DNA of 64,000 nucleotides from NCBI GenBank assembly GCA_964467515.1, contig CAYXQP010000002.1, forward strand, positions 1,275 to 65,274, read 5' to 3'. Position numbers and translations under genes: made by a program. Source of the DNA: an uncultured Eubacteriales bacterium (GTDB taxonomy: Bacteria > Bacillota > Sulfobacillia > DYIH01 > JBBIPI01). The notes under the pieces were generated by a model. It was not told where the DNA came from. It made no database searches and saw only the letters and a program-made list of their open reading frames with translations. How positions within the stretch are numbered: position 1 is the first letter of the stretch; the number at the start of each line of letters is the position of its first letter. Shown here piece by piece: positions 1 through 64,000 of this stretch.

Positions 1-1
1 G

Positions 2-772
2 AGGGACGGCGCCGTGGTGCGCGGGCGGGCCGAGGCGGAGAAGCGGACGGTGACGGGGGTTCTCAAGGAGGTGCGGTACGGCGACCCGACGGTGCTGGTC
101 CTGGACCTGGGCGAGGGCACGCGCTGGGCGGCCCAGGACGAGAAGCGCCTGGAGTCGGCCTACAGCCTGGCGGGGACGGCCCGCCTGCGCCGGGAGGGGC
201 TGGACGTGGGCGTGACCGCCCTGCGCCCGGGAGACGCAGTGGAGGCGGACCTGGAGGGCGACACCGTGGTGGCGCTCCGGGCAACCCTGCGGACGGCGGG
301 GGTGAGCGGCACCCTGGTGAGCATCACCATCGCCCAGCCCTCCACCCTCACGGTCCGACTGCTCACCGGGCAGGAAGCCGTCTACCGGGTGAGCCGGGAC
401 GTGGATGTGCGCGTGGGCGGGGCGCAGGTTTCGCTCTTCACCCTCAAGCCGGGGATGCAGGTGGAGCTGAGCGTGACGGCGGGGGGCGAGGTGGCCGCCG
501 TCCGGGCCACGGAGGGTGGCCTGCGGGACGACCTGCGGGGGACCGTCCGCTTCGTGGACGCGCGGGAGAACCGGGCCGTCCTGGAGCTGGCGGACGGGAA
601 CCTGCGCCAGCTGCGGCCGGCGCCGGGCTTCCTCGTGTACCGCGACGGGCAGTTGCGGGAACGGGTGACGGCCCTGCGGGCGGGGGACGTGGTCATAGCG
701 GTGGGCCGGGACGTGCCGGGCGAGCCCTTCCAGGCCGAGATCGCGGTGGTCCTGGGCAGCGCGGCCCGGTGA
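2..772 (+). CDS. Hypothetical repeat-domain protein, 5' partial (frame stays open to the window edge). It carries about four tandem ~60-aa Gly/Val/Asp-rich beta-like repeats.
   Basis: Open frame from base 2. Internal repeats end in ...A.GD.V... The stop overlaps the start of the next gene (GTGA). Confidence 0.5.
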   Translation, partial: RDGAVVRGRAEAEKRTVTGVLKEVRYGDPTVLVLDLGEGTRWAAQDEKRLESAYSLAGTARLRREGLDVGVTALRPGDAVEADLEGDTVVALRATLRTAGVSGTLVSITIAQPSTLTVRLLTGQEAVYRVSRDVDVRVGGAQVSLFTLKPGMQVELSVTAGGEVAAVRATEGGLRDDLRGTVRFVDARENRAVLELADGNLRQLRPAPGFLVYRDGQLRERVTALRAGDVVIAVGRDVPGEPFQAEIAVVLGSAAR

Positions 773-2391
773 GCGTCGGCGCCTCGGCCCGGCGGGCCTT
801 CGCGCCCGCTGCCGCGGGCGGCGCGCCGGTCAAAGGGGGAACGCACTTGGCAGGCGACGGGGCAGGATACGGAGCGGGTCGGCGACGCCTGGCGGGGTTC
901 CTGGCGGTGTTCCTTTTGGTCTTGGCGGTGGCGCTGACCTGGATGGCCGGCGGCGCGGCGGCCCAGGAGGCGCCGCCCCCGGCCGGGCAGGAGGGGCAGG
1001 GCGGCGCCGGGGCGGGGCAGGATTCCCAGGGCGGGCAGGGGGCGGACGGGGCTTCCCTCCACCCGCTGCCGGAGATCATGGATCTCATCCGGAGCGTCCA
1101 CCCCAACGCGCCGAACCGGGAGGATCTCATCAAGGCCGCCGTCAAGGGGATGCTGGAGTCCCTGGGCGATCCCTACTCCTACTATCTGGACCCGGAGGAG
1201 TACCGCGGCTTCAGCCAGGAGATAAGGGGCTTCTTCGGCGGTGTCGGCGTGGTGGTGGAGAGCCGGGAGGGTGTCGTCACGGTGGTCAGCGTGCTGCCGG
1301 GGACGCCCGCCGACCGGGAGGGGTTCGAGCCGGGCGACCAGGTGGTGGCCGTGGACGGGAGGAGCATCGAGGGCTTGGACGTCAACCAGGCGGTGCGCCT
1401 CATCCGGGGCGATCCCGGCACCAAGGTGCGGCTCAGGGTGCGCCGGCAGGGGCGCACCTTCGATAAGGAGCTGACGCGGGCCGTCATCGAGGTTCCGGCC
1501 GTGGACACGCGCTACCTGGACGAGGCCCGCGTGGGCTACGTCAAGGTGACCGAGTTCAGCGCCGGGGTGGGCGACCAGGTGGCGTACATCTACAGGCGGT
1601 ACAGTGCCATGCGCGTGCGCGGCGTCATCCTGGACCTGCGCAACAACCCCGGCGGGCTGCTGGAGGAGGCCGTGACTCTGGCGGACGCCCTGGTGCCGCG
1701 GGGCAACCTGGTCCAGGTGGTGGACAGCCGGGGCGGCAAGATGACGGTGCCGGCGACGGGGCACGCGCCCGGCCCCTTCCTGGTGGTGCTGGTGAACGGC
1801 GGCAGCGCCAGCGCGGCGGAGGTGGTGGCGGGCGCCGTCCAGGACACAGGGGCCGGGGTGCTGGTGGGCACCAAGACTTTCGGCAAGGCGTCGGTCCAGG
1901 ACCTCATCCCGCTCCCCAACGGCGGGGCCGTGCGCCTCACGGTGGCCAGGTACCTGACGCCCGCCGGCCGGCTCATAGACGGCAGAGGGCTCGTGCCGGA
2001 CGTGGCGGTGGAGGAGGCGGACCCCCACTATCAGCCGCCCCCCTTCGCCGCCCTGGGCAAGCGGAGCCTGCGCCCCGGCCTGGTGGGCCTCGACGTGCTG
2101 GGGCTCCAGCAACGGCTCCGTTACCTCGGCTATGACCCGGGGCCGGACGACGGTGTGTACGGGGCGCGGACGCGCCGGGCCGTCGTGGCCTTCCAGCGCG
2201 CGCAGGGAATCCGGGAGCGCGACGCGGGGTCTCGCACCCTGGCCGCCCTGGAAAGGGCGGTGCAGCGCCGCGTCGAGGCGCGCCGCAAGGACGGGGGGGA
2301 CCGCGTCTTCCAGCGGGCCCTGGCCCTCATAGCGGAGCGGGCGCGCGTCGGCGCCGCCGGGGCGACGGCCGCCGCTGGCGGTGGGCGGTGA
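769..2391 (+). CDS. S41-family carboxyl-terminal processing peptidase (CtpA-like) with an N-terminal signal anchor, a PDZ domain and a C-terminal peptidoglycan-binding domain
   Basis: Motifs LDLRNNPGG and [12 protein letters not shown] segment near the N-terminus. C-terminal PG_binding_1-like [31 protein letters not shown]. Confidence 0.8.
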
Positions 2392-2416
2392 CGGTGGGCG
2401 GCGGGTCAACGAGGGG

Positions 2417-2962
2417 ATGGCGCCCCGCCGTGGGTGGCGAGCGGTGACCGTTGACGCCGCGGGCGCCGTCGCCCTGCTGCGGGCGGCCCGCGCGGCGGCG
2501 GCTGCCGCCCACTGCCCCTACTCGGGGCTGGCCGTGGGCGCGGCCGTGCTGGCGGACAACGGGCGCGTCTTCGCGGGGTGCAACGTGGAGAACGCCTCCT
2601 ACGGCCTCACCCTTTGCGCCGAGCGGGTCGCCGTGGCGGCGGCGGTGACCTCGGGGGCGCGCCGCCTCGTGGCGGCGGCTGTCTGGTCCGCGGCGGGCGC
2701 CATCGTGCCCTGCGGCGCCTGCCGGCAGGTCCTGGCCGAGTTCGCGCCTCGCCCCCCCGCCGTTGGCGCCCTCGGCGACGGTGCCGCTGCGGCGCCGGGC
2801 GGCGAGGATCCGGGGGCGGGGCTCAGCGTGGTGCTGGGCGATCCCGACGGATGGGTCGAGGTCCTGTCTCTCTGGGACCTCTTGCCGCGTCCCTTCCTGC
2901 CGCGGGCCGGCGAGAACCCTGCGCACTCGGGCGGGCCGGCGCCGCGGGGGACCGGGTGGTGA
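2417..2962 (+). CDS. cdd: Cytidine deaminase
   Basis: Zinc ligand motifs CAER and PCGACRQ. Confidence 0.8.
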
Positions 2963-2968
2963 GCCGCG

Positions 2969-4297
2969 TTGGGCGCCGGTCCTGCCGGGTTCTCCGTACC
3001 GGATCTGATCAGGAAGAAACGGGACGGCGGCCGCCTCGGACGGGATGAGCTGGCGGCCCTCGTTCAGGGCTTCGTGGCGGGTCGGATCCCCGACTACCAG
3101 GTGAGCGCCCTCCTCATGGCCATCTACTTCCGGGGCTTGGACGCCGAGGAGACAGCTTGGCTCACCGAGGCCATGGTGGCGTCGGGGCGCCGCCTGGACC
3201 TGGCGGCGGTGGGGCGGACCGTGGCCGACAAGCACTCCACGGGGGGTGTGGGGGACAAGACGACCCTGGTGCTGGCGCCGCTGCTGGCCGCCTGCGACCT
3301 GCCGGTGGCCAAGCTGTCGGGGCGGGGGCTGGGCCACACGGGAGGGACCTTGGACAAGCTGGAGTCCATCCCCGGCTTCCACGTGGACCTGGAGCCGGAG
3401 CGTTTCGTGGCCCAGGTGCGGGAGGTGGGCGTGGCCATAGCGGGCCAGACGGCCGACCTGGTGCCGGCGGACGGCCTCCTGTACGCCCTCCGCGACGTGA
3501 CGGCCACCGTGGATTCCATACCCCTCATCGCCGCCAGTGTCATGTCCAAGAAGATCGCCGGCGGCGCCGGCGTCGTGGCCCTGGACGTCAAGGTGGGGCG
3601 GGGCGCCTTCGTGCGGGAGGAGGCGCAGGCGCGCGAGCTGGCCCGCGCCATGCTGGCCCTGGGGCGGGCGACCGGGTTGCGGGTGGCGGCCGTCCTGTCG
3701 GACATGGACCGGCCGCTGGGCCGCGCCGTGGGCAACGCTCTGGAGGTGCGGGAGGCCGTGGCCGCCCTGCGCGGTGATGGTCCCCCCGACCTGGTCGAGC
3801 TCAGCCTCACCCTGGGGAGCCTCCTGCTGGTCATGGCGGGCGCCGCGCGGGACGCGGACGAAGCGCGGCGGTCCCTGGAGAGGGCCCTGGCGACGGGCGA
3901 GGCGGCGGAGCGCTTCGCTCGCCTCGTGGCGGCCCAGGGAGGGAATCCGGCCGTGGTCGAGAACCTGGACCTGCTCCCGGCGGCGCCGTGGGTGGCGACG
4001 GTGCCGGCGCCGCGCGGCGGCTGGGTGGCCGGCGTTGACGCCCTGGCGGTGGGGCGGGCGGCGGCGGCGCTGGGGGCGGGCAGGCGGATGAAGGGCGAGC
4101 CCGTGGACCCGGCCGCCGGTGTGGTGGTGGCCGCCGCCGTCGGCGAGCGGGTGGAGGCGGGCCAGCCTCTGGCCCGTGTCCACGGGCGGGACCGGGCCGC
4201 TGCGGAAGCTGTGGCGGCGGGGCTGGGTACCGCCTGGACTATCAGCAGTGAACGGGCGTTCCCGCCGCCCGTCGTGCGCGAAGTCATTCAAAATTGA
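2969..4297 (+). CDS. pdp: Pyrimidine-nucleoside (thymidine) phosphorylase
   Basis: HSTGGVGDK and SGRGLGHTGGTLDKLESIPG motifs. Length fits. Confidence 0.9.
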   Translation: MGAGPAGFSVPDLIRKKRDGGRLGRDELAALVQGFVAGRIPDYQVSALLMAIYFRGLDAEETAWLTEAMVASGRRLDLAAVGRTVADKHSTGGVGDKTTLVLAPLLAACDLPVAKLSGRGLGHTGGTLDKLESIPGFHVDLEPERFVAQVREVGVAIAGQTADLVPADGLLYALRDVTATVDSIPLIAASVMSKKIAGGAGVVALDVKVGRGAFVREEAQARELARAMLALGRATGLRVAAVLSDMDRPLGRAVGNALEVREAVAALRGDGPPDLVELSLTLGSLLLVMAGAARDADEARRSLERALATGEAAERFARLVAAQGGNPAVVENLDLLPAAPWVATVPAPRGGWVAGVDALAVGRAAAALGAGRRMKGEPVDPAAGVVVAAAVGERVEAGQPLARVHGRDRAAAEAVAAGLGTAWTISSERAFPPPVVREVIQN

Positions 4298-4370
4298 GAT
4301 AACGAAAGAAGGAAAATGGCCACGCACGGCGAATAGCCATTAACCTGGAATCTTCGGGGAGGGAAGCGGC

Positions 4371-4868
4371 ATGGTGGACCTGGACAAGACAGAGCGCGAG
4401 ATCATCCAGCTCCTGCAACAGGACGGGCGCATGTCCTTCGTGGACCTGGCCAAGGCGGTGGGGGTCACGGAGGGGACCATCCGCCGCAAGTTCAACCGGC
4501 TGGTCGGGGAGGGCATCATCCGGATCGCCGCCGTGGCGGATCCCTTCGCCGTGGGCTTCGAGAGCCCTGCCGTCATAAGCCTCAAGGTGGAGCCGGCCGC
4601 CCTGGACGAGGTCATCGCCCGGGTGGTGGAGCTGCCAGAGATCAGGTACGTGGCCCTCTGCACGGGGGAGTACGACTTGGTTTGCGAGGGATACTTCGCC
4701 TCCAACCAGGACCTCTCGCGCTTCCTCGTGGAGAGGCTGGCCAAGATCGAGGGCATACGGGACATCTCCACGTCTCTCATCCTCCGCGTGGCCAAACAGA
4801 GTTTCACGTGGGGCGTCGCCGGCCACGGCCGCCCCGAGCGCCGCCGTGCCCTGGCCCAAAACGAGTGA
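4371..4868 (+). CDS. Lrp/AsnC-family transcriptional regulator
   Basis: N-terminal HTH (REIIQLLQQDGRMSFVDLAKAVGVTEGTIRRK) followed by a RAM domain. Confidence 0.85.
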   Translation: MVDLDKTEREIIQLLQQDGRMSFVDLAKAVGVTEGTIRRKFNRLVGEGIIRIAAVADPFAVGFESPAVISLKVEPAALDEVIARVVELPEIRYVALCTGEYDLVCEGYFASNQDLSRFLVERLAKIEGIRDISTSLILRVAKQSFTWGVAGHGRPERRRALAQNE

Positions 4869-4917
4869 TCGCCCGTGAGCCGCCGCGGGCGGCCGCCGTC
4901 CGCCGCGGGGGATGTTT

Positions 4918-4975
4918 TTGCAATCCCGGTACCCCGCCACGTATAATGACCGGGGAAAGGTCAAAGATAGTCAAA
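4918..4975 (+). promoter_or_regulatory. SigA-type promoter (TTGCAA, 18 nt, TATAAT at 4942-4947) overlapped by a CtsR operator (GGTCAAAgatAGTCAAA at 4959-4975)
   Basis: Exact match to the CtsR heptad direct-repeat consensus (A/G)GTCAAAnan(A/G)GTCAAA, immediately downstream of the -10 and upstream of ctsR. Confidence 0.8.
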
Positions 4976-4998
4976 GACCGGGAGCGGGGGGCCTGCCT

Positions 4999-5514
4999 GT
5001 GCAGTCGCTGGCCGACGCCATCACCTTCTATCTGCTAGAGCGGATGGGGGAGGCCGACGTGCTCGAGGTGCAGCGGAGCGAGCTTTCGGCTCGCTTCGGC
5101 TGCTCCCCCTCCCAGGTGACCTACGTCCTGGCCACCCGCTTCCGGCCGGCCGCCGGCTACGTGGTGGAGAGCAGGCGGGGCGGCGCCGGGTTCATCCGCA
5201 TCGTGCGCCTGCGCTGGCAGTCCCTGCCGCGGCTGGTGGAATGGGTGGAGAGGCAGATAGGTAACAGTATTGACCAGCGCCAGGCGGAGGTGCTCCTGGC
5301 CAGGCTGGGCGATGAGGGCTGGCTCAGCGAGCGGGAGGGACGTCTGCTGCGGGCCGTGATGGACCGGCGGGTGCTGGCCCTGCCCCTGCCGGAGCGGGAT
5401 CGCCTGCGGGCGCGCCTCCTGCGGGCCGCCCTCTGGAGTGTGCTGGGGCTGCCCGGCAGCCGGGAGGTGGCCGGTGGGGACGGCGGCCGGCCGCGCCCAG
5501 GGGAGGCAAGGTAG
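4999..5514 (+). CDS. ctsR: Class III stress gene repressor CtsR
   Basis: Conserved ...RSELSARFGCSPSQVTYVLATRF...GYVVESRRGGAGFIRI. GTG start with a GGGAG Shine-Dalgarno. Own operator upstream. Confidence 0.9.
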   Translation: MQSLADAITFYLLERMGEADVLEVQRSELSARFGCSPSQVTYVLATRFRPAAGYVVESRRGGAGFIRIVRLRWQSLPRLVEWVERQIGNSIDQRQAEVLLARLGDEGWLSEREGRLLRAVMDRRVLALPLPERDRLRARLLRAALWSVLGLPGSREVAGGDGGRPRPGEAR

Positions 5515-5515
5515 T

Positions 5516-6025
5516 ATGCTCTGCGAGAGGTGCGGGAGCCAGCCGGCCACGGTCCACCTCACCAGCATAGTCAATGGTGAGCGGACGGACCTGCACCTGT
5601 GCGGCGAGTGCGCCGGGGAGCAGGGTCTGGCGGGGCCGGCGGGGGCCATCCCCTTTCACCATCTCCTGGGGCAGTTGCTGCAGGGGGAGCTGGCCGGCAA
5701 GCAGGCGCGGCCTCGCCTGCGCTGCCAGGGATGCGGGCTCACCTTCGAGCGGTTCACGCGCACCGGTTTCCTCGGCTGCGCCCGCTGCTACGAGGCCTTC
5801 GAGTCGCAGCTGGAGCCCATCCTGAGGCGGTTGCACGGCCAGACGCACCACGCCGGCAAGGTGGCGCGGGGCAAGGGCGGCCAGCGGCTGCTGCGGGAAC
5901 AGATAGGCCAGTTGCGACAGCGGTTGCAGGAGGCCGTGGCGGCCGAGGAGTACGAGCGGGCGGCGGAGCTGCGGGACCAGCTCCAGGAGCTGGTGCGGCA
6001 GCTCGGCGGGGAGGCGGGCGGCTGA
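5516..6025 (+). CDS. mcsA: McsA, activator of protein-arginine kinase (zinc-finger/UVR domain)
   Basis: CERCG...CGEC...CQGCG...CARC zinc fingers and a C-terminal UVR motif EEYERAAELRDQLQEL. ATG sits 1 nt after the ctsR stop. Confidence 0.85.
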   Translation: MLCERCGSQPATVHLTSIVNGERTDLHLCGECAGEQGLAGPAGAIPFHHLLGQLLQGELAGKQARPRLRCQGCGLTFERFTRTGFLGCARCYEAFESQLEPILRRLHGQTHHAGKVARGKGGQRLLREQIGQLRQRLQEAVAAEEYERAAELRDQLQELVRQLGGEAGG

Positions 6026-7089
6026 TGTCCCTCGGGGAGGTCCTGCTCAACCGAGGCACCAGATGGCTCACGGGCGGGGGCGACGTGGCCGTCTCGGCCC
6101 GGGTGCGCCTGGCCCGCAATCTGTCCGACCTGGCCTTTCCGCCCCGCATGGGCGGGGAGGACCTGGAGAGGCTCATATCCCGCGTCGAGGCGGCCCTGCC
6201 GGCCGTGCGCCGGTCGGTGGGCGACCTGGAGCTGTACCGCCTGGAGTCGCTCAACCCCTTGCAGCGCCAGGCCCTTCAGGAAAAGCACCTGGTCAGCCCC
6301 GCCTTTGCGGCGGCGGGGAGGGGGGCTCTCCTTCTGCGGCCGGACGAGAGCCTGGGCGCCATGGTTCCCGAGGAGGATCACCTGCGCCTGCAGGGCATGG
6401 CTCCCGGCCTCCACCTGGAGGAGGCCTGGCGGGCCGTCTCCTCCCTGGACGACGTCCTGGGCGAGCACCTGGACTACGCCTTCTCGCCCCGGTGGGGATT
6501 CCTCACCGCGTGCCCCAGCAACACGGGGACGGGGCTCCGGGCCTCGGTCATGCTGCACCTGCCGGCCCTGGTGATGACGAGGCAGGCGGGCTCCCTCTTC
6601 GAGGCCCTGGCCAAGGTGGGGGTGGCGGTGAGGGGACTATACGGGGAGGGGAGCGAGGCCCACGGCAACCTCTTTCAGATCTCCAACCAGGTCACCCTGG
6701 GGGTCTCCGAGGAGGAGGTCCTTCAGAGCCTGCACGGCATCTGCCAGCAGGTGGTGGACCGGGAGCGGGCCGCGCGGGAACGGCTGCGCCGCGAGGCGGG
6801 TCCGCGCCTGGAGGACCGCGTCTGGCGGGCCTACGGGGTGCTGACGACGGCCCGCGTCATGACCTCGCGGGAGGCCCTGGCCCTGGTGAGCGACCTGCGG
6901 CTGGGGGTGGACCTGGGGCTCGTTCCCCACGTTGAGGCGCGGGCGTGCGGCGAGCTGTGGCTGGCCGCCAGCCCGGCCCTCCTGCAGGTGGCCGAGGGGC
7001 GGGTCTTGAGCCCGGAGGAGAGGGACGTGGTGCGGGCGAACATGATAAGGCGGCGGCTGTCCGAGGCGGGCGGCGCGCCGGCGGGCTGA
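6025..7089 (+). CDS. mcsB: Protein-arginine kinase McsB
   Basis: ATP:guanido phosphotransferase motifs (CPSNTGTGLRASV...). ATGA overlap with mcsA. Confidence 0.9.
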   Translation: MSLGEVLLNRGTRWLTGGGDVAVSARVRLARNLSDLAFPPRMGGEDLERLISRVEAALPAVRRSVGDLELYRLESLNPLQRQALQEKHLVSPAFAAAGRGALLLRPDESLGAMVPEEDHLRLQGMAPGLHLEEAWRAVSSLDDVLGEHLDYAFSPRWGFLTACPSNTGTGLRASVMLHLPALVMTRQAGSLFEALAKVGVAVRGLYGEGSEAHGNLFQISNQVTLGVSEEEVLQSLHGICQQVVDRERAARERLRREAGPRLEDRVWRAYGVLTTARVMTSREALALVSDLRLGVDLGLVPHVEARACGELWLAASPALLQVAEGRVLSPEERDVVRANMIRRRLSEAGGAPAG

Positions 7090-7212
7090 GCGCCGGCTTC
7101 CCGGGGGGGCACCCCCCGCGGCTTTGTCCCCGCCGGCCACGAGTGCTAGGTTGATGGTGCGGGCCCCGCGCGCGATAAGAGTCCCGCGGGAGCGCGAGAG
7201 GAGGCGGAAGCC

Positions 7213-9696
7213 ATGTTCGGGCGTTACTCGGAGCGAGCCCAGCGGGTGATCCTCCTGGCCCAGGAGGAGGCCCGACGGCTCGGTTACAACTACGTCGGCA
7301 CCGAGCACCTGCTTCTGGGCCTGATCCGGGAGGGGACCGGCATCGCGGCCAAGGCCCTCCAGAATCTCGGCATAGACCTGGACCAGGTCCGGCACGAGGT
7401 GGAGAAGATCATAGGGCGCGGCAGCGGTCCCGTGGGGGGCGACATCGGCTACACGCCCCGTGCCAAGAAGGTGGTCATGGAGCTGGCCATCGAGGAGGCG
7501 CGGCACCTGGGCCACAACTACGTGGGCACCGAGCACATCCTCCTCGGGCTCATCCGCGAGGGGGAGGGCGTGGCCGCCCGCGTCCTCGAGAACATGGGCG
7601 CCGACCTGGAGAAGGTGCGCCGCGAGGTCATGCGGCTCTTGGGCGGGACCGCGCCCCAGCCGGCGCCGGTGCGGCATCGCCGGACGCGGTCCAACACGCC
7701 CGTGCTGGACAACTTCGGCCGCGACCTGACGGCGCTGGCCGAGGAGGGGAAGCTGGACCCGGTCATCGGCCGCGAAGGGGAAATCGAGCGCGTCATCCAG
7801 ATCCTGAGCCGGCGCACCAAGAACAACCCGGTCCTCATCGGGGAGCCGGGCGTGGGCAAGACGGCCATCGTGGAGGGCCTGGCCCAGCGCATCGGCGACG
7901 GCACCGTGCCCGAGATCCTCAAGGACCGGCGCGTGGTGACCCTCGACCTGGGCGCCCTGGTGGCGGGCTCCAAGTACCGGGGCGAGTTCGAGGACCGGCT
8001 CAAGAAGGTGATGGACGAGATCCGCCGGGCGGGCAACATCATCCTCTTCATCGACGAGCTGCACACCATCATCGGCGCCGGCGCCGCCGAGGGGGCCATC
8101 GACGCCGCCAACATCCTCAAGCCGGCCCTGGCGCGGGGCGAGCTCCAGTGCATCGGTGCCACCACCCTGGACGAGTACCGCAAGTACGTGGAGAAGGACG
8201 CGGCCCTGGAGCGGCGGTTCCAGCCGGTGATGGTGGACGAGCCGACGGTGGACGAGGCGCTGGCCATCCTGCGCGGCCTGCGCGACCGCTACGAGGCGCA
8301 CCACCGCGTCGTCATCACCGACGAAGCCCTGGAGGCCGCGGTGCGGCTGGCCGACCGCTACGTCAGCGACCGCTTCCTCCCCGACAAGGCCATCGACCTC
8401 ATGGACGAGGCGGCGTCGCGGGTGCGCCTGCGGGCCTTCGTGACGCCCCCGGAGATGAAGGAGATCGAGGCCCGTCTCGAGGAGGTCCGCAAGGAGAAGG
8501 AGGCCGCCGTCCAGAGCCAGGAGTTCGAGAAGGCGGCCAACCTGCGCGACCAGGAGCAGCGGCTGATGGAGGACCTGGAGCGGCGCAAGGAGCAGTGGCA
8601 GCAGGCCCAGATGACGGAGCGGCTCACCGTCACGGCCGAGGACATCGCCGAGATCGTGTCGAGCTGGACGGGCATCCCGGCCCGGCGTCTGGCCCAGGAG
8701 GAGTCGGAGCGGCTCCTGCAGCTGGAGGAGGAGCTGCACAAGCGGGTGGTGGGCCAGGAGGAGGCCGTGGAGGCCGTGGCCAAGGCCATCCGCCGCGCCC
8801 GGGCCGGGCTCAAGGACCCTCGCCGTCCCATCGGCAGCTTCGTCTTCCTGGGGCCGACGGGCGTGGGGAAGACGGAACTGGCCAAGGCCCTGGCCGAGGC
8901 TCTCTTCGGCGACGAGGACGCCATGGTGAGCATCGACATGTCCGAGTACATGGAGCGGCACACCGTGTCGCGGCTGGTGGGCGCCCCGCCCGGCTACGTG
9001 GGCTACGAGGAGGGGGGGCAGCTCACCGAGGCGGTGCGGCGCCGTCCCTACTCGGTGGTGCTCCTGGACGAGATCGAGAAGGCGCACCCGGAGGTCTTCA
9101 ACGTCCTCCTGCAGATCCTGGAGGAGGGCCGCCTGACGGAGGCGAAGGGGCGCACGGTGGACTTCCGCAACACGGTGGTCATCATGACCTCCAACGTGGG
9201 CGCCGAGATGATCAAGAAGCGGGGCCGCCTCGGCTTCCAGGTGCAGCAGGACGAGGAGGGCGACTACCGCTCGATGCGGGACCGGCTCATGGACGAGGTG
9301 CGCAAGGCCTTTCGGCCCGAGTTCCTGAACCGCATCGACGAGATCATCGTCTTCCACAGCCTGACGCGGGAGAACCTGCGCCAGATCGTGGACCTGATGC
9401 TGCAGCGGGTGGCCAAGCGCGTGGAGGAGCACGGACTCAAACTGGAGGTCAGCGAGCGGGCCAAGGAGATCCTGGTGGACGAGGGGTACAACCCCGAGTT
9501 CGGCGCGCGGCCCCTGCGCCGGGCTATCACCCGTCTGGTGGAGGATCCCCTCTCGGAGGAGATGCTGAAGGGCGCCTTCGAGCGGGGCGACGAGGCCTAC
9601 GTGGACGCCAACGAGGAGGGCAAGCTGGTCTTCCAGCGCAAGGAGGCCCGCGCCGCCGAGCCGGAGCCCGAGCCGGAGCCGCACCCGGCCTCCTGA
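7213..9696 (+). CDS. clpC: ATP-dependent Clp protease ATP-binding subunit ClpC
   Basis: Two Clp_N repeats, two AAA+ modules ([16 protein letters not shown]) and a UVR linker. 827 aa. Confidence 0.95.
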
Positions 9697-9744
9697 GACA
9701 GGGCAGACCAGGCAGCCTTATACTTCTCGCGGGGGCTGGGGCGG

Positions 9745-11262
9745 GTGCGGGAGCGGGCGTCCTTCGTCTGCCGGGAGTGCGGGTACGAGGCGCCGCGGTG
9801 GTTGGGGCGCTGCCCCGCCTGCTCGGCGTGGAACTCCCTGGAGGAGGCGCATCCCCCGAGCGGGCGCCGCCCGGGGGGTGGCGCCGCGGCGCCTGCGGAC
9901 CCGGTACCCCTGGGTGACTTCGACGCTCCCGAGGGGCTGCGCGTAGCCTCCGGCATACCCGATCTGGACGCCGTCCTGGGCGGCGGATTGGTACCGGGTT
10001 CCCTCTCTCTCCTGGGGGGCGACCCGGGCGTGGGCAAGTCCACCCTGCTCCTGCAGCTCTGTATCCACCTGGCGGCCGGACCGGCGCCGGCCGAGTCCCG
10101 CTCCGGCCGGGGGGATGCGGGTGCCGACGGCGGCGCCCACGCCGCACCGGGTCCCGTCCTTTACGTGACGGGAGAGGAATCCCCGCGGCAGTTGCGGCTC
10201 CGGGCCGAGCGCCTGCGCCGGGGGCGGCCCTTGCCCGGCAATCTCCTTGTGCTCCCGTCCACCGACCTGGAGGAGATAGAGGCCACCGTGAGCCGCGTGA
10301 GGCCGGCCTTCCTGGCGGTGGACTCGGTGCAGACGGTGGCGGTGCCGGGGGTCGAGGCGTCTCCCGGCAGCGTGGCCCAGGTGCGGGAGGCGGCGGCGCG
10401 TTTCCTCCGCCTGGCCAAGGGCGAGGGGGTTACCATCTGGCTCGTGGGCCACATCAACAAGGAGGGCGTGCTGGCCGGTCCCAAGGTGCTGGAGCACCTG
10501 GTGGACGTGGTCCTCTACCTGGAGGGGGAGCGCCACGGGGCGCACCGGCTGCTGAGGAGCACCAAGAACCGCTTCGGTCCCACCAGCGAGATGGCGGTCC
10601 TGGCCATGGGGGAAGGCGGCCTGGAGGCGGTGGAGAACCCCTCGGCCCTCTTTCTCTCGGAGCGGGCCTCGGAGAGCCCAGGGTCGGCGGTGGCGGTCGC
10701 CTGCGAGGGGGAGCGGCCCTTTCTGGTGGAGGTGCAGGCCCTGGTCTGCCGGGCGGCGGGCGGGGTGCCGCGCCGTGTGGCCCAAGGTGTGGACGGCGGG
10801 CGGGTGGCGGTGATCCTGGCCGTGCTGGAGCGGCGGGCCGGGTTGCCCCTGGGCCAGCACGACGCCTACGTCAAAGTGGCCGGCGGCTTCCGGCTGGAGG
10901 AGCCGGCGGCCGACCTGGCGGTGGCTCTGGCCATGGCCTCGTCCTTCTACGACGTCCCCGTCGATCCGTCCCTGGCCCTGGCCGCCGAGGTGGGCCTGGC
11001 GGGGGAGCTGCGCGCCGTGGGACGGATGGAAACCAGGCTGCGCGAGGCCCGGCGGCTGGGGTTTCGCGCTCTCCTCGCGGCGCCTGCGGAGGCGCGCGGC
11101 CCCGGTCGGCTGCGCCCGGCGCCGGGCAGGAGCGGCGGCCAACGGAGAGCGGCGGGGGTCCTGGGAGCGGCCAACGTGCTGGAGGCGATGCGCCTGGCCC
11201 TCGCCTTGCCCGTGGGCGGTGCCGGCGAGGGGTGCCGCCGCGACAGGCCCGTGCAACGGTAG
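9745..11262 (+). CDS. radA: DNA repair protein RadA/Sms
   Basis: N-terminal C4 zinc finger (CRECGYEAPRWLGRCPAC), Walker A GDPGVGKST and a C-terminal Lon-like domain. Confidence 0.9.
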   Translation: MRERASFVCRECGYEAPRWLGRCPACSAWNSLEEAHPPSGRRPGGGAAAPADPVPLGDFDAPEGLRVASGIPDLDAVLGGGLVPGSLSLLGGDPGVGKSTLLLQLCIHLAAGPAPAESRSGRGDAGADGGAHAAPGPVLYVTGEESPRQLRLRAERLRRGRPLPGNLLVLPSTDLEEIEATVSRVRPAFLAVDSVQTVAVPGVEASPGSVAQVREAAARFLRLAKGEGVTIWLVGHINKEGVLAGPKVLEHLVDVVLYLEGERHGAHRLLRSTKNRFGPTSEMAVLAMGEGGLEAVENPSALFLSERASESPGSAVAVACEGERPFLVEVQALVCRAAGGVPRRVAQGVDGGRVAVILAVLERRAGLPLGQHDAYVKVAGGFRLEEPAADLAVALAMASSFYDVPVDPSLALAAEVGLAGELRAVGRMETRLREARRLGFRALLAAPAEARGPGRLRPAPGRSGGQRRAAGVLGAANVLEAMRLALALPVGGAGEGCRRDRPVQR

Positions 11263-11320
11263 CGCCCGCGCCGCCGAGGGGCGCGCCATCCGGCGCATGC
11301 GGGGGGCTGGTGACGGCGGC

Positions 11321-11716
11321 TCAGGAGATGTTGAAGATACCCAGCGTGGATACCTTTTTGTGCTCCTTGAGGAGGATGTCGAAGAGGTTGAGATCCAGGG
11401 TGTTGCAAAGGGCGGCCAGATAATAGAGCTGGTGTCCCACCTCCTCCTCCAGAGCCTCGGAGCACACGTCGCAGAGTTGGCCCTCCACGTGCGAGGGCAT
11501 GGCGGAACGCAGCTCCTCCAGGGTCATGTCAGGAGGGAAATGAGGCTTGCTGGCCACGATGCGCAGACAGCCGCAGGTGGTTACCGATTTCATGACCGCT
11601 CGGTTGACTCGGGCTGACGCCTCTTGGAGTTTGGAAAGAACATCCAGAATGCTCTTGTGGCGGATGAGGCTCTCGCGGACGGTATTTTGAAAGTCGTCAC
11701 AGAGGAGATCTCGCAC
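11321..11716 (-). CDS. Hypothetical Cys-rich small protein (131 aa), possibly metal-binding, family not recognised
   Basis: GTG start with an AAGGAAGGTGG Shine-Dalgarno 6 nt upstream. CGC and CDVC motifs separated by His-containing spacers. Local GC (~57%) is lower than the surroundings. Convergent with radA. Confidence 0.45.
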   Translation of the reverse strand: MRDLLCDDFQNTVRESLIRHKSILDVLSKLQEASARVNRAVMKSVTTCGCLRIVASKPHFPPDMTLEELRSAMPSHVEGQLCDVCSEALEEEVGHQLYYLAALCNTLDLNLFDILLKEHKKVSTLGIFNIS

Positions 11717-11870
11717 CGCGGGCCACCTTCCTTGGGCGCCATTGTAGCCAGCCTGCGAGGCATTGTCAACGGCTGGACGCGCGCCGGAGGGCGGGTTGCC
11801 GGCCGCTTGCGGCCCCATGGTCTTCCTCGTGCGCGGCGGGACGCGCTGCTGGCAAAAGGTTACAGTCTCC

Positions 11871-11899
11871 TTGAACCGGGGTTGGGAGACCAATATAAT
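11871..11899 (+). promoter_or_regulatory. Near-consensus SigA promoter (TTGAAC, 17 nt, TATAAT) for the yacL-ispDF-cysS unit
   Basis: TTGAAC at 11871-11876 and TATAAT at 11894-11899, 28 nt upstream of the ATG at 11928. Confidence 0.6.
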
Positions 11900-11927
11900 A
11901 GCAGCGAAAGGCGGTGAATGCCAAGAC

Positions 11928-13052
11928 ATGCAACGGGCTATCCGCCTCTTCTTCGCCGTCGTGGGGTTCGTCGGCGGCTTCTACCTGTTCAGCAGCTTGG
12001 ACGGTCTGGTGCGCGAGTTCCTCCTGCCGTCTCTGCCCTCCTGGGGGCGGATGGCTCTCCTGACCACCTCCGTCCTGGCAGGGGGAGTGCTGGGCGCTGT
12101 CCTGGGCCCCCTGGCCCTGCGTCTGGCGTGGCAGGCAGCCACCTGGTGCCAGGCGCGGCTGGCGCGGATTCCTACATTTGATATATTGGCCGGCGCGGCC
12201 GGTCTCATCGTGGGCCTCGTCATAGCCTACCTGTTGCGTCCCGCCCTGCAGCCCCTGCCCCTGGTGGGTTCCTACCTGCCCGGGGCCGTGAGCCTGCTCT
12301 TGGGCTACCTGGGCTGGGTGGTGGCCCTCCACAAGAGGGAGGAGATGGTGTCCCTCCTTTCGGCCCTGTCCAGCGTGGGGAGGGAGCGGCCGACCGAGCG
12401 CGTCGGCGACGACAGGGAGCTGCGGGGGTCCAAGATCCTGGACACGAGCGCCATCATCGACGGGCGCGTGGCCGACGTGGCGCGGGCCGGCTTCCTGGAC
12501 GGGACCCTGGTGGTCCCCGGTTTCGTCCTCGACGAGCTGCGCCGCATCGCTGACTCGGCCGATCCGGTCAAGCGGAGCCGCGGCCGGCGCGGGCTCGACC
12601 TGCTCAAGCGGATGCAGCAGGAGGGGGGGGCGGCGGTCTGCATCCTGGACCGGGAAGGGGAGCGCGGCGACGGCGGCGAGGTGGACGTGCGCCTCGTCCG
12701 CCTGGCCCAGAGGCTGGACGGCAAGATCGTCACCAACGACTTCAACCTCAACAAAGTGGCTTCCCTCCACGGCGTGGGCGTCCTCAACGTCAATGAGCTG
12801 GCCAACGCCCTGCGGCCCGTCTTCCTGCCCGGGGAGGAGATGTCGGTCTACATCCTCCGGGACGGCAAGGAGCCAGGCCAGGGCGTTGGCTACTTGGAGG
12901 ACGGCACCATGATCGTGGTGGAGGGCGGCAAGCGCCATATCGGGGAGACCGTCGAGGTGGAGGTAACCAGCGTCTTGCAGACGGCGGCGGGGCGCATGAT
13001 CTTCGCGCGGCCCAGGGTCGCGGCCGAGGCCAGGCTGGGCGCCAGAGCGTGA
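11928..13052 (+). CDS. PIN/TRAM-domain membrane-associated protein (YacL-like)
   Basis: N-terminal TM helices, a PIN domain (ILDTSAIIDGRV...VTNDFNLNKVA) and a C-terminal TRAM domain. The start was moved to the ATG downstream of the promoter, which avoids overlap with the antisense gene. Confidence 0.8.
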   Translation: MQRAIRLFFAVVGFVGGFYLFSSLDGLVREFLLPSLPSWGRMALLTTSVLAGGVLGAVLGPLALRLAWQAATWCQARLARIPTFDILAGAAGLIVGLVIAYLLRPALQPLPLVGSYLPGAVSLLLGYLGWVVALHKREEMVSLLSALSSVGRERPTERVGDDRELRGSKILDTSAIIDGRVADVARAGFLDGTLVVPGFVLDELRRIADSADPVKRSRGRRGLDLLKRMQQEGGAAVCILDREGERGDGGEVDVRLVRLAQRLDGKIVTNDFNLNKVASLHGVGVLNVNELANALRPVFLPGEEMSVYILRDGKEPGQGVGYLEDGTMIVVEGGKRHIGETVEVEVTSVLQTAAGRMIFARPRVAAEARLGARA

Positions 13053-14215
13053 GCTGCGCCGCCATCCTGGCCGCGGCCGGACGGGCGAGGCGCCTAGGGC
13101 TGGATCTCAACAAGGCTCTGCTCCCTCTGGGAGGAGAGCCTGTTTTGGTGCATGCCCTCCGCCCCCTGGCGGAGGCCCCTTCCATAGAGGCCATCGTGGT
13201 GGTGGCCAGGTCCGGCGAGGAGGAGAGGTGCCGGCTCCTGGCGGAGCGGTACGGCGGCGGCAAGGTCCTGGACGTGGTCACGGGCGGCGACGAGCGGCAG
13301 GAGTCGGTGGCCCGCGGGCTGGCGGCCGTCCCGGAAGCCTTCGAGCTGGTGGCCGTCCACGACGCGGCGCGGCCCTTCGTCACCGCCCATCTGGTGGAGG
13401 AGACGGTGGCGGCGGCTCGCCGCTGGGGGGCGGCGTGCCTGGCCCTTCCGGCCCGCGATACCGTCAAACTGGCGGACGACGAGGGGTTCGTGGCGGCCAC
13501 GCCCCCGCGGGAACGGATCTGGCTGGCCCAGACCCCCCAGGTGTTCCGCCGTTCCCTGCTGGTCAGGGCCTTCCGGGCGGCCGCCGAGGCCGGGCGGCGC
13601 GGCACCGACGAGGCTTCCCTGGTGGAGGCCCTGGGAGGGCGGGTGCGGCTCGTGGCGGGTTCCCCGCTCAACATCAAGATCACCGAGCCGGCGGATCTCC
13701 GCCTGGCGGAGGGCCTTGTGGCCGGGGTGAGCGGCGGCGTGCGGGTGGGGTTCGGGTACGACGTGCACCCCCTGGCCGACGGACGCCCCCTGGTTCTGGG
13801 CGGGGTGCGGATTCCCTGGGGAAGGGGGCTTCTCGGCAACACGGATGCCGACGTGGCGTGCCACGCCCTCATGGACGCCCTCCTGGGCGCGGCGGGGTTG
13901 GGAGACATCGGAGGGTTTTTCCCGCCCGACGCCGAAGAGTTCCGGGACGCTGAGAGCCTGGCCCTGCTGCGGCGCGTGGCGGCGGAGCTGCGGGGGAGGG
14001 GTTGGCGGGTGAGCAACGCCGACGTGACCATCCTGGCCGAGGAGCCGCGCCTGGCTCCCCTGCTAACGGAGATGGCCCGCCTCCTGGGCGAGGCGGTGGC
14101 GGCGCCGGGCCGGGTCAACGTCAAGGCGGCGCGCGGCGAGGGGTTGGGCTTCGTGGGCAGGGGAGAGGGCATGGCGGCCCACGCCGTCGTCCTCATCCGG
14201 GCGGGGGTGGACTGA
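13049..14215 (+). CDS. ispDF: Bifunctional IspD/IspF (MEP cytidylyltransferase fused to MEcPP synthase)
   Basis: N-terminal IspD (AAILAAAGRARRLG...) and C-terminal IspF (GFGYDVHPL...GNTDADVACHALMDALLGAAGLGDIG) in one 388-aa ORF. GTGA overlap with the upstream gene. Confidence 0.85.
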   Translation: MSCAAILAAAGRARRLGLDLNKALLPLGGEPVLVHALRPLAEAPSIEAIVVVARSGEEERCRLLAERYGGGKVLDVVTGGDERQESVARGLAAVPEAFELVAVHDAARPFVTAHLVEETVAAARRWGAACLALPARDTVKLADDEGFVAATPPRERIWLAQTPQVFRRSLLVRAFRAAAEAGRRGTDEASLVEALGGRVRLVAGSPLNIKITEPADLRLAEGLVAGVSGGVRVGFGYDVHPLADGRPLVLGGVRIPWGRGLLGNTDADVACHALMDALLGAAGLGDIGGFFPPDAEEFRDAESLALLRRVAAELRGRGWRVSNADVTILAEEPRLAPLLTEMARLLGEAVAAPGRVNVKAARGEGLGFVGRGEGMAAHAVVLIRAGVD

Positions 14216-15678
14216 TGGGGCTGCGGCTGCACAACACCCTCACCAGGCGGAGGGAGGAGTTCGTACCGCGGGACCCGGGGCGGGCGGCCATGTATTTCTG
14301 TGGTCCCACGCCCTATAGCCACACCCACGTCGGCCACCTGCGGCCCGCCCTGACGGGCGACATCCTGGCGCGCTACCTCAAGTACCGCGGTTATGCCGTC
14401 TTCTACGTCTCCAACTTCACGGACGTGGACGACAAGATCATCCAGAGGGCGGAGGAAGAGGGCGTCCCGCCCCTCGACCTCAGTGCCCGTTACGCCCGCG
14501 AGTACCTGGAGGTCTTGGACCGCATGGGCATGGATCAGGTCAACCTCTGGGTCAAGGTCACCGACCACATGCCCGAGATCGTGGAAATGGTGGACGGCCT
14601 CCTGCGCAACGGGCTGGCCTACCGTCTGAACGGGGACGTCTACTACCACGTGCCCTCCTTCCCCGGCTACGGCAAGCTTTCGGGGCGGCGGCTGGAGGAG
14701 TTGCTGGCGGGGGCCAGGGTGGCGGTGGACGAGCGCAAGCGCCACCCCATGGACTTCGCCCTGTGGAAGGCGGCCAAACCGGGCGAGCCCTCGTGGCCGA
14801 GCCCCTGGGGGCACGGCCGGCCCGGCTGGCACATCGAGTGCTCCGCCATGAGCATTCACTACCTGGGTGACGGTTTCGACATCCACGGCGGCGGGGAGGA
14901 CCTCATCTTCCCGCATCACGAGAACGAGATCGCCCAAGCCGAGGGCTTCACGGGGCGGGCGCCCTTCGTCCGCTTCTGGGTTCACAACGGCCTCATCCAC
15001 GTCAACCGCGAGAAGATGTCCAAGTCCCTCGGCAACTTCGTGACGGCCGGGGAGATCCTGAGACGGTTCTCACCGCAGGCGGTGCGGCTCTTCATGCTCT
15101 CCACCCACTACCGCCACCCCCTCGACTTTTCCTGGGAAGCCCTGGAGGAGGCGGAGCGGGCGTGGGAGCGGGTCGCGGAGACGGTGCGGCGAGCGCGGGA
15201 GATCCTGGGTGATGCCGGCATGCCGGAGTGGGAGACCGACCGAGGTGGTGGGCCAGAGCCGGCGGGAGTGGCGGCCGGCGCCGCCGACGGCCCGGTGGCC
15301 GAGGTCCGCGACCGGTTCGTGGAAGCCATGGACGACGACCTCAACACGGCGCGGGCCCTGGGGGTGGTGTTCGACCTGGTGCGGGCCGTCAACGCCGCCC
15401 TGGACCGGGCCGCCGAAGGCGGCGCAGGCGAAGCGGCTTCCCTGGCGGGCCTGCTGGAGGAGCTCGTCGCGGTGCTGGGTTTTCACGTTTCCCGGGAACG
15501 GCCGGAGGCGAGCCCCGCCGACGGCCTGGTGGGCGGGCTGGTGGAGCTGGTCCTGGAGCTGCGGCAGGAGGCCAGGCTGGCGCGGCAGTGGGAGCGGGCC
15601 GACTACCTGCGGGCGCGCCTGGCCGGCCTCGGCATCGAGGTGGAGGACACGCCCCAGGGGAGCCGGTGGAGGAGGTAG
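14215..15678 (+). CDS. cysS: Cysteinyl-tRNA synthetase
   Basis: HVGHLRPA (HIGH-like) and KMSKSLGN motifs. ATGA overlap with ispDF. Confidence 0.9.
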
Positions 15679-15682
15679 GGCC

Positions 15683-16336
15683 GTGGAGGTCTCCATCCTG
15701 ACGTGCACCCCCGATCCTCTCCGCGTCATCTGGACGGCGGCCCGCACCTGTTACAGCGCCATGTCGCCCCAGGCCCTGTGGGAGGGGATGCCCGGGCGCG
15801 AGGACATGCTCCGCCTCGTGCGCAAGATCTTCAACTCCCGGCACCACAGCGTGGTGGAGCACTGCACCGTCACCTACGCCGTGACGGGCATATCGCGCAC
15901 CTGCCTGGCCCAGCTCACCCGCCACCGCATCGGCGTCAGCTTCTCCGTCCAATCCCAGCGCTACGTGTCCGAGAGGTCCGACAGAAACGAAGGCCTTTTC
16001 GGCGCGGTTGTGCCGCCGTCGGTGGCCGCGGAGCCGGCTGCCGCCGCCCTCTACCGCCGCACCCTCCGGGAGATCCAGCGGGCCTACGACGAGCTGACGG
16101 ACCTGGGGGTGCCCAAGGAGGACGCGCGCTTCGTCCTGCCGGGCGGCGCCGAGACCAACCTGGTCGTAACCGTCAACCTCCGGTCCCTCCTGGACCTGTA
16201 CCAAAAGAGGGTGGCCACGCCCGGCGCCCAGTGGGAGATCCGCTCCCTCGTCCAGAGGATGGTGGACCTCCTGGTGGAAAGGGAGGCGTGGCTGGCGGAG
16301 TTCTTCCAGCCTGGATCGGTGCCGGCCAGTGGATGA
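15683..16336 (+). CDS. thyX: Flavin-dependent thymidylate synthase ThyX
   Basis: ThyX motif RHRIGVSFSVQSQRY. GTG start with a GGAGG Shine-Dalgarno 7 nt upstream. Confidence 0.85.
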   Translation: MEVSILTCTPDPLRVIWTAARTCYSAMSPQALWEGMPGREDMLRLVRKIFNSRHHSVVEHCTVTYAVTGISRTCLAQLTRHRIGVSFSVQSQRYVSERSDRNEGLFGAVVPPSVAAEPAAAALYRRTLREIQRAYDELTDLGVPKEDARFVLPGGAETNLVVTVNLRSLLDLYQKRVATPGAQWEIRSLVQRMVDLLVEREAWLAEFFQPGSVPASG

Positions 16337-17093
16337 ATCCCAGATCGAGGGCCTTCAGCCGGTGCTGGAGGCGCTGCGGGCCGGGCGGAGCGTCCACAAG
16401 GTCTTTTTGGCGCGGGAGGGCGGCGGGAGGCTGGGCGAGGTGGCGCGCCTGGCCAGGGCCCGGGGTGTGCCCGTCGTGAAGGTCCCGCGCCGGTTCTTCG
16501 CCCGGCGCGCCGCCACCGCCGCCCACCAGGGTGTCCTGGCCCTGGTGGCACCTCGGCCCCCCGCCTCCCTGCAGGACATCCTCCACCTGGCCGCGGCCCG
16601 GTGTGAGCCTGCCCTGGTTCTGGTGGCGGCGGGGATTCAGGATCCGCGCAACCTGGGTTCCCTCGTGCGGTCGGCGGAGGCGGCGGGAGCCCACGGTCTC
16701 TGCTTTCCCGTCCGCCGGGGTGCCTCCCTCGGGCCCGCGGCCCTCAAGGCGGCGGCGGGGGCGGCCGAGCACCTGCCCCTGTGGCCGGTAGTCAACGTGT
16801 CCCAGGCGTTGCGGCAGATGAAGGAGGCGGGGCTCTGGGTGATCGGCGCCGACCCCGGCGCGGGCCTCCGCCTCTGGGAGGCGGACCTGACGGGGCCGTG
16901 CGCCCTGGTGGTGGGCGGCGAGGAGCGGGGCTTGCCGGCCTTGGTGAGGCGGGCCTGCGACGTCCTGGTTTCGATCCCCATGCTGGGGCGCGTCGCGTCC
17001 CTGAACGCCGCCGTGGCCGGAGCGCTGCTGCTCTTCGAGGTGCGTCGGCAACGCCTGTTCGGGCCTTGCGCGCCAAGGGATGCAAAAGTATAA
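16329..17093 (+). CDS. rlmB: 23S rRNA (guanosine-2'-O)-methyltransferase RlmB (SpoU/TrmH family)
   Basis: SpoU methylase motifs (LVLVAAGIQDPRNLGSLVRSAEAAG and LVVGGEERGL...SLNAAVAG). Position upstream of sigH matches B. subtilis yacO. Confidence 0.8.
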   Translation: MDESQIEGLQPVLEALRAGRSVHKVFLAREGGGRLGEVARLARARGVPVVKVPRRFFARRAATAAHQGVLALVAPRPPASLQDILHLAAARCEPALVLVAAGIQDPRNLGSLVRSAEAAGAHGLCFPVRRGASLGPAALKAAAGAAEHLPLWPVVNVSQALRQMKEAGLWVIGADPGAGLRLWEADLTGPCALVVGGEERGLPALVRRACDVLVSIPMLGRVASLNAAVAGALLLFEVRRQRLFGPCAPRDAKV

Positions 17094-17269
17094 TTGTCGC
17101 TGTGTGGGTTGTCCCTGTAGGTTGAGGTTACTTTTTCGTATAGTATGTGACGTTTTTCGTATGATTTTTTGTAATTAGATGCGAACCTTAGCTCTTTTGT
17201 CAGGGCTCCGGGGTGGCCGGGCGCGCCCTGGGTGCGGGGTGGGGGCGCCGGCGAGGGGGAGGGTTGTTG
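17094..17269 (+). promoter_or_regulatory. AT-rich regulatory island upstream of sigH with a direct repeat TTTTTCGTAT (17132-17141 and 17153-17162) and -10-like TATAGT/TATGAT elements
   Basis: Strong local drop in GC within a ~70% GC genome. The repeat and several -10-like hexamers are seen directly. The promoter assignment is uncertain. Confidence 0.4.
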
Positions 17270-17953
17270 GTGAGCGTTCAGCCGCAATACCAAGGCCCGC
17301 CTGCCTTTTCGGTTTCACCGCACGAGGAGAACGGAGACGAGCAGCTGGTCCACCGCGCCCGCAACGGCGACGACGCGGCGTTGGACTGCCTCATTACCAA
17401 GTACATGCACTTCGTGCGCTCCAAGGCCCGATCCTACTTCCTCATCGGGGCCGACCGGGAGGACATCGTCCAGGAGGGGATGATCGGCCTCTTCAAGGCC
17501 ATCCGCGATTTTCGCAACGACAAGCTGTCCTCCTTCCGCGCCTTTGCCGAGCTGTGCATAACCAGGCAGATCATCACGGCCATCAAAACGGCCACGCGAC
17601 AGAAGCACATTCCGCTCAATTCCTACATCTCCCTGAACCGGCCTCTCTACGACGACGACTCGGACCGGACCCTGCTGGACGTGGTGGCCGGCTCCAAGGT
17701 GAGCGATCCCGAGGAGATCGTCATCGCCCACGAGGAGTTCGGCGCCATCGAGCGCAAGATGGGAGAGCTCCTGAGCGAGCTGGAGCGGCAGGTCCTGGCG
17801 GCCTATCTCAACGGCAAGTCGTACCAGGAGATAGCCGCCAGCCTCAACCGCCACGTCAAGTCCATTGACAACGCCCTCCAGAGGGTCAAGCGCAAGCTGG
17901 AGAGGCACGTGGGCTCCCGCGACGCCGTGCTGAGGTCCGGCCGGCAGGTCTAG
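17270..17953 (+). CDS. sigH: RNA polymerase sigma factor SigH (Spo0H-like)
   Basis: Sigma-70 region 2 (DIVQEGMIGLFKAIRDF) and region 4 (SYQEIAASLNRHVKSIDNALQRVKRKL). GTG start with a GGGGGAGGG Shine-Dalgarno. Conserved position after rlmB. Confidence 0.85.
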   Translation: MSVQPQYQGPPAFSVSPHEENGDEQLVHRARNGDDAALDCLITKYMHFVRSKARSYFLIGADREDIVQEGMIGLFKAIRDFRNDKLSSFRAFAELCITRQIITAIKTATRQKHIPLNSYISLNRPLYDDDSDRTLLDVVAGSKVSDPEEIVIAHEEFGAIERKMGELLSELERQVLAAYLNGKSYQEIAASLNRHVKSIDNALQRVKRKLERHVGSRDAVLRSGRQV

Positions 17954-17963
17954 GAGACCGTCC

Positions 17964-19169
17964 TTGTCTCATTTTCTCCCCCTGCTCCTTCTCCTGGCCG
18001 TGCTCATAGCGGGGGCGCGGCTGGGCGGCATCGCCGCCTCCCGGCTCAGGCAGCCCGCCGTCTTCGGCGAGCTGCTGGCGGGCGTGCTGGTCGGGCCGAG
18101 TCTCCTGGACCTCCTGCACTGGGACTACTTCCATGAGCCCGTGGTGGCCACCTTCGTCAGGGACGTGGCCGGGCTGGGGGCCATCTTCCTCATGTTCCTG
18201 GCCGGCCTGGAGAGCGACCTGGGGCAGATGCGGGCGGTGGGAAGGCCGGCCCTCCTCGGCGCTGCCGGCGGCGTGCTCCTTCCCTTCGCGGGCGGTTACG
18301 CCCTTGCGCGCCTCTGGGGATTCGGTGCCTGGGAGGGTGCCTTCGTGGGCACCATCCTCACGGCCACCAGCGTCAGCATCTCGGCCCAGACCCTCATGGA
18401 CATGCGCCGTCTGCGGACGCGGGAGGGGGCGGCCATCCTGGGGGCCGCCGTCATCGACGACGTCCTGGCGGTCCTGGTCCTCTCCCTGGTGCTGGCCCTG
18501 CACCCGGCGGCGGGCGGGGGAGGCGGCACGGGCCTGGTGGCGGTCCGGGAGGTGGTGGTCAAGATCGCCCTCTTCTTCGGGGCGGTCTTCCTGAGCCGGC
18601 GTGTCCTCTATCGCCTGGTGGAGCTGGCGACCCGGGCCGGCATCCACCAGACCTTCTTCACCTTCGTGGTGGTGGCCGCCCTGGGCTACTCCTGGGCTGC
18701 CGAGGCCCTGGGCGGCGTTGCGGCCATCACCGGCGCCTACCTGGCGGGCGTCCTCTTCCAGGGCACCGGCCATCGGGAGCTGATCGAGGACCGCATCCGT
18801 CCCTTCGCCTACGCCTTCTTCGTGCCCGTCTTCCTGGTCGGGATCGGGCTTGAGGCCGACGTAGGGGAAACGGTGGGTGACCCGGCCTTCGTGGGCCTGG
18901 TGACGGTGCTGGCGGTGGTGAGCAAGCTGGCGGGGGTCCTGGCGGGCGGGATGGCGGCGGGGTTCGGCTTCACCCCCTCGTTGCGCTTCGGCGTGGGCAT
19001 GATCTCGCGGGGCGAGATCGCCATGATCATCGCCATCCTCGGTCTGGAGCGCGGCATCATAGACGAGCGGGTCTTCTCCGCCATGGTCATCATGACCTTG
19101 GTCACCACGGTGGTGACGCCTGTCCTGCTGCGCCTGTCCTTCCGGGAAAGGGCGCGTCGCGCGCATTAG
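17964..19169 (+). CDS. Cation:proton antiporter (CPA2 family, Na+/H+ exchanger-like)
   Basis: About 12 TM helices. N-terminus typical of Na_H_exchanger proteins. Confidence 0.75.
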   Translation: MSHFLPLLLLLAVLIAGARLGGIAASRLRQPAVFGELLAGVLVGPSLLDLLHWDYFHEPVVATFVRDVAGLGAIFLMFLAGLESDLGQMRAVGRPALLGAAGGVLLPFAGGYALARLWGFGAWEGAFVGTILTATSVSISAQTLMDMRRLRTREGAAILGAAVIDDVLAVLVLSLVLALHPAAGGGGGTGLVAVREVVVKIALFFGAVFLSRRVLYRLVELATRAGIHQTFFTFVVVAALGYSWAAEALGGVAAITGAYLAGVLFQGTGHRELIEDRIRPFAYAFFVPVFLVGIGLEADVGETVGDPAFVGLVTVLAVVSKLAGVLAGGMAAGFGFTPSLRFGVGMISRGEIAMIIAILGLERGIIDERVFSAMVIMTLVTTVVTPVLLRLSFRERARRAH

Positions 19170-19194
19170 CCGCCGCGCCTTCGCGTCCTTCGGC

Positions 19195-19224
19195 TTGCTC
19201 TCCGCTCCATGGCTGTGCTATCAT
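19195..19224 (+). promoter_or_regulatory. Candidate SigA promoter (TTGCTC, 18 nt, TATCAT) for the tRNA cluster
   Basis: Hexamers read directly, about 70 nt upstream of the first tRNA. Confidence 0.35.
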
Positions 19225-19292
19225 GGCGGTCGGCCGGTGCGGCCGTCGCCGGCGGGACGTTGAGACGTTGAGGGGTCGGCCTTTGCCGCGGC

Positions 19293-19368
19293 GCTGGCGT
19301 AGCTCAACGGGCAGAGCAGCCGCCTTGTAAGCGGCAGGTTGTCGGTTCGAGTCCGTCCGCCAGCTCCA
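19293..19368 (+). tRNA. tRNA-Thr (anticodon TGT)
   Basis: Cloverleaf folded by hand: acceptor GCTGGCG/CGCCAGC, anticodon loop CTTGTAA, CCA encoded. One U-U mismatch in the T-stem. Confidence 0.8.
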
Positions 19369-19407
19369 CTTGCGGTGGCGGACGCGATGAGTAAGATGTT
19401 CCCGGGC

Positions 19408-19493
19408 GGAGAGGTACCGAAGCGGCCAAACGGGGCAGACTGTAAATCTGCTGGCTCGTGCCTTCGTAGGTTCGAATCCTACCCTCTCCACCA
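19408..19493 (+). tRNA. tRNA-Tyr (anticodon GTA), type II long variable arm
   Basis: Acceptor GGAGAGG/CCTCTCC, anticodon loop CTGTAAA, T-loop TTCGAAT, CCA encoded. Confidence 0.85.
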
Positions 19494-19509
19494 GTCAGCC
19501 GGAAGGGGT

Positions 19510-19587
<78 letters not shown>

Positions 19588-19595
19588 GTTTTCGA

Positions 19596-19671
19596 GCTGC
19601 CGTAGCTCAGCAGGCAGAGCATCCCCATGGTAAGGGGAAGGTCACCGGTTCGACTCCGGTCGGCAGCTCCA
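19596..19671 (+). tRNA. tRNA-Thr (anticodon GGT)
   Basis: Acceptor GCTGCCG/CGGCAGC, anticodon loop ATGGTAA, T-loop TTCGACT, CCA encoded. Confidence 0.85.
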
Positions 19672-19773
19672 GAGGGCGGTGGGCCGGGTTCCGGCCGCTT
19701 TCTTCCTGCGTTGACAGGGCCGGAGGCCGGTGTTAGAGTATGGGCGCCGTCAGCCCGGGTGGGAGGGCCGTCC

Positions 19774-19923
19774 GTGCGCGTGACCGTCACGCTGGCGTGC
19801 GAGCGCTGCAAAGAGCGCAACTACACGACCAGCAAAAACAAGAAAAACGACGCCGGGCGCTTGGAGCTGCGCAAGTACTGCCCGGCGTGCCGGACGCACA
19901 CGGTGCACAAGGAGACCAAGTAG
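19774..19923 (+). CDS. rpmG: 50S ribosomal protein L33 (zinc-binding C+ form)
   Basis: 49 aa. CERC...CPAC motif. GTG start with a GGGAGGG Shine-Dalgarno 6 nt upstream. Confidence 0.85.
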
Positions 19924-19949
19924 CCGGACCCGTGGGGGTTCCGGAGAGC

Positions 19950-20025
19950 AGGCCCGTAGCTCAATTGGCAGAGTAGCGGTCTCCAAAACCGCTGGTTGGG
20001 GGTTCGAGTCCCTCCGGGCCTGCCA
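19950..20025 (+). tRNA. tRNA-Trp (anticodon CCA)
   Basis: Acceptor AGGCCCG/CGGGCCT, anticodon loop CTCCAAA, T-loop TTCGAGT, CCA encoded. Confidence 0.85.
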
Positions 20026-20089
20026 GCATTTTTGTGTCGGGAATAGTTTGGCGCCGGTGGTCCGGTGCCGGACGGTGGGTGGGCGGGAA

Positions 20090-20272
20090 GTGGCCAGCAA
20101 AGTCGCGGACTATCTGCGCGAGGTTCGCTCCGAGATGAAGAAGGTCCAGTGGCCGACTCGCAGGGAAACCCTCGTCTTCACGGCCGTCGTCATCGTGTCG
20201 GTGCTGCTGGTGGGGCTGGTTCTCTGGGTCATGGACCTCTTTCTGGGCGCCGTCCTCCGGCTGGTCGTGTGA
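20090..20272 (+). CDS. secE: Preprotein translocase subunit SecE
   Basis: KVQWPTRRETLVFTAVVIVSVLLVGLVLWVMD, a single-TM SecE. GTG start chosen by Shine-Dalgarno and length. The alternative start at 20048 is not excluded. Confidence 0.8.
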   Translation: MASKVADYLREVRSEMKKVQWPTRRETLVFTAVVIVSVLLVGLVLWVMDLFLGAVLRLVV

Positions 20273-20279
20273 GCGGGAC

Positions 20280-20843
20280 ATGGAGGTAGCGCGCGGCGTG
20301 GAGACGCAGGTGGGCGAGGAAAAGCGCCAGTGGTACGTTATCCATACCTTCGCTGGCTACGAGCACAAGGTCAAGACCAACCTGGAAAAGCGCGTCGCGA
20401 CCATGGGCCTGGCCGACAAGGTCTTTCGAGTCGTCGTGCCGGTGGAGGAACAGATAGAGATCAAGGAGGGCAAGAAGAAGACCGTCAAGAAGAAGGTCTT
20501 TCCCGGCTACGTCCTGGTGGAGATGGTCTTGACGGACGAGTCATGGCACGCCGTGCGATACACGCCGGGCGTGACGGGCTTCGTGGGGGCCGGCGCGCGG
20601 CCGGTGCCCCTGCCGGAGGCGGAGGTGCAGGCCATCCTGCACCAGATCGGCGTGGAGGCGCCCCGGCTCCGCATCGACCTGGAGATAGGCGAGGCGGTGC
20701 GGGTCAAGGGCGGACCCTTCGACGGGTTCATCGGTTCCGTGGAAGAGATAGACGTTCAGCGGGGCAAGGTGCGGGTCCTGGTATCCATGTTCGGGAGAGA
20801 GACCCCTCTCGAGCTGGACTTCACCCAACTGGAGAAGGTGTAG
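20280..20843 (+). CDS. nusG: Transcription termination/antitermination factor NusG
   Basis: NGN domain (WYVIHTFAGYEHKVK) and a KOW domain. Follows secE. Confidence 0.9.
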   Translation: MEVARGVETQVGEEKRQWYVIHTFAGYEHKVKTNLEKRVATMGLADKVFRVVVPVEEQIEIKEGKKKTVKKKVFPGYVLVEMVLTDESWHAVRYTPGVTGFVGAGARPVPLPEAEVQAILHQIGVEAPRLRIDLEIGEAVRVKGGPFDGFIGSVEEIDVQRGKVRVLVSMFGRETPLELDFTQLEKV

Positions 20844-20855
20844 GGGGGCTTCGCC

Positions 20856-21281
20856 ATGGCTAAGAAGGTCATCGGTCAGGTCAAGTTGCAGCTCCCGGCG
20901 GGCAAGGCGACCCCGGCGCCCCCCGTTGGCCCCGCCCTCGGTCAGCATGGCGTCAACATCATGGCCTTTGTGAAGGAGTTCAACGAGCGGACCAAGGACG
21001 ACGTCGGTCTCATCATACCGGTGGTGGTCACCATCTTCGCCGATCGCTCCTTCACCTTTGTCACCAAGACCCCGCCGGCGGCCGTCCTCCTCCTGCGGGC
21101 GGCCGGCGTGGAAAAGGGCGCGGCCAAGCCCGGGCAGCAGGTGGTGGCCAAGGTGTCGCGGGCCCAGGTCCGGGAGATCGCGCGGACCAAGCTGCCGGAC
21201 CTGAACGCCGCTTCCCTGGAGGCGGCCGAGAGCATGGTGATAGGGACGGCCCGCAGCATGGGCATCGAGGTGGTGGAGTGA
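20856..21281 (+). CDS. rplK: 50S ribosomal protein L11
   Basis: [43 protein letters not shown]. Confidence 0.95.
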
Positions 21282-21976
21282 TGCCATCCCACGGCAAGAG
21301 GTACGCCAACCTCCTGGAGAGGCTGGAGCCGGAGCGGCTGTACGAGCCGGAGGAGGCGGTGCGGCTGGTCAAGGAATTGGCCACCGCCCGCTTCGACGAG
21401 ACGGTGGAGGTGGCCGTGCGGCTCGGAGTCGACCCCAGGCATGCCGACCAGATGGTGCGCGGTGCCGTGGTGCTGCCCCACGGCACGGGCAGGCGGGTGC
21501 GCGTCCTCGTCTTTGCCCGCGGGGAAAAGGCCAAGGAGGCCGAGGCGGCCGGCGCCGACCACGTGGGCGCCGAGGAGCTGGTGGAGCGGATTCAGGGCGG
21601 ATGGCTGGACTTCGACGCGGCCGTGGCCACGCCGGACATGATGGCGGTGGTGGGCCGGGTGGGCAAGATCCTGGGGCCCAGGGGCCTCATGCCCAATCCC
21701 AAGACCGGCACCGTCACCTTCGACGTGGCCCAGGCGGTCCGAGACGTGAAGGCGGGCAAGATCGAGTTTCGCACCGACAAGACCGGGATCGTGCATGCTC
21801 CCATCGGCAAGGCTTCCTTTGAGGCTGACCAGCTTCTCCAAAACCTGCGGGCGCTGATGGAGGCCATCCTCCGGGCCAAGCCGGAGGGAGCCAAGGCACA
21901 GTATGTGCGTACCGTCACCATCTCCTCCACCATGGGGCCCGGAGTGCGGGTCAATCCCGGCCGGGCCACCGCCTGA
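21278..21976 (+). CDS. rplA: 50S ribosomal protein L1
   Basis: Conserved L1 sequence. ATGA overlap with rplK. Confidence 0.95.
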
Positions 21977-22261
21977 CGCGGTGACGGCGCCGGCCCGCCG
22001 CCGGCTGCGGGCGTGGCGGGAGTGGGCGTGGCGGGTGTGACGCAACACGGCAGGGCCGTTGTAAAAGGGTCGGGTTGCGGGTTATAGTGCTGCAACGGGA
22101 TGTCTCCTGCCAGTGACGGCAGGTGCGCCCCCCTGCGGGGCGCCCAAGGCGATGCCTGCCCAGGCGGGGGCCAGCGCGGTGGCGGTTTTTGCCGACCAGC
22201 CTGTCGAGGGCTCCTCCGTCTGGAGGAGCTCTTGTCGTTGAAGGGGAAAGGAGGTGGTCGG
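21977..22261 (+). promoter_or_regulatory. Putative rplJ (L10) leader, a structured 285-nt untranslated region
   Basis: Long GC-rich intergenic spacer between rplA and rplJ with several inverted repeats (e.g. CTCCTCCGTCTGGAGGAG). This is where the L10(L12)4 autoregulatory leader sits in Bacillus and E. coli. Confidence 0.4.
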
Positions 22262-22795
22262 GTGCCCAAGACACGGGAGCAAAAGGCCAGGGAAATGCAG
22301 GCGGTCAAGGAACGGCTGGAGCGGGCCAGGGGAGCGCTCCTGGCCGAGTTCACCGGCCTGACGGTGGCCGAGTTGTTCGAGCTGCGCCAGCGATTCCGGG
22401 AGGAGGGCGTGGAGCTCAAGGTGGTCAAGAACACCCTCGCTCGCCTGGCGGGGGAGGCCCTGGGGATGACGGGCCTGGCCCCCTTCCTCAAAGGTCCCAC
22501 CATGGTTGCCTTCGGCTATGACGACGCCGTGGCGGCGGCCAGGGCGCTGGTGGCGGCTCAGGGGGCTCACGAGGGTAAGATCCGGGTCAAGGCCGGCCTG
22601 GTGGAGGGACGCATGGTGGGCCCGGACGAGGTCGAAGCCCTGGCCAAGTTGCCGCCGCGGGCGGAGCTTCTGGGTATGGTGGCCGGCGGTCTCAAGGCAC
22701 CTCTGGCCGGGGTGGTTGCGACCCTGGGCGGTCTCCTGCGCGGTTTCGCGGTGGCGGCCGACGGGTTGCGGCGGCAGCGGGAGCAGGCGGCCTGA
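22262..22795 (+). CDS. rplJ: 50S ribosomal protein L10
   Basis: GTG start (VPKTREQK...) 7 nt after an AAAGGAGGTGG Shine-Dalgarno. 177 aa. Confidence 0.9.
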
Positions 22796-22885
22796 GGGGT
22801 CCCGGCGAAAGGGAGTCGGGACCCGGCCGCAGAGGGCGACGGGGCGGACAGCGGGCAGACGCGGTGACAGAGAGGTGGGGGCAAG

Positions 22886-23269
22886 ATGTCAAAGGTAGCG
22901 CAGGTGCTGGAGTTGGTGGAGAGCATGACGGTCCTGGAGCTGGCCGACTTGGTCAAACAGTTCGAGGAGAAGTTCGGGGTGTCGGCCGCCGCTCCCGTGG
23001 CGGTGGCTGCTCCCGCAGCGGCGGGAGCGCCCGCGGCGGCGCCGGCCGTCGAGGAGCAGACGGAGTTCGATGTGATCCTGGCGGAAGCGGGAGCCAACAA
23101 GATCCAGGTCATCAAGGTCGTCCGGGAGATCACAGGCCTGGGGCTTAAAGAGGCCAAAGACCTGGTGGACGGCGCGCCCAAACCAGTCAAGGAAAAGGTC
23201 GGCAAGGAGGAGGCCGAGTCCATCCGGGCCAAGCTGGCCGAGGTGGGAGCCAAGGTCGAGGTCAAGTAA
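22886..23269 (+). CDS. rplL: 50S ribosomal protein L7/L12
   Basis: [32 protein letters not shown]..., an Ala/Pro hinge and a C-terminal [29 protein letters not shown]. Confidence 0.95.
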
Positions 23270-23302
23270 CCGCGGTGCGGTTGCGAGGGGGGCGGTCGTC
23301 AC

Positions 23303-23352
23303 GAGGGCGCGCCCTGAGGGGCGTGCAGCGCCTTGACTGCCCTCATCTTTTT
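23303..23352 (+). terminator. Candidate rplL-rpoB attenuator/terminator: palindrome AGGGCGCGCCCT followed by a GAGGG/CCCTC-closed hairpin and a T6 run
   Basis: Inverted repeats followed by ATCTTTTTTG. A partial terminator at this position is a conserved feature of rplJL-rpoBC operons. Confidence 0.35.
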
Positions 23353-23443
23353 TGTTAGGATAAACGCTTGCTGTACCGCCAGGGGGAAAGGGTTTCACGA
23401 TCCCCGTCGCTCGCGGGTGACGGGGGAGGGGGAGTGACATTCC

Positions 23444-30666
<7,223 letters not shown>

Positions 30667-30683
30667 GCGCCGGGCCCGTTGCG

Positions 30684-30712
30684 TTGACACCCCCAGGGGT
30701 CGGTGCTAGAAT
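30684..30712 (+). promoter_or_regulatory. Consensus SigA promoter (TTGACA, 17 nt, TAGAAT) ahead of the L7Ae-rpsL-rpsG-fusA-tuf operon
   Basis: TTGACA at 30684-30689 and TAGAAT at 30707-30712, read directly. Confidence 0.6.
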
Positions 30713-30781
30713 TGGGGCGCCCTTGCCGTGGTCGGATTCAGCGGCGGTGGGAGCGGGGAGCGCCGCGGCGCGGGGAGCTTG

Positions 30782-31066
30782 ATGGAGCGGGACAGTTTCG
30801 ACAGGTTGCGCGCCGCCACCGCCAGAGTGGTAGGCACCAAGCAGACCACGCGGGCTGTCCAAAACGGTCAAGCAACAGTAGTCTTCGTGGCTCGCGACGC
30901 CGAGGAGAGGGTCACGGGGCCGCTGGTGAGGTTGTGCCGGGACAGGCGGGTCGAGCTGGTGTGGGTGGAGCAGATGCACGAGCTCGGTCGGGCCTGTGGA
31001 GTCGAGGTAGGGGCGGCAGCGGCCGCCATCCTGTCGGAGAGGCAGGGTGATGGGCGGAGCGGCTGA
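30782..31066 (+). CDS. Ribosome-associated L7Ae-family protein (YbxF-like)
   Basis: L7Ae fold motifs (TKQTTRAVQNGQATVVFVARDAEE...LCRDRRVELVWV). Same position (rpoC to rpsL) as B. subtilis ybxF. Confidence 0.8.
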   Translation: MERDSFDRLRAATARVVGTKQTTRAVQNGQATVVFVARDAEERVTGPLVRLCRDRRVELVWVEQMHELGRACGVEVGAAAAAILSERQGDGRSG

Positions 31067-31183
31067 GAGAAACCTGCAAAGCGCCGAACCAGACGTTTTG
31101 CGGTGTGGCCCGGAGAGGAAACGATCTTTTCCGGGCCACATCAGCGCCCGGATGCCGACAAGGTCTTGAGGAGGGGGAGCGGG

Positions 31184-31558
31184 ATGCCGACCATAAGCCA
31201 GTTGATTCGCCTGGGGCGCAAGGCCACGACGCGCAAGACCAAGTCGCCGGCCCTGCGGGGCAACCCGCAAAAGCGCGGGGTGTGCGTGCAGGTGCGCACC
31301 ATGACTCCCAAGAAGCCCAACTCGGCCCTGCGCAAGGTGGCGAGAGTCCGCCTCACCAACGGCATCGAGGTCACCGCCTACATCCCGGGGGAGGGGCACA
31401 ACCTCCAGGAACACTCGGTGGTGTTGGTGCGGGGCGGACGTGTTAAAGACCTGCCCGGCGTGCGCTATCATATCGTCCGCGGCACGCTTGACGCGGCCGG
31501 CGTCGACAAGCGCAGGCAGGGGCGGTCCAAGTACGGGGCCAAGCGGCCCAAGAAGTGA
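31184..31558 (+). CDS. rpsL: 30S ribosomal protein S12
   Basis: [34 protein letters not shown]... Strong GAGGAGGGGGAG Shine-Dalgarno. Confidence 0.95.
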
Positions 31559-31581
31559 GGTCGCGAGGGGGGTAGCTGGCA

Positions 31582-32052
31582 ATGGCGAGGAGGGGTCGGG
31601 CGCCCCGGCGGACCATCGCGCCGGATCCGGTTTACGGCAGCGAGCTCGCCGCCCGGCTGATCAACAAGGTGATGCTGGACGGCAAGAAGAGTCTGGCCGA
31701 GAGGATAGTCTACGCGGCTCTGCGCCTGGCCGAGGAGCGCTCGCGGCGGAGCGCCGTCGACATCCTGGAGACGGCCATCCGCAATGCCTCGCCGCTGCTG
31801 GAGGTGCGCCCCCGCCGGGTGGGTGGCGCCACCTACCAGGTGCCCCTCGAGGTAAGGCCGGAGCGTCGCCTCAGCCTCGCCCTCCGGTGGCTGGTGGGCG
31901 CCGCCAGGGAGCGCGGCGAGCGGACCATGGTGGAGAGGCTGGCGGCCGAGCTCCTGGACGCCGCCAACAACGCGGGCAACGCGGTGCGGCGGAAGGAGGA
32001 GACCCATCGCATGGCGGAGGCCAACCGGGCCTTTGCCCATTACCGGTGGTGA
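31582..32052 (+). CDS. rpsG: 30S ribosomal protein S7
   Basis: Conserved S7 sequence. 156 aa. Confidence 0.95.
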
Positions 32053-32127
32053 AGATATTCTTTTGATGTTTTGCTTTCGGTGCCTCCGCCATGGGTCGGG
32101 GGCGCCGCGGCGGAAGGGGTGAACGAC

Positions 32128-34221
32128 ATGGCCAGGGACTATCCGTTGGAGAGGATTCGCAACATCGGCATCTCGGCGCACATCGACGCCGGCAAGACGA
32201 CCACGACCGAGCGCATCCTCTTCTACACCGGGCGCGTCCACAGGATGGGCGAGGTCCACGAGGGCGCTGCCACCATGGACTGGATGGTCCAGGAGCAGGA
32301 GCGCGGCATCACCATCACCTCGGCCGCCACCACCTGTCACTGGCGGGATCACCGCATCAACATCATCGATACCCCCGGGCACGTGGACTTCACGGTGGAG
32401 GTGGAGCGGTCCCTCCGCGTCCTGGACGGCGTGGTGGCCATCTTCTGCGCCAAGGGCGGCGTGGAGCCCCAGTCGGAGACGGTGTGGCGACAGGCGGACC
32501 GGTACCGCGTCCCCCGCATCGCCTTCGTCAACAAAATGGACATCGTGGGCGCGGACTTCTTCCGGGTTCTCGGGATGATAAAGGAGAGGCTGGGGGCCAA
32601 CCCCGTGGCCGTCCAGATCCCCATCGGAGCCGAGGATTCGTTCCGCGGCATGGTGGATCTGGTGACGGGTCGGGCCATCGTCTACCGCGACGAGCTGGGC
32701 ACCGAGATGGAGCGGGCCGAGGTGCCGGCGGAGATGGCGGCCCAGGTCTCCGAGTACCGGGAGCGTCTGCTGGAGGCCGTGGCCGAGGTGGACGACTCAC
32801 TCATGCTCAAGTACCTCGACGGGCAGGAGATCACGCCCGAGGAGATCAGGGACGCCCTGCGCCGGGGCACGCTGGCCTTCAAGCTGGTGCCGGTCCTGTG
32901 CGGGGCGGCCTACCGCAACAAGGGGGTACAGCCGCTGCTGGACGCCGTCGTGGACTATCTTCCGTCTCCCCTCGACGTGCCCCCGGTCCAGGGCACCGAT
33001 CCCCAGACGGGAGACCCCGCCGAGCGCCGGGCGAGCGACGACGAGCCCTTCTGTGCCCTGGCCTTCAAGATCATGAGCGACCCCTTCGTCGGCAAGCTCA
33101 CCTATCTGAGGGTGTACTCGGGGGTGCTGCAGAGCGGCACGTACGTGCTCAACGCCCGCAAGGGTCGCAAGGAGAGGGTCAGCCGTCTCCTCCAAATGCA
33201 CGCCAATCACCGGCAGGAGGTGGAGGAGGCGCGGACGGGGGACATCGTGGCCGTGGTGGGGCTCAAGGAGACGGTCACGGGCGACACCCTGTGCGAGGAG
33301 GCCCGGCCCATCGTGCTGGAGGCCATGCAATTCCCCGAGCCGGTCATCTCGGTGGCCATCGAGCCCAAGACCCAGGCCGACCAGGACAAGTTGGGCGAGT
33401 CGCTCAGTCGCCTGGCCGAGGAGGATCCCACCTTCCGCGTCCACACCGACCAGGAGACGGGCCAGACCATCATCTCCGGCATGGGGGAGCTGCATTTGGA
33501 GATCATCGTGGACCGGCTCATGCGGGAGTTCAAGGTGCAGGCCAACGTGGGCAAGCCCCAGGTAGCCTACCGCGAGACCATACGCTCCTCCACTCGCGCC
33601 GAGGGCAAGTACATTCGCCAGACGGGCGGGCGGGGTCAGTACGGGCACGTGTGGCTGGAGCTGGAGCCCCTGGAGCGGGGCAAGGGCTTCGAGTTCCTCA
33701 ACAAGATCGTGGGCGGCGTGGTGCCCAAGGAATACGTGCCGGCCATCGAGGCGGGAGTCCGCGAGGCCATGGAGAACGGCGTCCTGGCCGGGTATCCGGT
33801 GGTCGACGTGCGGGTGACCCTCTATGACGGTTCCTACCACGAGGTGGACTCCTCGGAGATGGCTTTCAAGATCGCGGCCTCCATGGGATTCAAGGAAGGC
33901 GCCAACCGGGCGGACCCGGTTCTCCTGGAACCCATCATGAAGGTGGAGGTGGTGGTGCCGGAGGATAACATGGGGGACGTGATGGGAGACCTTCAGGCCA
34001 GGCGCGGCCGGATCGAGGGCATGGAACTGCGGGGCAACCTGCGGGCCGTCCAGGCGCTGGTGCCGCTGGCGGAGATGTTCGGCTACGCCACGGACCTGCG
34101 TTCGCGCACGCAGGGGCGCGGCACGTACACCATGCAGTTCGAGCGCTACGAGGAGGTGCCGCGCCACGTCGCCGAGGAGATAGTGAGCAAGGCCCAGGGG
34201 CGGGCGCCGGCCAGGCGCTAG
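32128..34221 (+). CDS. fusA: Elongation factor G
   Basis: [21 protein letters not shown]-domain. 697 aa. Confidence 0.95.
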
Positions 34222-34284
34222 GAGAGGCCCGGCAGGCCCCGGGGGCAGACTGGACGAGAGAGCCAGACGGGAGGCGAGAGCTAA

Positions 34285-35487
<1,203 letters not shown>

Positions 35488-35547
35488 CGACCTGCAGGTG
35501 GGTGGCGGCATTCAGGGGTCTGACGGGTGGGAGTGAGGCAAGTGCAC

Positions 35548-35856
35548 ATGGTCAGACAGAGGATCAGGATCAGGTTGCGGGCCTTCGATCACGGGGTGCT
35601 CGACCAGTCGGCGGGCAAGATCGTCGAGACGGCGAGGCGGACCGGGGCGCGGGTCTCAGGCCCCGTTCCCCTGCCGACGGAGCGCCAGGTCTACACCGTC
35701 CTGACCGCCCCCAACGGCGAGAAAGACATCCGGGAACAGTTCGAGCTGGCCACCCACAAGCGGCTCATCGACATCCTGGACCCCACCCCCAAGACGGTGG
35801 ACGCCCTGATGAGGCTCGACCTACCCGCGGGCGTGGATATTGAGATCAAGCTCTGA
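35548..35856 (+). CDS. rpsJ: 30S ribosomal protein S10
   Basis: [19 protein letters not shown]... Confidence 0.93.
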
Positions 35857-35880
35857 CGTGGCGGAGGCTGGTGACCGCTG

Positions 35881-36546
35881 ATGCCGGTAGTGGTGCGGAA
35901 GGGGATCCTGGGCAGGAAGCTGGGCATGACCCAGGTCTTCGAGGGTGATGGGCGGCTGGTGCCCGTCACCGTCATCGAGGCCGGTCCCTGCTACGTGGTG
36001 CAGAGACGCACTCCGGAGAAGGACGGGTACGCCGCCGTCCAGCTGGGCTTCGGCGAGGTGAAGGAGCGGCGGTTGAACAGACCGGAGCGGGGGCACCTGC
36101 GGCGGGCCGGGGTGAAGCCCCTGCGATACCTGCGCGAGTTCCGGGTCGCGGACCCGGAGGCTTACGCGGTCGGCCAGGAAGTGCGGGTGGACGTCTTCGC
36201 TCCCGGTGAACTGGTGGACGTGACGGCCAGGAGCCGGGGCCGCGGTTACGCGGGCGTGGTGAAGCGCCACGGCCTCCGCCGGGGGCCCATGAGCCACGGG
36301 TCCAAGTATCACCGGCGCGTGGGCTCCCTGGGCGCCTCCACCTTTCCCGCCCGCGTATTCAAGGGGAAGCCCATGCCCGGCCGCCTGGGGGGCAGGCGGG
36401 TCACCGTCCTGGGCCTGGCGGTGGTGCGGGTGGACCCGGACCGCAACCTGCTCCTGGTCAAGGGAGCGGTGCCGGGCGTGCGCGGCGGGCTCCTCCTGAT
36501 CCGCTCGTCCGTCAAGGATGGAAAGGGTGCAACGGGCCGTGGCTAG
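35881..36546 (+). CDS. rplC: 50S ribosomal protein L3
   Basis: [14 protein letters not shown]... Confidence 0.93.
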
Positions 36547-37168
36547 GTTGGGCTTATACAATATGGAAGGGGAACTGGTGGGCGAGATCGAGCTCTCGGA
36601 TGCCGTGTTCGCGACGCCGGTCAACCACGCCCTGCTGCACCAGGCGGTGAACCATTACCTGGCCAATCGCCGCCAGGGGACGGCCTCCACCAAGACCAGG
36701 GGCGAGGTAGCCGGCGGCGGCCGCAAACCCTGGCGGCAGAAGGGCACGGGCCGCGCGCGGCAGGGGAGCATCCGGGCTCCCCACTGGCGGGGCGGGGGCA
36801 CCGTCTTCGGCCCCAAGCCCAGGGATCATCGGCAGGGGCTGCCCAGAGGGGCGCGGCGGGCCGCTCTGCGGAGCGCCCTCTCCGCCCGGACGGGGGAGGA
36901 TCGCCTCCGGGTGGTGGAGGGATTGCGCCTGGAGAGGCCCCGCACCAGGGACGTGGTGCGGCTGCTGGAGCGGCTGGGCGCCGGCCGGGGAACGGTGCTG
37001 CTGGTCACGGACGGCGAAGATCGCAACGTCTACCTCTCCGCGCGGAACGTGCCGGGGATAGAGACGAGGCGGGCCGAGGACCTCAACGCCTACGACGTCC
37101 TGGCACACGCTCGCGTGGTGATGGCGGCCGAGGCGGCCCGCCGCCTGGAGGAGGTCCTGTCCCCATGA
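36539..37168 (+). CDS. rplD: 50S ribosomal protein L4
   Basis: GTG start gives [19 protein letters not shown], which matches L4 N-termini. Overlaps the rplC 3' end. Confidence 0.9.
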
Positions 37169-37452
37169 AGCCCCACCAGATCATCATGCGGCCCGTCATC
37201 ACGGAGAAGAGCATGGCCGAAATGGCTGCGGGCAAGTACACTTTCGCCGTGGCTCCGGACGCCAACAAGCCCGCCATCAAGCGGGCCGTGGAGGAGCTCT
37301 TCGACGTGAAGGTGGAGCGGGTCAACACCATGCGGGTGCACGGCAAGTGGCGCCGGGTGGGTGTTCACCGAGGCCGGCGTCCCGACTGGAAAAAGGCCGT
37401 GGTCTGGCTCCAGGAGGGGCAGAAGATCGAATTCTTCGAGGGTCTGCGCTGA
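37165..37452 (+). CDS. rplW: 50S ribosomal protein L23
   Basis: Conserved L23. ATGA overlap. Confidence 0.93.
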
Positions 37453-37483
37453 GGCGCGGGCCCCTGCGAGGGTGGTGAGTGCG

Positions 37484-38314
37484 ATGGGGGTGAGGAACTT
37501 CAAGCCGACGTCTCCCGGCCGACGGCAGATGACGGTCGTCGAGCGGGAGGAGGTCTCCGACGCCGAGCCCGAGCGGAGCCTCCTGGCGCCGGCTCGCAAG
37601 ACGGCGGGGCGCAACTTCCAGGGCAGGGTGACGGTGCGCCACCGCGGCGGCGGGCACAAGAGGCGGTACCGGGTCGTGGACTTTAGGCGGGACAAGGACG
37701 GCGTGCCGGCGCGCGTCGCCTCCATCGAGTACGATCCCAACAGGTCGGCCCGCATCGCGCTTCTCCATTACGCCGATGGCGACAAGCGGTACATACTGGC
37801 GCCCCTGGGGGTGCGGGTGGGAGACCGGGTGGAGTCCGGTCCCGCGGCCGATATCAGGCCCGGCAACGCGCTGCCCCTCAGGAAGATCCCGACGGGCACC
37901 GTGGTTCACAACGTGGAGCTCCACCCCGGCCGGGGGGCGCAACTGGCCAGGTCGGCGGGCGTCGAGGCGCAGCTGGTGGCCAAGGAGGGTGACTACGCCC
38001 ACGTGCGCCTTCCCTCCGGCGAGGTGAGGATGGTACACCTGGACTGCCGGGCCACCGTCGGCCGGGTGGGGAACCCGGACCACGAGAATGTGGTGGGGGG
38101 CAAGGCAGGGCGTAGCCGGTGGCGGGGCCGCAGGCCGGCGGTGAGGGGCGCGGCCATGAACCCCGTGGATCACCCCCACGGAGGCGGCGAGGGGAGGGCG
38201 CCCGTCGGGCGCAAGCATCCTCTCACCCCGTGGGGGAAGCCGGCGCTGGGCGTGAAGACCCGCAAAAAGAAGAAGCCGTCGGACCGGTTTATAATACGGC
38301 GTCGCAAGGTCTGA
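37484..38314 (+). CDS. rplB: 50S ribosomal protein L2
   Basis: [17 protein letters not shown]... 276 aa. Confidence 0.95.
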
Positions 38315-38346
38315 GCCGGCAGCGCGGGAGGAAGGGAGGGCGACCG

Positions 38347-38628
38347 ATGGGCCGCTCGCGGAAGAAGGGTCCCTACGTGGACGCGAACCTGATGGAAAAG
38401 ATCGAGATGATGAACCGGACCGGCGAGAAGCGGGTCGTCCGGACGTGGGCGCGGGCGTCCACCATCGTGCCGGAGATGGTTGGCCATACCATAGCCGTTC
38501 ATGACGGTCGCCGCCACGTGCCCATCTTCATCACCGAGGAGATGGTGGGCCACAGGCTGGGGGAGTTCGCTCCCACCCGCACCTTCCGAGGGCACGCCGG
38601 GCAGGAGCGGGCCAGCTCGGTCCGTTAG
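38347..38628 (+). CDS. rpsS: 30S ribosomal protein S19
   Basis: [20 protein letters not shown]... Confidence 0.95.
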
Positions 38629-38646
38629 GAACGGAGGTTTTGACGC

Positions 38647-39006
38647 ATGGGGCCGGAGGAAGTGAGGGAGGCGCGGGCGGTGGCCCGGTTCGTGCGGGTG
38701 CCGCCGCGCAAGGCCAGGGCGGTGGTGGACCTGGTGCGGGGGCGTCCGGTGCAGGAGGCCCTGCGGATGCTCAGGTTCATCCCCCGCCGGGCGGCCCGCG
38801 TGGTGGAGAAGGTGGTCCGGTCGGCGGCGGCCAACGCCGTGCACAACCACGAGATGGACGGAGACCGGCTCTACATCCACCGTGCCTACGTGGACGAGGG
38901 GCCGCGCCTCAAGCGCGTCCGGCCGGAGATGCGGGGCCAGGTGTTCCGCGTCCTCAAGAGGATGAGCCACGTGACCGTCATTCTGCGGGAGCGGGAGGAT
39001 TCCTGA
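38647..39006 (+). CDS. rplV: 50S ribosomal protein L22
   Basis: Conserved L22. 119 aa. Confidence 0.93.
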
Positions 39007-39770
39007 TGGGGCAGAAGGTGCATCCCAAGGGTCTGAGGATAGGCATCATCAGGGGGTGGGACTCGCGCTGGTACGCCGGGCGGGATTTCGCCCGCGTCCT
39101 GCACGAGGACATCGAGCTCCGCTCCTATCTCAAGAAACGGTTGTACGACGCGGGGATCTCGCGGGTCGAGATCGAGCGGGCCGCCAACAGGTTGACCATA
39201 AACATCCACGCGGCGCGGCCGGGCATGGTGATCGGGCGCGGCGGCGCCAGCGTGGAGCAGTTGCGGCAGGAGCTGGAGCAGCGCACGGGCCGGCAGGTTT
39301 CCCTCAACATCATGGAGGTCCGCGAGCCGGAGCTGGACGCCCAACTGGTGGCCGAGAGCGTGGCCTCCCAGCTGGAGAAGCGCATAGCCTTTCGCCGGGC
39401 CATGAAGCAGGCCGTGGGCCGGGCCATGCGGGCGGGCGCGTCGGGGTGCAAGGTCATGGTGGCCGGCCGGCTGGCGGGGGCCGAGTTGGCCCGCACCGAG
39501 TGGACGGCCGAGGGTTCCGTGCCTCTCCACACATTCCGGGCCGACGTGGACTACGGTTTCGCCGAGGCGTCCACCCCGTACGGGCGCATCGGCGTGAAGT
39601 GCTGGATCAACCGCGGCGAGGTGCTGCCCAAGGAGAAGCCGGCCGAGCGTCCCGCCGAGGCTGGGCCGGCTCCCGCCCGCGAGGCGGGCGAGGAGGCCAG
39701 GGGCGCGGCGACACGCGCGGAGGCGGCGGGGGAAGGCGGTGACGCCGATGCTGGCGCCCAAGCGGGTTGA
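39006..39770 (+). CDS. rpsC: 30S ribosomal protein S3, with a ~45-aa Ala/Glu/Gly-rich C-terminal extension
   Basis: [24 protein letters not shown]... KH domain. ATGA overlap with rplV. Confidence 0.93.
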
Positions 39771-40197
39771 GTGGCGCAAGCAGCACCGGGCCCGGCTCCG
39801 TGGCCGGGCCGGGAGCGGGGACACCATCGTGTACGGTGACTTCGGCCTGCAGGCCCTGGAGGCGGCGTGGGTGACCGACAGACAGCTGGAGGCGGCGCGC
39901 GTGGCCCTGACCCGCTACATCAAGCGGGGCGGCAACGTGTGGATCAGGGTGTTCCCCGACCGGCCCTACACCAAGAAACCGGCGGAGACGCGCATGGGGG
40001 GCGGCAAGGGCTCGCCCGAGTTCTGGGTGGCGGCCGTGAAACCCGGCCGTATCCTCTTCGAGCTGGCGGGCGTAACCGAGGAGGTGGCGCGGGAGGCCAT
40101 GCGCTTGGCTTCCCACAAGCTGCCGGTCAGGACCCGCTTCGTCCGGCGCGCGCCCGAGGCTGCCGCGGCGGGAGGTGCGGGCGCAGGTGAGGGCTGA
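39748..40197 (+). CDS. rplP: 50S ribosomal protein L16
   Basis: [19 protein letters not shown]... Overlaps the rpsC 3' end. Confidence 0.93.
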
Positions 40198-40405
40198 GGA
40201 GCTGGCCCAGCTGGCTGACGAGGAATTGGCGAAGAAGCTGGGCGAACTGGAGAGAGAGCTCGTCAACCTGCGCTTTCAAAAAGCGGTCGGCCAGCTGGAG
40301 AAGTCGCACCGTGTGCGCGAGGTCCGCAAGGACATCGCTCGGATCAAGACGATTCAGCGGCAGCGGGAGCTGGCTGCCGGGGCCGGGCGGCGGGGGCGCC
40401 GATGA
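40187..40405 (+). CDS. rpmC: 50S ribosomal protein L29
   Basis: GTG start 9 nt after GGAGGTG gives [14 protein letters not shown]... 72 aa. Confidence 0.85.
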
Positions 40406-40719
40406 GGGAGGGGCCGCAATTGGCGGAGCGGGGGAGTCGCCGGACGATGACGGGCATCGTCGTGAGCGACAAGATGGACAAAACCGTGGTGGTGGCGGTG
40501 GAGACGGTGCGGCGCCACCGCCTGTATGACAAGCCCATCCGGCGGACGCGGCGCTACAAGGCCCACGACGAGCGCAACGAGTGCCGCGTCGGGGACGTGG
40601 TGCGCGTGGTGGAGACGCGGCCGCTCTCCAAGGAAAAGCGGTGGCGGGTGGTGGAGATAGTCGCGCGGGGGCGCGAGGCTCGCCTGCTGTCCCGGGAGCG
40701 CGAGGAGGAAGGGTCGTGA
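40402..40719 (+). CDS. rpsQ: 30S ribosomal protein S17
   Basis: [17 protein letters not shown]...[26 protein letters not shown]. Confidence 0.93.
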
Positions 40720-41084
40720 TCCAGGTCCAGACACGCCTGGCCGTGGCGGACAACACGGGGGCCCGAGAGTTGATGGTGATCCGGGTCCTGGGGGCCTCGC
40801 GCCGCCGGTACGCCAACATCGGCGACGTGGTGGTCTGCTCCGTCAAGGAAGCCGTGCCGGGGGGCGTGGTCAAGAAGGGTGACGTGGTCCGGGCCGTCAT
40901 CGTCCGGAGCCGGCACGGGCTCCGGCGGGAGGACGGCTCCCACATCAAGTTCGACGAGAACGCGGCCGTCATCCTCCGCGACGAAAAAGAGCCGCGGGGG
41001 ACGCGCATCTTCGGGCCGGTGGCCAGGGAGCTGCGGGAAAGGGAATTCATGCGCATCATCTCCCTGGCGCCCGAGGTGCTCTAG
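40716..41084 (+). CDS. rplN: 50S ribosomal protein L14
   Basis: GTGA overlap. [18 protein letters not shown]... Confidence 0.95.
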
Positions 41085-41113
41085 CGGTGGGTACGCGACG
41101 AGGTGAGAGGGGA

Positions 41114-41443
41114 ATGACCCAGCCCAGGTTGCACGTGCGCACCGGTGACGAGGTGCTCGTCATCGCGGGCAAGGACAGGGGCAAGCGGGGCAAGGTAATC
41201 AGCGCCCTGCCGCGGGAGGGCAGAGTCGTGGTGGAAGGCGTCAACCTGGTGAAGAAGCACGTCCGCCCCACCCAGAAGGTTATGCAGGGCGGCATTCAGG
41301 AGAAGGCAGCGCCCATCCACGCCTCCAACGTGATGCTGGTCTGCCCTGCCTGCGGCCGCGCCGCTCGGACGGGACGGCGCTTCCTGGAGGACGGTCGCAA
41401 GGTGCGGGTCTGCCGCCGGTGCGGGGAGGTGGTGGACCGTTGA
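41114..41443 (+). CDS. rplX: 50S ribosomal protein L24 with a C-terminal C4 zinc-ribbon extension
   Basis: KOW motif ([15 protein letters not shown]) followed by [28 protein letters not shown]. Confidence 0.9.
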
Positions 41444-41466
41444 CGGTGGGCCAGGAGGTGCCTTCG

Positions 41467-42003
41467 GTGCGGGAGCGTTACGGGCGCGACGTGGTTCCTG
41501 AGATGCAGCGCATCTTCGGGTATCGCAACGCTCTCCAGGTGCCCCGCGTGGAGAAGGTGGTCATCAACATGGGGCTGGGCGAGGCCATCCAGAATCCCAA
41601 GGCTCTGGACGCCGCCGCCGCCGACCTGGCCGCCATCACGGGACAGCGACCGGCGGTGGCCAGGGCGCGCAAGTCGGTGGCCGCCTTCAAGATAAGGAAG
41701 GGAATGGCCATCGGTCTGCGGGTGACCCTGCGGGGCCGGAGGATGTACGACTTCCTCGATCGTCTCTTCAATCTGGCCCTGCCCCGGGTGCGGGACTTCC
41801 GCGGGCTGTCGCCCCATTCCTTCGACGGTCGCGGCAACTATACTTTCGGCCTGCGGGAGCAACTGGTGTTCCCGGAGATCGACTATGACAAGGTGGACAG
41901 GGTGCGGGGCATGGACATCACGATCGTGACCACGGCGAGGACCGACGAGGAGGCGCGGGAGCTCCTGCGCCTCCTGGGCATGCCCTTCCGTGGACCAAGG
42001 TGA
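41467..42003 (+). CDS. rplE: 50S ribosomal protein L5
   Basis: GTG start 7 nt after [26 protein letters not shown]...[10 protein letters not shown]. Confidence 0.93.
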
Positions 42004-42013
42004 GGTGGGTTTC

Positions 42014-42199
42014 TTGGCACGCAAGGCTCAGATCGAAAAATCCCGGCGGGAGCCCAAGTTCGAGACCAGGCGGCGCAACCGTTGTCTCCGCTGCGGGCGT
42101 CCCCGGGCCGTACTCCGCCGGTTCGCCCTGTGCCGCCTTTGCTTCCGGGCCCTTGCCCACCGCGGCGAGATACCGGGCGTCAAGAAGGCCAGTTGGTAG
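42014..42199 (+). CDS. rpsN: 30S ribosomal protein S14 type Z (61-aa zinc form)
   Basis: [10 protein letters not shown]...[25 protein letters not shown] start with an AAGGTGAGGTGGG Shine-Dalgarno. The GTG at 42005 is an alternative. Confidence 0.85.
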
Positions 42200-42210
42200 G
42201 TGAGAGGGAG

Positions 42211-42609
42211 ATGAACCTGTCCGATCCTATTGCCGACATGCTGACGCGCATCCGCAACGCCAACGTGGTCTACCGGGAACAGGTGGAGGTCCCGGGCTCG
42301 CGGATCAAGAGGGCCATCGCCGAAATCCTCAAGCGCGAGGGATTCATCCGGGACTACGAGTGGGTGGAGGACGGCAAGCAGGGTACCATCCGCGTCCACA
42401 TGAAGTACGGCCCGAACCGGCGGCGGGTGATCACCAATCTGCGGCGGGTATCCCGCCCGGGGCGCAGGGTGTACGTGACGGCCGACAGGCTGCCGCGGGT
42501 CCTGGGCGGGCTCGGTCTCGCCATTCTTTCCACGTCGCGGGGCCTCATGACCGACGAGGAGGCGCGCCGCGCCGGCCTGGGCGGTGAGGTCCTGTGCTAC
42601 GTGTGGTGA
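42211..42609 (+). CDS. rpsH: 30S ribosomal protein S8
   Basis: [17 protein letters not shown]... Confidence 0.95.
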
Positions 42610-42646
42610 CAAGGCTCCACCGGCGGAAGGGGCGGGGGTGAGTTCT

Positions 42647-43186
42647 GTGTCCAGGATCGGCAAGATGCCCATCCAGGTCCCGGACGGGGTGCGCGTGACG
42701 GTGGAGGGCGGCAACGTCACCGTCACAGGTCCCAAGGGCAGCCTCACCTACGTGCTGCCGACCGGCATAAGCGCCGACCTGACGGACGGCAGCCTCCTGG
42801 TGCGGCGCCTGGGAGAGGACGGCGACCTGAGGGCCAAGCACGGCCTGGCGCGTTCGCTCCTGGCCAACATGGTGCAGGGAGTGGCCTCCGGCTACGAGCG
42901 GGTTCTGGAGCTCCACGGCACCGGCTACCGGGCGGCCAAGGTCGGCAACAAGGTCGTCCTGCAGGTGGGCTTCTCCCACCCGGTGGAGGTGGAGGCGCCG
43001 GTGGGCGTGGAGCTGGACGTGCCGGCTCCCAACCAGATAACGGTGCGGGGGGCCGACAAGCAGCTGGTGGGACAGGTGGCGGCCGACATCCGGGCCATCC
43101 GGCCACCGGAACCGTACCTGGGCAAGGGGATCAGGTACGCCGGGGAGAGGGTGCGGCGCAAGGCCGGCAAGGCGGGCAAGAAATGA
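42647..43186 (+). CDS. rplF: 50S ribosomal protein L6
   Basis: GTG start gives [21 protein letters not shown]... Confidence 0.93.
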
Positions 43187-43213
43187 CGCGCCCCAAGGGC
43201 TGGTGGTGAGGAC

Positions 43214-43576
43214 ATGGGTTCCAGGCAACCGGACGGGCGGGAACGCAGGCACAGGCGCCTCCGGAAGAGGGTCCACGGTACGGCCGAGCGGCCGCGGCTC
43301 AACGTCTTCCGGAGCCTGCGGCACATCTACGCCCAGGTCATCGAGGACGACACGGGCCGCACCCTGGCGGCCGCTTCCACCCTCGACCCCGAGGTGAGGT
43401 CGGAGGCGCAGGGGCTCAATAAGACCGAGGCCGCCCGCCTGGTGGGACAGGTGGTGGCGCGGCGGGCCCTGGCCAAGGGGATCGCGCGCGTGGTCTTCGA
43501 CCGGGGCGGATACCGCTACCATGGCCGGGTGGCCGCCGTGGCAGAGGGCGCCAGGTCGGGGGGATTGGAGTTTTGA
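43214..43576 (+). CDS. rplR: 50S ribosomal protein L18
   Basis: Conserved L18. 120 aa. Confidence 0.93.
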
Positions 43577-43620
43577 CTGTCGGGGCGGCCGGCGGTAGGC
43601 CGGGGAAAGGGGAGCGTTCG

Positions 43621-44121
43621 GTGGCCAGGCACGACGAGGCTGCGGATCAGCTCGAGGAGAGGGTTGTGGCCATAAACCGGGTATCCAAGACGGTGGCCGG
43701 AGGGCGCCGCTTCCACTTCAGTGCCCTGGTGGTGGTGGGCAACCGGCAGGGGCAGGTGGGCGTGGCCCTGGGCAAGGCCACCGAGGTCCCGGAGGCCATC
43801 CGCAAGGGGATCCAGAGGGCCAAGAAGGGCATGGTGGAGGTGCCCCTGCGGGAGGGCACCATCCCCCACCAGGTGGAGGGGCACTTCGGGCCGGGCCTCG
43901 TCATTCTCAAGCCGGCACCCGCGGGGACCGGGATCATCGCCGGCGGGGCCGTGCGGGCGGTGGTGGAGCTGGCAGGGGTCAGGGACGTGGTGGCCAAGGT
44001 GCTGGGGTCGCGTAACCCCGTCAACGTGGTCTACGCCACCATGGAGGGCTTGCGCCAGCTCAGGCGACCGGAAGAGGTCATGACGGCGCGGGGCAAGGTC
44101 GAGGTCGGTCTGAGCGGCTGA
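43621..44121 (+). CDS. rpsE: 30S ribosomal protein S5
   Basis: GTG start 7 nt after GGAAAGGGGAG. ...[31 protein letters not shown]... Confidence 0.93.
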
Positions 44122-44134
44122 GGGGGACGGTGCC

Positions 44135-44611
44135 ATGCCAGGCATTCACGAGATCAAGGCTCCGCCGCGCAGGCGGAGGAAGCGGGTGGGCCGCGGCCCC
44201 GGCTCGGGCCATGGCAAGACGGCCACGCGGGGTCACAAGGGTCAGAAGGCGAGGAGCGGTGGCGCCAAGGGACCGGGTTTCGAGGGCGGGCAGATGCCGC
44301 TGCACCGCCGCATCCCCCGGCGGGGCTTCAACAATGCCCGCTTCCGGAAGAGGCCGGCGGTGGTCAACGTGGGGGAGCTGAACGTCTTTCCGGACGGTGC
44401 GGAGGTGACCCCCGAGGAATTGCTGGCCCGCGGTCTGGTGGCCTCCCTGCGCGATGGGGTGAAGGTGCTGGGTGACGGGGACCTGGACCGTCGTCTCACC
44501 GTCCACGCCCATGCCTTCAGCGCCACGGCCGGCGACAAGATAGCGGCCTGCGGGGGCCGGGCGGTGCTCATAAAAGAGGGACGGGAAGCGGAGGACGAGC
44601 GGGCGTCCTGA
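44135..44611 (+). CDS. rplO: 50S ribosomal protein L15
   Basis: VGRGPGSGHGKTATRGHKGQKARSG... It follows rpsE after only 13 nt, so no rpmD (L30) is present here. Confidence 0.93.
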   Translation: MPGIHEIKAPPRRRRKRVGRGPGSGHGKTATRGHKGQKARSGGAKGPGFEGGQMPLHRRIPRRGFNNARFRKRPAVVNVGELNVFPDGAEVTPEELLARGLVASLRDGVKVLGDGDLDRRLTVHAHAFSATAGDKIAACGGRAVLIKEGREAEDERAS

Positions 44612-44644
44612 CGCGGGACGGGCTGCGGAGGGGGAGGCCTCGAG

Positions 44645-45928
44645 GTGGCCACGGCTACGGGAACGATCCTGAACACCATCGGCCAGGCCCTGCAGGTGGG
44701 CGAGCTGCGGCGGCGCGTCCTCTTCACCGTGTGGATGTTCTTCGTCTTCCGGTTGGGGGCTCACATCCCGGTGCCCGGCGTGGATCCCAAGCGGATCGAG
44801 GAGCTCTTTGCCACGGGATCCCTGTTCCTGTTCCTGGATGTTTTCGCCGGAGGGGCGCTCCGGGCCTTCACCGTTTTCGCCATGAGCATCATCCCTTACA
44901 TCAACGCTTCTATCATCATGCAGTTGTTGACGCTGGTGGTGCCCACCTTCGAGCGCTGGGCCAAGGAGGGCGAGGAGGGGCGGAAGCGCCTGACCCAGTT
45001 CACGCGGTACGGCACCGTCCTCCTGGCGGTGATCCAAGCCTTCGGCGTCGCCTTTTTCCTTCGCCAGAGCGGCGCTCTCCTGAGCCCAAGCATCGCCGGG
45101 ACCCTGGTGATCGTGGTGGCCCTCACGGCCGGGACCACTTTTCTCATGTGGATCGGCGAGCAGGTCACGGAGAAGGGAGTGGGCAACGGTATCTCCCTCA
45201 TCGTCTTCGCCGGCATAGTCTCACGGCTGCCGCAGGGCACGGCCAACCTGATCCAGTACCTGCAGGGAGGTCGCATCTCCATCTTCAACCTCATCGTCAT
45301 GGTGGTGCTGGGCCTGGCCGTCATCGCCGGGGTGGTCTGGGTGCAGCAGGGGCAGCGGCGGGTGCCGGTGCAGTATGCCAGGCAGGTCAGGGGTCGGCGC
45401 GTGTACGGGGGTCAGTCCACCCACCTGCCCATCCGCGTCAACCAGGCGGGGGTCATCCCCATCATCTTCGCCGCCTCCATCCTCTCCCTGCCGGCGACCC
45501 TCAGCCAGTTCGTGCAGCACCCCCTGGCGAGGGCCGTGTCGGCGGCCCTCGGGTTCGGGACGTGGCTCTACACGGTGCTCTACGTGGCCTTCATCATTTT
45601 TTTCACCTTCTTCTACACGGCGGTCATCTTCAACCCCAACGACGTGGCCGACAACATCAAGAAGTACGGGGGCTTCATCCCCGGCCTCCGGCCGGGCAAG
45701 CCCACGGCCCAGTATCTGGCCAAGGTGCTGGAGAGGGTTACCCTGGCCGGTGCCGTTTTCCTGGCGGCCGTGGCCATCCTGCCGGTCTTCTTCGGCCGGC
45801 TCACCAACATACCCAACGTCTTCTTCGGCGGGACGGCCCTCCTGATCGTGGTGGGTGTCTCCCTGGAGACCATGAAGCAGATCGAGGCGCACCTATTGAT
45901 GCGCCATTATCAGGGATTCATGAAATAG
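44645..45928 (+). CDS. secY: Preprotein translocase subunit SecY
   Basis: 10 TM helices. Conserved SecY blocks. 427 aa. Confidence 0.95.
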   Translation: MATATGTILNTIGQALQVGELRRRVLFTVWMFFVFRLGAHIPVPGVDPKRIEELFATGSLFLFLDVFAGGALRAFTVFAMSIIPYINASIIMQLLTLVVPTFERWAKEGEEGRKRLTQFTRYGTVLLAVIQAFGVAFFLRQSGALLSPSIAGTLVIVVALTAGTTFLMWIGEQVTEKGVGNGISLIVFAGIVSRLPQGTANLIQYLQGGRISIFNLIVMVVLGLAVIAGVVWVQQGQRRVPVQYARQVRGRRVYGGQSTHLPIRVNQAGVIPIIFAASILSLPATLSQFVQHPLARAVSAALGFGTWLYTVLYVAFIIFFTFFYTAVIFNPNDVADNIKKYGGFIPGLRPGKPTAQYLAKVLERVTLAGAVFLAAVAILPVFFGRLTNIPNVFFGGTALLIVVGVSLETMKQIEAHLLMRHYQGFMK

Positions 45929-45939
45929 GGGCTGGTGAC

Positions 45940-46602
45940 GTGCGCGTCGTCTTCCTAGGACCCCCGGGAGCGGGGAAGGGTACCCAGGCTCGATTGCTGG
46001 CGGAGGGGGAGGGTGTGCCTCACGTGGCCACCGGCGATCTTTTCCGGGCGGCGGTGGCCTCCGGGACGGAGCTGGGCCGGCGCGTGGCCGGGTTCCTCCA
46101 GGCGGGCCGCCTGGTGCCCGACGAGGTGACGGTGGCGGTGGTGGCGGAGCGCCTGGCGCGGGACGACTGCAAGGCAGGGTTCGTGCTGGACGGCTTCCCG
46201 CGCACGGTCGCCCAGGCCGAGGCCCTGGAGGAGGTCTTGCGGGAACGGGGCTGGCTGTTGGATGCGGTCCTTGCTCTGGAGGTCTCCGCTGCCGAGGTGG
46301 TGCGCAGGCTTGCCGGGCGGCGGGTCTGCAGTGTCTGCGGGGCCAATTATCACGTCGAGTTTCGCCCCCCTGCCCGGGCGGGGGTGTGCGACGCCTGCGG
46401 CGGCGCCCTGGTCCAACGTCCGGACGACAGGGAGGAAACCATCCGCGTCCGCCTCTCCGTCTACCGGCAGGAGGCGGAGCCGGTGGTGGACCACTATCGG
46501 CAGCAGGGGCTCCTACGGGTGGTGGACGGTGACAGGCCGGCGGCCGAGGTGGCCCGCGAGGTCGCCCGCCTGGTGGGAGGGCGCGCGCCGGCGCACCCAT
46601 GA
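45940..46602 (+). CDS. adk: Adenylate kinase (zinc-binding LID)
   Basis: GTG start. MRVVFLGPPGAGKGTQA. LID domain CSVCGANYH...CDACGG. Confidence 0.93.
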   Translation: MRVVFLGPPGAGKGTQARLLAEGEGVPHVATGDLFRAAVASGTELGRRVAGFLQAGRLVPDEVTVAVVAERLARDDCKAGFVLDGFPRTVAQAEALEEVLRERGWLLDAVLALEVSAAEVVRRLAGRRVCSVCGANYHVEFRPPARAGVCDACGGALVQRPDDREETIRVRLSVYRQEAEPVVDHYRQQGLLRVVDGDRPAAEVAREVARLVGGRAPAHP

Positions 46603-47345
46603 TCGTGCTGAAGGGCGAACGGGAGATCGGCTGCCTGCGTGAGGCGGGACGCATCGTGGCCAGGTGTCACGCCTGGCTCGCGCGTCACCTGCGACCCGGT
46701 ATCACCACGGGCGAGCTGGACCGGCTGGCGGAGCGGTTCCTGCGGGGACTCGGGGCCGAGCCGACCTTCAAGGGCTATCACGGCTATCCGGCCAGCATCT
46801 GCGTCTCCGTCAACGACGAGGTGGTACACGGTCTGCCGGGGCCGCGGGTTTTGAAAGAGGGTGATATAATCAGCATCGACGTCGGGGCCACCTACCGGGG
46901 CTACGTTGGCGACGCAGCCTGGACCTGGCCGGTGGGGAGGGTGGACCGGGTCGCCGTCGAGCTCATGCGGGTGACGCGCGAGGCGCTCTTGTCCGCCATA
47001 GACCGGTGCTGGCCGGGCGGGCGCCTGAGTGACATATCGCACGCCGTCCAGTCCCATGTGGAGCGCCATGGGTTCAGCGTGGTGAGGCAGTACGTGGGGC
47101 ACGGGGTTGGCCGCCAGATGCACGAGGACCCGCAGGTTCCCAACTTCGGTCCTCCGGGCCGGGGGCCACGCCTCGAGCCGGGCATGGTCCTGGCCATCGA
47201 ACCCATGGTGACGGCCGGTTCCCACGAGGTCGTGACCGCCGCGGACGGTTGGACGGTCAAGACCAAGGACGGGGGTCTGGCCGCCCATTTCGAGCACACC
47301 GTCGCCATAACCTCGGCAGGACCGCGTATCCTGACGGTGCCTTGA
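46599..47345 (+). CDS. map: Type I methionine aminopeptidase
   Basis: Conserved Map metal ligands. ATGA overlap with adk. Confidence 0.93.
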   Translation: MIVLKGEREIGCLREAGRIVARCHAWLARHLRPGITTGELDRLAERFLRGLGAEPTFKGYHGYPASICVSVNDEVVHGLPGPRVLKEGDIISIDVGATYRGYVGDAAWTWPVGRVDRVAVELMRVTREALLSAIDRCWPGGRLSDISHAVQSHVERHGFSVVRQYVGHGVGRQMHEDPQVPNFGPPGRGPRLEPGMVLAIEPMVTAGSHEVVTAADGWTVKTKDGGLAAHFEHTVAITSAGPRILTVP

Positions 47346-47401
47346 CACGGGGGATACGGCAGATGGCGGGGAAGGGGTCCGGCGTGGCGGGGGAGGGACC
47401 G

Positions 47402-47719
47402 TTGCAGCCCGGTCAGGTGGTGGCCTCGCGGGCCGGGCGGGACAGCGGGTGCTTGCTGGTGGTGCTGCGGGTTCTGGACGACCGCTACGTCCTCGTAGCC
47501 GACGGCCGGCTGCGTACGGCGGAAAGGCCCAAGCGCAAGAACGTGCGGCACCTGCAGCCGTGCGGGCCCGTGGTAGAATCGGTAGCGCGCAAGGCTGCCG
47601 CGGGCGGGAGGATCACGGACGCCGAACTGCGCCGAGCGCTGCGAGACATCGGGCCCGGTGGTCAGGGACGGGCGCCGGGGGAGATGGGAGAGGGGAATGG
47701 CGGGCAAGGACGTCATTGA
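47402..47719 (+). CDS. KOW-domain protein (like B. subtilis YbzG, which sits between map and infA)
   Basis: [37 protein letters not shown] start after a GGGGGAGGG Shine-Dalgarno. The ATG at 47363 is an alternative. Confidence 0.65.
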
Positions 47720-47918
47720 GGTCCAGGGCACGGTGACCGAGTCGCTGCCCAACGGCATGTTCCGGGTCGAGCTGGAGAACGGTCACAGAGTCCTGGCCCA
47801 CGTGTCGGGCAAGATCAGGATGCACTTCATCAGGATCCTGCCCGGTGACCGCGTGACAGTGGAACTGTCGCCGTACGATCTGACCCGTGGCCGCATCACC
47901 TACCGCCTGCGCGGTTGA
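47697..47918 (+). CDS. infA: Translation initiation factor IF-1
   Basis: [48 protein letters not shown]... Confidence 0.95.
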
Positions 47919-47958
47919 GCCGTGCCGGGCGAGGGCCCCGGTCGAGGAGGAGGAAGAA

Positions 47959-48072
47959 GTGAAGATCAGGCCGTCGGTGAAGAAGATTTGCGAGAAGTGC
48001 AAGATAATTCGCCGCCACGGGCGTATAATGATTGTTTGTGAGAATCCCAAGCACAAGCAGCGCCAGGGCTAG
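47959..48072 (+). CDS. rpmJ: 50S ribosomal protein L36 (zinc form)
   Basis: GTG start. [37 protein letters not shown]. Confidence 0.9.
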
Positions 48073-48081
48073 CGGGGGGTA

Positions 48082-48468
48082 ATGGCGGTGGCGCGCATAG
48101 CAGGTGTGGACCTGCCCAGGGACAGGAGGATCGAGGCGGCTCTGCCCGTCATCTATGGCATCGGTTTTTCGCGGGCGCGCGAAATACTGGCGGCGACGGG
48201 CATCGACCGCGACACGCGCGTGCGGGACCTGACCGAGACCGAGGTGGCCCGGCTCAGGGACTATATCGAGCGCAACTTCAAAGTGGAGGGTGAGCTGCGG
48301 GCCGAGGTGCAGCTGAACATCCGGCGCCTCATGGACATCGGGTGTTATCGCGGCCTGCGCCACAGGCGGGGCCTGCCCGTGCGGGGGCAGCGCACCCGGA
48401 CCAACGCGCGGACGAGGAAGGGCCCGCGCCGCACCGTGGCCGGCAAGAAGAAGGCGACCAAGAAGTAA
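48082..48468 (+). CDS. rpsM: 30S ribosomal protein S13
   Basis: (M)[18 protein letters not shown]... The start may be the GTG at 48088. Confidence 0.93.
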
Positions 48469-48549
48469 CCCTCGATCGGGACAATTCGGCTTCGCGGCGG
48501 CGGGGGACGGTATGCCCCGCTGCCGCTCCGCCGGGGAGGAAGGCCAGCG

Positions 48550-48951
48550 ATGATCAAGAAGGAAAAGGGGCGCAAGCCCCGGGCACGCAAGCGCGAGCGC
48601 AAGAACGTCGAGCACGCCGTGGCCCACATCCAGTCGACGTTCAACAACACCATCATCACCATCACCGACCCGCAGGGCAATGCCATCGCCTGGGGGTCAA
48701 GCGGGACCATCGGCTTCAAGGGAGCCAAGAAGGGAACCCCGTACGCGGCCCAACTGGCGGCCGAGCATGCCGCCCGCCTGGCCATGGAGCACGGGGTGCG
48801 ATCGGTGGAGGTGGAGGTGAAGGGCCCGGGTTCGGGACGCGAGGCCGCCATCCGGTCGCTCCAGGCGGCGGGGCTCGACGTCCGTTCCATCAAGGATGTA
48901 ACGCCGGTGCCTCACAACGGTTGCCGGCCGCCCAAGCGGCGGCGGGTCTGA
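48550..48951 (+). CDS. rpsK: 30S ribosomal protein S11
   Basis: Conserved S11. 133 aa. Confidence 0.95.
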
Positions 48952-48963
48952 GGGGGTTCGAGG

Positions 48964-49590
48964 ATGGCCAGGCAGCGAGGTCCGCTCTGCCGTCTCTGCC
49001 GCAGGGAGGGCATCAAGCTCTTCCTCAAGGGTGACAGGTGCTACACGCCCAAGTGCGCCGTCGAGCGCAAGGGGCACCCGCCGGGCCAGCACGGCCGCGA
49101 GCGCCGCAAGCTCTCGGAGTACGGGGTGCACCTGCGGGAGAAGCAGAAGGTGCGGCGGTTCTACGGGGTGCTGGAGCGCCAGTTCCGCCGTTACGTGGCG
49201 CGGGCCATGCGCACCCGCGGCGTCACGGGGACCGCCCTTCTGCGCCTGCTGGAGAGGCGGCTGGACAACGTGGTTCACCGCGCCGGCCTGGCGGCGTCCC
49301 GGGCCGAGGCGCGACAGCTGGTCAACCACGGCCACTTCCAGGTCAACGGACGCAAGGTGGACGTGCCCTCCTACCTGCTGCGCCAGGGCGACGTGGTGGA
49401 GGTGCGGGAGGGCTCTCGTTCGCTGCCGCGTTTCAAGGAACTGGCCGAGGCTGCGGCGGCGAGGAGACTCCCGGACTGGCTCTCCGCCGATTACGAGGCC
49501 ATGCGGGTCAACGTGCTCCGTTACCCGGAGCGGGAGGAAATCGATCTCCCCGTGAAGGAGCAGCTCATCGTTGAGCACTATGCTCGTTGA
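48964..49590 (+). CDS. rpsD: 30S ribosomal protein S4 (zinc-finger form)
   Basis: CRLCRREG...CYTPKC. 208 aa. Confidence 0.95.
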
Positions 49591-49657
49591 ACAGTTGGGC
49601 GCCTCGGCGGGGAGGCGCCAGGGCGGAGACGGCGAGTCCGGGCAAGGGGGGTTCGGT

Positions 49658-50605
49658 GTGCTCGAGGTGGAACGGCCGACACTGAACTGCGCAGAGATGT
49701 CGCCCGACGGCAGCTACGGACGGTTCGTGGTGGAGCCGCTGGAGAGGGGGTACGGTCTCACCCTGGGCAATTCCCTGCGCCGGATCCTCCTCTCGTCCAT
49801 AGCGGGGGCGGCCGTGACCTCCATCAAGATAGACGGGGTGTTGCACGAGTTCTCGGCCCTGCCCGGCGTGGTGGAGGACGTGGTGGAGATCGTCCTCAAC
49901 GTCAAGGGGCTGGCCATCCGCATGGATACCGACGAGGCCAGGCTGCTCCGCGTCGACAGGACGGAGGAGGGGCCCGTGACGGCGGCGGACATCATGCTTC
50001 CCCAGGACGTGGAGATCGTCAACCCCGACCATCTCCTCGCCACCCTGGACCGGGGCGGACGCCTCCGCATGGAGATGACGGTGGAAAAGGGGCGGGGCTA
50101 CGTGCCGGCCGAGCGCAACAAGAAGGCCGGTCAGCCCATCGGCGTCATTCCCGTGGACTCCATCTTCACCCCCGTACGCCGGGTCAACTACACGGTGGAG
50201 AACACGCGGGTGGGCCAGATCACCAATTACGACCGGCTCATCATGGAGGTCTGGACCAACGGTGCCGTCCGCAGCGACGAGGCCCTGCGCGAGGCGGCGC
50301 AGGTGCTCATCGGTCACCTCCAGCTCTTCGCCGGCGCCGACGACGGCCTGGCTTCCCGGTTGGATGGATCCCGCCAGGTGAGCGAGCAGGACAGGCTCCT
50401 GGCGACCAGCATAGAGGCCCTCAACCTCTCCGTCCGCTCCTTCAACTGTCTCAAGAGGGCCGGGATCAACACCATCGGCGACCTCGTGGAGAAGACCCCC
50501 GAGGAGATGATGAAGGTCCGCAACCTGGGACAGAAGTCCCTGGAGGAAGTACAGGAGAGGCTGGCCGCCCTGGGCCTGGGGTTGAGGCCCTCCGAGGAGG
50601 AGTGA
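49658..50605 (+). CDS. rpoA: DNA-directed RNA polymerase subunit alpha
   Basis: GTG start gives MLEVERPTLNCAEMSPDGSYGRFVVEPLERGYG, which matches RpoA N-termini. 315 aa. Confidence 0.93.
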   Translation: MLEVERPTLNCAEMSPDGSYGRFVVEPLERGYGLTLGNSLRRILLSSIAGAAVTSIKIDGVLHEFSALPGVVEDVVEIVLNVKGLAIRMDTDEARLLRVDRTEEGPVTAADIMLPQDVEIVNPDHLLATLDRGGRLRMEMTVEKGRGYVPAERNKKAGQPIGVIPVDSIFTPVRRVNYTVENTRVGQITNYDRLIMEVWTNGAVRSDEALREAAQVLIGHLQLFAGADDGLASRLDGSRQVSEQDRLLATSIEALNLSVRSFNCLKRAGINTIGDLVEKTPEEMMKVRNLGQKSLEEVQERLAALGLGLRPSEEE

Positions 50606-50967
50606 TGGCCGCCATGGCCTTTGCACCCGTAGGCGAGGGGAAGCTGGGCCGCGACAGCTCCCACCGGCGCGCCCTGTTGCGCCACCTAGTGACCGCCCTC
50701 TTCGCCCAAGAGCGCATCGAGACCACCCTGGCCAAGGGACGCCAGGTGCGGGCGGTGGCCGAGCGGCTCATAACGGTTGCCAAAAGGGGCGATCTCCACG
50801 CCCGGCGCCTGGTCGCCGGCTACGTGCTGGACCCGGCCGTAGCCAAGAAGCTCTGTGAGCAGATCGCCCCGCGGTACGCCGAGCGGCCCGGCGGTTACAC
50901 CCGCCTGGTCAAGCTCGGCGTGCGGCGCGGGGACGCGGCGCCTCTGGCCGTAGTCGAGCTGGTCTGA
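50602..50967 (+). CDS. rplQ: 50S ribosomal protein L17
   Basis: KLGRDSSHRRALLRHLVTALFAQERIETT... Confidence 0.93.
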   Translation: MMAAMAFAPVGEGKLGRDSSHRRALLRHLVTALFAQERIETTLAKGRQVRAVAERLITVAKRGDLHARRLVAGYVLDPAVAKKLCEQIAPRYAERPGGYTRLVKLGVRRGDAAPLAVVELV

Positions 50968-51015
50968 CCGGCGCGTCCCGCCGTCGTGGGCGCGGTCCCG
51001 GAGGACGGCACGGCC

Positions 51016-51855
51016 ATGGATCCCCCCTGCGGGCGGCGGCTCGCCCTGCGGGTGGCCTACGACGGCACCCGTTACCTCGGGTTTCAGCGACAGGCCCGCG
51101 GCCCCACCGTGCAGGAAGCCCTGGAGGAGGCCCTTTCCCGTCTCGCGGGTGCGCGCGTCGTCGTCCATGGTGCGGGGCGGACGGACGCCGGCGTCCACGC
51201 CTGGGGGCAGGTGGTCCACTGCGAGGCGGCCCTGTCCATCCCTCTGGAGCGTCTTCCCCTGGCCATCAACGCCCGGCTCCCCGGCGACGTGGTCGTGACG
51301 GGCGCCGCCGCGGTCCCCGGCGGATTCCACGCCCGCTACGAGGCTCGGGGCAAGACGTACCGTTATCTCATCTGGCGAAAGGGGACGCCGTCACCCTTCC
51401 TCGCCCGTTACGCCTGGCATTGCCGCTGGGAACTGGACATCGCTCCGATGCGCCGCGCCGCCGCCCGCCTGGTGGGGACCCATGACTTCCGCGCCTTCAG
51501 CGCGGCCGGCACCCCCGTGCGGAGCACCGTCCGCACCCTGAGGCGTCTCGAGTTGACGGCGGCCGCCGACGGCTCCCTGCTCCTCGTGGAGCTGGAGGCG
51601 GATGGGTTTCTGTACCGGATGGCGCGGCGCATCGTGGGAACCCTGGTCCAGGCGGGGCGGGGGCGACTCGCACCGGAGGACGTGGCCGCCATCCTGGACG
51701 GGAGCGGGCTCCGGGCCGGCCCGCCAGCCCCGGCGCGCGGCCTCTGCCTGGCCGGCGTACTCTACGAGCCGCCCCTCGCCTTCCGGCCGGACGCTGATGC
51801 CGGCCTGCCGGTGCCCTTCGCGCCGCCGGTGGTGTCCCCGGGGTCGCGGGGCTGA
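51016..51855 (+). CDS. truA: tRNA pseudouridine(38-40) synthase TruA
   Basis: RLALRVAYDGTRYLGFQRQ...GAGRTDAGVHAWGQVVH. The upstream GTG at 50986 is an alternative start. Confidence 0.85.
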   Translation: MDPPCGRRLALRVAYDGTRYLGFQRQARGPTVQEALEEALSRLAGARVVVHGAGRTDAGVHAWGQVVHCEAALSIPLERLPLAINARLPGDVVVTGAAAVPGGFHARYEARGKTYRYLIWRKGTPSPFLARYAWHCRWELDIAPMRRAAARLVGTHDFRAFSAAGTPVRSTVRTLRRLELTAAADGSLLLVELEADGFLYRMARRIVGTLVQAGRGRLAPEDVAAILDGSGLRAGPPAPARGLCLAGVLYEPPLAFRPDADAGLPVPFAPPVVSPGSRG

Positions 51856-51934
51856 GGCGGCCGCCCGGACCCGTAGCGGGGCGGCGGCCACGTGGTCGCG
51901 GAGGCCGCGCCGCCCGGTGCGGTGAACGGGCCCT

Positions 51935-52903
51935 TCAGAGGGAAGCCAGTTGGTGGTAGGGGAGGTAGCCGACGCCCGTCACCGTGTCGGCGGCGCCGTA
52001 ATAGATTAGGAGGTCGCCGTCGGCCCAGATCATGCCGCAGGCAAAGACCACGTCCGGCTTGAGCCCCCGCCGCTCCCACGGCAACTCCGGCTGCAGCAGG
52101 GGCTCCCCCTGCCGCGCCAACACCTCCCAGGGCCGATCCGGGTGGAGGAGGGCCAGGCCCAGGCGGTACACGTTGGCCTCGTCGGCGCCGTGGTAGACCA
52201 TGAGCCAGCGCCCGTCGGGGAGCCGGAGGGGGGGCGGGCCGATGCCCACCCGGGCGCTGTCCCAGCTTCCGGGGAGGGGTCGCAGGACGACACGGTACTC
52301 CTCCCAGAGGCCGACGGCTGGTCCCGAGGCCACCCAGATCTCACCCGTGGGGGGGCGGAAGTAGAGCCATGCCTTGCCATCGATCCGCTCGGGCAGCAGG
52401 GCGGCGTTCTTGCAACCGGGCAGGCCGAGGGGGTCCGTGCCGGCGCGGGGCCAGGCATAGGGCACGCTGCTGGCCCGCAGAGCCACTCCCCAGTCGCCGG
52501 GAAACCGGGCGCCGAAGGCCGTGGTGAGTAGGTACCAGGTATCGTCCAGCAGGGTCACGCGGGGGTCCTCCACACCGCGCGTCTCCCGACAGGGAGTGAA
52601 GGGGTCGCAGGGCGGCTTCACCACGGGGTGAGGGTGCACGTCGAAGTGTAGGCCGTCCCGGGAGGTGGCCAGGCCGATGCAGGAGATCCAGCCGTCCGGC
52701 AGGGCCCGGCTCGTGGCGCGAAAGAGGAGGTATACCTCGGCGCCGTACAGGCAGGCGGTGGGATTGAAGGTGGCGGCGGCGCGCCAGGGCACCTCCGGGT
52801 CCGGCTCCAGGATGGGGGTTTCGGATAGGCGGCGCACGTACAGAGGGCGCCCCCGCCAAGGGGCGGCCGTCTTTCCGTTCGGCCGGAGGACGGGCGCATT
52901 CAT
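51935..52903 (-). CDS. GH130-family (DUF377, beta-propeller) glycoside hydrolase/phosphorylase-like protein
   Basis: FNPTA..., EDPRVTL..., IYYGAADTVTGVGY motifs. ATG start with a GGAG Shine-Dalgarno. Confidence 0.65.
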   Translation of the reverse strand: MNAPVLRPNGKTAAPWRGRPLYVRRLSETPILEPDPEVPWRAAATFNPTACLYGAEVYLLFRATSRALPDGWISCIGLATSRDGLHFDVHPHPVVKPPCDPFTPCRETRGVEDPRVTLLDDTWYLLTTAFGARFPGDWGVALRASSVPYAWPRAGTDPLGLPGCKNAALLPERIDGKAWLYFRPPTGEIWVASGPAVGLWEEYRVVLRPLPGSWDSARVGIGPPPLRLPDGRWLMVYHGADEANVYRLGLALLHPDRPWEVLARQGEPLLQPELPWERRGLKPDVVFACGMIWADGDLLIYYGAADTVTGVGYLPYHQLASL

Positions 52904-53042
52904 GGTCGTGCTCCGCTCGCGTGCCTCGTTCCGGATGCGGCGCATGGCTGTATCTTTATCGCCCCAAGATACGAACGTTTTGAACGGCCGGTGCCTTGGT
53001 TGCGCGGTCGGGGGCGCGTCGCTATACTTTTTGTGCCGTGTC

Positions 53043-53117
53043 GCGCCCGTAGCTCAGAGGATAGAGCACCGGCCTCCGGAGCCGGGTGCGGGGGTTCGAT
53101 TCCCTCCGGGCGCACCA
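53043..53117 (+). tRNA. tRNA-Arg (anticodon CCG)
   Basis: Acceptor GCGCCCG/CGGGCGC, anticodon loop CTCCGGA, T-loop TTCGATT, CCA encoded. Confidence 0.85.
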
Positions 53118-53246
53118 CCCTTTGCTGCCTACTCTTCGGCGGTCGACAGCGCGCTGTGAGGTGCGCCGGGCCTTCGCCGGGATTCCCCGGCGGAGGAGGC
53201 GAGGACCGCCGTCCTCCGCGGCCTCGCTGACCGCTGTTTCAGGTCT

Positions 53247-54209
53247 TCAGGGGCGGAACAAAAGAGAGAGGATTCCCTTGAAGACGTGCAGGCGGTTTTC
53301 GGCCTGCTCCCACACCAGGGAACGGGGACCGTCCAGGACGTCGGCTGTCACCTCCTCGCCGCGATGGGCGGGGAGGCAGTGGAGGAAGACGGCCTCGGGG
53401 CGGGCCCGTGCCATGAGGGCCGCGTCCACCCGGTAGGGGGCGAAGATCCGCAGCCGTTCCTCCCTCTCCTCCTCGCGGCCCATGCTGGCCCACACGTCGG
53501 TGTACACGGCGTGGGCGCCCGCCACCGCCGCGACCGGGTCGTGTCCCACCTCCACCCGGCCGCCCGACCCGGCCGCCACCGCCGCGGCCAGCCGGACCTC
53601 CTCGGGCTCGGGCTCATAGCCGGGAGGGCTGGCCACGGCCAGGTCCATGCCCACCAGGGCCGCGGCCATCAGAAGGGAGTGGCAGACGTTGTTCCCGTCG
53701 CCCACGTAGGCGAGGCGCAGGCCCCGCCACCGGCCGAAGCGTTCGCGGAGAGTCAGGAGATCGGCCAGGGCCTGGGTGGGGTGGGTGCGGTCCGTCAGGC
53801 CGTTGATGACGGGGACGGAGGCATGGCGGGCCAACTCCTCCACCTCCTCCTGGGCGAAGGTGCGCATCAGGATCCCGTCCAGGTAGCGGGAGAGGACGCG
53901 GGCCGTGTCGGCTACCGTCTCGCCACGGGAGAGCTGGAGCTCCTCCGGGTCGAGGATCACGGCCTGGCCGCCCAACTGTGCCACGGCCGCCTGGAAGGAG
54001 AGACGCGTCCGCGTGGACGGCTTGCGGAAGAGCATGCCCAGCACGCGCCCGCGCAGGGGTTCCTCTGCGCCGCGGGGCAGGCTCCTCCAGCGGGCTGCCT
54101 CGGCGAGGATGGCCAGCGTCTCCGCCGGCGAGAGGTCGGAGAGCCGCAACAGGTCCCTTCCCCGCAGGTCGACCTCCCCGGCCGCGTCGGCGCCCAGGAG
54201 CCGGCTCAC
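53247..54209 (-). CDS. argF: Ornithine carbamoyltransferase
   Basis: STRTR, HPTQ, DVWASMG and HCLP motifs. GTG start 5 nt after a GGGAGGGGGG Shine-Dalgarno. Confidence 0.88.
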   Translation of the reverse strand: MSRLLGADAAGEVDLRGRDLLRLSDLSPAETLAILAEAARWRSLPRGAEEPLRGRVLGMLFRKPSTRTRLSFQAAVAQLGGQAVILDPEELQLSRGETVADTARVLSRYLDGILMRTFAQEEVEELARHASVPVINGLTDRTHPTQALADLLTLRERFGRWRGLRLAYVGDGNNVCHSLLMAAALVGMDLAVASPPGYEPEPEEVRLAAAVAAGSGGRVEVGHDPVAAVAGAHAVYTDVWASMGREEEREERLRIFAPYRVDAALMARARPEAVFLHCLPAHRGEEVTADVLDGPRSLVWEQAENRLHVFKGILSLLFRP

Positions 54210-54237
54210 GGTGTCCCCCCTCCCGGCCGCGACGCGC

Positions 54238-55305
54238 TCACCCCACCCCGCCCCCCTCACCGGGTACGGTCGCCCCTGGGAGCGGGCGGGAGGGCCTCGC
54301 CTCCTCCATGCCCACGCCGTGCACGGCGGCGCCGCACCCGGGGCAGCGTCCGTCCACGAGCCTGACCTCCTCCACATAGAAACCCCGCCGAACGATGAGG
54401 GGTTCCCCGCACACGGCGCAGGCGGTGTCGTCGTCCCCCGGTCGCCAGGTGTTGCCCACGTAGACATGGTGCAACCGCCGGCGCGCCAGGTCGCGGAAGC
54501 GCTCCAGGGTGGCCAAGGGCGTGGGTGGATTCGTCAGCCGGTAGGCGGGGTGGTAACGGGAGAGGTGCAGGGGGATCTCCTGCCCCAATCCCGCTAGCCA
54601 TGCCACCAGGCCGGTGAACTGCTCCTCGTCGTCGTTCTCTCCCGTGACCACCAGGTGCGTCACCTCCAGGTGGCGACCGGCCCGGTGGATGGCCTCCACC
54701 GTGTCCAGGACCGGCCGGAGCAGGCCGCGGCAGACGCGGGTGTAGAAGCCCTCGGCAAAGGCCTTGACGTCCACGTTGAAGGCGTCCACCACGCCCAGGA
54801 GGTCACCGAGCGGCGCCGGCGAGAGGAAGCCGTTGGTAACCATGACCACCTTGAACCCTTCGTGGCGCAGGAGAGGCGCCGCGTCCATGATGTACTCGAA
54901 CCAGAGGCCAGGCTCGTTGTAGGTGAAGGCCACTCCCACGCAGCCCGGGTCCCTGGCGCGGGCGGCCGCCGCGGCGGCGACGAGACGGGCGGGCGGGAGG
55001 AGGTCGGTGGGCGCCTCCTCCTGGGAGATGGCCCAATTCTGGCAGAAGGCGCAGGCCAGATTGCACCCGAGGCTTCCGAAGGACAGGACGCGGTGGCCGG
55101 GATAGAAGTGGAACAGAGGTTTCTTCTCCACCGGGTCCAGGTGGGCGGCCGCGACCCGGGCGTAATTGACGGCATAGAGCGTTCCCTCGATGTTCCGGCG
55201 CGTCCGGCAGTAGCCCGCCTTGCCGGGGGCGATCCGACAGTTCTTGGGGCAGAGCCGACACACCGCCAGGCCGTTCTTGCGCTCATAATATAAGGCCTCG
55301 TGCAT
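54238..55305 (-). CDS. AmmeMemoRadiSam-system radical SAM enzyme (PFL-activase-like)
   Basis: CNLACAFCQN (CxxxCxxC). N-terminus ALYYERKNGLAVCRLCPKNCRI. C-terminal Cys cluster. Immediately upstream of argF on the same strand. Confidence 0.8.
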   Translation of the reverse strand: MHEALYYERKNGLAVCRLCPKNCRIAPGKAGYCRTRRNIEGTLYAVNYARVAAAHLDPVEKKPLFHFYPGHRVLSFGSLGCNLACAFCQNWAISQEEAPTDLLPPARLVAAAAAARARDPGCVGVAFTYNEPGLWFEYIMDAAPLLRHEGFKVVMVTNGFLSPAPLGDLLGVVDAFNVDVKAFAEGFYTRVCRGLLRPVLDTVEAIHRAGRHLEVTHLVVTGENDDEEQFTGLVAWLAGLGQEIPLHLSRYHPAYRLTNPPTPLATLERFRDLARRRLHHVYVGNTWRPGDDDTACAVCGEPLIVRRGFYVEEVRLVDGRCPGCGAAVHGVGMEEARPSRPLPGATVPGEGGGVG

Positions 55306-55394
55306 AATTATGCAAACGCCTCCCCTGCAGACCACCGGCGCGGCGGCCCACCCGCTGACGGAGGGCCCGTCGACGCCGGGCCGGTCTGCCCGCC

Positions 55395-56780
55395 CTAGGT
55401 GAACCGCCTGGTTCGAAACCTGTAGATGGATATCCCCTCCTCGACAGGCGCGATCCCTGCCTTGCGGCAGGCCAGGAGGTACTGTTGGAGCGGCCTGTCC
55501 ACCCCCTCGAGGGCCGGCAGGAGGAGGCCCCGACGCCTTCCCTTAGCCACGATGACGCCGTATGTCGCTGGGTCCAGGTCCTCCCAGGAGGCTACGGGCT
55601 CGGCCGGTTCCAGGATGTCCACGCTCACGCTCAGGTCGGGCAACTCCTCCGGCACGAGCGGCGGAAACCGCGGGTCGGCGGTGGCGGCCGCCACGGCGTT
55701 GGCCACGATCTCCTCCAGGAGGGTGGGGCGCACCGGCGCTACGGTGCCCATGCAGCCTCGCAGCCTGCCGTCGGCCTTCAGGGAAACGAACACCCCGCGA
55801 GCCTGGGCCAGGAGCTCCGGATCCTCCTCGGTCAGTTCCGGGGCCTCGGCGGCGATGCGCTCGGCCAGACGGTGGGGGTCGGCCTCGCCGTCCTCCAGGA
55901 GAAGGGCCAGGGCCCGGCGGGCGACGGCCACGGGAGCGGAGGCACCCTCCCCGGCCGCGGGGCGCCACAGGGCCACGGCGTAACCGACCCCGAAGGGCCC
56001 CTCGTAGGAGAGCAGCCGCACCTCGGCGCGGTGCCCCGCCAGGGCGCCGAGGAGGATGCCGAGGCTGGGGAGGGCGTCCTGGCCGGCGCGGGCGGCCAGC
56101 TCGGCGGGAAAGTCGAGGAGGTCCTCGGACGCTCCCGACCGGAGGAGTTGTACCAACCGCCGGTCGAAGAGGGGCCCCTCGGGCGCGTAGCCGGCGGGGG
56201 CCTGGGGGGTGAGTCGGTGGGAGAGGTCTCCGCTGGCCAGGAGGGCCACGGCCCGCCGCAGACGCTCGGCGGCTCGTCGCAGCGCGGCGCCGTAAGGCGC
56301 GGCCTGGCGGGGCGGGCCCCACGGAGGCGTCAGGATGACGCAGGGGCGGAGGGCTCCGCCCCGGCTGAGGAAATACAGGGGTACCAGGGCTCCGTGGTCC
56401 AAGCGGTGGGGACGGACCACCCGGACAGCGAGCCCGGCCGCGACGGCTTCGTAGGCCACCGCCTCCGCTAGGTCCCGGTCCAGCTCCACCGTGATCTCGA
56501 CCTCGGGGGCACCGAACTCGCCGAATCCCCCGGCCAGTCTTTCTCCTGCGTACAGGCAGACGGCCTCCTCGCTCACGGGGCCGTGGGGGGTGACCAGCAC
56601 CAGGGTGTCGGCGGGAGTGGAGGAGACTTGCCGGGCCAGATCCCCCAGGGCGCGGGCCGTCCGCCGCACCTGTCCCGCCGCCTCCCCGCCCACCTCGGGG
56701 ACGAGGACGGGGGGATGGGGTACCAGGGCTCCCAGGACTATCCCCGCCACGGGCCTACCCCTCGCCGGGATGATGTGCAT
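55395..56780 (-). CDS. Fusion protein: N-terminal LigB/Memo-like (class III extradiol-dioxygenase fold) domain and C-terminal AMMECR1 domain
   Basis: N-terminal VPHPP...TPHGP...LDHGALVPL...SGDLSHRL (LigB/Memo-type). C-terminal GVFVSLKADGRLRGCMGT...YGVIVAKGRRRGLLLP (AMMECR1). Confidence 0.75.
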   Translation of the reverse strand: MHIIPARGRPVAGIVLGALVPHPPVLVPEVGGEAAGQVRRTARALGDLARQVSSTPADTLVLVTPHGPVSEEAVCLYAGERLAGGFGEFGAPEVEITVELDRDLAEAVAYEAVAAGLAVRVVRPHRLDHGALVPLYFLSRGGALRPCVILTPPWGPPRQAAPYGAALRRAAERLRRAVALLASGDLSHRLTPQAPAGYAPEGPLFDRRLVQLLRSGASEDLLDFPAELAARAGQDALPSLGILLGALAGHRAEVRLLSYEGPFGVGYAVALWRPAAGEGASAPVAVARRALALLLEDGEADPHRLAERIAAEAPELTEEDPELLAQARGVFVSLKADGRLRGCMGTVAPVRPTLLEEIVANAVAAATADPRFPPLVPEELPDLSVSVDILEPAEPVASWEDLDPATYGVIVAKGRRRGLLLPALEGVDRPLQQYLLACRKAGIAPVEEGISIYRFRTRRFT

Positions 56781-56831
56781 CCAGCCGCGCCACCGTTATT
56801 ATAACGCCAGGCGCCGGCGGCCCGGCCGGGC

Positions 56832-58199
56832 GTGGGGGTGGAGGGCTTGTTCGATAAGGTGCTGGTGGCCAATCGGGGCGAGATAGCGGTCCGGATCATC
56901 CGGGCGTGCCGGGAACTGGGCATCCGCACGGTGGCCGTGTACTCGGAGGCCGACGCGGGCGCCCTCCACGTGGCCTTGGCGGACGAGGCGTACTGCGTGG
57001 GCCCGGCCCCGGACGTCCGCAGCTACCTCAACGTGGGTGCCATCCTGGAGGTGGCCGCCCGCACCGGCGCTGAGGCCGTGCACCCCGGCTACGGCTTCCT
57101 GGCCGAAAACCCCCACTTCGCCGCCGTCTGCCGCGCCTGGGGGCTGGACTTCATCGGCCCCGATCCGGAGGTCATCGAGCGCATGGGGTCCAAGGCCCTG
57201 GCGCGGCAGGCCATGCTGCAGGCGGGGGTGCCGGTGGTGCCGGGGAGCCCGGGCGTCGTGGAGAGTCCAGATGAGGCCCTGGAGATAGCAGCGGACATCG
57301 GGTACCCGGTGTTAATCAAGGCCGCAGCGGGGGGCGGCGGGCGGGGTATCCGGGTGGCGGGGACGCCGGGAGAGCTGGAGGAGATGCTGGAGGCCGCCCA
57401 GCGGGAGGCAGCCCGCTTCTTCGGCCAGGGGGACGTCTATCTCGAGAGGTTCCTGGAGGATCCCAGGCATGTGGAGGTCCAGATTCTGGCGGATCGGCAC
57501 GCACACGTGGTTCACCTGGGGGAGCGGGAGTGCTCGGTGCAGCGGCGCCGGCAAAAGATCCTGGAGGAGGCGCCGTCCCCGGCCCTCTCCCCCGCGCAGC
57601 GCAGGGCTCTCTGCGAGGCCGCCGTTCGGGCCGCCACGGCCGTGGGGTACAACAACGCCGGCACCGTCGAGTTCCTGGTGGACCGGAGCGGATCCTTCTA
57701 CTTTTGCGAGATGAACACGCGCATCCAGGTGGAGCACCCCGTGACGGAGATGGTGACGGGCGTGGACATCGTCAAGGAGCAGATCCGGGTGGCGGCCGGG
57801 CTGCCGCTGCGTTTCCGCCAGGAAGACGTCCAACCCCGCGGCTGGGCCATGGAGTGCCGCATAACGGCCGAGGACCCGGACAACCGCTTGCTCCCCTCGC
57901 CCGGGACCGTCACGGAGCTGGCGCTGCCCGGCGGACCCGGTGTCCGGGTGGACAGCGGGGTGGGGGTCGGCTCCCAGGTGCCGCCCTACTACGACTCCCT
58001 CATCGCCAAGGTCATCTGCTGGGGGGAGGACCGGGAGGAGGCGCGGGCCCGCATGGGCCGCGCCCTGCGCGAGCTGCGCGTGGGCGGGATCAGGACCATC
58101 GTCCCCCTCCTGGAGGAGATCCTGCGCCATCCGGATTTCACGGCGGGGCAGTACCACACGCGTTTCCTCGAGGAAGCCCTCTTGGCCGCCAGGCGCTGA
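56832..58199 (+). CDS. accC: Biotin carboxylase (AccC-like: acetyl-CoA carboxylase or pyruvate carboxylase subunit A)
   Basis: VLVANRGEIAVRIIRACRELGI and the ATP-grasp domain. No accB is adjacent. The true start may be a TTG or GTG slightly downstream. Confidence 0.88.
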   Translation: MGVEGLFDKVLVANRGEIAVRIIRACRELGIRTVAVYSEADAGALHVALADEAYCVGPAPDVRSYLNVGAILEVAARTGAEAVHPGYGFLAENPHFAAVCRAWGLDFIGPDPEVIERMGSKALARQAMLQAGVPVVPGSPGVVESPDEALEIAADIGYPVLIKAAAGGGGRGIRVAGTPGELEEMLEAAQREAARFFGQGDVYLERFLEDPRHVEVQILADRHAHVVHLGERECSVQRRRQKILEEAPSPALSPAQRRALCEAAVRAATAVGYNNAGTVEFLVDRSGSFYFCEMNTRIQVEHPVTEMVTGVDIVKEQIRVAAGLPLRFRQEDVQPRGWAMECRITAEDPDNRLLPSPGTVTELALPGGPGVRVDSGVGVGSQVPPYYDSLIAKVICWGEDREEARARMGRALRELRVGGIRTIVPLLEEILRHPDFTAGQYHTRFLEEALLAARR

Positions 58200-58246
58200 G
58201 CGGGGAACGACGGCAAGGCGGTGACGCGAAAGGGCGACGAGCCCCC

Positions 58247-58642
58247 TCAGCGCTTGCTGTACTGGGGGGCCTTGCGGGCCTTTTTGAGGCCGTACTTGCG
58301 CCGCTCCTTCTCCCGCGGGTCGCGCGTCAGGAGCCCGGCCCGCCGGAGAGTGCGCCGCAGGCTCTCGTCCAGGGTCAGGAGGGCCCGCGCCACGCCGTGG
58401 CGGACGGCGCCCGCCTGGCCGGAGAGCCCGCCCCCCTGCACGTTGACCAGGACGTCGTACTTGTCCTCGGTGGCGGTCAGGGCCAGGGGCTGCCGCACCT
58501 CAATCTGGTGCCGGCGGCGCGGAAAGTACTCGTCCAGGGGCTTGCCGTTGACGATCACGTTGCCGTTGCCCGGGACCAGCCGCACCCTGGCCACGGCCTC
58601 TTTGCGCCTGCCGGTACCCCAGTACTGGACCCTATAACCCAT
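58247..58642 (-). CDS. rpsI: 30S ribosomal protein S9
   Basis: ...[29 protein letters not shown]. Confidence 0.95.
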
Positions 58643-58723
58643 GCCCGGTCTCTCCTCACTTCAAGGGAATCCGTCCGCCGGATCGTCCGGTCCGTCCCCG
58701 CCGCCCCGCCCGCGCCCCCGCGG

Positions 58724-59158
58724 TCAGTCCAGGGGCCACGGCTCCGGCCGCTGCGCCTGGTGCGGATGCTCGGCCCCGCGGTACACGCGCAGCTTGCCCA
58801 TCATGGCCCGCCCCAGGGCCGTCTTGGGGAGCATGCCGCGCACGGCCTTTTCCATCACGCGCTCGGGCCGGGTCCGCAGGAACTCGCGGTAGGACATCGC
58901 CCTCAACCCCCGGGGCCAGCCGGTGTGACGGTAGTAGATCTTTTGGTCCAACTTGCGGCCCGTCAGCACGATCCGGGCGGCGTTGATCACGATGACGTGA
59001 TCGCCCACGTCCAGGAAGGGGGTGTACTCGGGCTTGTGCTTGCCCTGGAGGAGCCTCGACACGACGGTGGCGACGCGCCCCAGCGGTCTGCCCGCCGCGT
59101 CGATGACGTACCACCTGCGCTCGATCTCCCTGGTGTCGGGCACGAAAGTCCTTTGCAC
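58724..59158 (-). CDS. rplM: 50S ribosomal protein L13
   Basis: MQRTFVPDTREIERRWYVIDA... Confidence 0.95.
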   Translation of the reverse strand: MQRTFVPDTREIERRWYVIDAAGRPLGRVATVVSRLLQGKHKPEYTPFLDVGDHVIVINAARIVLTGRKLDQKIYYRHTGWPRGLRAMSYREFLRTRPERVMEKAVRGMLPKTALGRAMMGKLRVYRGAEHPHQAQRPEPWPLD

Positions 59159-59334
59159 CGAAAACCCTCCGCACCTGGCCCGCAGACCCCATCAGCCAAA
59201 GGGTCCGGCACCCGCCTGACGGGGGCCGGCGGACCGGGTCAAGTTTAGCCACGGGTGCACCCTCTGTCAAGGCGAGGGGGGTCCCTCCGCACCGCAGCAC
59301 CGCCGCGGGCCGGAGCGTCCGGGGGTGACCCTCC

Positions 59335-59607
59335 TCACTCCCTCCCGAGGAGGAGGAGCAGGCCGAGGACGACAAAGGAAAGGCCGGCCGCCGTGCGGAG
59401 GGTCTGAACGGGGAGCACCCTCCCGATGACCGACCCGACGGTCACCCCGAGCAAGGCGGCCGCGCAGAGAGCGACCACCGCTCCCAGGAGGACCCACAGC
59501 CTATCGTCGCTCCTGGCCGCCAGGAGGACCGTGGTCAGCTGGGTCTTGTCGCCCAGTTCCGCCAGGAAGACGAGGACGAAGGTCCCCAGGAAGGTGCGCC
59601 AGTCCAT
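59335..59607 (-). CDS. UPF0016/GDT1-family half-size membrane protein (putative Mn2+/Ca2+ transporter half)
   Basis: E-x-G-D-K-T motif (ELGDKTQ) and 3 TM helices. Confidence 0.7.
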   Translation of the reverse strand: MDWRTFLGTFVLVFLAELGDKTQLTTVLLAARSDDRLWVLLGAVVALCAAALLGVTVGSVIGRVLPVQTLRTAAGLSFVVLGLLLLLGRE

Positions 59608-59621
59608 GGCCGCCGACCCGG

Positions 59622-60077
59622 TCAGGTGGAACGACCCGCCCGGACCCGGTTCTCCGCGCAGGAACGGCAGTAGCCGTAAAACTTGAGCTGGTGGTCGGTG
59701 ACGCGGAAACCGGTACGGCGTTCCACCTCGTCCTCCAGGGAGTCCAGCAGGTCCTCCCCGAATTCCGCCACGGCCCCACAGGAGACGCAGATGAGGTGGT
59801 GGTGATGATGGGCCTCGTCGGCGAACTCGAAACGCGCCCGGCCGTCACCGAAGTCCATCTTGTGCAGTATGCCCAGCTCGGAGAGGAGGTCCAGGGTCCG
59901 GTACACGGTGGCCAGGCCGATGTCGGGACTCTCCCGCTTGACCATGTTGTAGACTTCCTCGGCGCTCAGGTGCTCGCCGCTGCTCTTGAGCAGCGCCTGC
60001 ACCACCAGCTGGCGCTGGGGTGTGAGCTTGTAATCGTGCTCCTGCAGGCGCGCCATGATCTCTTCCAACCGGCTCAT
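59622..60077 (-). CDS. fur: Fur-family metalloregulator (Fur/Zur/Mur-like)
   Basis: HLSAEEVY...GLATVYRTLDLL..., an HHHHH run, CxxC...CxxC. ATG with a GGAAGGAG Shine-Dalgarno. The longer upstream ORF would overlap tRNA-Ser and is rejected. Confidence 0.85.
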   Translation of the reverse strand: MSRLEEIMARLQEHDYKLTPQRQLVVQALLKSSGEHLSAEEVYNMVKRESPDIGLATVYRTLDLLSELGILHKMDFGDGRARFEFADEAHHHHHLICVSCGAVAEFGEDLLDSLEDEVERRTGFRVTDHQLKFYGYCRSCAENRVRAGRST

Positions 60078-60111
60078 GGCCATCGCTCCTTCCCGCGGCG
60101 GGGGAACCCTC

Positions 60112-60203
60112 TGGCGGAGGAGGTGGGATTCGAACCCACGCACGGCCCGCGGCCGCCTTCCGGTTTTCAAGACCGGCCCCTTCAACCGCTTGGGTACTCC
60201 TCC
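60112..60203 (-). tRNA. tRNA-Ser (anticodon TGA), type II
   Basis: Acceptor GGAGGAG/CTCCTCC, anticodon loop CTTGAAA, 20-nt variable arm, T-loop TTCGAAT, CCA encoded. Confidence 0.85.
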
Positions 60204-60325
60204 GCATCGTCCGGCCACCGGCGCGGCAGCACTTTTCCGCCCCGCGCTGGGTTTTCCAGGTCGATTTCCGGCAAGGCAAGGATAGCACTTCGTCCATGCC
60301 AGGGCAAAAGCGCGGGCTCACCCCG

Positions 60326-60595
60326 TCACCGCGACCGCGTGGCGAAGGCCACCATGGCCACGCCCAGGAGCACGAGGACCAGTCGGGGAAGGGGCAGGCG
60401 GTCCGCCAGCCCCGCCACACCGATGGCCGTCGCCAGCACCAGCACCGCCGGTCCGACCATGCCCAGGAAGGCGTTTATCCGGACGGCGTCCTCGAGGCGC
60501 CCGAGGCGGTACATGAGATAGGCACCGGTCAGCTCGGCCGTCGCCGACAGCAGCCGCACGGCGATCATCCCCTGGAGGAACGGGTCGCCCGCCAT
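60326..60595 (-). CDS. Small hydrophobic membrane protein (about 89 aa; possibly YqhV/DUF2619-like)
   Basis: Three predicted TM segments. ATG with a GAGG Shine-Dalgarno. The GTG at 60646 is an alternative. Confidence 0.5.
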   Translation of the reverse strand: MAGDPFLQGMIAVRLLSATAELTGAYLMYRLGRLEDAVRINAFLGMVGPAVLVLATAIGVAGLADRLPLPRLVLVLLGVAMVAFATRSR

Positions 60596-60753
60596 GATCA
60601 TCCTCAGCCTATGCTGGCGGCGGATCGCCCATCCTGGGGAGAACACACTAAGCCGGAACCGGGACGCGTCCGATCTTTCACCGGCCTTTCATCGGGCCTT
60701 AACGACCCTTTAACAGCGGTCGCCTTGAATGGAGAGGGACGTCCCCAACCAGC

Positions 60754-61704
60754 GTGCGAAGGAGGCGGCGGAGGGTGAGTGCCCTCGGCAGAGTCTGGCT
60801 CTTGGCGGTGGCGGTTTCGCTGGCGGCGGCCGGCTGTGCCCGCGGCGGCCAGCCGGGCAAGGCGAGCCTCGCAGGGACCATCCGCGTGGACGGTTCCAGC
60901 ACCGTCTTTCCCATCACCGAGGCGGTGGCGGAGGAGTTCGGCAAGCTCCATCCCCGCGTGCGGGTCACGGTGGGGATCTCGGGCACGGGCGGGGGCTTCA
61001 AAAAGTTCGTGGAAGGGGTGACCGACCTCCAGGACGCATCCCGGCCCATCACGGCTTCCGAGAGGGAGAGGGCCCGGAGGGCGGGCATAGAGTACGCCGA
61101 GGTGCCCGTGGGATACGACGGCCTGGCCGTGGTGGTCAACCCGGCCAACGGCTGGGCAGACTGCCTCTCCGTGACCGAGCTCCGCCGCATATGGGAACCC
61201 GGCAGCAAGGTGGCGCTGTGGCGCGACGTGCGCCCCGGCTGGCCCGACACCCCCCTGCGCCTCTTCGGGCCCGGAACCGACTCGGGCACCTTCGACTACT
61301 TCACCGAGGCGGTGGTGGGCGAGGCCCGCAAGAGCAGGCCCGACTACACGGCCAGCGAGGACGACAACGTCCTGGTGGCGGGCGTGGCGGGTGAGCGGGG
61401 TGCCCTGGGCTACTTTGGCTTCGCCTATTACGAGGAGAACAGGGACCGGCTCAAGATCCTGGGCGTGGACGGCGGCAAGGGCTGCGTGGTCCCCGATGCC
61501 GACAAGGTGCGGTCGGGAGAGTACCCCCTGGCCCGTCCCCTTTTCCTGTACGTGAACCGCGCCTCCCTCTCCCGCCCGGAGGTCAGGGAGTTCCTGAGGT
61601 TCTATCTCCGGGAGGGGCCGGAGCTCGTGCGGCAGGTGGGGTATGTGCCGCTGCCGAAGGAAAGATACGCTGCCTCTCTTAGGGAGCTGGGCCTGGGGCA
61701 GTAG
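60754..61704 (+). CDS. pstS: Phosphate ABC transporter substrate-binding lipoprotein PstS
   Basis: Lipobox [18 protein letters not shown]...[10 protein letters not shown] motifs. Confidence 0.9.
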
Positions 61705-61723
61705 CGGCGGGGGAGGTCCCGGC

Positions 61724-62671
61724 TTGGGCGGCGGGGGGACGGAGAAGCTGACGGAGAGGGCTGAGGCCGGATCCGGCGAGAGGCGCGGGGGCTCCGCCCG
61801 CCGGCGCGGCGGGGGAGGGGAGAGGGTCATAACCCTGCTCCTGGGCGCCTCCGCCCTCCTGTCGCTCCTCACCACGGCTGGCATCGTGGCGTCGCTGGCG
61901 GTGGAGGCGGCGGGGTTCTTCGCGGCCGTACCCCTCCGGGACTTCCTCACGGACACCGCCTGGACCCCCCTCTTCGCCGAGAAGCACTTCGGCATCCTGC
62001 CCCTCCTCGGCGGCACCCTGCTGGTGGTCCTGGGCGCGAGCCTGGTGGCCCTGCCCCTCGGGCTCGGCAGCGCCGTCTACCTGGCCGAGGTGGCCTCTCC
62101 CTCCCTCCGGAAGCTCCTCAAACCGGTCCTGGAGGTCCTGGCGGGCATACCTTCCGTCGTCTATGGCTACCTGGCCCTCACCGGCATCACGCCCGTCCTG
62201 CGCGCCCTCTGGCCGGAAACCGAGGTCTTCAACGCCGCCAGCGCCAGCCTGGCCATGGGGATCATGATCCTGCCCATGGTCGCCTCCCTGAGCGAGGACG
62301 CCCTCGCCGCCCTGCCGCGTTCCCTCCGTGAGGGGGCCTATGCCGTGGGGGCCACCCGGTACGAGGCGGTGAGCCGGGTCCTCGTCCCCGCCGCCGCGTC
62401 CGGGATCGTGGCGTCCTTCATCCTGGCCGTGTCGCGCGCCGTCGGGGAGACCATGATCGTGGCCATAGCCGCGGGTTCCACACCCCGCCTAACCCTCAAC
62501 CCGCTGGAGGGTGTCCAGACCATGACGGGCTACATCGTGCAGGTGACCATGGGCGACGTGCCGGCGGGCTCCCTGGAATACCGAACCGTCTTCGCCGTCG
62601 GGCTGAGCCTCTTCCTCATCACCTTCGTCACGAACCTGATCGGCTACCGGGTCGCGGGGAGGCGGGGCTGA
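61724..62671 (+). CDS. pstC: Phosphate ABC transporter permease PstC
   Basis: TTG start after a GGGGGAGG Shine-Dalgarno. Permease signature EAA-like region. 315 aa. Confidence 0.85.
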
Positions 62672-62721
62672 TGGGGCGGCGGCGCTGGAATGGGGCAGCG
62701 GGGCTGATGGGGCGGCGGCGC
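62663..62721. repeat. Perfect 23-bp direct repeat (GGGGCTGATGGGGCGGCGGCGCT) spanning the pstC stop codon, with copies at 62663-62685 and 62699-62721
   Basis: Seen directly. The second copy duplicates the last pstC codons and the TGA in the pstC-pstA spacer. Confidence 0.8.
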
Positions 62722-62738
62722 TTTTCCGGGGAGAGGGC

Positions 62739-63605
62739 GTGATGCGGAGAGGGCTTTCGTGGCGGCGCCGGGCGGCCGACTGGGCCCTCCACCTCTTGGC
62801 CCTTCTGTCGGCGTGGGCGGGGGTGGCCGCCCTGGCACTGCTGCTGGCCAGGATCGTCAGGGCGGCCTGGGGGTGGGTGGACTGGGACTTCCTCACCAGC
62901 TTCCCCTCGCGTTTCCCGGCGGAGGCCGGGGTGCTCTCGGCCCTCGCGGGCAGCCTCTGGCTGCTGGCCCTCCTGGTGCCGCTGGCGCTCCCCGTGGGAG
63001 TGGGCGCCGCCATCTACCTGGAGGAGTACGCGGCGCGCGGTTTCCTCAGTCGGCTCATCGAGGTCAACATCGCCAACCTGGCGGGGGTGCCCTCCATCAT
63101 CTACGGGCTCCTGGGGCTGGCCGTCTTCGTCCGCGGCCTCGGCCTCGGCAGGAGCGTGCTGGCGGGCGCCCTCACCATGGCGCTCCTGGTCCTGCCCGTC
63201 ATCATCGTCTCGGCCCGGGAGGCCGTGCGCAGCGTGCCCGCCTCTCTCCGGGAAGCCTCCTTCGCCCTCGGCGCGACGCGCTGGCATACGGTTCGCCACG
63301 TGGTGCTGCCGGCCGCCCTCCCCGGCATCCTGACGGGGGCCATCCTGGCCGTCTCCAGGGCCCTGGGCGAGGCCGCGCCCCTCATCACCATCGGGGCCCT
63401 GACCTTCGTGGCCTTCGTGCCGGCCGGTCCCCTGGACCCTTTCACCGTCCTGCCCATCCAGATCTTCAACTGGACCTCCCGCCCCCAGTCCGACTTTCAG
63501 CACGTGGCGGCGGCGGGGATCGTGGTGCTGCTGGCCGTGCTGCTGGCGGCCAACGCGGGGGCCATCTGGCTCCGCAACCGTTACCAAGGGCGCGGCGGAT
63601 GGTAG
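62739..63605 (+). CDS. pstA: Phosphate ABC transporter permease PstA
   Basis: 6 TM helices and the permease EAA motif region. 288 aa. Confidence 0.9.
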
Positions 63606-63628
63606 ACTCTTAGACTTGGGTGACCCAC

Positions 63629-64000
63629 GTGGACGAGGCCCCCATCCTGGAGACGCGCAGGCTCTACCTTTACTACGGTTCCAGCCCTGCCCTCAAGGGG
63701 ATAGACCTCCACATCCGGCCGCGCCAGGTGACGGCCGTCATCGGCCCCTCCGGCTGCGGGAAGAGCAGCCTCCTCCGCTGCTTCAACCGGATGAACGACC
63801 TGATCCCGGGGGTCCGCCTGGAGGGGGACGTGCTCTTCCAGGGCCAAAGCATCTACGGCAACGGGGTGGACCCCACCGACATCCGCTACCGCATCGGCAT
63901 GGTGTTCCAAAAGCCCAATCCTTTCCCCAAGACGATCTATGACAACGTGGCCTTCGGGCCGCGCATCCACGGCTGGCGGCGGCGGCAGCTGGACGAGGTG
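63629..64000 (+). CDS. pstB: Phosphate import ATP-binding protein PstB, 3' truncated by the window end
   Basis: GPSGCGKSS Walker A, ...RIGMVFQKPNPFP. The frame stays open to base 64000. Confidence 0.75.
   Translation, partial: MDEAPILETRRLYLYYGSSPALKGIDLHIRPRQVTAVIGPSGCGKSSLLRCFNRMNDLIPGVRLEGDVLFQGQSIYGNGVDPTDIRYRIGMVFQKPNPFPKTIYDNVAFGPRIHGWRRRQLDEV

What the first reader, a model, noticed from the sequence alone, without database searches (positions are those of the whole stretch)
11263..11930. disA is absent between radA and yacL; a convergent 131-aa Cys-rich gene and a consensus promoter occupy the gap
In most Firmicutes radA is followed by disA (c-di-AMP synthase, DNA integrity scanning) and then the PIN/TRAM gene. 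Here only 666 bp separate radA from the yacL-like gene, and they hold a minus-strand ORF instead. That ORF has a strong Shine-Dalgarno (AAGGAAGGTGG-6-GTG), paired CGC/CDVC motifs with interspersed His, and local GC of about 57% against about 70% for the neighbourhood. A TTGAAC-17-TATAAT promoter then restarts transcription into yacL-ispDF-cysS. I could not place the small protein in any family I know.
Basis: partly seen in the sequence, partly recalled or inferred. Interest (0 to 1): 0.6.

Follow-up and report, generated by a model that had tools for sequence, protein, structure and literature searches.

The report
Conserved Cys4 MazG-fold gene beside radA
The small minus-strand ORF is a real, strongly conserved but uncharacterised gene that holds this same slot in hundreds of Clostridia-type bacteria, with or without disA, so it does not replace disA; it encodes a MazG-like helical protein built around four cysteines and usually sits behind a perfect consensus promoter.

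Summary
radA ends at 11262 and the PIN/TRAM gene starts at 11928. A 131-aa minus-strand ORF (11716..11321, GTG start) follows AAGGAAGGTGG plus 6 nt and carries CGC and CDVC motifs. Its GC is 57% against 70% for the window, and TTGAAC-17-TATAAT lies at 11871-11899.

The ORF ("X131") is a genuine gene: dN/dS is 0.05 against its nearest relative, there are 470 homologues, and at least 486 species carry it. In 80 species loci it keeps the same slot, convergent with clpC-radA-(disA) and head-to-head with (carD)-PIN/TRAM-ispDF. disA is the 3' neighbour in 51 loci and is missing in 20, so X131 coexists with disA and the disA-less layout is a recurrent variant.

No Pfam or NCBIfam model matches. The public label "DUF1573" rests on a sub-threshold 24-residue hit. 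The AlphaFold model (pLDDT 88) resembles MazG-like all-alpha NTP pyrophosphohydrolases, but the catalytic Asp is lost. Only C48-G49-C50 is invariant across the family, with C82 and C85 nearly so.

X131 has its own promoter (TTGACA-17-TACAAT). In 56 of 76 species that promoter is a perfect 12/12 consensus. Function is unproven. My best guess is a well-expressed metal-binding, non-catalytic MazG-fold protein.

The parts
9745..11262 (+). radA (DNA repair protein RadA/Sms), last gene of the clpC-radA unit; it is convergent with X131.
   Evidence: TIGR00416 E=1.6e-147; Pfam Zn_ribbon_LapB, AAA_25 and Lon_C.
11263..11320 (.). 58-bp convergent spacer between the radA stop and the X131 stop (86% GC). 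No recognisable intrinsic terminator.
   Evidence: No terminator-like site. Folding is no better than shuffled sequence, z = +1.4 and +0.7. Only imperfect GC-rich palindromes.
11321..11716 (-). X131: a 131-aa protein with a GTG start, a MazG-like helical core, and C48-G-C50 plus C82-x-x-C85 (a presumed Cys4 metal site).
   Evidence: 470 homologues, nearly all 131-133 aa. dN/dS 0.053 against the 94%-identical relative. AF2 pLDDT 88.4. The Foldseek top 50 are all MazG-like NTP-PPases.
11723..11733 (-). Shine-Dalgarno AAGGAAGGTGG, 6 nt before the GTG start.
   Evidence: Read directly from the sequence. Identical in the nearest relative L088.
11741..11769 (-). X131's own sigma-A-type promoter, TTGACA-17-TACAAT (11 of 12). 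The -10 hexamer ends 24 nt before the GTG. It lies inside the longer 202-aa ATG ORF, which argues against that longer reading.
   Evidence: 0.0 sites expected in shuffles. Conserved base for base in L088 while sequence further upstream diverges. The equivalent promoter is a perfect 12/12 in 56 of 76 species.
11871..11899 (+). Divergent promoter TTGAAC-17-TATAAT for PIN/TRAM-ispDF-cysS.
   Evidence: In relatives the divergent carD or PIN/TRAM promoter scores at least 11 of 12 in 32 of 76 species.
11928..13052 (+). yacL-like membrane PIN/TRAM protein (374 aa), head-to-head with X131.
   Evidence: Pfam PIN 4.5e-7 and TRAM 2e-9. The homologue in L088 is 376 aa.
13049..14215 (+). Fused ispD-ispF gene. 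Its start overlaps the PIN/TRAM stop by 4 bp, which suggests co-transcription.
   Evidence: Pfam IspD 1e-61 and YgbB 1.3e-54.

Best explanation
The interval holds a genuine, vertically inherited, monocistronic gene, which I call X131.

Shown:
- X131 is transcribed from its own near-consensus sigma-A promoter toward the 3' end of radA.
- It belongs to a compact, stand-alone, about 131-aa family confined to Clostridia-type Bacillota.
- Family members nearly always lie convergent with clpC-radA-(disA) and head-to-head with (carD)-PIN/TRAM-ispD/F-cysS. X131 is therefore the normal resident of this slot, not a substitute for disA.
- The window's lineage simply lacks both disA and carD at this site.

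Inferred:
- The protein has a MazG-like all-alpha core.
- A roughly 30-residue hairpin is inserted between the two helices that carry the catalytic motifs in MazG enzymes.
- C48-G-C50 ends helix 2 and C82-x-x-C85 starts helix 4, so the four cysteines flank this insertion. They most likely bind one metal ion: zinc, or iron or an Fe-S cluster in anaerobes.
- The canonical MazG acidic metal ligands are largely gone, and across the whole family the cysteines are the most conserved residues.
- I therefore think X131 is not a classical NTP pyrophosphohydrolase. I think it is a well-expressed metal-dependent binding or sensing protein that uses the former nucleotide pocket and/or the Cys4 centre.
- Its persistent pairing with carD and radA suggests a nucleic-acid or transcription-related partner. 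That link is inferred only.
For: The gene is real.
- 470 homologues at E<=0.01, nearly all 131-133 aa and starting at the same residue.
- 175 clusters at 50% identity among 1.84 billion representatives.
- At least 486 GTDB species.
- dN/dS is 0.053, with 7, 0 and 38 changes at codon positions 1, 2 and 3.

The slot is conserved.
- 3' neighbour in 73 species loci: disA 51, radA 17, clpC 3.
- 5' neighbour in 72 species loci: carD 42, PIN/TRAM 21.
- The nearest relative (94% identity) has the same radA-X131-PIN/TRAM-ispDF-cysS order.
- Members only 22-30% identical still sit head-to-head with carD or PIN/TRAM.

Expression signals.
- TTGACA-17-TACAAT at 11769..11741 plus a strong Shine-Dalgarno.
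- A perfect 12/12 promoter in 56 of 76 species, against 0 of 343 control windows.
- Terminators follow the gene in low-GC relatives.

Fold.
- AF2 pLDDT 88.4 and pTM 0.76.
- All 50 best PDB matches are MazG-like enzymes: iMazG, DCTPP1/RS21-C6, YpjD, AF1178 and DR2231, with TM 0.39-0.71.
- Profile against PDB: YpjD at E=0.044.
- hhalign against the YpjD family: E=1.1e-5 over helix 87-113.
- PHROG 'MazG-like pyrophosphatase' at E=2.7e-5 for the Mahella homologue.

Degenerate active site and Cys hallmark.
- The YpjD catalytic D69 aligns with a variable H/R/N/K position.
- In 53 diverse members only C48-G49-C50 is invariant. C82 and C85 are at least 90% conserved.
Against: - No experiment bears on expression, metal content or activity.
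- Foldseek E-values are weak (0.02-0.3), and only one helix aligns at the sequence level.
- E32, E90 and E92 remain fairly well conserved among close members, so a modified catalytic site is not excluded.
- The window has no recognisable terminator after X131.
- X131's GC3 of 0.74 is odd for a highly expressed gene in this genome; EF-Tu has 0.95.
- One divergent member lies in a different, nucleoside-metabolism context.
Confidence: 0.6

Rival explanations
1. X131 is an active MazG-type house-cleaning (d)NTP pyrophosphohydrolase. The Cys4 site is only a structural zinc staple.
For: MazG-like fold. The E-x-E-x-G helix aligns with the YpjD EEEIGD motif. PHROG MazG-like hits. Some database records call homologues 'nucleoside triphosphate pyrophosphohydrolase family'. 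One divergent member follows a nucleoside hydrolase and a PfkB kinase on the same strand.
Against: The Asp of the E-x-x-D motif is never kept. No E-x-x-E pair is conserved in helix 2. E92 itself varies in divergent members. Pfam MazG is never reached at its cut-off; the best of 42 members is E=0.02.
Confidence: 0.15
2. X131 is a redox or Fe-S sensor. The CGC/CxxC cluster binds an Fe-S cluster or forms a thiol-disulfide switch, and this controls an interaction with CarD/RNA polymerase or with a DNA-repair protein.
For: The cysteines are the most conserved feature of the family. The hosts are mostly anaerobes. Pairing with carD persists in either orientation and in members only 22-26% identical.
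Against: No selenocysteine form was found: 0 contigs with TGA at codon 48 against at least 120 with TGY. The motif does not match known Fe-S or ZAS signatures by inspection. The window's lineage and 21 other species have no carD next to the gene.
Confidence: 0.15
3. X131 functionally replaces or partners DisA, for example as a c-di-AMP-related protein.
For: X131 lies where disA would be in the window. It is the immediate neighbour of disA in 51 of 73 species.
Against: X131 coexists with disA in about 70% of species and persists in about 27% without it. It is always on the opposite strand. It has no DAC domain. Divergent members sit next to radC, or next to radA alone.
Confidence: 0.03
4. The ORF is a spurious antisense reading frame in an AT-richer promoter region.
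For: Long chance ORFs are common in this 70% GC DNA. The longest ORF here, 202 aa from an ATG, is indeed an artefact.
Against: Hundreds of homologues of fixed length. dN/dS of 0.053. Own promoter and Shine-Dalgarno. A confident fold prediction.
Confidence: 0.005
5. X131 is the antitoxin or partner of the neighbouring PIN-domain protein, in a VapBC-like pair.
For: It is adjacent to a PIN/TRAM gene in the window and in 21 species.
Against: The two genes are divergent, not co-transcribed. carD intervenes in most species. The PIN/TRAM gene is the housekeeping membrane YacL type and heads the ispDF-cysS operon. PADLOC gives no hit.
Confidence: 0.02

Closest known systems
YpjD of Bacillus subtilis (PDB 2GTA) and other small MazG-like all-alpha NTP pyrophosphohydrolases (iMazG 2Q5Z, DCTPP1/RS21-C6, AF1178, DR2231)
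   Same: Similar size and helical-bundle fold. The helix E-x-E-x-G-x-x-L-F/Y-Y-L-a-x-L-x-N aligns with the YpjD sequence EEEIGDVLFVLVCLAN.
   Different: - The catalytic Asp of E-x-x-D is replaced by a variable residue.
- There is no conserved E-x-x-E in the partner helix.
- A roughly 30-residue hairpin flanked by CGC and CxxC is inserted between the motif helices.
- Pfam MazG is not reached.
- X131 is not shown to hydrolyse anything.
DUF1573 (Pfam PF07610), the label that many public records give to homologues
   Same: A short stretch around the motif T-x-C-G-C, about 24 residues.
   Different: Scores are 13-15.5 bits against a 26.1-bit cut-off, covering profile positions 34-59 of 98. Only 14 of 42 members match even at E<=10. 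X131 is predicted to be helical throughout its core. The label looks like motif-level over-annotation.
Zinc-dependent anti-sigma (ZAS) domains and other small Cys-rich helical sensors
   Same: Small helical proteins with a His and a CxxC motif at the start of a helix.
   Different: X131 has H-x5-C-x2-C plus CGC, not H-x3-C-x2-C. No sigma-factor gene is adjacent. No fold match appeared among the top 50. This resemblance comes from my memory of the family and was tested only by inspection.
The canonical Firmicute ctsR-mcsAB-clpC-radA-disA / yacL-ispD-ispF-cysS neighbourhood
   Same: The window keeps clpC-radA and PIN/TRAM-ispDF-cysS in the usual order and orientation.
   Different: disA and carD are absent here. 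The Clostridia-specific X131 gene sits between the two units on the opposite strand.

Membership tests
All-alpha NTP pyrophosphohydrolase (MazG-like) superfamily | Helical-bundle fold shared with MazG, iMazG, DCTPP1 and YpjD. | tested here: met
All-alpha NTP pyrophosphohydrolase (MazG-like) superfamily | Significant sequence-profile match to a curated MazG model. | tested here: inconclusive
   Pfam MazG PF03819 matches only 2 of 42 members, best E=0.02, below the cut-off. The window protein gives no hit. PHROG 'MazG-like pyrophosphatase' gives E=2.7e-5 and 2.1e-4 for two homologues but nothing for the window protein. hhalign against the YpjD family gives E=1.1e-5 over 27 columns.
All-alpha NTP pyrophosphohydrolase (MazG-like) superfamily | Second metal-binding motif E-x-x-D. 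| tested here: not met
   E92 aligns with YpjD E66. YpjD D69, invariant in 17 YpjD homologues, aligns with position 95, which is H, R, N, K, S or Q. E92 itself varies in divergent members.
All-alpha NTP pyrophosphohydrolase (MazG-like) superfamily | First metal-binding motif E-x-x-E in the partner helix. | tested here: inconclusive
   No profile alignment covers helix 2. By inspection the family consensus K-x-Q-E-S-x-A-R has only E32 and no E-x-x-E pair.
All-alpha NTP pyrophosphohydrolase (MazG-like) superfamily | Mg-dependent hydrolysis of (d)NTP to (d)NMP plus PPi. | not testable with these tools
   Needs an enzyme assay.
DUF1573 (PF07610) | Score at or above the Pfam gathering threshold across the domain. 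| tested here: not met
   Best score is 15.5 bits against a cut-off of 26.1. The match covers residues 42-67 only. The window protein shows no DUF1573 match at E<=10.
DisA / DAC-domain diadenylate cyclase | DAC domain (PF02457), with the DisA linker and HhH. | tested here: not met
   X131 has no DAC match. tblastn with three DisA proteins finds nothing in the window better than E=0.2.
VapB-type antitoxin of a PIN toxin | Co-transcribed immediately upstream of the PIN gene. | tested here: not met
   X131 is divergent from the PIN/TRAM gene here, and carD intervenes in 42 of 72 species.
Selenoprotein form of a 'UGC' motif protein (listed under the DUF1573 label in PMC9312934 and PMC13188914) | In-frame TGA at the first Cys of the CGC motif. 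| tested here: not met
   0 metagenome contigs carry TGA at codon 48.

The most novel reading that the evidence does not exclude
X131 could be an abundant Cys4-metal (zinc or Fe-S) sensor on a catalytically dead MazG scaffold that works with CarD/RNA polymerase or with RadA/DisA. On this reading, its almost universally perfect TTGACA-18-TATAAT promoter, back-to-back with the carD promoter, is part of a conserved regulatory circuit in Clostridia. One possibility is a promoter whose output reports CarD or sigma-A holoenzyme activity.
Probability: 0.1. Interest if true: 0.7.

Novelty: new variant of a known kind. Interest (0 to 1): 0.42.

Why it matters
The missing disA is ordinary: about a quarter of related species lack it at this site. 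The small gene is the more interesting part.
- It is conserved in at least 486 species, including Clostridium sensu stricto, Thermoanaerobacterium, Thermincola, Symbiobacterium and syntrophs.
- It has no curated family model and carries a misleading 'DUF1573' label in public records. A public (NCBI) record on a 66,029-bp contig that also carries this window's ClpC and EF-Tu calls it 41 residues too short.
- It keeps one chromosomal position between two ancient housekeeping operons.
- In three quarters of species it is driven by a perfect consensus promoter, which is rare for natural genes.

Taken together, these features suggest an important and probably abundant protein that nobody has studied. 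Metal analysis, nucleotide binding, pull-downs and knock-down in a tractable Clostridium or Thermoanaerobacterium would all be feasible.

Tried and rejected
- Pfam, NCBIfam and PADLOC scans of the window protein gave nothing. The PHROG scan gave nothing for the window protein, only MazG-like hits for two homologues.
- The 202-aa ATG reading (11929..11321) is rejected. Homologues are 131 aa, and X131's own promoter lies inside the extension.
- Rfam scan of 11100-12100 at E<=1 found no RNA family.
- Terminator search in the radA/X131 spacer found none, and the folds are no better than shuffled sequence.
- Selenocysteine lead from two reviews that list a 'DUF1573' UGC selenoprotein: no TGA form of this family turned up in metagenomes.
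- A regex search of the fetched loci for a MazG gene to use as a comparison set found none. The real YpjD sequence was recovered from the PDB instead.
- A deeper YpjD alignment did not extend the profile alignment beyond one helix.
- Literature searches (DUF1573; disA+carD+ispD+radA; the strong Thermoanaerobacterium and C. thermocellum promoters Tsac_0068 and Clo1313_2638) found nothing about this gene.
- The source genome could not be identified. Exact look-ups show an unnamed NCBI contig of 66,029 bp, but the contig itself could not be fetched.
- Truncated hits ending near residue 47 look like frameshifted fragments, not Sec-terminated genes.
- P0221 (1175 aa, 13 matched stretches) is a tandem-repeat artefact.
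Full report
**1. What is in the sequence**

- radA (TIGR00416, E=1.6e-147) ends at 11262.
- The PIN/TRAM yacL-like gene (Pfam PIN and TRAM) is best started at ATG 11928. This gives 374 aa, against 376 aa in the nearest relative.
- ispDF follows with a 4-bp overlap.
- The 665-bp interval contains a minus-strand ORF. From GTG 11716 to the stop at 11321 it encodes 131 aa.
- It is preceded by AAGGAAGGTGG (11733..11723) and a 6-nt spacer.
- The protein carries C48-G-C50 and C82-D-V-C85.
- Its GC content is 57.1% against 69.9% for the window.
- TTGAAC-17-TATAAT is at 11871..11899 on the plus strand.

A long ORF is not evidence in itself, because this 70% GC DNA has long ORFs in all six frames.

**2. 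The ORF is a real gene**

I call the ORF X131.
- A search of 5.8 billion proteins found 470 homologues at E<=0.01. Nearly all are 131-133 aa, 56-94% identical, and begin at the same residue.
- An exhaustive HMMER search of 1.84 billion cluster representatives found only 175 clusters. Almost all are stand-alone proteins of this size, and none has an informative fusion.
- At least 486 GTDB species representatives encode it.
- Against the 94%-identical relative there are 7, 0 and 38 differences at codon positions 1, 2 and 3, and dN/dS is 0.053.
- The 202-aa ATG version is an artefact. Homologues lack the extension, and X131's promoter lies inside it.

**3. Its place in the chromosome**

I annotated 80 species loci by tblastn with ClpC, RadA, DisA, CarD, PIN/TRAM and IspDF. 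X131 is always on the strand opposite its neighbours.
- On its 3' side the convergent neighbour is disA in 51 of 73 loci, radA in 17 and clpC in 3. Median gaps are 50-73 bp, with some of only a few bp.
- On its 5' side it is head-to-head with carD in 32 of 72 loci and with PIN/TRAM in 21. In 10 loci an inverted carD lies on X131's own strand.

Examples are consistent with this.
- Formimonas has clpC-radA-disA, then X131, then carD-PIN/TRAM-ispD-ispF.
- Mahella has clpC-radA directly abutting X131.
- Family members only 22-30% identical to the window protein still sit head-to-head with carD or PIN/TRAM. Their convergent partners are radA, radC or an uncharacterised gene.
- One divergent member lies elsewhere, after a nucleoside hydrolase and a PfkB kinase.

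X131 is therefore a fixed resident of the boundary between two ancient operons. It coexists with disA in about 70% of species.

The window's arrangement is radA-X131-PIN/TRAM with neither disA nor carD. It is shared with the nearest relative and is one recurrent variant. Neither DisA nor CarD is encoded anywhere in the 64-kb window. Whether they exist elsewhere in the genome could not be tested.

**4. Expression signals**

X131 has its own promoter, TTGACA-17-TACAAT at 11769..11741 (11 of 12). The -10 hexamer ends 24 nt before the GTG. No such site is expected in shuffles of the region. In the nearest relative the promoter and Shine-Dalgarno are conserved base for base while sequence further upstream diverges.

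Across the family the promoter is unusually well conserved.
- 56 of 76 species loci have a perfect 12/12 TTGACA-N-TATAAT within 200 nt upstream of the start codon. 52 of these have an 18-nt spacer whose sequence is not conserved.
- None of 343 random control windows from the same loci reaches 12/12.
- In 1.96 Mb of fetched loci there are 205 perfect sites. 146 lie upstream of X131 and 28 are the divergent carD or PIN/TRAM promoter. Only 31 lie anywhere else.
- Low-GC relatives have intrinsic terminators just after X131, so the gene is monocistronic.

In the window, no terminator is recognisable in the 58-bp spacer. No Rfam family matches the interval.

**5. What the protein is**

- Pfam and NCBIfam give no hit.
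- The label 'DUF1573 domain-containing protein' on many public homologues comes from a sub-threshold match: 13-15.5 bits against a 26.1-bit cut-off. The match covers about 24 residues around the CGC motif.
- AlphaFold2 with a 42-sequence alignment gives a confident model (pLDDT 88.4, pTM 0.76). It has helices at 2-16, 23-48, 66-72, 83-106 and 111-125, and two short strands at 51-53 and 77-79.
- All 50 best Foldseek matches in the PDB are MazG-like all-alpha NTP pyrophosphohydrolases: iMazG, DCTPP1/RS21-C6, YpjD, AF1178 and DR2231. TM-scores are 0.39-0.71, although E-values are weak at 0.02-0.3.
- Sequence evidence agrees. The family profile finds YpjD at E=0.044. hhalign against a YpjD-family alignment gives E=1.1e-5 over helix 87-113. 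PHROG 'MazG-like pyrophosphatase' matches two homologues at E=2.7e-5 and 2.1e-4.

The catalytic signature, however, is degraded.
- The YpjD motif E-E-I-G-D aligns with x-E92-V-G94-x95.
- The Asp, invariant in YpjD homologues, is H, R, N, K, S or Q in X131.
- No E-x-x-E pair is conserved in helix 2.
- In a set of 53 members down to 22% identity, only C48-G49-C50 is invariant. Q10, D25, C82, C85, G94, Y99 and L125 are at least 90% conserved.

CGC ends helix 2 and precedes strand 51-53. CxxC follows strand 77-79 and opens helix 4. If the two strands pair, the four cysteines flank the roughly 30-residue insertion that replaces the short loop between the two MazG motif helices. They would then be placed to bind one metal ion.

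**6. How it most likely works**

Shown: X131 is a conserved, independently transcribed gene for a small soluble protein with a MazG-like fold and four hallmark cysteines.

Inferred: the cysteines form a Cys4 metal site. The protein is well expressed, judging from the promoter and Shine-Dalgarno. It has probably lost classical NTP pyrophosphohydrolase chemistry and acts by binding a ligand or partner.

Among close members a polar stripe lies on one face of helix 2: D25, K29, E32, R36, R39, K43 and T46, spaced i+3 or i+4. This suggests that the former nucleotide pocket survives as an anion-binding surface.

The persistent pairing with carD, in either orientation, and with radA hints at a transcription-related or DNA-related partner. 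No data test this.

Rival readings:
- An active MazG enzyme with a structural zinc.
- A redox or Fe-S sensor.
- A DisA substitute, which the co-occurrence data largely exclude.
- A PIN antitoxin, which the gene orientation argues against.
- A spurious ORF, which is refuted.

A search for a selenocysteine form was negative: 0 contigs with TGA at codon 48 against at least 120 with TGY. That gives no support for a catalytic redox cysteine.

**7. Comparison with what is known, and novelty**

The fold places X131 in the MazG-like superfamily, but two defining catalytic features are not met or are unclear. It should not be filed as a MazG enzyme or as DUF1573.

It is best described as a new variant of a known kind: a Cys4-stapled, probably non-catalytic MazG-fold protein specific to Clostridia-type Bacillota. 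I found no paper on it.

**8. Verdict**

The disA absence is ordinary. The small gene is an unstudied, widely conserved family with unusual promoter and synteny conservation. I score interest as moderate (0.42).

Noticed in passing
window 11741-11769 (-); loci L008-L087, about 30-90 nt upstream of the X131 start: The X131 promoter is a perfect 12/12 TTGACA-N18-TATAAT in 56 of 76 species (52 of them with the 18-nt spacer), and the spacer sequence is not conserved. None of 343 control windows reaches 12/12. Only 31 of 205 perfect sites in 1.96 Mb of loci lie away from this intergenic region. The window has the 11/12, 17-nt-spacer form.
   Followed up: yes
window 11321-11593 (-): An NCBI record on a 66,029-bp contig calls this gene as 90 aa from the internal ATG at M42 (P0124). 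The same contig also carries this window's ClpC and EF-Tu. That call drops helix 1 and most of helix 2, so it is an N-terminally truncated annotation.
   Followed up: partly
window 11321-11716 (-): X131 has GC3 of 0.74, while every other gene checked has 0.89-0.96; these include EF-Tu, the putative rpoB and rpoC, clpC and radA. A/T-ending codons are concentrated in the first 45 codons. This is unexplained, because the conserved synteny argues against recent horizontal transfer.
   Followed up: partly
window 11717-11927, and the whole window: carD, which lies between X131 and PIN/TRAM in most relatives, is also missing from this slot and from the 64-kb window.
   Followed up: partly
L018 7861-7890 (-), L038 7859-7888 (-), L046 7848-7877: In relatives the divergent carD or PIN/TRAM promoter is also a near-perfect TTGACA-18-TATAAT. 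It stands back-to-back with the X131 promoter, with only about 25-50 bp between the two -35 boxes.
   Followed up: partly
L022, L044, L052, L064, L066, L069, L071, L075, L076, L078, L082: In Fermentithermobacillaceae-like genomes carD is inverted and lies about 200 bp upstream of X131 on the same strand, while PIN/TRAM stays on the other strand. All of these loci lack disA.
   Followed up: no
L211 1082-3313: One divergent family member (P0204, 29% identity) is not in the usual slot. It follows an inosine-uridine nucleoside hydrolase and a PfkB-family kinase on the same strand.
   Followed up: no
L212 6373-6381; L004 8402-8406: In some genomes X131 and radA overlap at their 3' ends by 9 bp or are only a few bp apart. 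Convergent transcripts must then overlap.
   Followed up: no
window 11895-11924 (-): A second minus-strand promoter-like site, TTGGCA-18-TATTAT with an extended-10 TG, overlaps the plus-strand -10 box. It may simply be a by-product of the AT-rich TATAAT region.
   Followed up: no
L004 2949-7346: In Mahella australiensis the 5' side of X131 carries a group II intron reverse transcriptase, an rve-type transposase and an AAA ATPase instead of carD-PIN/TRAM.
   Followed up: no
L088 10323-10583: The nearest relative has an 86-aa RHH_1 gene on the opposite strand between clpC and radA. The window has only a 48-bp gap there.
   Followed up: no
L006 8548-9093 (+): In Formimonas and two related loci, a 181-aa ORF with no Pfam hit is called downstream of X131. 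It overlaps the 3' end of disA on the opposite strand.
   Followed up: no

Follow-up and report, generated by a model that had tools for sequence, protein, structure and literature searches.

In the canonical Bacillota gene order, rpoA-rplQ-(ecfAAT)-truA-rplM-rpsI, the genes for ribosomal proteins L13 (rplM) and S9 (rpsI) follow truA. Three described classes of rearrangement bear on a departure from this order. Small local inversions between close bacterial genomes show collinear flanks around a reversed core, intergenic breakpoints and no gene gain or loss inside the segment. Invertase-driven invertible segments, that is, phase-variable 'invertons' and Hin/Gin/Fim-type switches, are discrete segments that occur in both orientations among relatives, with promoters at the segment ends. 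Lastly, tRNA-targeted integrative elements and genomic islands have a tRNA gene at one edge and can bring metabolic genes to lie beside ribosomal genes.

The locus described here lies in a 64,000-nucleotide stretch of DNA (the window) and holds the same genes in the same neighbourhood as the canonical order, which the outgroup loci L093 and L095-L097 retain. It differs from that order in three respects: no ecf genes were found between rplQ and truA in the window locus, a GH130 gene stands between truA and rplM, and rplM-rpsI is reversed. With a probability of roughly 80%, we read the locus as a fixed two-breakpoint inversion in a high-GC, Bacillota-like genome. About 6.3 kb is reversed, and the genes that it holds are native and were linked ancestrally. 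The taxonomic hints are weak: hits that are 57-69% identical carry MAG names of Limnochordales, Bacillota and Clostridiales. The inversion has all of the features of small local inversions listed above as well as a skew signature that tracks orientation. It departs from them in that the L13-S9 operon is reversed relative to the S10/spc/alpha cluster and in the homoplastic distribution of the inverted state across a clade of three species. Apart from the homoplasy, the finding is ordinary genome evolution.

Extent and gene content of the inverted segment

ORF calls, tRNA calls and Pfam and NCBIfam assignments agree with the gene list and strands of the original prediction (Table 1), and the gene map upholds its claim that rplM-rpsI runs opposite to rplQ and truA. 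Within the segment, two genes encode ribosomal proteins, four are metabolic and one encodes a tRNA. Both AmmeMemoRadiSam genes exceed the curated cut-offs of their models (TIGR04337 and TIGR04335). The N-terminal half of the fusion protein matched Pfam LigB (PF02900) at 127.9 bits; no NCBIfam model for the Memo-like protein B was among the reported matches.

Table 1. Features of the truA-pstS interval, in window coordinates.
Feature	Position	Strand	Evidence	Placement
truA	51016..51855	+	Pfam PF01416	last gene of plus-strand ribosomal/rpoA/rplQ run; unmoved left flank
GH130 glycoside phosphorylase-like	51935..52903	-	PF04041	outside inverted segment
left breakpoint interval	52987..52999 (about)		blastn against L083 and junction alignment	
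putative tRNA-Arg promoter, TTGCGC-17 nt-TATACT	53000..53028	+	read from sequence	inside segment, inward-facing
tRNA-Arg(CCG)	53043..53117	+	ARAGORN and Rfam	first gene inside inverted segment
argF (ornithine carbamoyltransferase)	53247..54208	-	TIGR00658, 401.7 bits (cut-off 280.85); gene call in L081	inverted
AmmeMemoRadiSam-system radical SAM enzyme	54205..55305	-	TIGR04337, 313.7 bits (cut-off 220)	inverted
LigB/Memo-like + AMMECR1 fusion	55395..56780	-	PF02900 and PF01871; TIGR04335, 124.3 bits (cut-off 99)	inverted
accC (biotin carboxylase)	56832..58199	+	TIGR00514, 670.8 bits (cut-off 626.5)	inverted
rpsI (S9)	58247..58642	-	NF001099, 194 bits	inverted
rplM (L13)	58724..59158	-	TIGR01066, 187.6 bits	inverted
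putative rplM promoter, TTGACA-17 nt-TAAACT	59242..59270	-	promoter scan	inside segment, inward-facing
right breakpoint interval	59271/59272..59295 (about)		blastn against L083, manual junction reading and MAFFT alignment	
GDT1/UPF0016	59335..59607	-	Pfam/NCBIfam	unmoved right flank
fur	59622..60077	-	Pfam/NCBIfam	unmoved right flank
tRNA-Ser(TGA)	60112..60203	-	tRNA prediction	unmoved right flank
DUF2619	60326..60595	-	Pfam/NCBIfam	unmoved right flank
pstS	60754..61704	+	Pfam/NCBIfam	plus strand beyond block

The decisive relatives were found by protein searches followed by contig look-ups with the exact proteins. The closest, L083, is uninverted, and its truA and rplM are 81% and 89% identical to those of the window. 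We refer to the species of the window as A, to that of L083 as C, and to a more distant species as B; L001 serves as an outgroup. The order in L083 is truA(+), GH130(-), rplM(+), rpsI(+), accC(-), LigB/AMMECR1(+), radical SAM(+), argF(+), tRNA-Arg(-), GDT1(-), fur(-), tRNA-Ser(-), DUF2619(-) and pstS(+).

When the window was compared with L083 by blastn, we found a single two-breakpoint inversion at about 52.99-59.28 kb, spanning tRNA-Arg through rplM. Both flanks are collinear and in plus orientation (window 48000-52986 and 59351-62028). For instance, window 51970-52986 corresponds to L083 10895-11914 (+) on the left, and window 59351-62028 corresponds to L083 18201-20904 (+) on the right. 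The core is reversed, with window 52999-53120 matching L083 18093-17972 and window 53263-59271 matching L083 17943-11949, and its content is the same in both genomes at six protein-coding genes and one tRNA gene. The original prediction had drawn the flipped block from 51,856 to 60,753 (8.9 kb), which the blastn comparison does not bear out (Table 1). In particular, GH130, GDT1, fur, tRNA-Ser and DUF2619, all taken to be inverted, lie on the same minus strand in uninverted L083, as GDT1 and fur also do in L001. Its proposal that inverting the block restores the canonical order was right in substance, since doing so yields truA, (GH130), rplM and rpsI on the plus strand as in L083, but not for the proposed limits of 51.9-60.6 kb.

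Both breakpoints are intergenic. On the left, about 85-95 nt separate the break from the GH130 start, on the upstream side of that gene, and the -35 box of the putative tRNA-Arg promoter follows immediately after the break. The right one has the putative rplM promoter on one side and the GDT1 stop codon on the other. The junction spacers in the window measure 139 and 176 nt. In the uninverted arrangement, the corresponding spacers are the divergent GH130/rplM spacer and the one that separates tRNA-Arg from the 3' end of GDT1. Nucleotide alignment across the breakpoints, aimed at distinguishing a single shared event from two separate ones, showed that only constrained elements still align, namely the promoters and the GH130 upstream element.

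Native origin of the segment genes

The inverted state of the window is derived. In all of the other linked loci that we examined outside species A and B (∼38), rplM is co-directional with rplQ or truA; these comprise L001, L093, L095, L096 and L097 and about 33 further loci. L001, the closest relative among the matches listed in our rplM genome scan (69% identical), has the uninverted order, including a tRNA-Arg(-) that adjoins GDT1(-). In both L083 and L001, tRNA-Arg thus adjoins GDT1 on the strand opposite to the one it occupies in the window, and uninverted relatives carry accC on the minus strand. Two readings that would undercut an inversion had been raised with the original prediction. 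The first, that all close relatives share the arrangement, does not hold since the sister species L083 lacks the inversion. The second, that rplM-rpsI are second copies, fails on orthology given the identity of rplM to the canonical-position copy in L083, and no second copy of rplM or rpsI was found within the window.

The GH130 gene has a separate history. All three species of the clade carry it between truA and rplM, A and B with rplM-rpsI reversed, and it is absent from this position in L001, L093, L095, L096 and L097. It is therefore a single-gene, lineage-specific insertion, apart from the inversion. A metagenome scan with GH130 returned the L083 contig only. The nearest homologue outside the clade, 63% identical and found in L088, sits in an unrelated mraZ/pyr context and was dropped as evidence on the inversion.

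The original prediction described an ∼8.7-8.9 kb inversion or insertion in which tRNA-Arg and tRNA-Ser acted as mediators and metabolic cargo entered the ribosomal supercluster. In its favour, a minus-strand gene run does span 51.9-60.6 kb, and two tRNA genes lie in the strand-switched region. We regard such an event as highly improbable. Besides the strand assignments in L083 and L001 given above, the supposed cargo is at home here in relatives. In uninverted L083 and L001, rpsI is followed by accC, the LigB/AMMECR1 fusion, the radical SAM gene, argF and tRNA-Arg, and some of these genes also follow it in L002, L069, L093, L094 and L097. The GC content of the block (0.70-0.73) is inside the range of the window. 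The positions of the tRNA genes do not fit either, as tRNA-Ser lies ∼0.8 kb outside the right breakpoint and tRNA-Arg lies inside the segment, having moved along with its own putative promoter.

We also looked for the hallmarks of a mobile element. No integrase, transposase, resolvase or IS domain was found by Pfam and NCBIfam in any ORF of the block, all of which have housekeeping assignments, and no site-specific recombinase is encoded within 48-64 kb of the window. There are no IS copies at the breakpoints, and the junction spacers contain no ORF or long repeat. Of the att-like or inverted repeats proposed for the boundaries, none was present at the window breakpoints: the best inverted repeat between the window junctions scored below the shuffle mean (p = 0.78), and no direct repeat was found between them (p = 0.77). 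Between the L083 junctions, the best inverted repeat was likewise not significant (p = 0.16), and direct repeats there did not exceed chance either. A duplicated tRNA 3' end bounding the segment was not found. Fragments of tRNA-Arg were considered as att sites and rejected; their best p values, 0.02-0.03 among 12 local-alignment tests, came from G-rich low-complexity sequence, and the similarity between tRNA and junction is not convincingly above chance. Rfam identified tRNA only at the two junctions, with no L13 leader or other family. In contrast to tRNA-targeted integrative elements, the segment therefore has no integrase, no duplicated tRNA 3' end and no compositional anomaly, and its genes stand at the same place in relatives. 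The comparison corrects a plausible but wrong reading, that of a tRNA-mediated island inside the ribosomal supercluster.

Age of the orientation and putative promoters at the segment ends

Both window junctions were reproduced by independent Logan contigs from three sequencing runs, SRR11582145, SRR11582147 and SRR11582148, at 99.97-99.98% identity. To gauge orientation from composition, as the original prediction had suggested for GC skew, we computed third-codon GC skew as the value for accC minus that of the five genes co-oriented with rplM. The result was +0.139 in A, +0.152 in B, -0.072 in C and -0.160 in the outgroup, and it fits the present orientation in each genome. Because third-codon skew matches the present orientation, the inverted orientation in the window is old.

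These data also bear on whether a mis-join accounts for the window's inversion or for the uninverted state of the L083 contig. L083 is known from one metagenome assembly, GCA_900174565.1, and in species A the Logan contigs end within tRNA-Arg, both of which leave some room for an artefact. However, independently assembled contigs from the three runs span both window junctions, the species B junctions were each recovered in two runs, SRR11582149 and SRR11582164, and no repeats are long enough to mislead an assembler. Moreover, the skew gap between inverted (A and B) and uninverted (C and outgroup) genomes is ∼0.26, an estimated 4 SE or so, which a mis-join cannot produce. An assembly artefact is thus very unlikely, and we take the inversion to be a genuine feature of species A.

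Each segment end carries a putative promoter. The rplM promoter has 10/12 matches in the promoter scan, where it was one of two matches found against 0.4 expected. Alignment showed that A, B and C all retain its sequence ahead of rplM, and that the tRNA-Arg promoter sequence is conserved beside tRNA-Arg in all three species whichever the orientation. From their consensus matches, we infer that both promoters are functional. Since each end of the segment starts with its own inward-reading putative promoter, a flip would swap the ends without cutting any transcription unit, and this is probably why the inversion could become fixed. The flip itself probably arose without a mobile element, by recombination that was illegitimate or used very short homology. 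In the flipped state, rplM-rpsI comes right after fur-GDT1 on the minus strand, in the reverse direction from the other genes of the ribosomal cluster, and tRNA-Arg diverges from GH130. The flipped rplM-rpsI is probably head-on to replication, where the leading strand is assigned solely from the positive GC skew over 1-50 kb. The locus would offer a clear case of an inversion that is neutral for transcription and yet turns a strongly expressed ribosomal operon against its own cluster.

Homoplasy of the inverted state

Species B, although more distant from the window than L083, carries the same inversion. The locus tree places the species as ((A,C),B) with 100% bootstrap support across four different outgroups, and the orientation is inverted in A, inverted in B, not inverted in C and not inverted in the outgroups. 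Given the tree ((window, L083), B) and this distribution of states, two flips of the same segment are needed. The same segment therefore appears to have inverted on two occasions among these few species; its inverted state is a homoplasy, and a single neutral event does not explain all of the data. The two flips could be an ancestral inversion followed by reversal in C, or independent inversions in A and B. We tried third-codon GC skew as a means of separating these histories and set it aside: C has an intermediate value, -0.072 vs -0.160 in the outgroup, which is not a significant difference.

This raises the question of whether the 6.3 kb segment is a recurrent flip unit with at least two inversions, either as a promoter-bounded hotspot or as a reversible switch acting via cryptic recombination sites near the promoters, which would account for the homoplasy. 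The locus tree calls for two events, both at the same pair of short spacers, and the promoter pair makes up a weak inverted repeat, CGYSGCTAWACTT, with 11/13 positions matching. In addition, a 31-nt imperfect inverted repeat (24/31 matching, p about 0.002 uncorrected) extends across the junctions of species B; it also counts against our main reading, as a hint that repeats may have played a part in the past. Against this, no invertase or recombinase is encoded in or beside the block, no significant inverted repeat was found in A or C, and homology breaks off upstream of each -35 box, outside the promoter repeat. Each species also shows one orientation in its assembled contigs (three runs for A, two for B), and the equilibration of third-codon skew to each orientation implies that flips are evolutionarily rare, unlike phase variation. 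The segment differs from invertons accordingly: it is 6.3 kb long and carries housekeeping genes, it has no invertase in or beside it and, in the window, lacks flanking inverted repeats, and it is seen in one orientation per species, which has lasted long enough that codon-position skew has re-equilibrated. Programmed or recurrent flipping is therefore unlikely in our view, and a recurrent flip unit as such, whichever of the two histories produced it, is equally doubtful; we retain the reading of a fixed inversion of native genes.

If the segment were nonetheless a recurrent flip unit, this would imply either a cryptic recombination hotspot or selection that toggles which way the L13-S9 operon faces and how it is coupled to the upstream fur-GDT1 transcript. 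The homoplasy among the three species amounts to a small natural experiment on how a ribosomal operon tolerates a head-on orientation and on spacers as rearrangement hotspots.

Gene order in related genomes and extent of the inversion

Gene identities and strands, checked by ORF listing, ARAGORN, Pfam and NCBIfam, were as originally predicted (see the table of features), and no second copy of rplM or rpsI was found within the 64-kb window. Its GC content is ~70%, with a positive + strand GC skew over 1-50 kb. An rplM scan of a genome collection yielded at least 80 loci, against which the window proteins were searched by tblastn. At all ~33 of the listed loci where the genes are linked, rplM is co-directional with the rplQ or truA to which it is linked. 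Among the matches listed, the nearest locus was L001, a Clostridiales MAG (rplM 69% identical), with the order rpoA, rplQ, truA, rplM, rpsI (all +), accC (-), LigB/AMMECR1 (+), radical SAM (+), argF (+), tRNA-Arg(CCG) (-), GDT1 (-), fur (-). This implies that the supposed metabolic cargo is the ancestral rpsI neighborhood and that the minus strand is the native orientation of GDT1 and fur.

Much closer relatives were obtained by a truA protein search followed by contig look-ups by exact protein. Three sequencing runs supplied Logan contigs of the window's own species (A), which match the window at 99.97-99.98% identity and contain both of its junctions. Species C (L083; FWPU01002906.1, GCA_900174565.1; truA 81%, rplM 89%, GH130 83% identical to the window) is uninverted: rplQ+ truA+ GH130- rplM+ rpsI+ accC- LigB/AMMECR1+ radical SAM+ argF+ tRNA-Arg- GDT1- fur- tRNA-Ser- DUF2619- pstS+. 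Species B (runs SRR11582149 and SRR11582164; truA 71%, rplM 76%, GH130 77% identical to the window) carries both inverted junctions, the left as truA+ GH130- tRNA-Arg+ argF- radical SAM- (L084, L089) and the right as fur, GDT1, rplM and rpsI in the same direction followed by accC in the opposite one (L091, L092). Among ~38 other linked loci examined, none has a reversed L13-S9 ribosomal operon.

Comparison of the window with L083 gave five blastn blocks, and the difference between the two is one inversion of ~6.3 kb. The original prediction of an inversion was right in kind, while its extent of 8.7-8.9 kb was too large. The left breakpoint lies upstream of GH130, directly upstream of the -35 box of the predicted tRNA-Arg promoter, and the right one is flanked by the predicted rplM promoter and the stop codon of GDT1; GH130, GDT1, fur, tRNA-Ser and DUF2619 were unmoved. 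The tRNA genes, proposed as ends and mediators, are not the ends of the segment, and no att-like repeats were found. Nor were metabolic genes brought in, as the same genes adjoin rpsI in uninverted L001 and L083.

Features of the locus and their counterparts in related loci
Feature	Window	Strand	Related loci
rpsK, rpsD, rpoA, rplQ, truA	truA 51016-51855	+	
rplQ-truA spacer	50967-50986		ecfA-ecfA-ecfT: L097 6604-9013
GH130	51935-52903	-	L083 10860-11831; L084 2197-3171; outside homologue L088 10001-10981
GH130 upstream element	52942-52974 (exact repeat 52950-52972)		L083 ~11868-11900; L084 ~3209-3241
Left breakpoint	52987-52999		
tRNA-Arg(CCG)	53043-53117	+	
argF	53247-54208	-	
AmmeMemoRadiSam pair	54205-56780	-	
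Radical SAM gene	54205-55305	-	
LigB/Memo-like+AMMECR1 fusion	55395-56780	-	
accC	56832-58199	+	L001 8901-10265; L093 1857-3209; L094 1117-2469; L097 10832-12184
rpsI	58247-58642	-	
rplM	58724-59158	-	
Predicted rplM promoter	59270-59242		
Right breakpoint	~59272-59295		
GDT1/UPF0016	59335-59607	-	
fur	59622-60077	-	
tRNA-Ser(TGA)	60112-60203	-	
DUF2619	60326-60595	-	
pstS, pstC, pstA	after DUF2619	+	
Species B 31-nt inverted repeat			L084 ~3250-3280; L091 between 3516 and 3653
blastn block	48000-51829	+	L083 7006-10838
blastn block	51970-52986	+	L083 10895-11914
blastn block	52999-53120	inverted	L083 18093-17972
blastn block	53263-59271	inverted	L083 17943-11949
blastn block	59351-62028	+	L083 18201-20904

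Age and number of inversion events

We computed third-codon-position GC skew on orthologues, comparing accC with five genes co-oriented with rplM. The contrast follows orientation, with a pooled difference of ~0.26 (~4 SE by our estimate). Since the skew fits the present orientation in each genome, the orientations are genuine and have lasted long enough for synonymous sites to re-equilibrate. Mis-assembly was rejected, as it cannot yield orientation-matched third-codon skew.

Third-codon-position GC skew by orientation
Genome	Five genes	accC	accC minus five
A (window, inverted)	-0.122	+0.017	+0.139
B (inverted)	-0.152	0.000	+0.152
C (L083, uninverted)	-0.033	-0.105	-0.072
Outgroup (L001, uninverted)	-0.010	-0.170	-0.160

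Despite the inverted state of A and B, the locus tree (concatenated proteins, 11 genes, 2,704 columns) is ((A,C),B), with protein distances of 0.133 (AC), 0.207 (AB) and 0.215 (BC) and 79 informative sites, compared with 23 and 26 for the two other topologies. In four-point bootstraps this tree was recovered in 1000/1000 replicates with L001 as outgroup and in 500/500 under every one of four outgroup sets. Most single genes of the segment and flanks favor this topology and none clearly backs another; transfer of the segment alone is no explanation. With C and the outgroups uninverted, two events are needed: either the ancestor shared by A, B and C underwent the inversion and C later reverted, or A and B were inverted independently. 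Intergenic DNA is highly diverged, such that only the promoters and the element upstream of GH130 align across the three species. At the left junction, A and B alike pass from GH130-side into tRNA-side sequence immediately after a common GGTG, and the C junctions contain 22 nt and ~38 nt without counterpart in A or B; these features are compatible with either history. Assembled contigs show one orientation per species (three runs for A, two for B). It strikes us as rather improbable that the segment is a hotspot of repeated flipping or a toggle in evolution.

Segment ends and probable consequences of the flip

No mobile-element genes were found in the block, whose ORFs all have housekeeping assignments (Pfam, NCBIfam) and whose GC content is inside the window's range. 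Repeats at the window breakpoints were likewise at chance level: the best inverted repeat between the two junctions did not reach the mean score of shuffled sequence (p = 0.78), and for direct repeats p = 0.77. The inverted-repeat search at the L083 junctions gave p = 0.16, and an Rfam search of both junctions returned tRNA only. Matches of tRNA-Arg at the junctions are weak and G-rich, and we did not accept these as att sites. An imperfect inverted repeat of 31 nt (24/31) spans the junctions in species B alone (p ~0.002, uncorrected) and is absent in the window and L083.

Predicted promoters stand in front of tRNA-Arg (TTGCGC-17-TATACT) and, from a promoter scan, rplM (TTGACA-17-TAAACT). Both stay with their own genes, facing inward, in species A, B and C, so every transcription unit would be intact after the flip. 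Taken together, the best-supported reading is an ordinary fixed inversion, without a mobile element, of a native segment with inward-facing predicted promoters at both ends. Transcription of rplM-rpsI would then oppose the rest of the ribosomal cluster and, judging from the positive + strand GC skew, probably run head-on to replication. Because rplM-rpsI now lies directly downstream of fur-GDT1, read-through from that transcript is possible, and tRNA-Arg would be divergent from GH130, no longer following GDT1. Events of this kind are well known and this is a new instance; reversal of a ribosomal operon, and two flips of the same segment within three species, are mildly surprising.

GH130 and other observations

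GH130 lies between truA and rplM in species A, B and C only. The two genes are adjacent in the outgroups, with L001 having instead a different 205-aa minus-strand ORF between them, and GH130's nearest outside homologue (63%, L088) sits in an unrelated mraZ/pyr context. Of the genes in the block, GH130 alone is truly inserted into the ribosomal cluster, in the truA-rplM spacer. Upstream of it is a conserved element, GCATGGCTGTATCTTTATCGCCCCAAGATACG, with a 7-bp inverted repeat, GTATCTT-N9-AAGATAC, whose exact form occurs once in the window, against 0 expected by chance, with slight variants kept in species B and C. We regard this element as a candidate GH130 operator or promoter.

The window's AmmeMemoRadiSam genes comprise a LigB/Memo-like domain fused to AMMECR1 and an adjoining TIGR04337 radical SAM gene, a pair linked to rplM-rpsI in L001, L002, L069 and L083 as a recurring L13-S9 association. 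In uninverted relatives across the wider clade, rpsI is directly followed, on the other strand, by a solitary accC (biotin carboxylase) beside which no accB was seen. The window, L083, L001 and L095 lack ecfA-ecfA-ecfT between rplQ and truA, whereas Bacillus-type genomes have it there and the outgroup L097 likewise retains it. The mechanical ORF for argF (53247-54467, -, 406 aa) is over-extended, overlapping the radical SAM gene; its Pfam and NCBIfam domain matches start only at residue 102-104, and in gene calls on identical contigs the protein has 320 aa and its start lies at ~54208. Lastly, species A Logan contigs from all three runs are interrupted within tRNA-Arg and overlap there by 30 nt (window 53070-53099; L085 ends at 53099, L086 at 53098, and L081 begins at 53070), likely owing to a k-mer common to another tRNA-Arg(CCG) in the metagenome.

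Follow-up and report, generated by a model that had tools for sequence, protein, structure and literature searches.

A standard bacterial AmmeMemoRadiSam cassette beside argF in an uncultured Eubacteriales bacterium, with a putative arginine operator on the amrS start codon

Results

The amrA-amrS-argF locus

The window, a 64-kb (64,000-nucleotide) stretch of DNA from an uncultured Eubacteriales bacterium, carries three head-to-tail genes on the minus strand: amrA (55395..56750 or 55395..56780, depending on the start codon), amrS (54238..55305) and argF (53247..54209). An earlier note on this DNA had described this trio, and its three ORFs, its gaps (89 nt between amrA and amrS, 28 nt between amrS and argF) and its ribosomal setting are all real: rpoA-rplQ-truA lies at 49.5-51.9 kb on the plus strand and rpsI-rplM at 58.2-59.2 kb on the minus strand. 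Upstream, a gene for an accC-like stand-alone biotin carboxylase (56832..58199, plus strand; NF006367, 689.6 bits) diverges from amrA; this backbone gene, outside the cassette, is found in the same position in the related loci L004 and L008 and in the cassette-less loci L173-L175. Downstream, the 3' boundary of the three-gene unit is marked by a tRNA-Arg(CCG) gene (53043..53117, plus strand; ARAGORN; Rfam RF00005, 68 bits) convergent with argF, and a convergent tRNA-Arg likewise follows argF in L004, L008, L172 and L175. In the short divergent gap between accC and amrA we read a TATAAT hexamer (56798..56803, minus strand), a candidate -10 element of amrA that the consensus scan did not call because it has no -35 match.

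AmrA, the standard bacterial LigB-AMMECR1 fusion

The longest amrA ORF begins at an ATG at 56780 (55395..56780) and encodes 461 aa. Sequence context makes a GTG at 56750 the likelier start: it is preceded by GAGGGG, and its 451-aa product is identical to database protein P0001 and agrees with the N-termini of homologues. In the AF2 model of AmrA (mean pLDDT 94), residues 1-7 of the 461-aa form fall below 50. Pfam and NCBIfam matches give the protein a LigB-type Fe(II) domain and an AMMECR1 domain, and the NCBIfam AmrA model TIGR04335 scores 124.3 bits (cutoff 99).

The N-terminal LigB/class III extradiol-dioxygenase-like domain (55974..56729, minus strand; residues 18-269 of the 461-aa ORF) matches PF02900 at 5e-37 (127.9-130 bits, cutoff 26.3), almost the full profile being covered (positions 3-268 of 269). 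Its best PDB matches are TK2203 of Thermococcus kodakarensis (5hee; phmmer 1e-16, Foldseek 7e-21, target TM-score 0.83) and aminophenol dioxygenase beta subunits. The class III extradiol dioxygenase fold named in the earlier note is right. Across 33 homologues, H22, H66, D128-H129, S183/D185/S187/H188, Y259 and E260 are invariant or at least 90% conserved. Alignment with the aminophenol dioxygenase beta subunit pairs H22 and H66 with the PHPP and PH(G/W) histidines and H188 with the SH histidine, but leaves the equivalence of E260, itself at least 90% conserved, to the ligand Glu unfixed. The His/His/Glu and catalytic His positions of class III extradiol dioxygenases (LigB, aminophenol dioxygenase beta, HPCD-like) may be kept. 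Unlike TK2203 and these dioxygenases, the AmrA domain is fused to AMMECR1 and occurs mostly in anaerobes, in which O2-dependent ring cleavage is unlikely.

The N-terminal domain is LigB/TK2203-like rather than Memo/AmrB, contrary to the suggestion that A and B components had been joined in one polypeptide. MEMO1/Memo (3bcz, 7kq8) shares with it the overall fold superfamily and the association with AMMECR1, but at an E-value of about 1e-8, a target TM-score of 0.55 and 12-13% identity it is a distant structural match with no HMM match. Scanned alone, the domain has no match to Memo PF01875 or to AmrB TIGR04336 at thresholds as loose as E<=1, while a weak PF01875 match is precomputed for some homologues. 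The LigB-type Glu E260 may take the place of the Memo-type Cys metal ligand. Memo/AmrB was rejected as an assignment given this HMM result and a Foldseek rank of 37th or lower for MEMO1.

The C-terminal AMMECR1 domain (55401..55856, minus strand; residues 309-460) matches PF01871 at 8e-41 (139.7 bits, cutoff 25). Its LRGCMGT (Cys343) and DPRF (D369, R371, F372) sequences match the RGC(h)G cysteine motif and the DxR(aromatic) motif described for AMMECR1 (PMC2034487), and R341, G342, C343, G345, D369, R371 and F372 are invariant in the 33 homologues. PDB matches are MM0484 (1zq7), PH0010 (1vaj) and ST0229 (1wsc), which have the AMMECR1 sequence, fold and RGC(I/M)G and DxRF motifs in common with it; these archaeal proteins stand alone, whereas the AMMECR1 of AmrA is fused.

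This fusion, which had been called unusual, is in fact the standard bacterial form of AmrA: the best 120 of 2955 database matches (E<=1e-5) all have the LigB+AMMECR1 architecture (120/120), it is present in at least 573 species genomes, and both the gene neighbourhood and the gene fusion were already reported by Balaji & Aravind in 2007 (PMC2034487).

AmrS and the two-gene cassette

The amrS gene (minus strand) encodes 355 aa from an ATG, and its product matches the AmmeMemoRadiSam radical SAM model TIGR04337 at 313.7 bits (cutoff 220). Its CX3CX2C motif (C81, C85, C88; 55042..55065), within the sequence GCNLACAFCQN, is accompanied by an N-terminal four-Cys motif (C16-x2-C19-x3-C23-x9-C33) and a C-terminal one (C296-x2-C299...C321-x2-C324), and all 11 cysteines, those of the radical SAM motif included, are invariant in 46/46 homologues. 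PFL-AE and other glycyl-radical activases are the group closest to the radical SAM core, but PFL-AE lacks the N-terminal four-Cys and C-terminal CxxC...CxxC motifs and, unlike in activase systems, no glycyl-radical enzyme partner is present. Membership in the curated activase families was rejected, the scores being far below cutoff: 48.6 against 231.75 bits for TIGR02493 (PFLA), 37.5 against 174.35 for TIGR02494 and 48.4 against 250.2 for TIGR04041.

With AmrA and AmrS above their cutoffs, adjacent and on the same strand, the locus shows the defining pairing of the AmmeMemoRadiSam system (TIGR04335 AmrA, TIGR04336 AmrB, TIGR04337 AmrS), and the earlier identification of a cassette of this type with a PFL-activase-like radical SAM enzyme was correct. 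No separate AmrB (Memo-type) gene lies near amrA-amrS, the LigB-type domain fused to AmrA standing in its place; such a form, with three domains in two genes, is common among bacteria. The fusion and radical SAM genes are adjacent in 56/83 loci (48 with the fusion first, 8 in reverse order), two more having a radical SAM gene nearby, and also in 4/4 relatives with 57-61% identical fusions; no radical SAM gene is near the fusion in 25/83 loci, 15 of them Acidobacteriota. We conclude that amrA and amrS are a conserved two-gene unit and that the locus is a standard bacterial cassette, not a special variant.

argF and the chromosomal backbone

The third gene, argF (minus strand), encodes an ornithine carbamoyltransferase of 320 aa from a GTG preceded by GGGAGG, with TIGR00658 at 401.7 bits (cutoff 280.85), NF001986 at 421.7 bits, and STRTR, HPTQ, SMG and HCLP motifs for carbamoyl-phosphate/ornithine binding readable in the translation. 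Other genomes were checked for argF beside the cassette, and the linkage recurs, argF lying directly after amrS in the window and in L004, L008, L016, L034 and L172; it is thus not limited to this genome. The three cassette-less loci L173, L174 and L175, whose argF is 68-70% identical, have the order rpsI-accC(-)-argF(+). In the four relatives with 57-61% identical fusions, the fusion and radical SAM pair has other surroundings that do not include argF. One sample yielded both L174 and L090, and there the cassette lies elsewhere.

These arrangements fit a conserved Bacillota order, rpoA-rplQ-truA-rplM-rpsI-accC / argF-tRNA-Arg-GDT1-FUR, with the cassette between accC and argF. Judged from gene order, argF belongs to this backbone and not to the cassette, because in sister lineages the backbone is present and the cassette absent, and other relatives keep the cassette without argF. 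The adjacency would then be due mainly to chromosomal position, and the neighbour therefore says little about the role of the cassette. The argument that argF points to that role does not hold, since the closest relatives of this argF keep rpsI-accC-argF with its promoter/operator but without the cassette, while those of the fusion keep the cassette without argF.

A promoter-like element on the amrS start codon

An ARG-box-like perfect palindrome, TGCATAATTATGCA, spans 55301..55314, with the amrS start codon (55303..55305) inside it. No other perfect match occurs in the window, and the palindrome is kept in L004 and L172 while the remainder of the gap has diverged. Its core is 14/14 of AWTGCATRWWYATGCAWT, the published Streptomycete/high-GC Gram-positive ARG-box consensus (PMC4865122). 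The box overlaps the -35 of the sole promoter-like site in 51800..58300 (55287..55315, minus strand), TTGCAT (55310..55315), a 17-nt spacer and TATATT (55287..55292), which the consensus scan had placed one base out of register. The TATATT hexamer is made of rare amrS codons (TTA TAT TAT), and it may merely reflect AT-rich codon choice at the amrS 5' end.

Similar elements precede arginine genes. In 6 loci the ARG-box motif precedes argC by 54-107 nt, and it is also found before argC in 2 untrained metagenome loci, where the box stands alone; the -35/17/-10 layout with the box is found in nine argC promoters of other Bacillota. Upstream of argF, box and layout are both present in L173 and L174, and a perfect box in L175. 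The window's element is like ArgR/AhrC operators in its 14-nt core, identical to the published consensus, and in the -35-overlapping layout seen in argC/argF promoters of related Bacillota; it is unlike them in that the putative box covers the start codon of amrS, which is not an arginine gene, and is some 1.1 kb away from argF. A search of the window for ArgR gave no match, an uninformative result with the query used.

Directly before argF, the promoter scan and ARG-box search gave no promoter-like site and no ARG box, and the scan of 51800..58300 gave no terminator-like site; together with the 28-nt gap, this makes the proposed co-transcription of argF plausible. Because the argF of cassette-less relatives and the argC of other Bacillota carry the same element upstream, amrS and argF are probably co-transcribed and arginine-repressed, in the window's lineage only. 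Were TTGCAT/TATATT an active promoter, it would start transcription about 25 nt downstream of the amrS start codon, and amrS would be translated from read-through only. A transcript start inside amrS is an odd layout for amrS expression.

Discussion

We propose, with a probability of about 65%, that a standard two-gene cassette lies within an argF-bearing backbone, that the arginine promoter/operator found just before argF in cassette-less relatives lies, in the window's lineage, on the amrS start codon, and that amrS and argF are transcribed together. On this proposal ArgR with arginine is predicted to repress amrS-argF, either at the TTGCAT/TATATT promoter or by stopping transcription that runs on from the amrA promoter. 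The earlier note's interpretation is supported in part: the cassette type, the N-terminal fold and the plausible co-transcription stand, and the unusual fusion, the joining of A and B and argF as a pointer do not.

Alternatively, the operon could exist because ornithine carbamoyltransferase, or arginine/ornithine/carbamoyl-phosphate chemistry more broadly, shares a pathway with AmrA/AmrS. Arginine/ornithine genes do flank the cassette in 16/32 Bacillota-type loci with both flanks, and they come in several layouts besides argF: at least 12 loci have an arg operon on the downstream side; in 7, the cassette is immediately preceded by the ornithine-fermentation genes ortB-oraS-oraE-Or-4-orr, with overlaps of -1 to -23 nt; in 4 (L022, L067, L070, L079), the gene next upstream of the fusion is for arginase; and in L075 a carbamate kinase gene lies 6 nt downstream of amrS. 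Flanking recurs in the metagenome loci L115, L121, L126 and L167, many deep branches of the fusion tree have loci with such flanks, and an ornithine-racemase-like gene has some stop/start codons overlapping those of the cassette. Given the 16/32 flanks and the overlapping codons, purely positional linkage is unproven for Bacillota overall, and the ARG box on amrS in the window clade also speaks for a coupling. However, upon separation argF stays with the backbone while the cassette goes elsewhere, the unrelated backbone genes cwlD or rplM occur at a similar rate (12/32 Bacillota-type loci), and ARG boxes upstream of amrA/amrS were not found outside the window clade (PWM>=10 in only 1-2 of about 95 radical SAM genes). 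Chloroflexota/Acidobacteriota loci have no arginine/ornithine genes near the cassette, 2/33 loci of those other layouts having arg genes, and the presence of AMMECR1 and Memo in archaea and eukaryotes favours a general role (PMC2034487 and established knowledge). We hence consider a shared pathway unlikely as the explanation of this operon, and regard the recurrence in Bacillota as an unproven lead. That the flanking is more than inherited order, the cassette having a role in, or being regulated by, arginine/ornithine metabolism, seems slightly less probable still; if true, it would offer a first functional handle on a system whose conservation extends from archaea to humans.

Equally doubtful is that AmrS is an activase that gives AMMECR1 a protein radical (glycyl or other) or a modification, making AmrA a radical enzyme. 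The nearest characterised relatives of AmrS are indeed glycyl-radical activases (the PFL-AE (PflA), YjjW and NrdG models score about 47-49 bits, and PFL-AE, at E=3e-4, is its sole PDB sequence match), R341-G342-C343-x-G345 is invariant in AMMECR1, and amrA and amrS are tightly coupled. Against this, the scores lie far below the activase cutoffs, the structure search finds neither a glycyl-radical-enzyme fold nor its fingerprint in AmrA, and the radical SAM gene is missing near the fusion in the 25/83 loci noted above. To our knowledge, aerobic eukaryotes carry AMMECR1 but not the AmmeMemoRadiSam (AmrS-type) radical SAM enzyme.

An uncharacterised RNA base modification made by the cassette, as put forward by Balaji & Aravind, would let the ribosomal supercluster position reflect a translation role. 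AMMECR1 has a RAGNYA fold, a Tyw3-like cleft and a conserved Cys (PMC2034487), and rplM-rpsI, truA and a methyltransferase-like gene (labelled by eye) do lie near the cassette in many Bacillota. This role is no more probable, as the neighbourhood is the same backbone that bears cwlD and argF, close relatives carry the cassette in unrelated contexts, and no RNA-binding domain was detected.

Returning to the standard cassette, action of its three domains on one substrate is, from domain content, the most likely reading. AmrS would start a 5'-deoxyadenosyl radical step; Cys343, an invariant residue of the AMMECR1 cleft, could be a catalytic thiol; and the LigB-type 2-His-1-Glu iron site may bind or transform the same substrate. 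In aerobes and eukaryotes with no radical SAM partner, the AmrS step would be done differently or would not be needed.

An ordinary AmmeMemoRadiSam cassette

The locus is an ordinary member of a known system, to which it had been correctly assigned. In this window of ~70% G+C, as the earlier note had described, three co-directional open reading frames lie head to tail on the minus strand, and the 28-90 bp gaps it reported are indeed there, at 89 nt between amrA and amrS and 28 nt between amrS and argF. The longest amrA frame spans 55395..56780 (-, 461 aa); a GTG at 56750 (-, 451 aa) is the likelier start, favoured by a Shine-Dalgarno sequence (GAGGGG) 7 nt before it, by identity of the 451-aa product with a database protein (P0001) and by agreement with the N-termini of homologues. 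In an AlphaFold model of the 461-aa form, low confidence is confined to the first 7 residues. The radical SAM gene amrS (54238..55305, -, 355 aa) carries GCNLACAFCQN, and argF (53247..54209, -, 320 aa), the ornithine carbamoyltransferase gene, starts with GTG downstream of GGGAGG, its translation showing STRTR, HPTQ, SMG and HCLP motifs. Pfam and NCBIfam profiles confirmed the AMMECR1, radical SAM and argF identities above cutoffs: on the 461-aa frame the LigB domain (PF02900, 5e-37) covers residues 18-269 and the AMMECR1 domain (PF01871, 8e-41) residues 309-460; AmrA scores 124.3 bits on TIGR04335 (AmmeMemoRadiSam protein A; cutoff 99), AmrS 313.7 bits on TIGR04337 (cutoff 220) and ArgF 401.7 bits on TIGR00658 (cutoff 280.85). 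No terminator-like site was found between 51800 and 58300, and a search of the gaps for RNA elements (Rfam, E<=0.1, 52800..58300) returned a tRNA-Arg alone. A G6/G7 homopolymer at the amrS 3' end (~54245..54260) differs in length between assemblies of the same organism (L001 and L002 versus L003); in the G7 form the last few codons are frame-shifted, giving a 366-aa frame that overlaps the argF start by 4 nt, and the difference may be true strain variation or an assembly error.

The joining of components A and B in one polypeptide had been considered unusual, a view that the homologues do not support. A search of 5.8 billion proteins gave 2955 AmrA matches at E<=1e-5, and all of the best 120, from which architecture was read, have the LigB+AMMECR1 arrangement (120/120); for many of these listed matches the NCBI name is "AmmeMemoRadiSam system protein A" or the JGI name "protein A/protein B". 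Relatives of the fusion occur in at least 573 species (one genome per species), in phyla that include Bacillota, Chloroflexota, Acidobacteriota, Armatimonadota and others. In 2007, a ring-opening dioxygenase and a radical SAM enzyme were described as persistent genomic neighbours of AMMECR1, and gene fusion of AMMECR1 to the dioxygenase was reported in the same paper (Balaji & Aravind 2007, PMC2034487). In bacteria the fused protein is the usual arrangement and has been known since then. Two loci have the LigB-type and AMMECR1 parts split over neighbouring frames 3-12 nt apart (L035, 10001..11401; L038, 10001..11332); there the radical SAM gene is absent and arginine biosynthesis genes come next: argC follows directly in L038, and in L035 a gap of ~0.6 kb precedes argJ.

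The N-terminal domain had been described as class-III extradiol-dioxygenase/Memo-like; the LigB/extradiol half of this description holds, the Memo half does not. In a scan of the domain by itself at E<=1, only LigB and extradiol dioxygenase models matched; PF01875 and TIGR04336 did not. The AlphaFold model of AmrA (pLDDT 94, pTM 0.72, from a 33-sequence alignment) had TK2203 as its top Foldseek match in the PDB (5hee; E=7e-21, target TM-score 0.83), followed by aminophenol, homoprotocatechuate and DOPA dioxygenases and LigAB. MEMO1 was just a distant fold match (E about 1e-8, TM-score 0.55, 12-13% identity), and assignment to Memo/AmrB was rejected. Among 33 homologues, residues H22, H66, D128-H129, H188 and Y259 do not vary, and E260 is conserved in at least 90%; in an alignment with aminophenol dioxygenase, the histidines fall on the PHPP, PH and SH histidines of that enzyme. 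We compared the neighbourhoods of 83 loci (the window, L004, genome loci L005-L084, L085 and L087, with L007 represented by L085 on the same contig) by clustering all reading frames around the fusion. An HMM built from the N-domain (E<=0.01), which true Memo proteins might escape, detected no second LigB/Memo-like gene in these 83 loci over an interval of -6/+8 kb around the fusion. Together, the LigB-type assignment and the lack of a second such gene nearby indicate that the bacterial system consists of two genes and three domains; the LigB-type domain probably stands in for component B.

The characterised families nearest to AmrS are glycyl-radical activases (PflA, YjjW and NrdG, at 47-49 bits, far below cutoffs), and its sole PDB sequence match is PFL-AE. 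Eleven cysteines are invariant in 46/46 homologues: those of C16-x2-C19-x3-C23-x9-C33, likely an auxiliary cluster, of the SAM cluster C81-x3-C85-x2-C88, and of a zinc-ribbon-like motif, C296-x2-C299...C321-x2-C324. We hypothesize that the three domains act on a single substrate: AmrS would provide a 5'-deoxyadenosyl-radical step, Cys343 of AMMECR1 would be the catalytic thiol, and the LigB-type iron site would bind or transform the same molecule. The substrate may be AmrA itself, an RNA base, as proposed in 2007 (Balaji & Aravind, PMC2034487), or a small molecule. In Acidobacteriota loci, the fusion is present without an adjoining radical SAM gene. We found no functional study of the AMMECR1/Memo/radical SAM triad in the accessible literature. 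Together with AMMECR1 and the Memo/LigB-type proteins, this radical SAM enzyme makes up, to our knowledge, one of the most broadly distributed enzyme sets without a known function. AMMECR1 is also a human disease gene, so a reliable contextual clue would be useful.

argF belongs to the chromosomal backbone

The argF linkage had been proposed as a possible pointer to the role of the triad. It is real: argF directly follows the radical SAM gene in the window and in five related loci (L004, whose fusion is 73% identical to the window's, L008, L016, L034 and L172). Two reciprocal tests nevertheless argue against a functional tie between argF and the cassette in the window's lineage. In the fusion-centred comparison, four relatives with 57-61% identical fusions keep fusion and radical SAM gene adjacent (4/4) and lack argF at the site (0/4), the contexts being Peptidase_M55; a P-type ATPase, DJ-1 and DUF420; and a metallo-beta-lactamase-like gene and ArsB. 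In the argF-centred comparison, L172 (argF 80% identical) has the layout of the window, and three loci with 68-70% identical argF (L173, L174 and L175) show the order rpoA-rplQ-truA-rplM-rpsI-accC(-)-argF(+) with no gene between accC and argF (3/3); in L175, tRNA-Arg-GDT1-FUR comes next after argF. L174 and L090 derive from the same sample, which fits one organism with argF kept beside accC and the cassette elsewhere. The two comparisons together identify argF as a backbone gene and the cassette as the part that comes and goes, and chromosomal position best explains the linkage. The locus yields no reliable clue of this kind from its context, the fusion being normal and the argF neighbour accounted for by its position; as a caution, a seemingly operonic linkage of 28 nt came from a cassette placed into a conserved backbone.

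The tRNA-Arg(CCG) gene (53043..53117, +) is convergent with argF and directly after it, a pairing kept in L004, L008, L172 and L175; an arginine tRNA adjoining an arginine-pathway gene may be coincidence. The accC-like biotin carboxylase gene (56832..58199, +; 689 bits on NF006367) has no biotin carrier gene adjacent and is wedged between rpsI and the cassette/argF, a position kept in L004, L008 and L173-L175. Compared with L004 and L008, the window and L172 carry the block rplM-rpsI-accC-amrA-amrS-argF-tRNA-Arg (53043..59158 in the window) in inverted orientation, so that rplM-rpsI point away from rpoA-rplQ-truA in the window; the breakpoints are GH130/tRNA-Arg and rplM/GDT1-FUR. The GH130 gene (51935..52945, -), between truA and the cassette block and also present in L004 and L172, best matches beta-1,2-mannobiose phosphorylase (267.6 bits, below the 450 cutoff).

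A predicted arginine operator on the amrS start codon

One regulatory oddity is a modest lead: the predicted arginine operator of argF overlaps the amrS start codon. The fusion-radical SAM gap holds TTGCATAATTATGCA, whose 14-nt core, a perfect palindrome at 55301..55314, spans the amrS ATG, and perfect TGCAT-N4-ATGCA occurs once in the 64 kb. The box is kept in L004 (TGCATAAATATGCA) and L172 (TGCATAAATATGCG) while the remaining gap has diverged, and its core is that of the ARG-box consensus of high-GC Gram-positives, AWTGCATRWWYATGCAWT (PMC4865122). The same motif lies 54-107 nt 5' of argC in L085, L015, L020, L022, L043 and L052, and a layout of TTGCAT, 17 nt and TATAAT is common to all nine argC promoters. 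In a PWM scan (cutoff >=10), 7/9 argC loci reached the cutoff, training sites included, and the two untrained loci, L115 and L167, both have a strong box before argC (2/2). The window shows this same layout in a promoter-like element, TTGCAT (55310..55315), 17 nt and TATATT (55287..55292), the only such site of the scanned region; neither a promoter-like nor an ARG-box site precedes argF itself. In the cassette-less loci the element lies directly 5' of argF (TTGCATAATTATAAC..TATATT, 72 nt before the ATG, in L173; TTGCATAGTTATGAA..TATATT in L174; TGCATAAACATGCA in L175).

Among about 95 radical SAM genes a strong box occurs in the window clade only; judged by these sites, the box on amrS is lineage-specific wiring, and we infer that amrS-argF would form an arginine-repressible unit. 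General membership of amrA/amrS in the ArgR regulon was rejected, the PWM scan giving essentially no boxes upstream of them outside this clade. The TATATT hexamer coincides with amrS codons 5-7, rare TTA TAT TAT, of a conserved ALYYE motif (55287..55300), and a transcript from this site would begin ~25 nt past the amrS ATG. Either the site would serve purely as an operator, or roadblock, to read-through that starts at a candidate amrA promoter (TATAAT 56798..56803), or argF would have a 1.07-kb leader and amrS would be translated solely from read-through. An RNA hairpin masking the start codon seems unlikely, as its stem would comprise just 5 pairs. The TTA TAT TAT run, an AT-rich codon choice in a 70% G+C genome, is kept in L004, L172 and L008. 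A tblastn search for an ArgR gene with an approximate B. subtilis AhrC query gave no match in the window or loci, a result of no weight given that query and the small target of 64 kb.

Arginine and ornithine genes around the cassette in Bacillota

The conserved unit is the fusion-radical SAM pair. The radical SAM gene lies directly 3' of the fusion in 48 of the 83 loci, directly 5' in 8 (Chloroflexota) and nearby in 2; it is missing from the fusion flanks in 25 loci, 15 of them from Acidobacteriota. A second modest lead is the wider arginine/ornithine neighbourhood in Bacillota: an arginine/ornithine gene occurs in 16/32 Bacillota-type loci whose flanks were both available, compared with 12/32 for cwlD or rplM. 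At least 12 Bacillota-type loci besides those with argF directly after amrS have a whole arg operon downstream on the same strand. Ornithine-fermentation genes (ortB, oraS, oraE, GlmL-like Or-4, Orr-like racemase) lie directly upstream of the cassette in seven loci, with fusion overlaps of -1 to -23 nt; an arginase gene lies directly 5' of the fusion in four loci (L022, L067, L070, L079); and in L075 a carbamate kinase gene follows amrS by 6 nt. A metagenome scan with the window protein alone gave no relative; repeated with an alignment, it gave 80 loci, at most 46% identical, used solely as a replication set. There the pattern recurs at a lower rate (L115, L121, L126, L167), L121 having the order rSAM-arcC-argF. 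On a rough tree of the fusion, loci with arginine/ornithine neighbours are spread over many deep branches.

The Acidobacteriota fusions without a nearby radical SAM gene (Pyrinomonadaceae/Blastocatellia; L033, L041, L042, L053, L054, L057, L061-L063, L066, L068, L071-L074 and many of L103-L168) are flanked on one side by a divergent gene of the geranylgeranyl-reductase family (TIGR02032, 167 bits) and on the other by gyrB-recF. An unannotated family of ~440-aa proteins (MAGKKVIIMGAAGRDFHNFN...), with no NCBIfam match at 1e-5, recurs 3' of the cassette in L016 (directly after argF), L027, L032, L050 and L075 (after arcC); the L032 member (14380..15702) has a weak ARG-box-like site 126 nt upstream. 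A gene for a LysE-type translocator (PF01810, 1e-35) lies 5' of the fusion in one Bacillota clade, with Ammonifex degensii among its members (L012, L019, L021, L024, L031, L039, L044, L046, L064, L069, L087), and in most cases is the immediate upstream neighbour.
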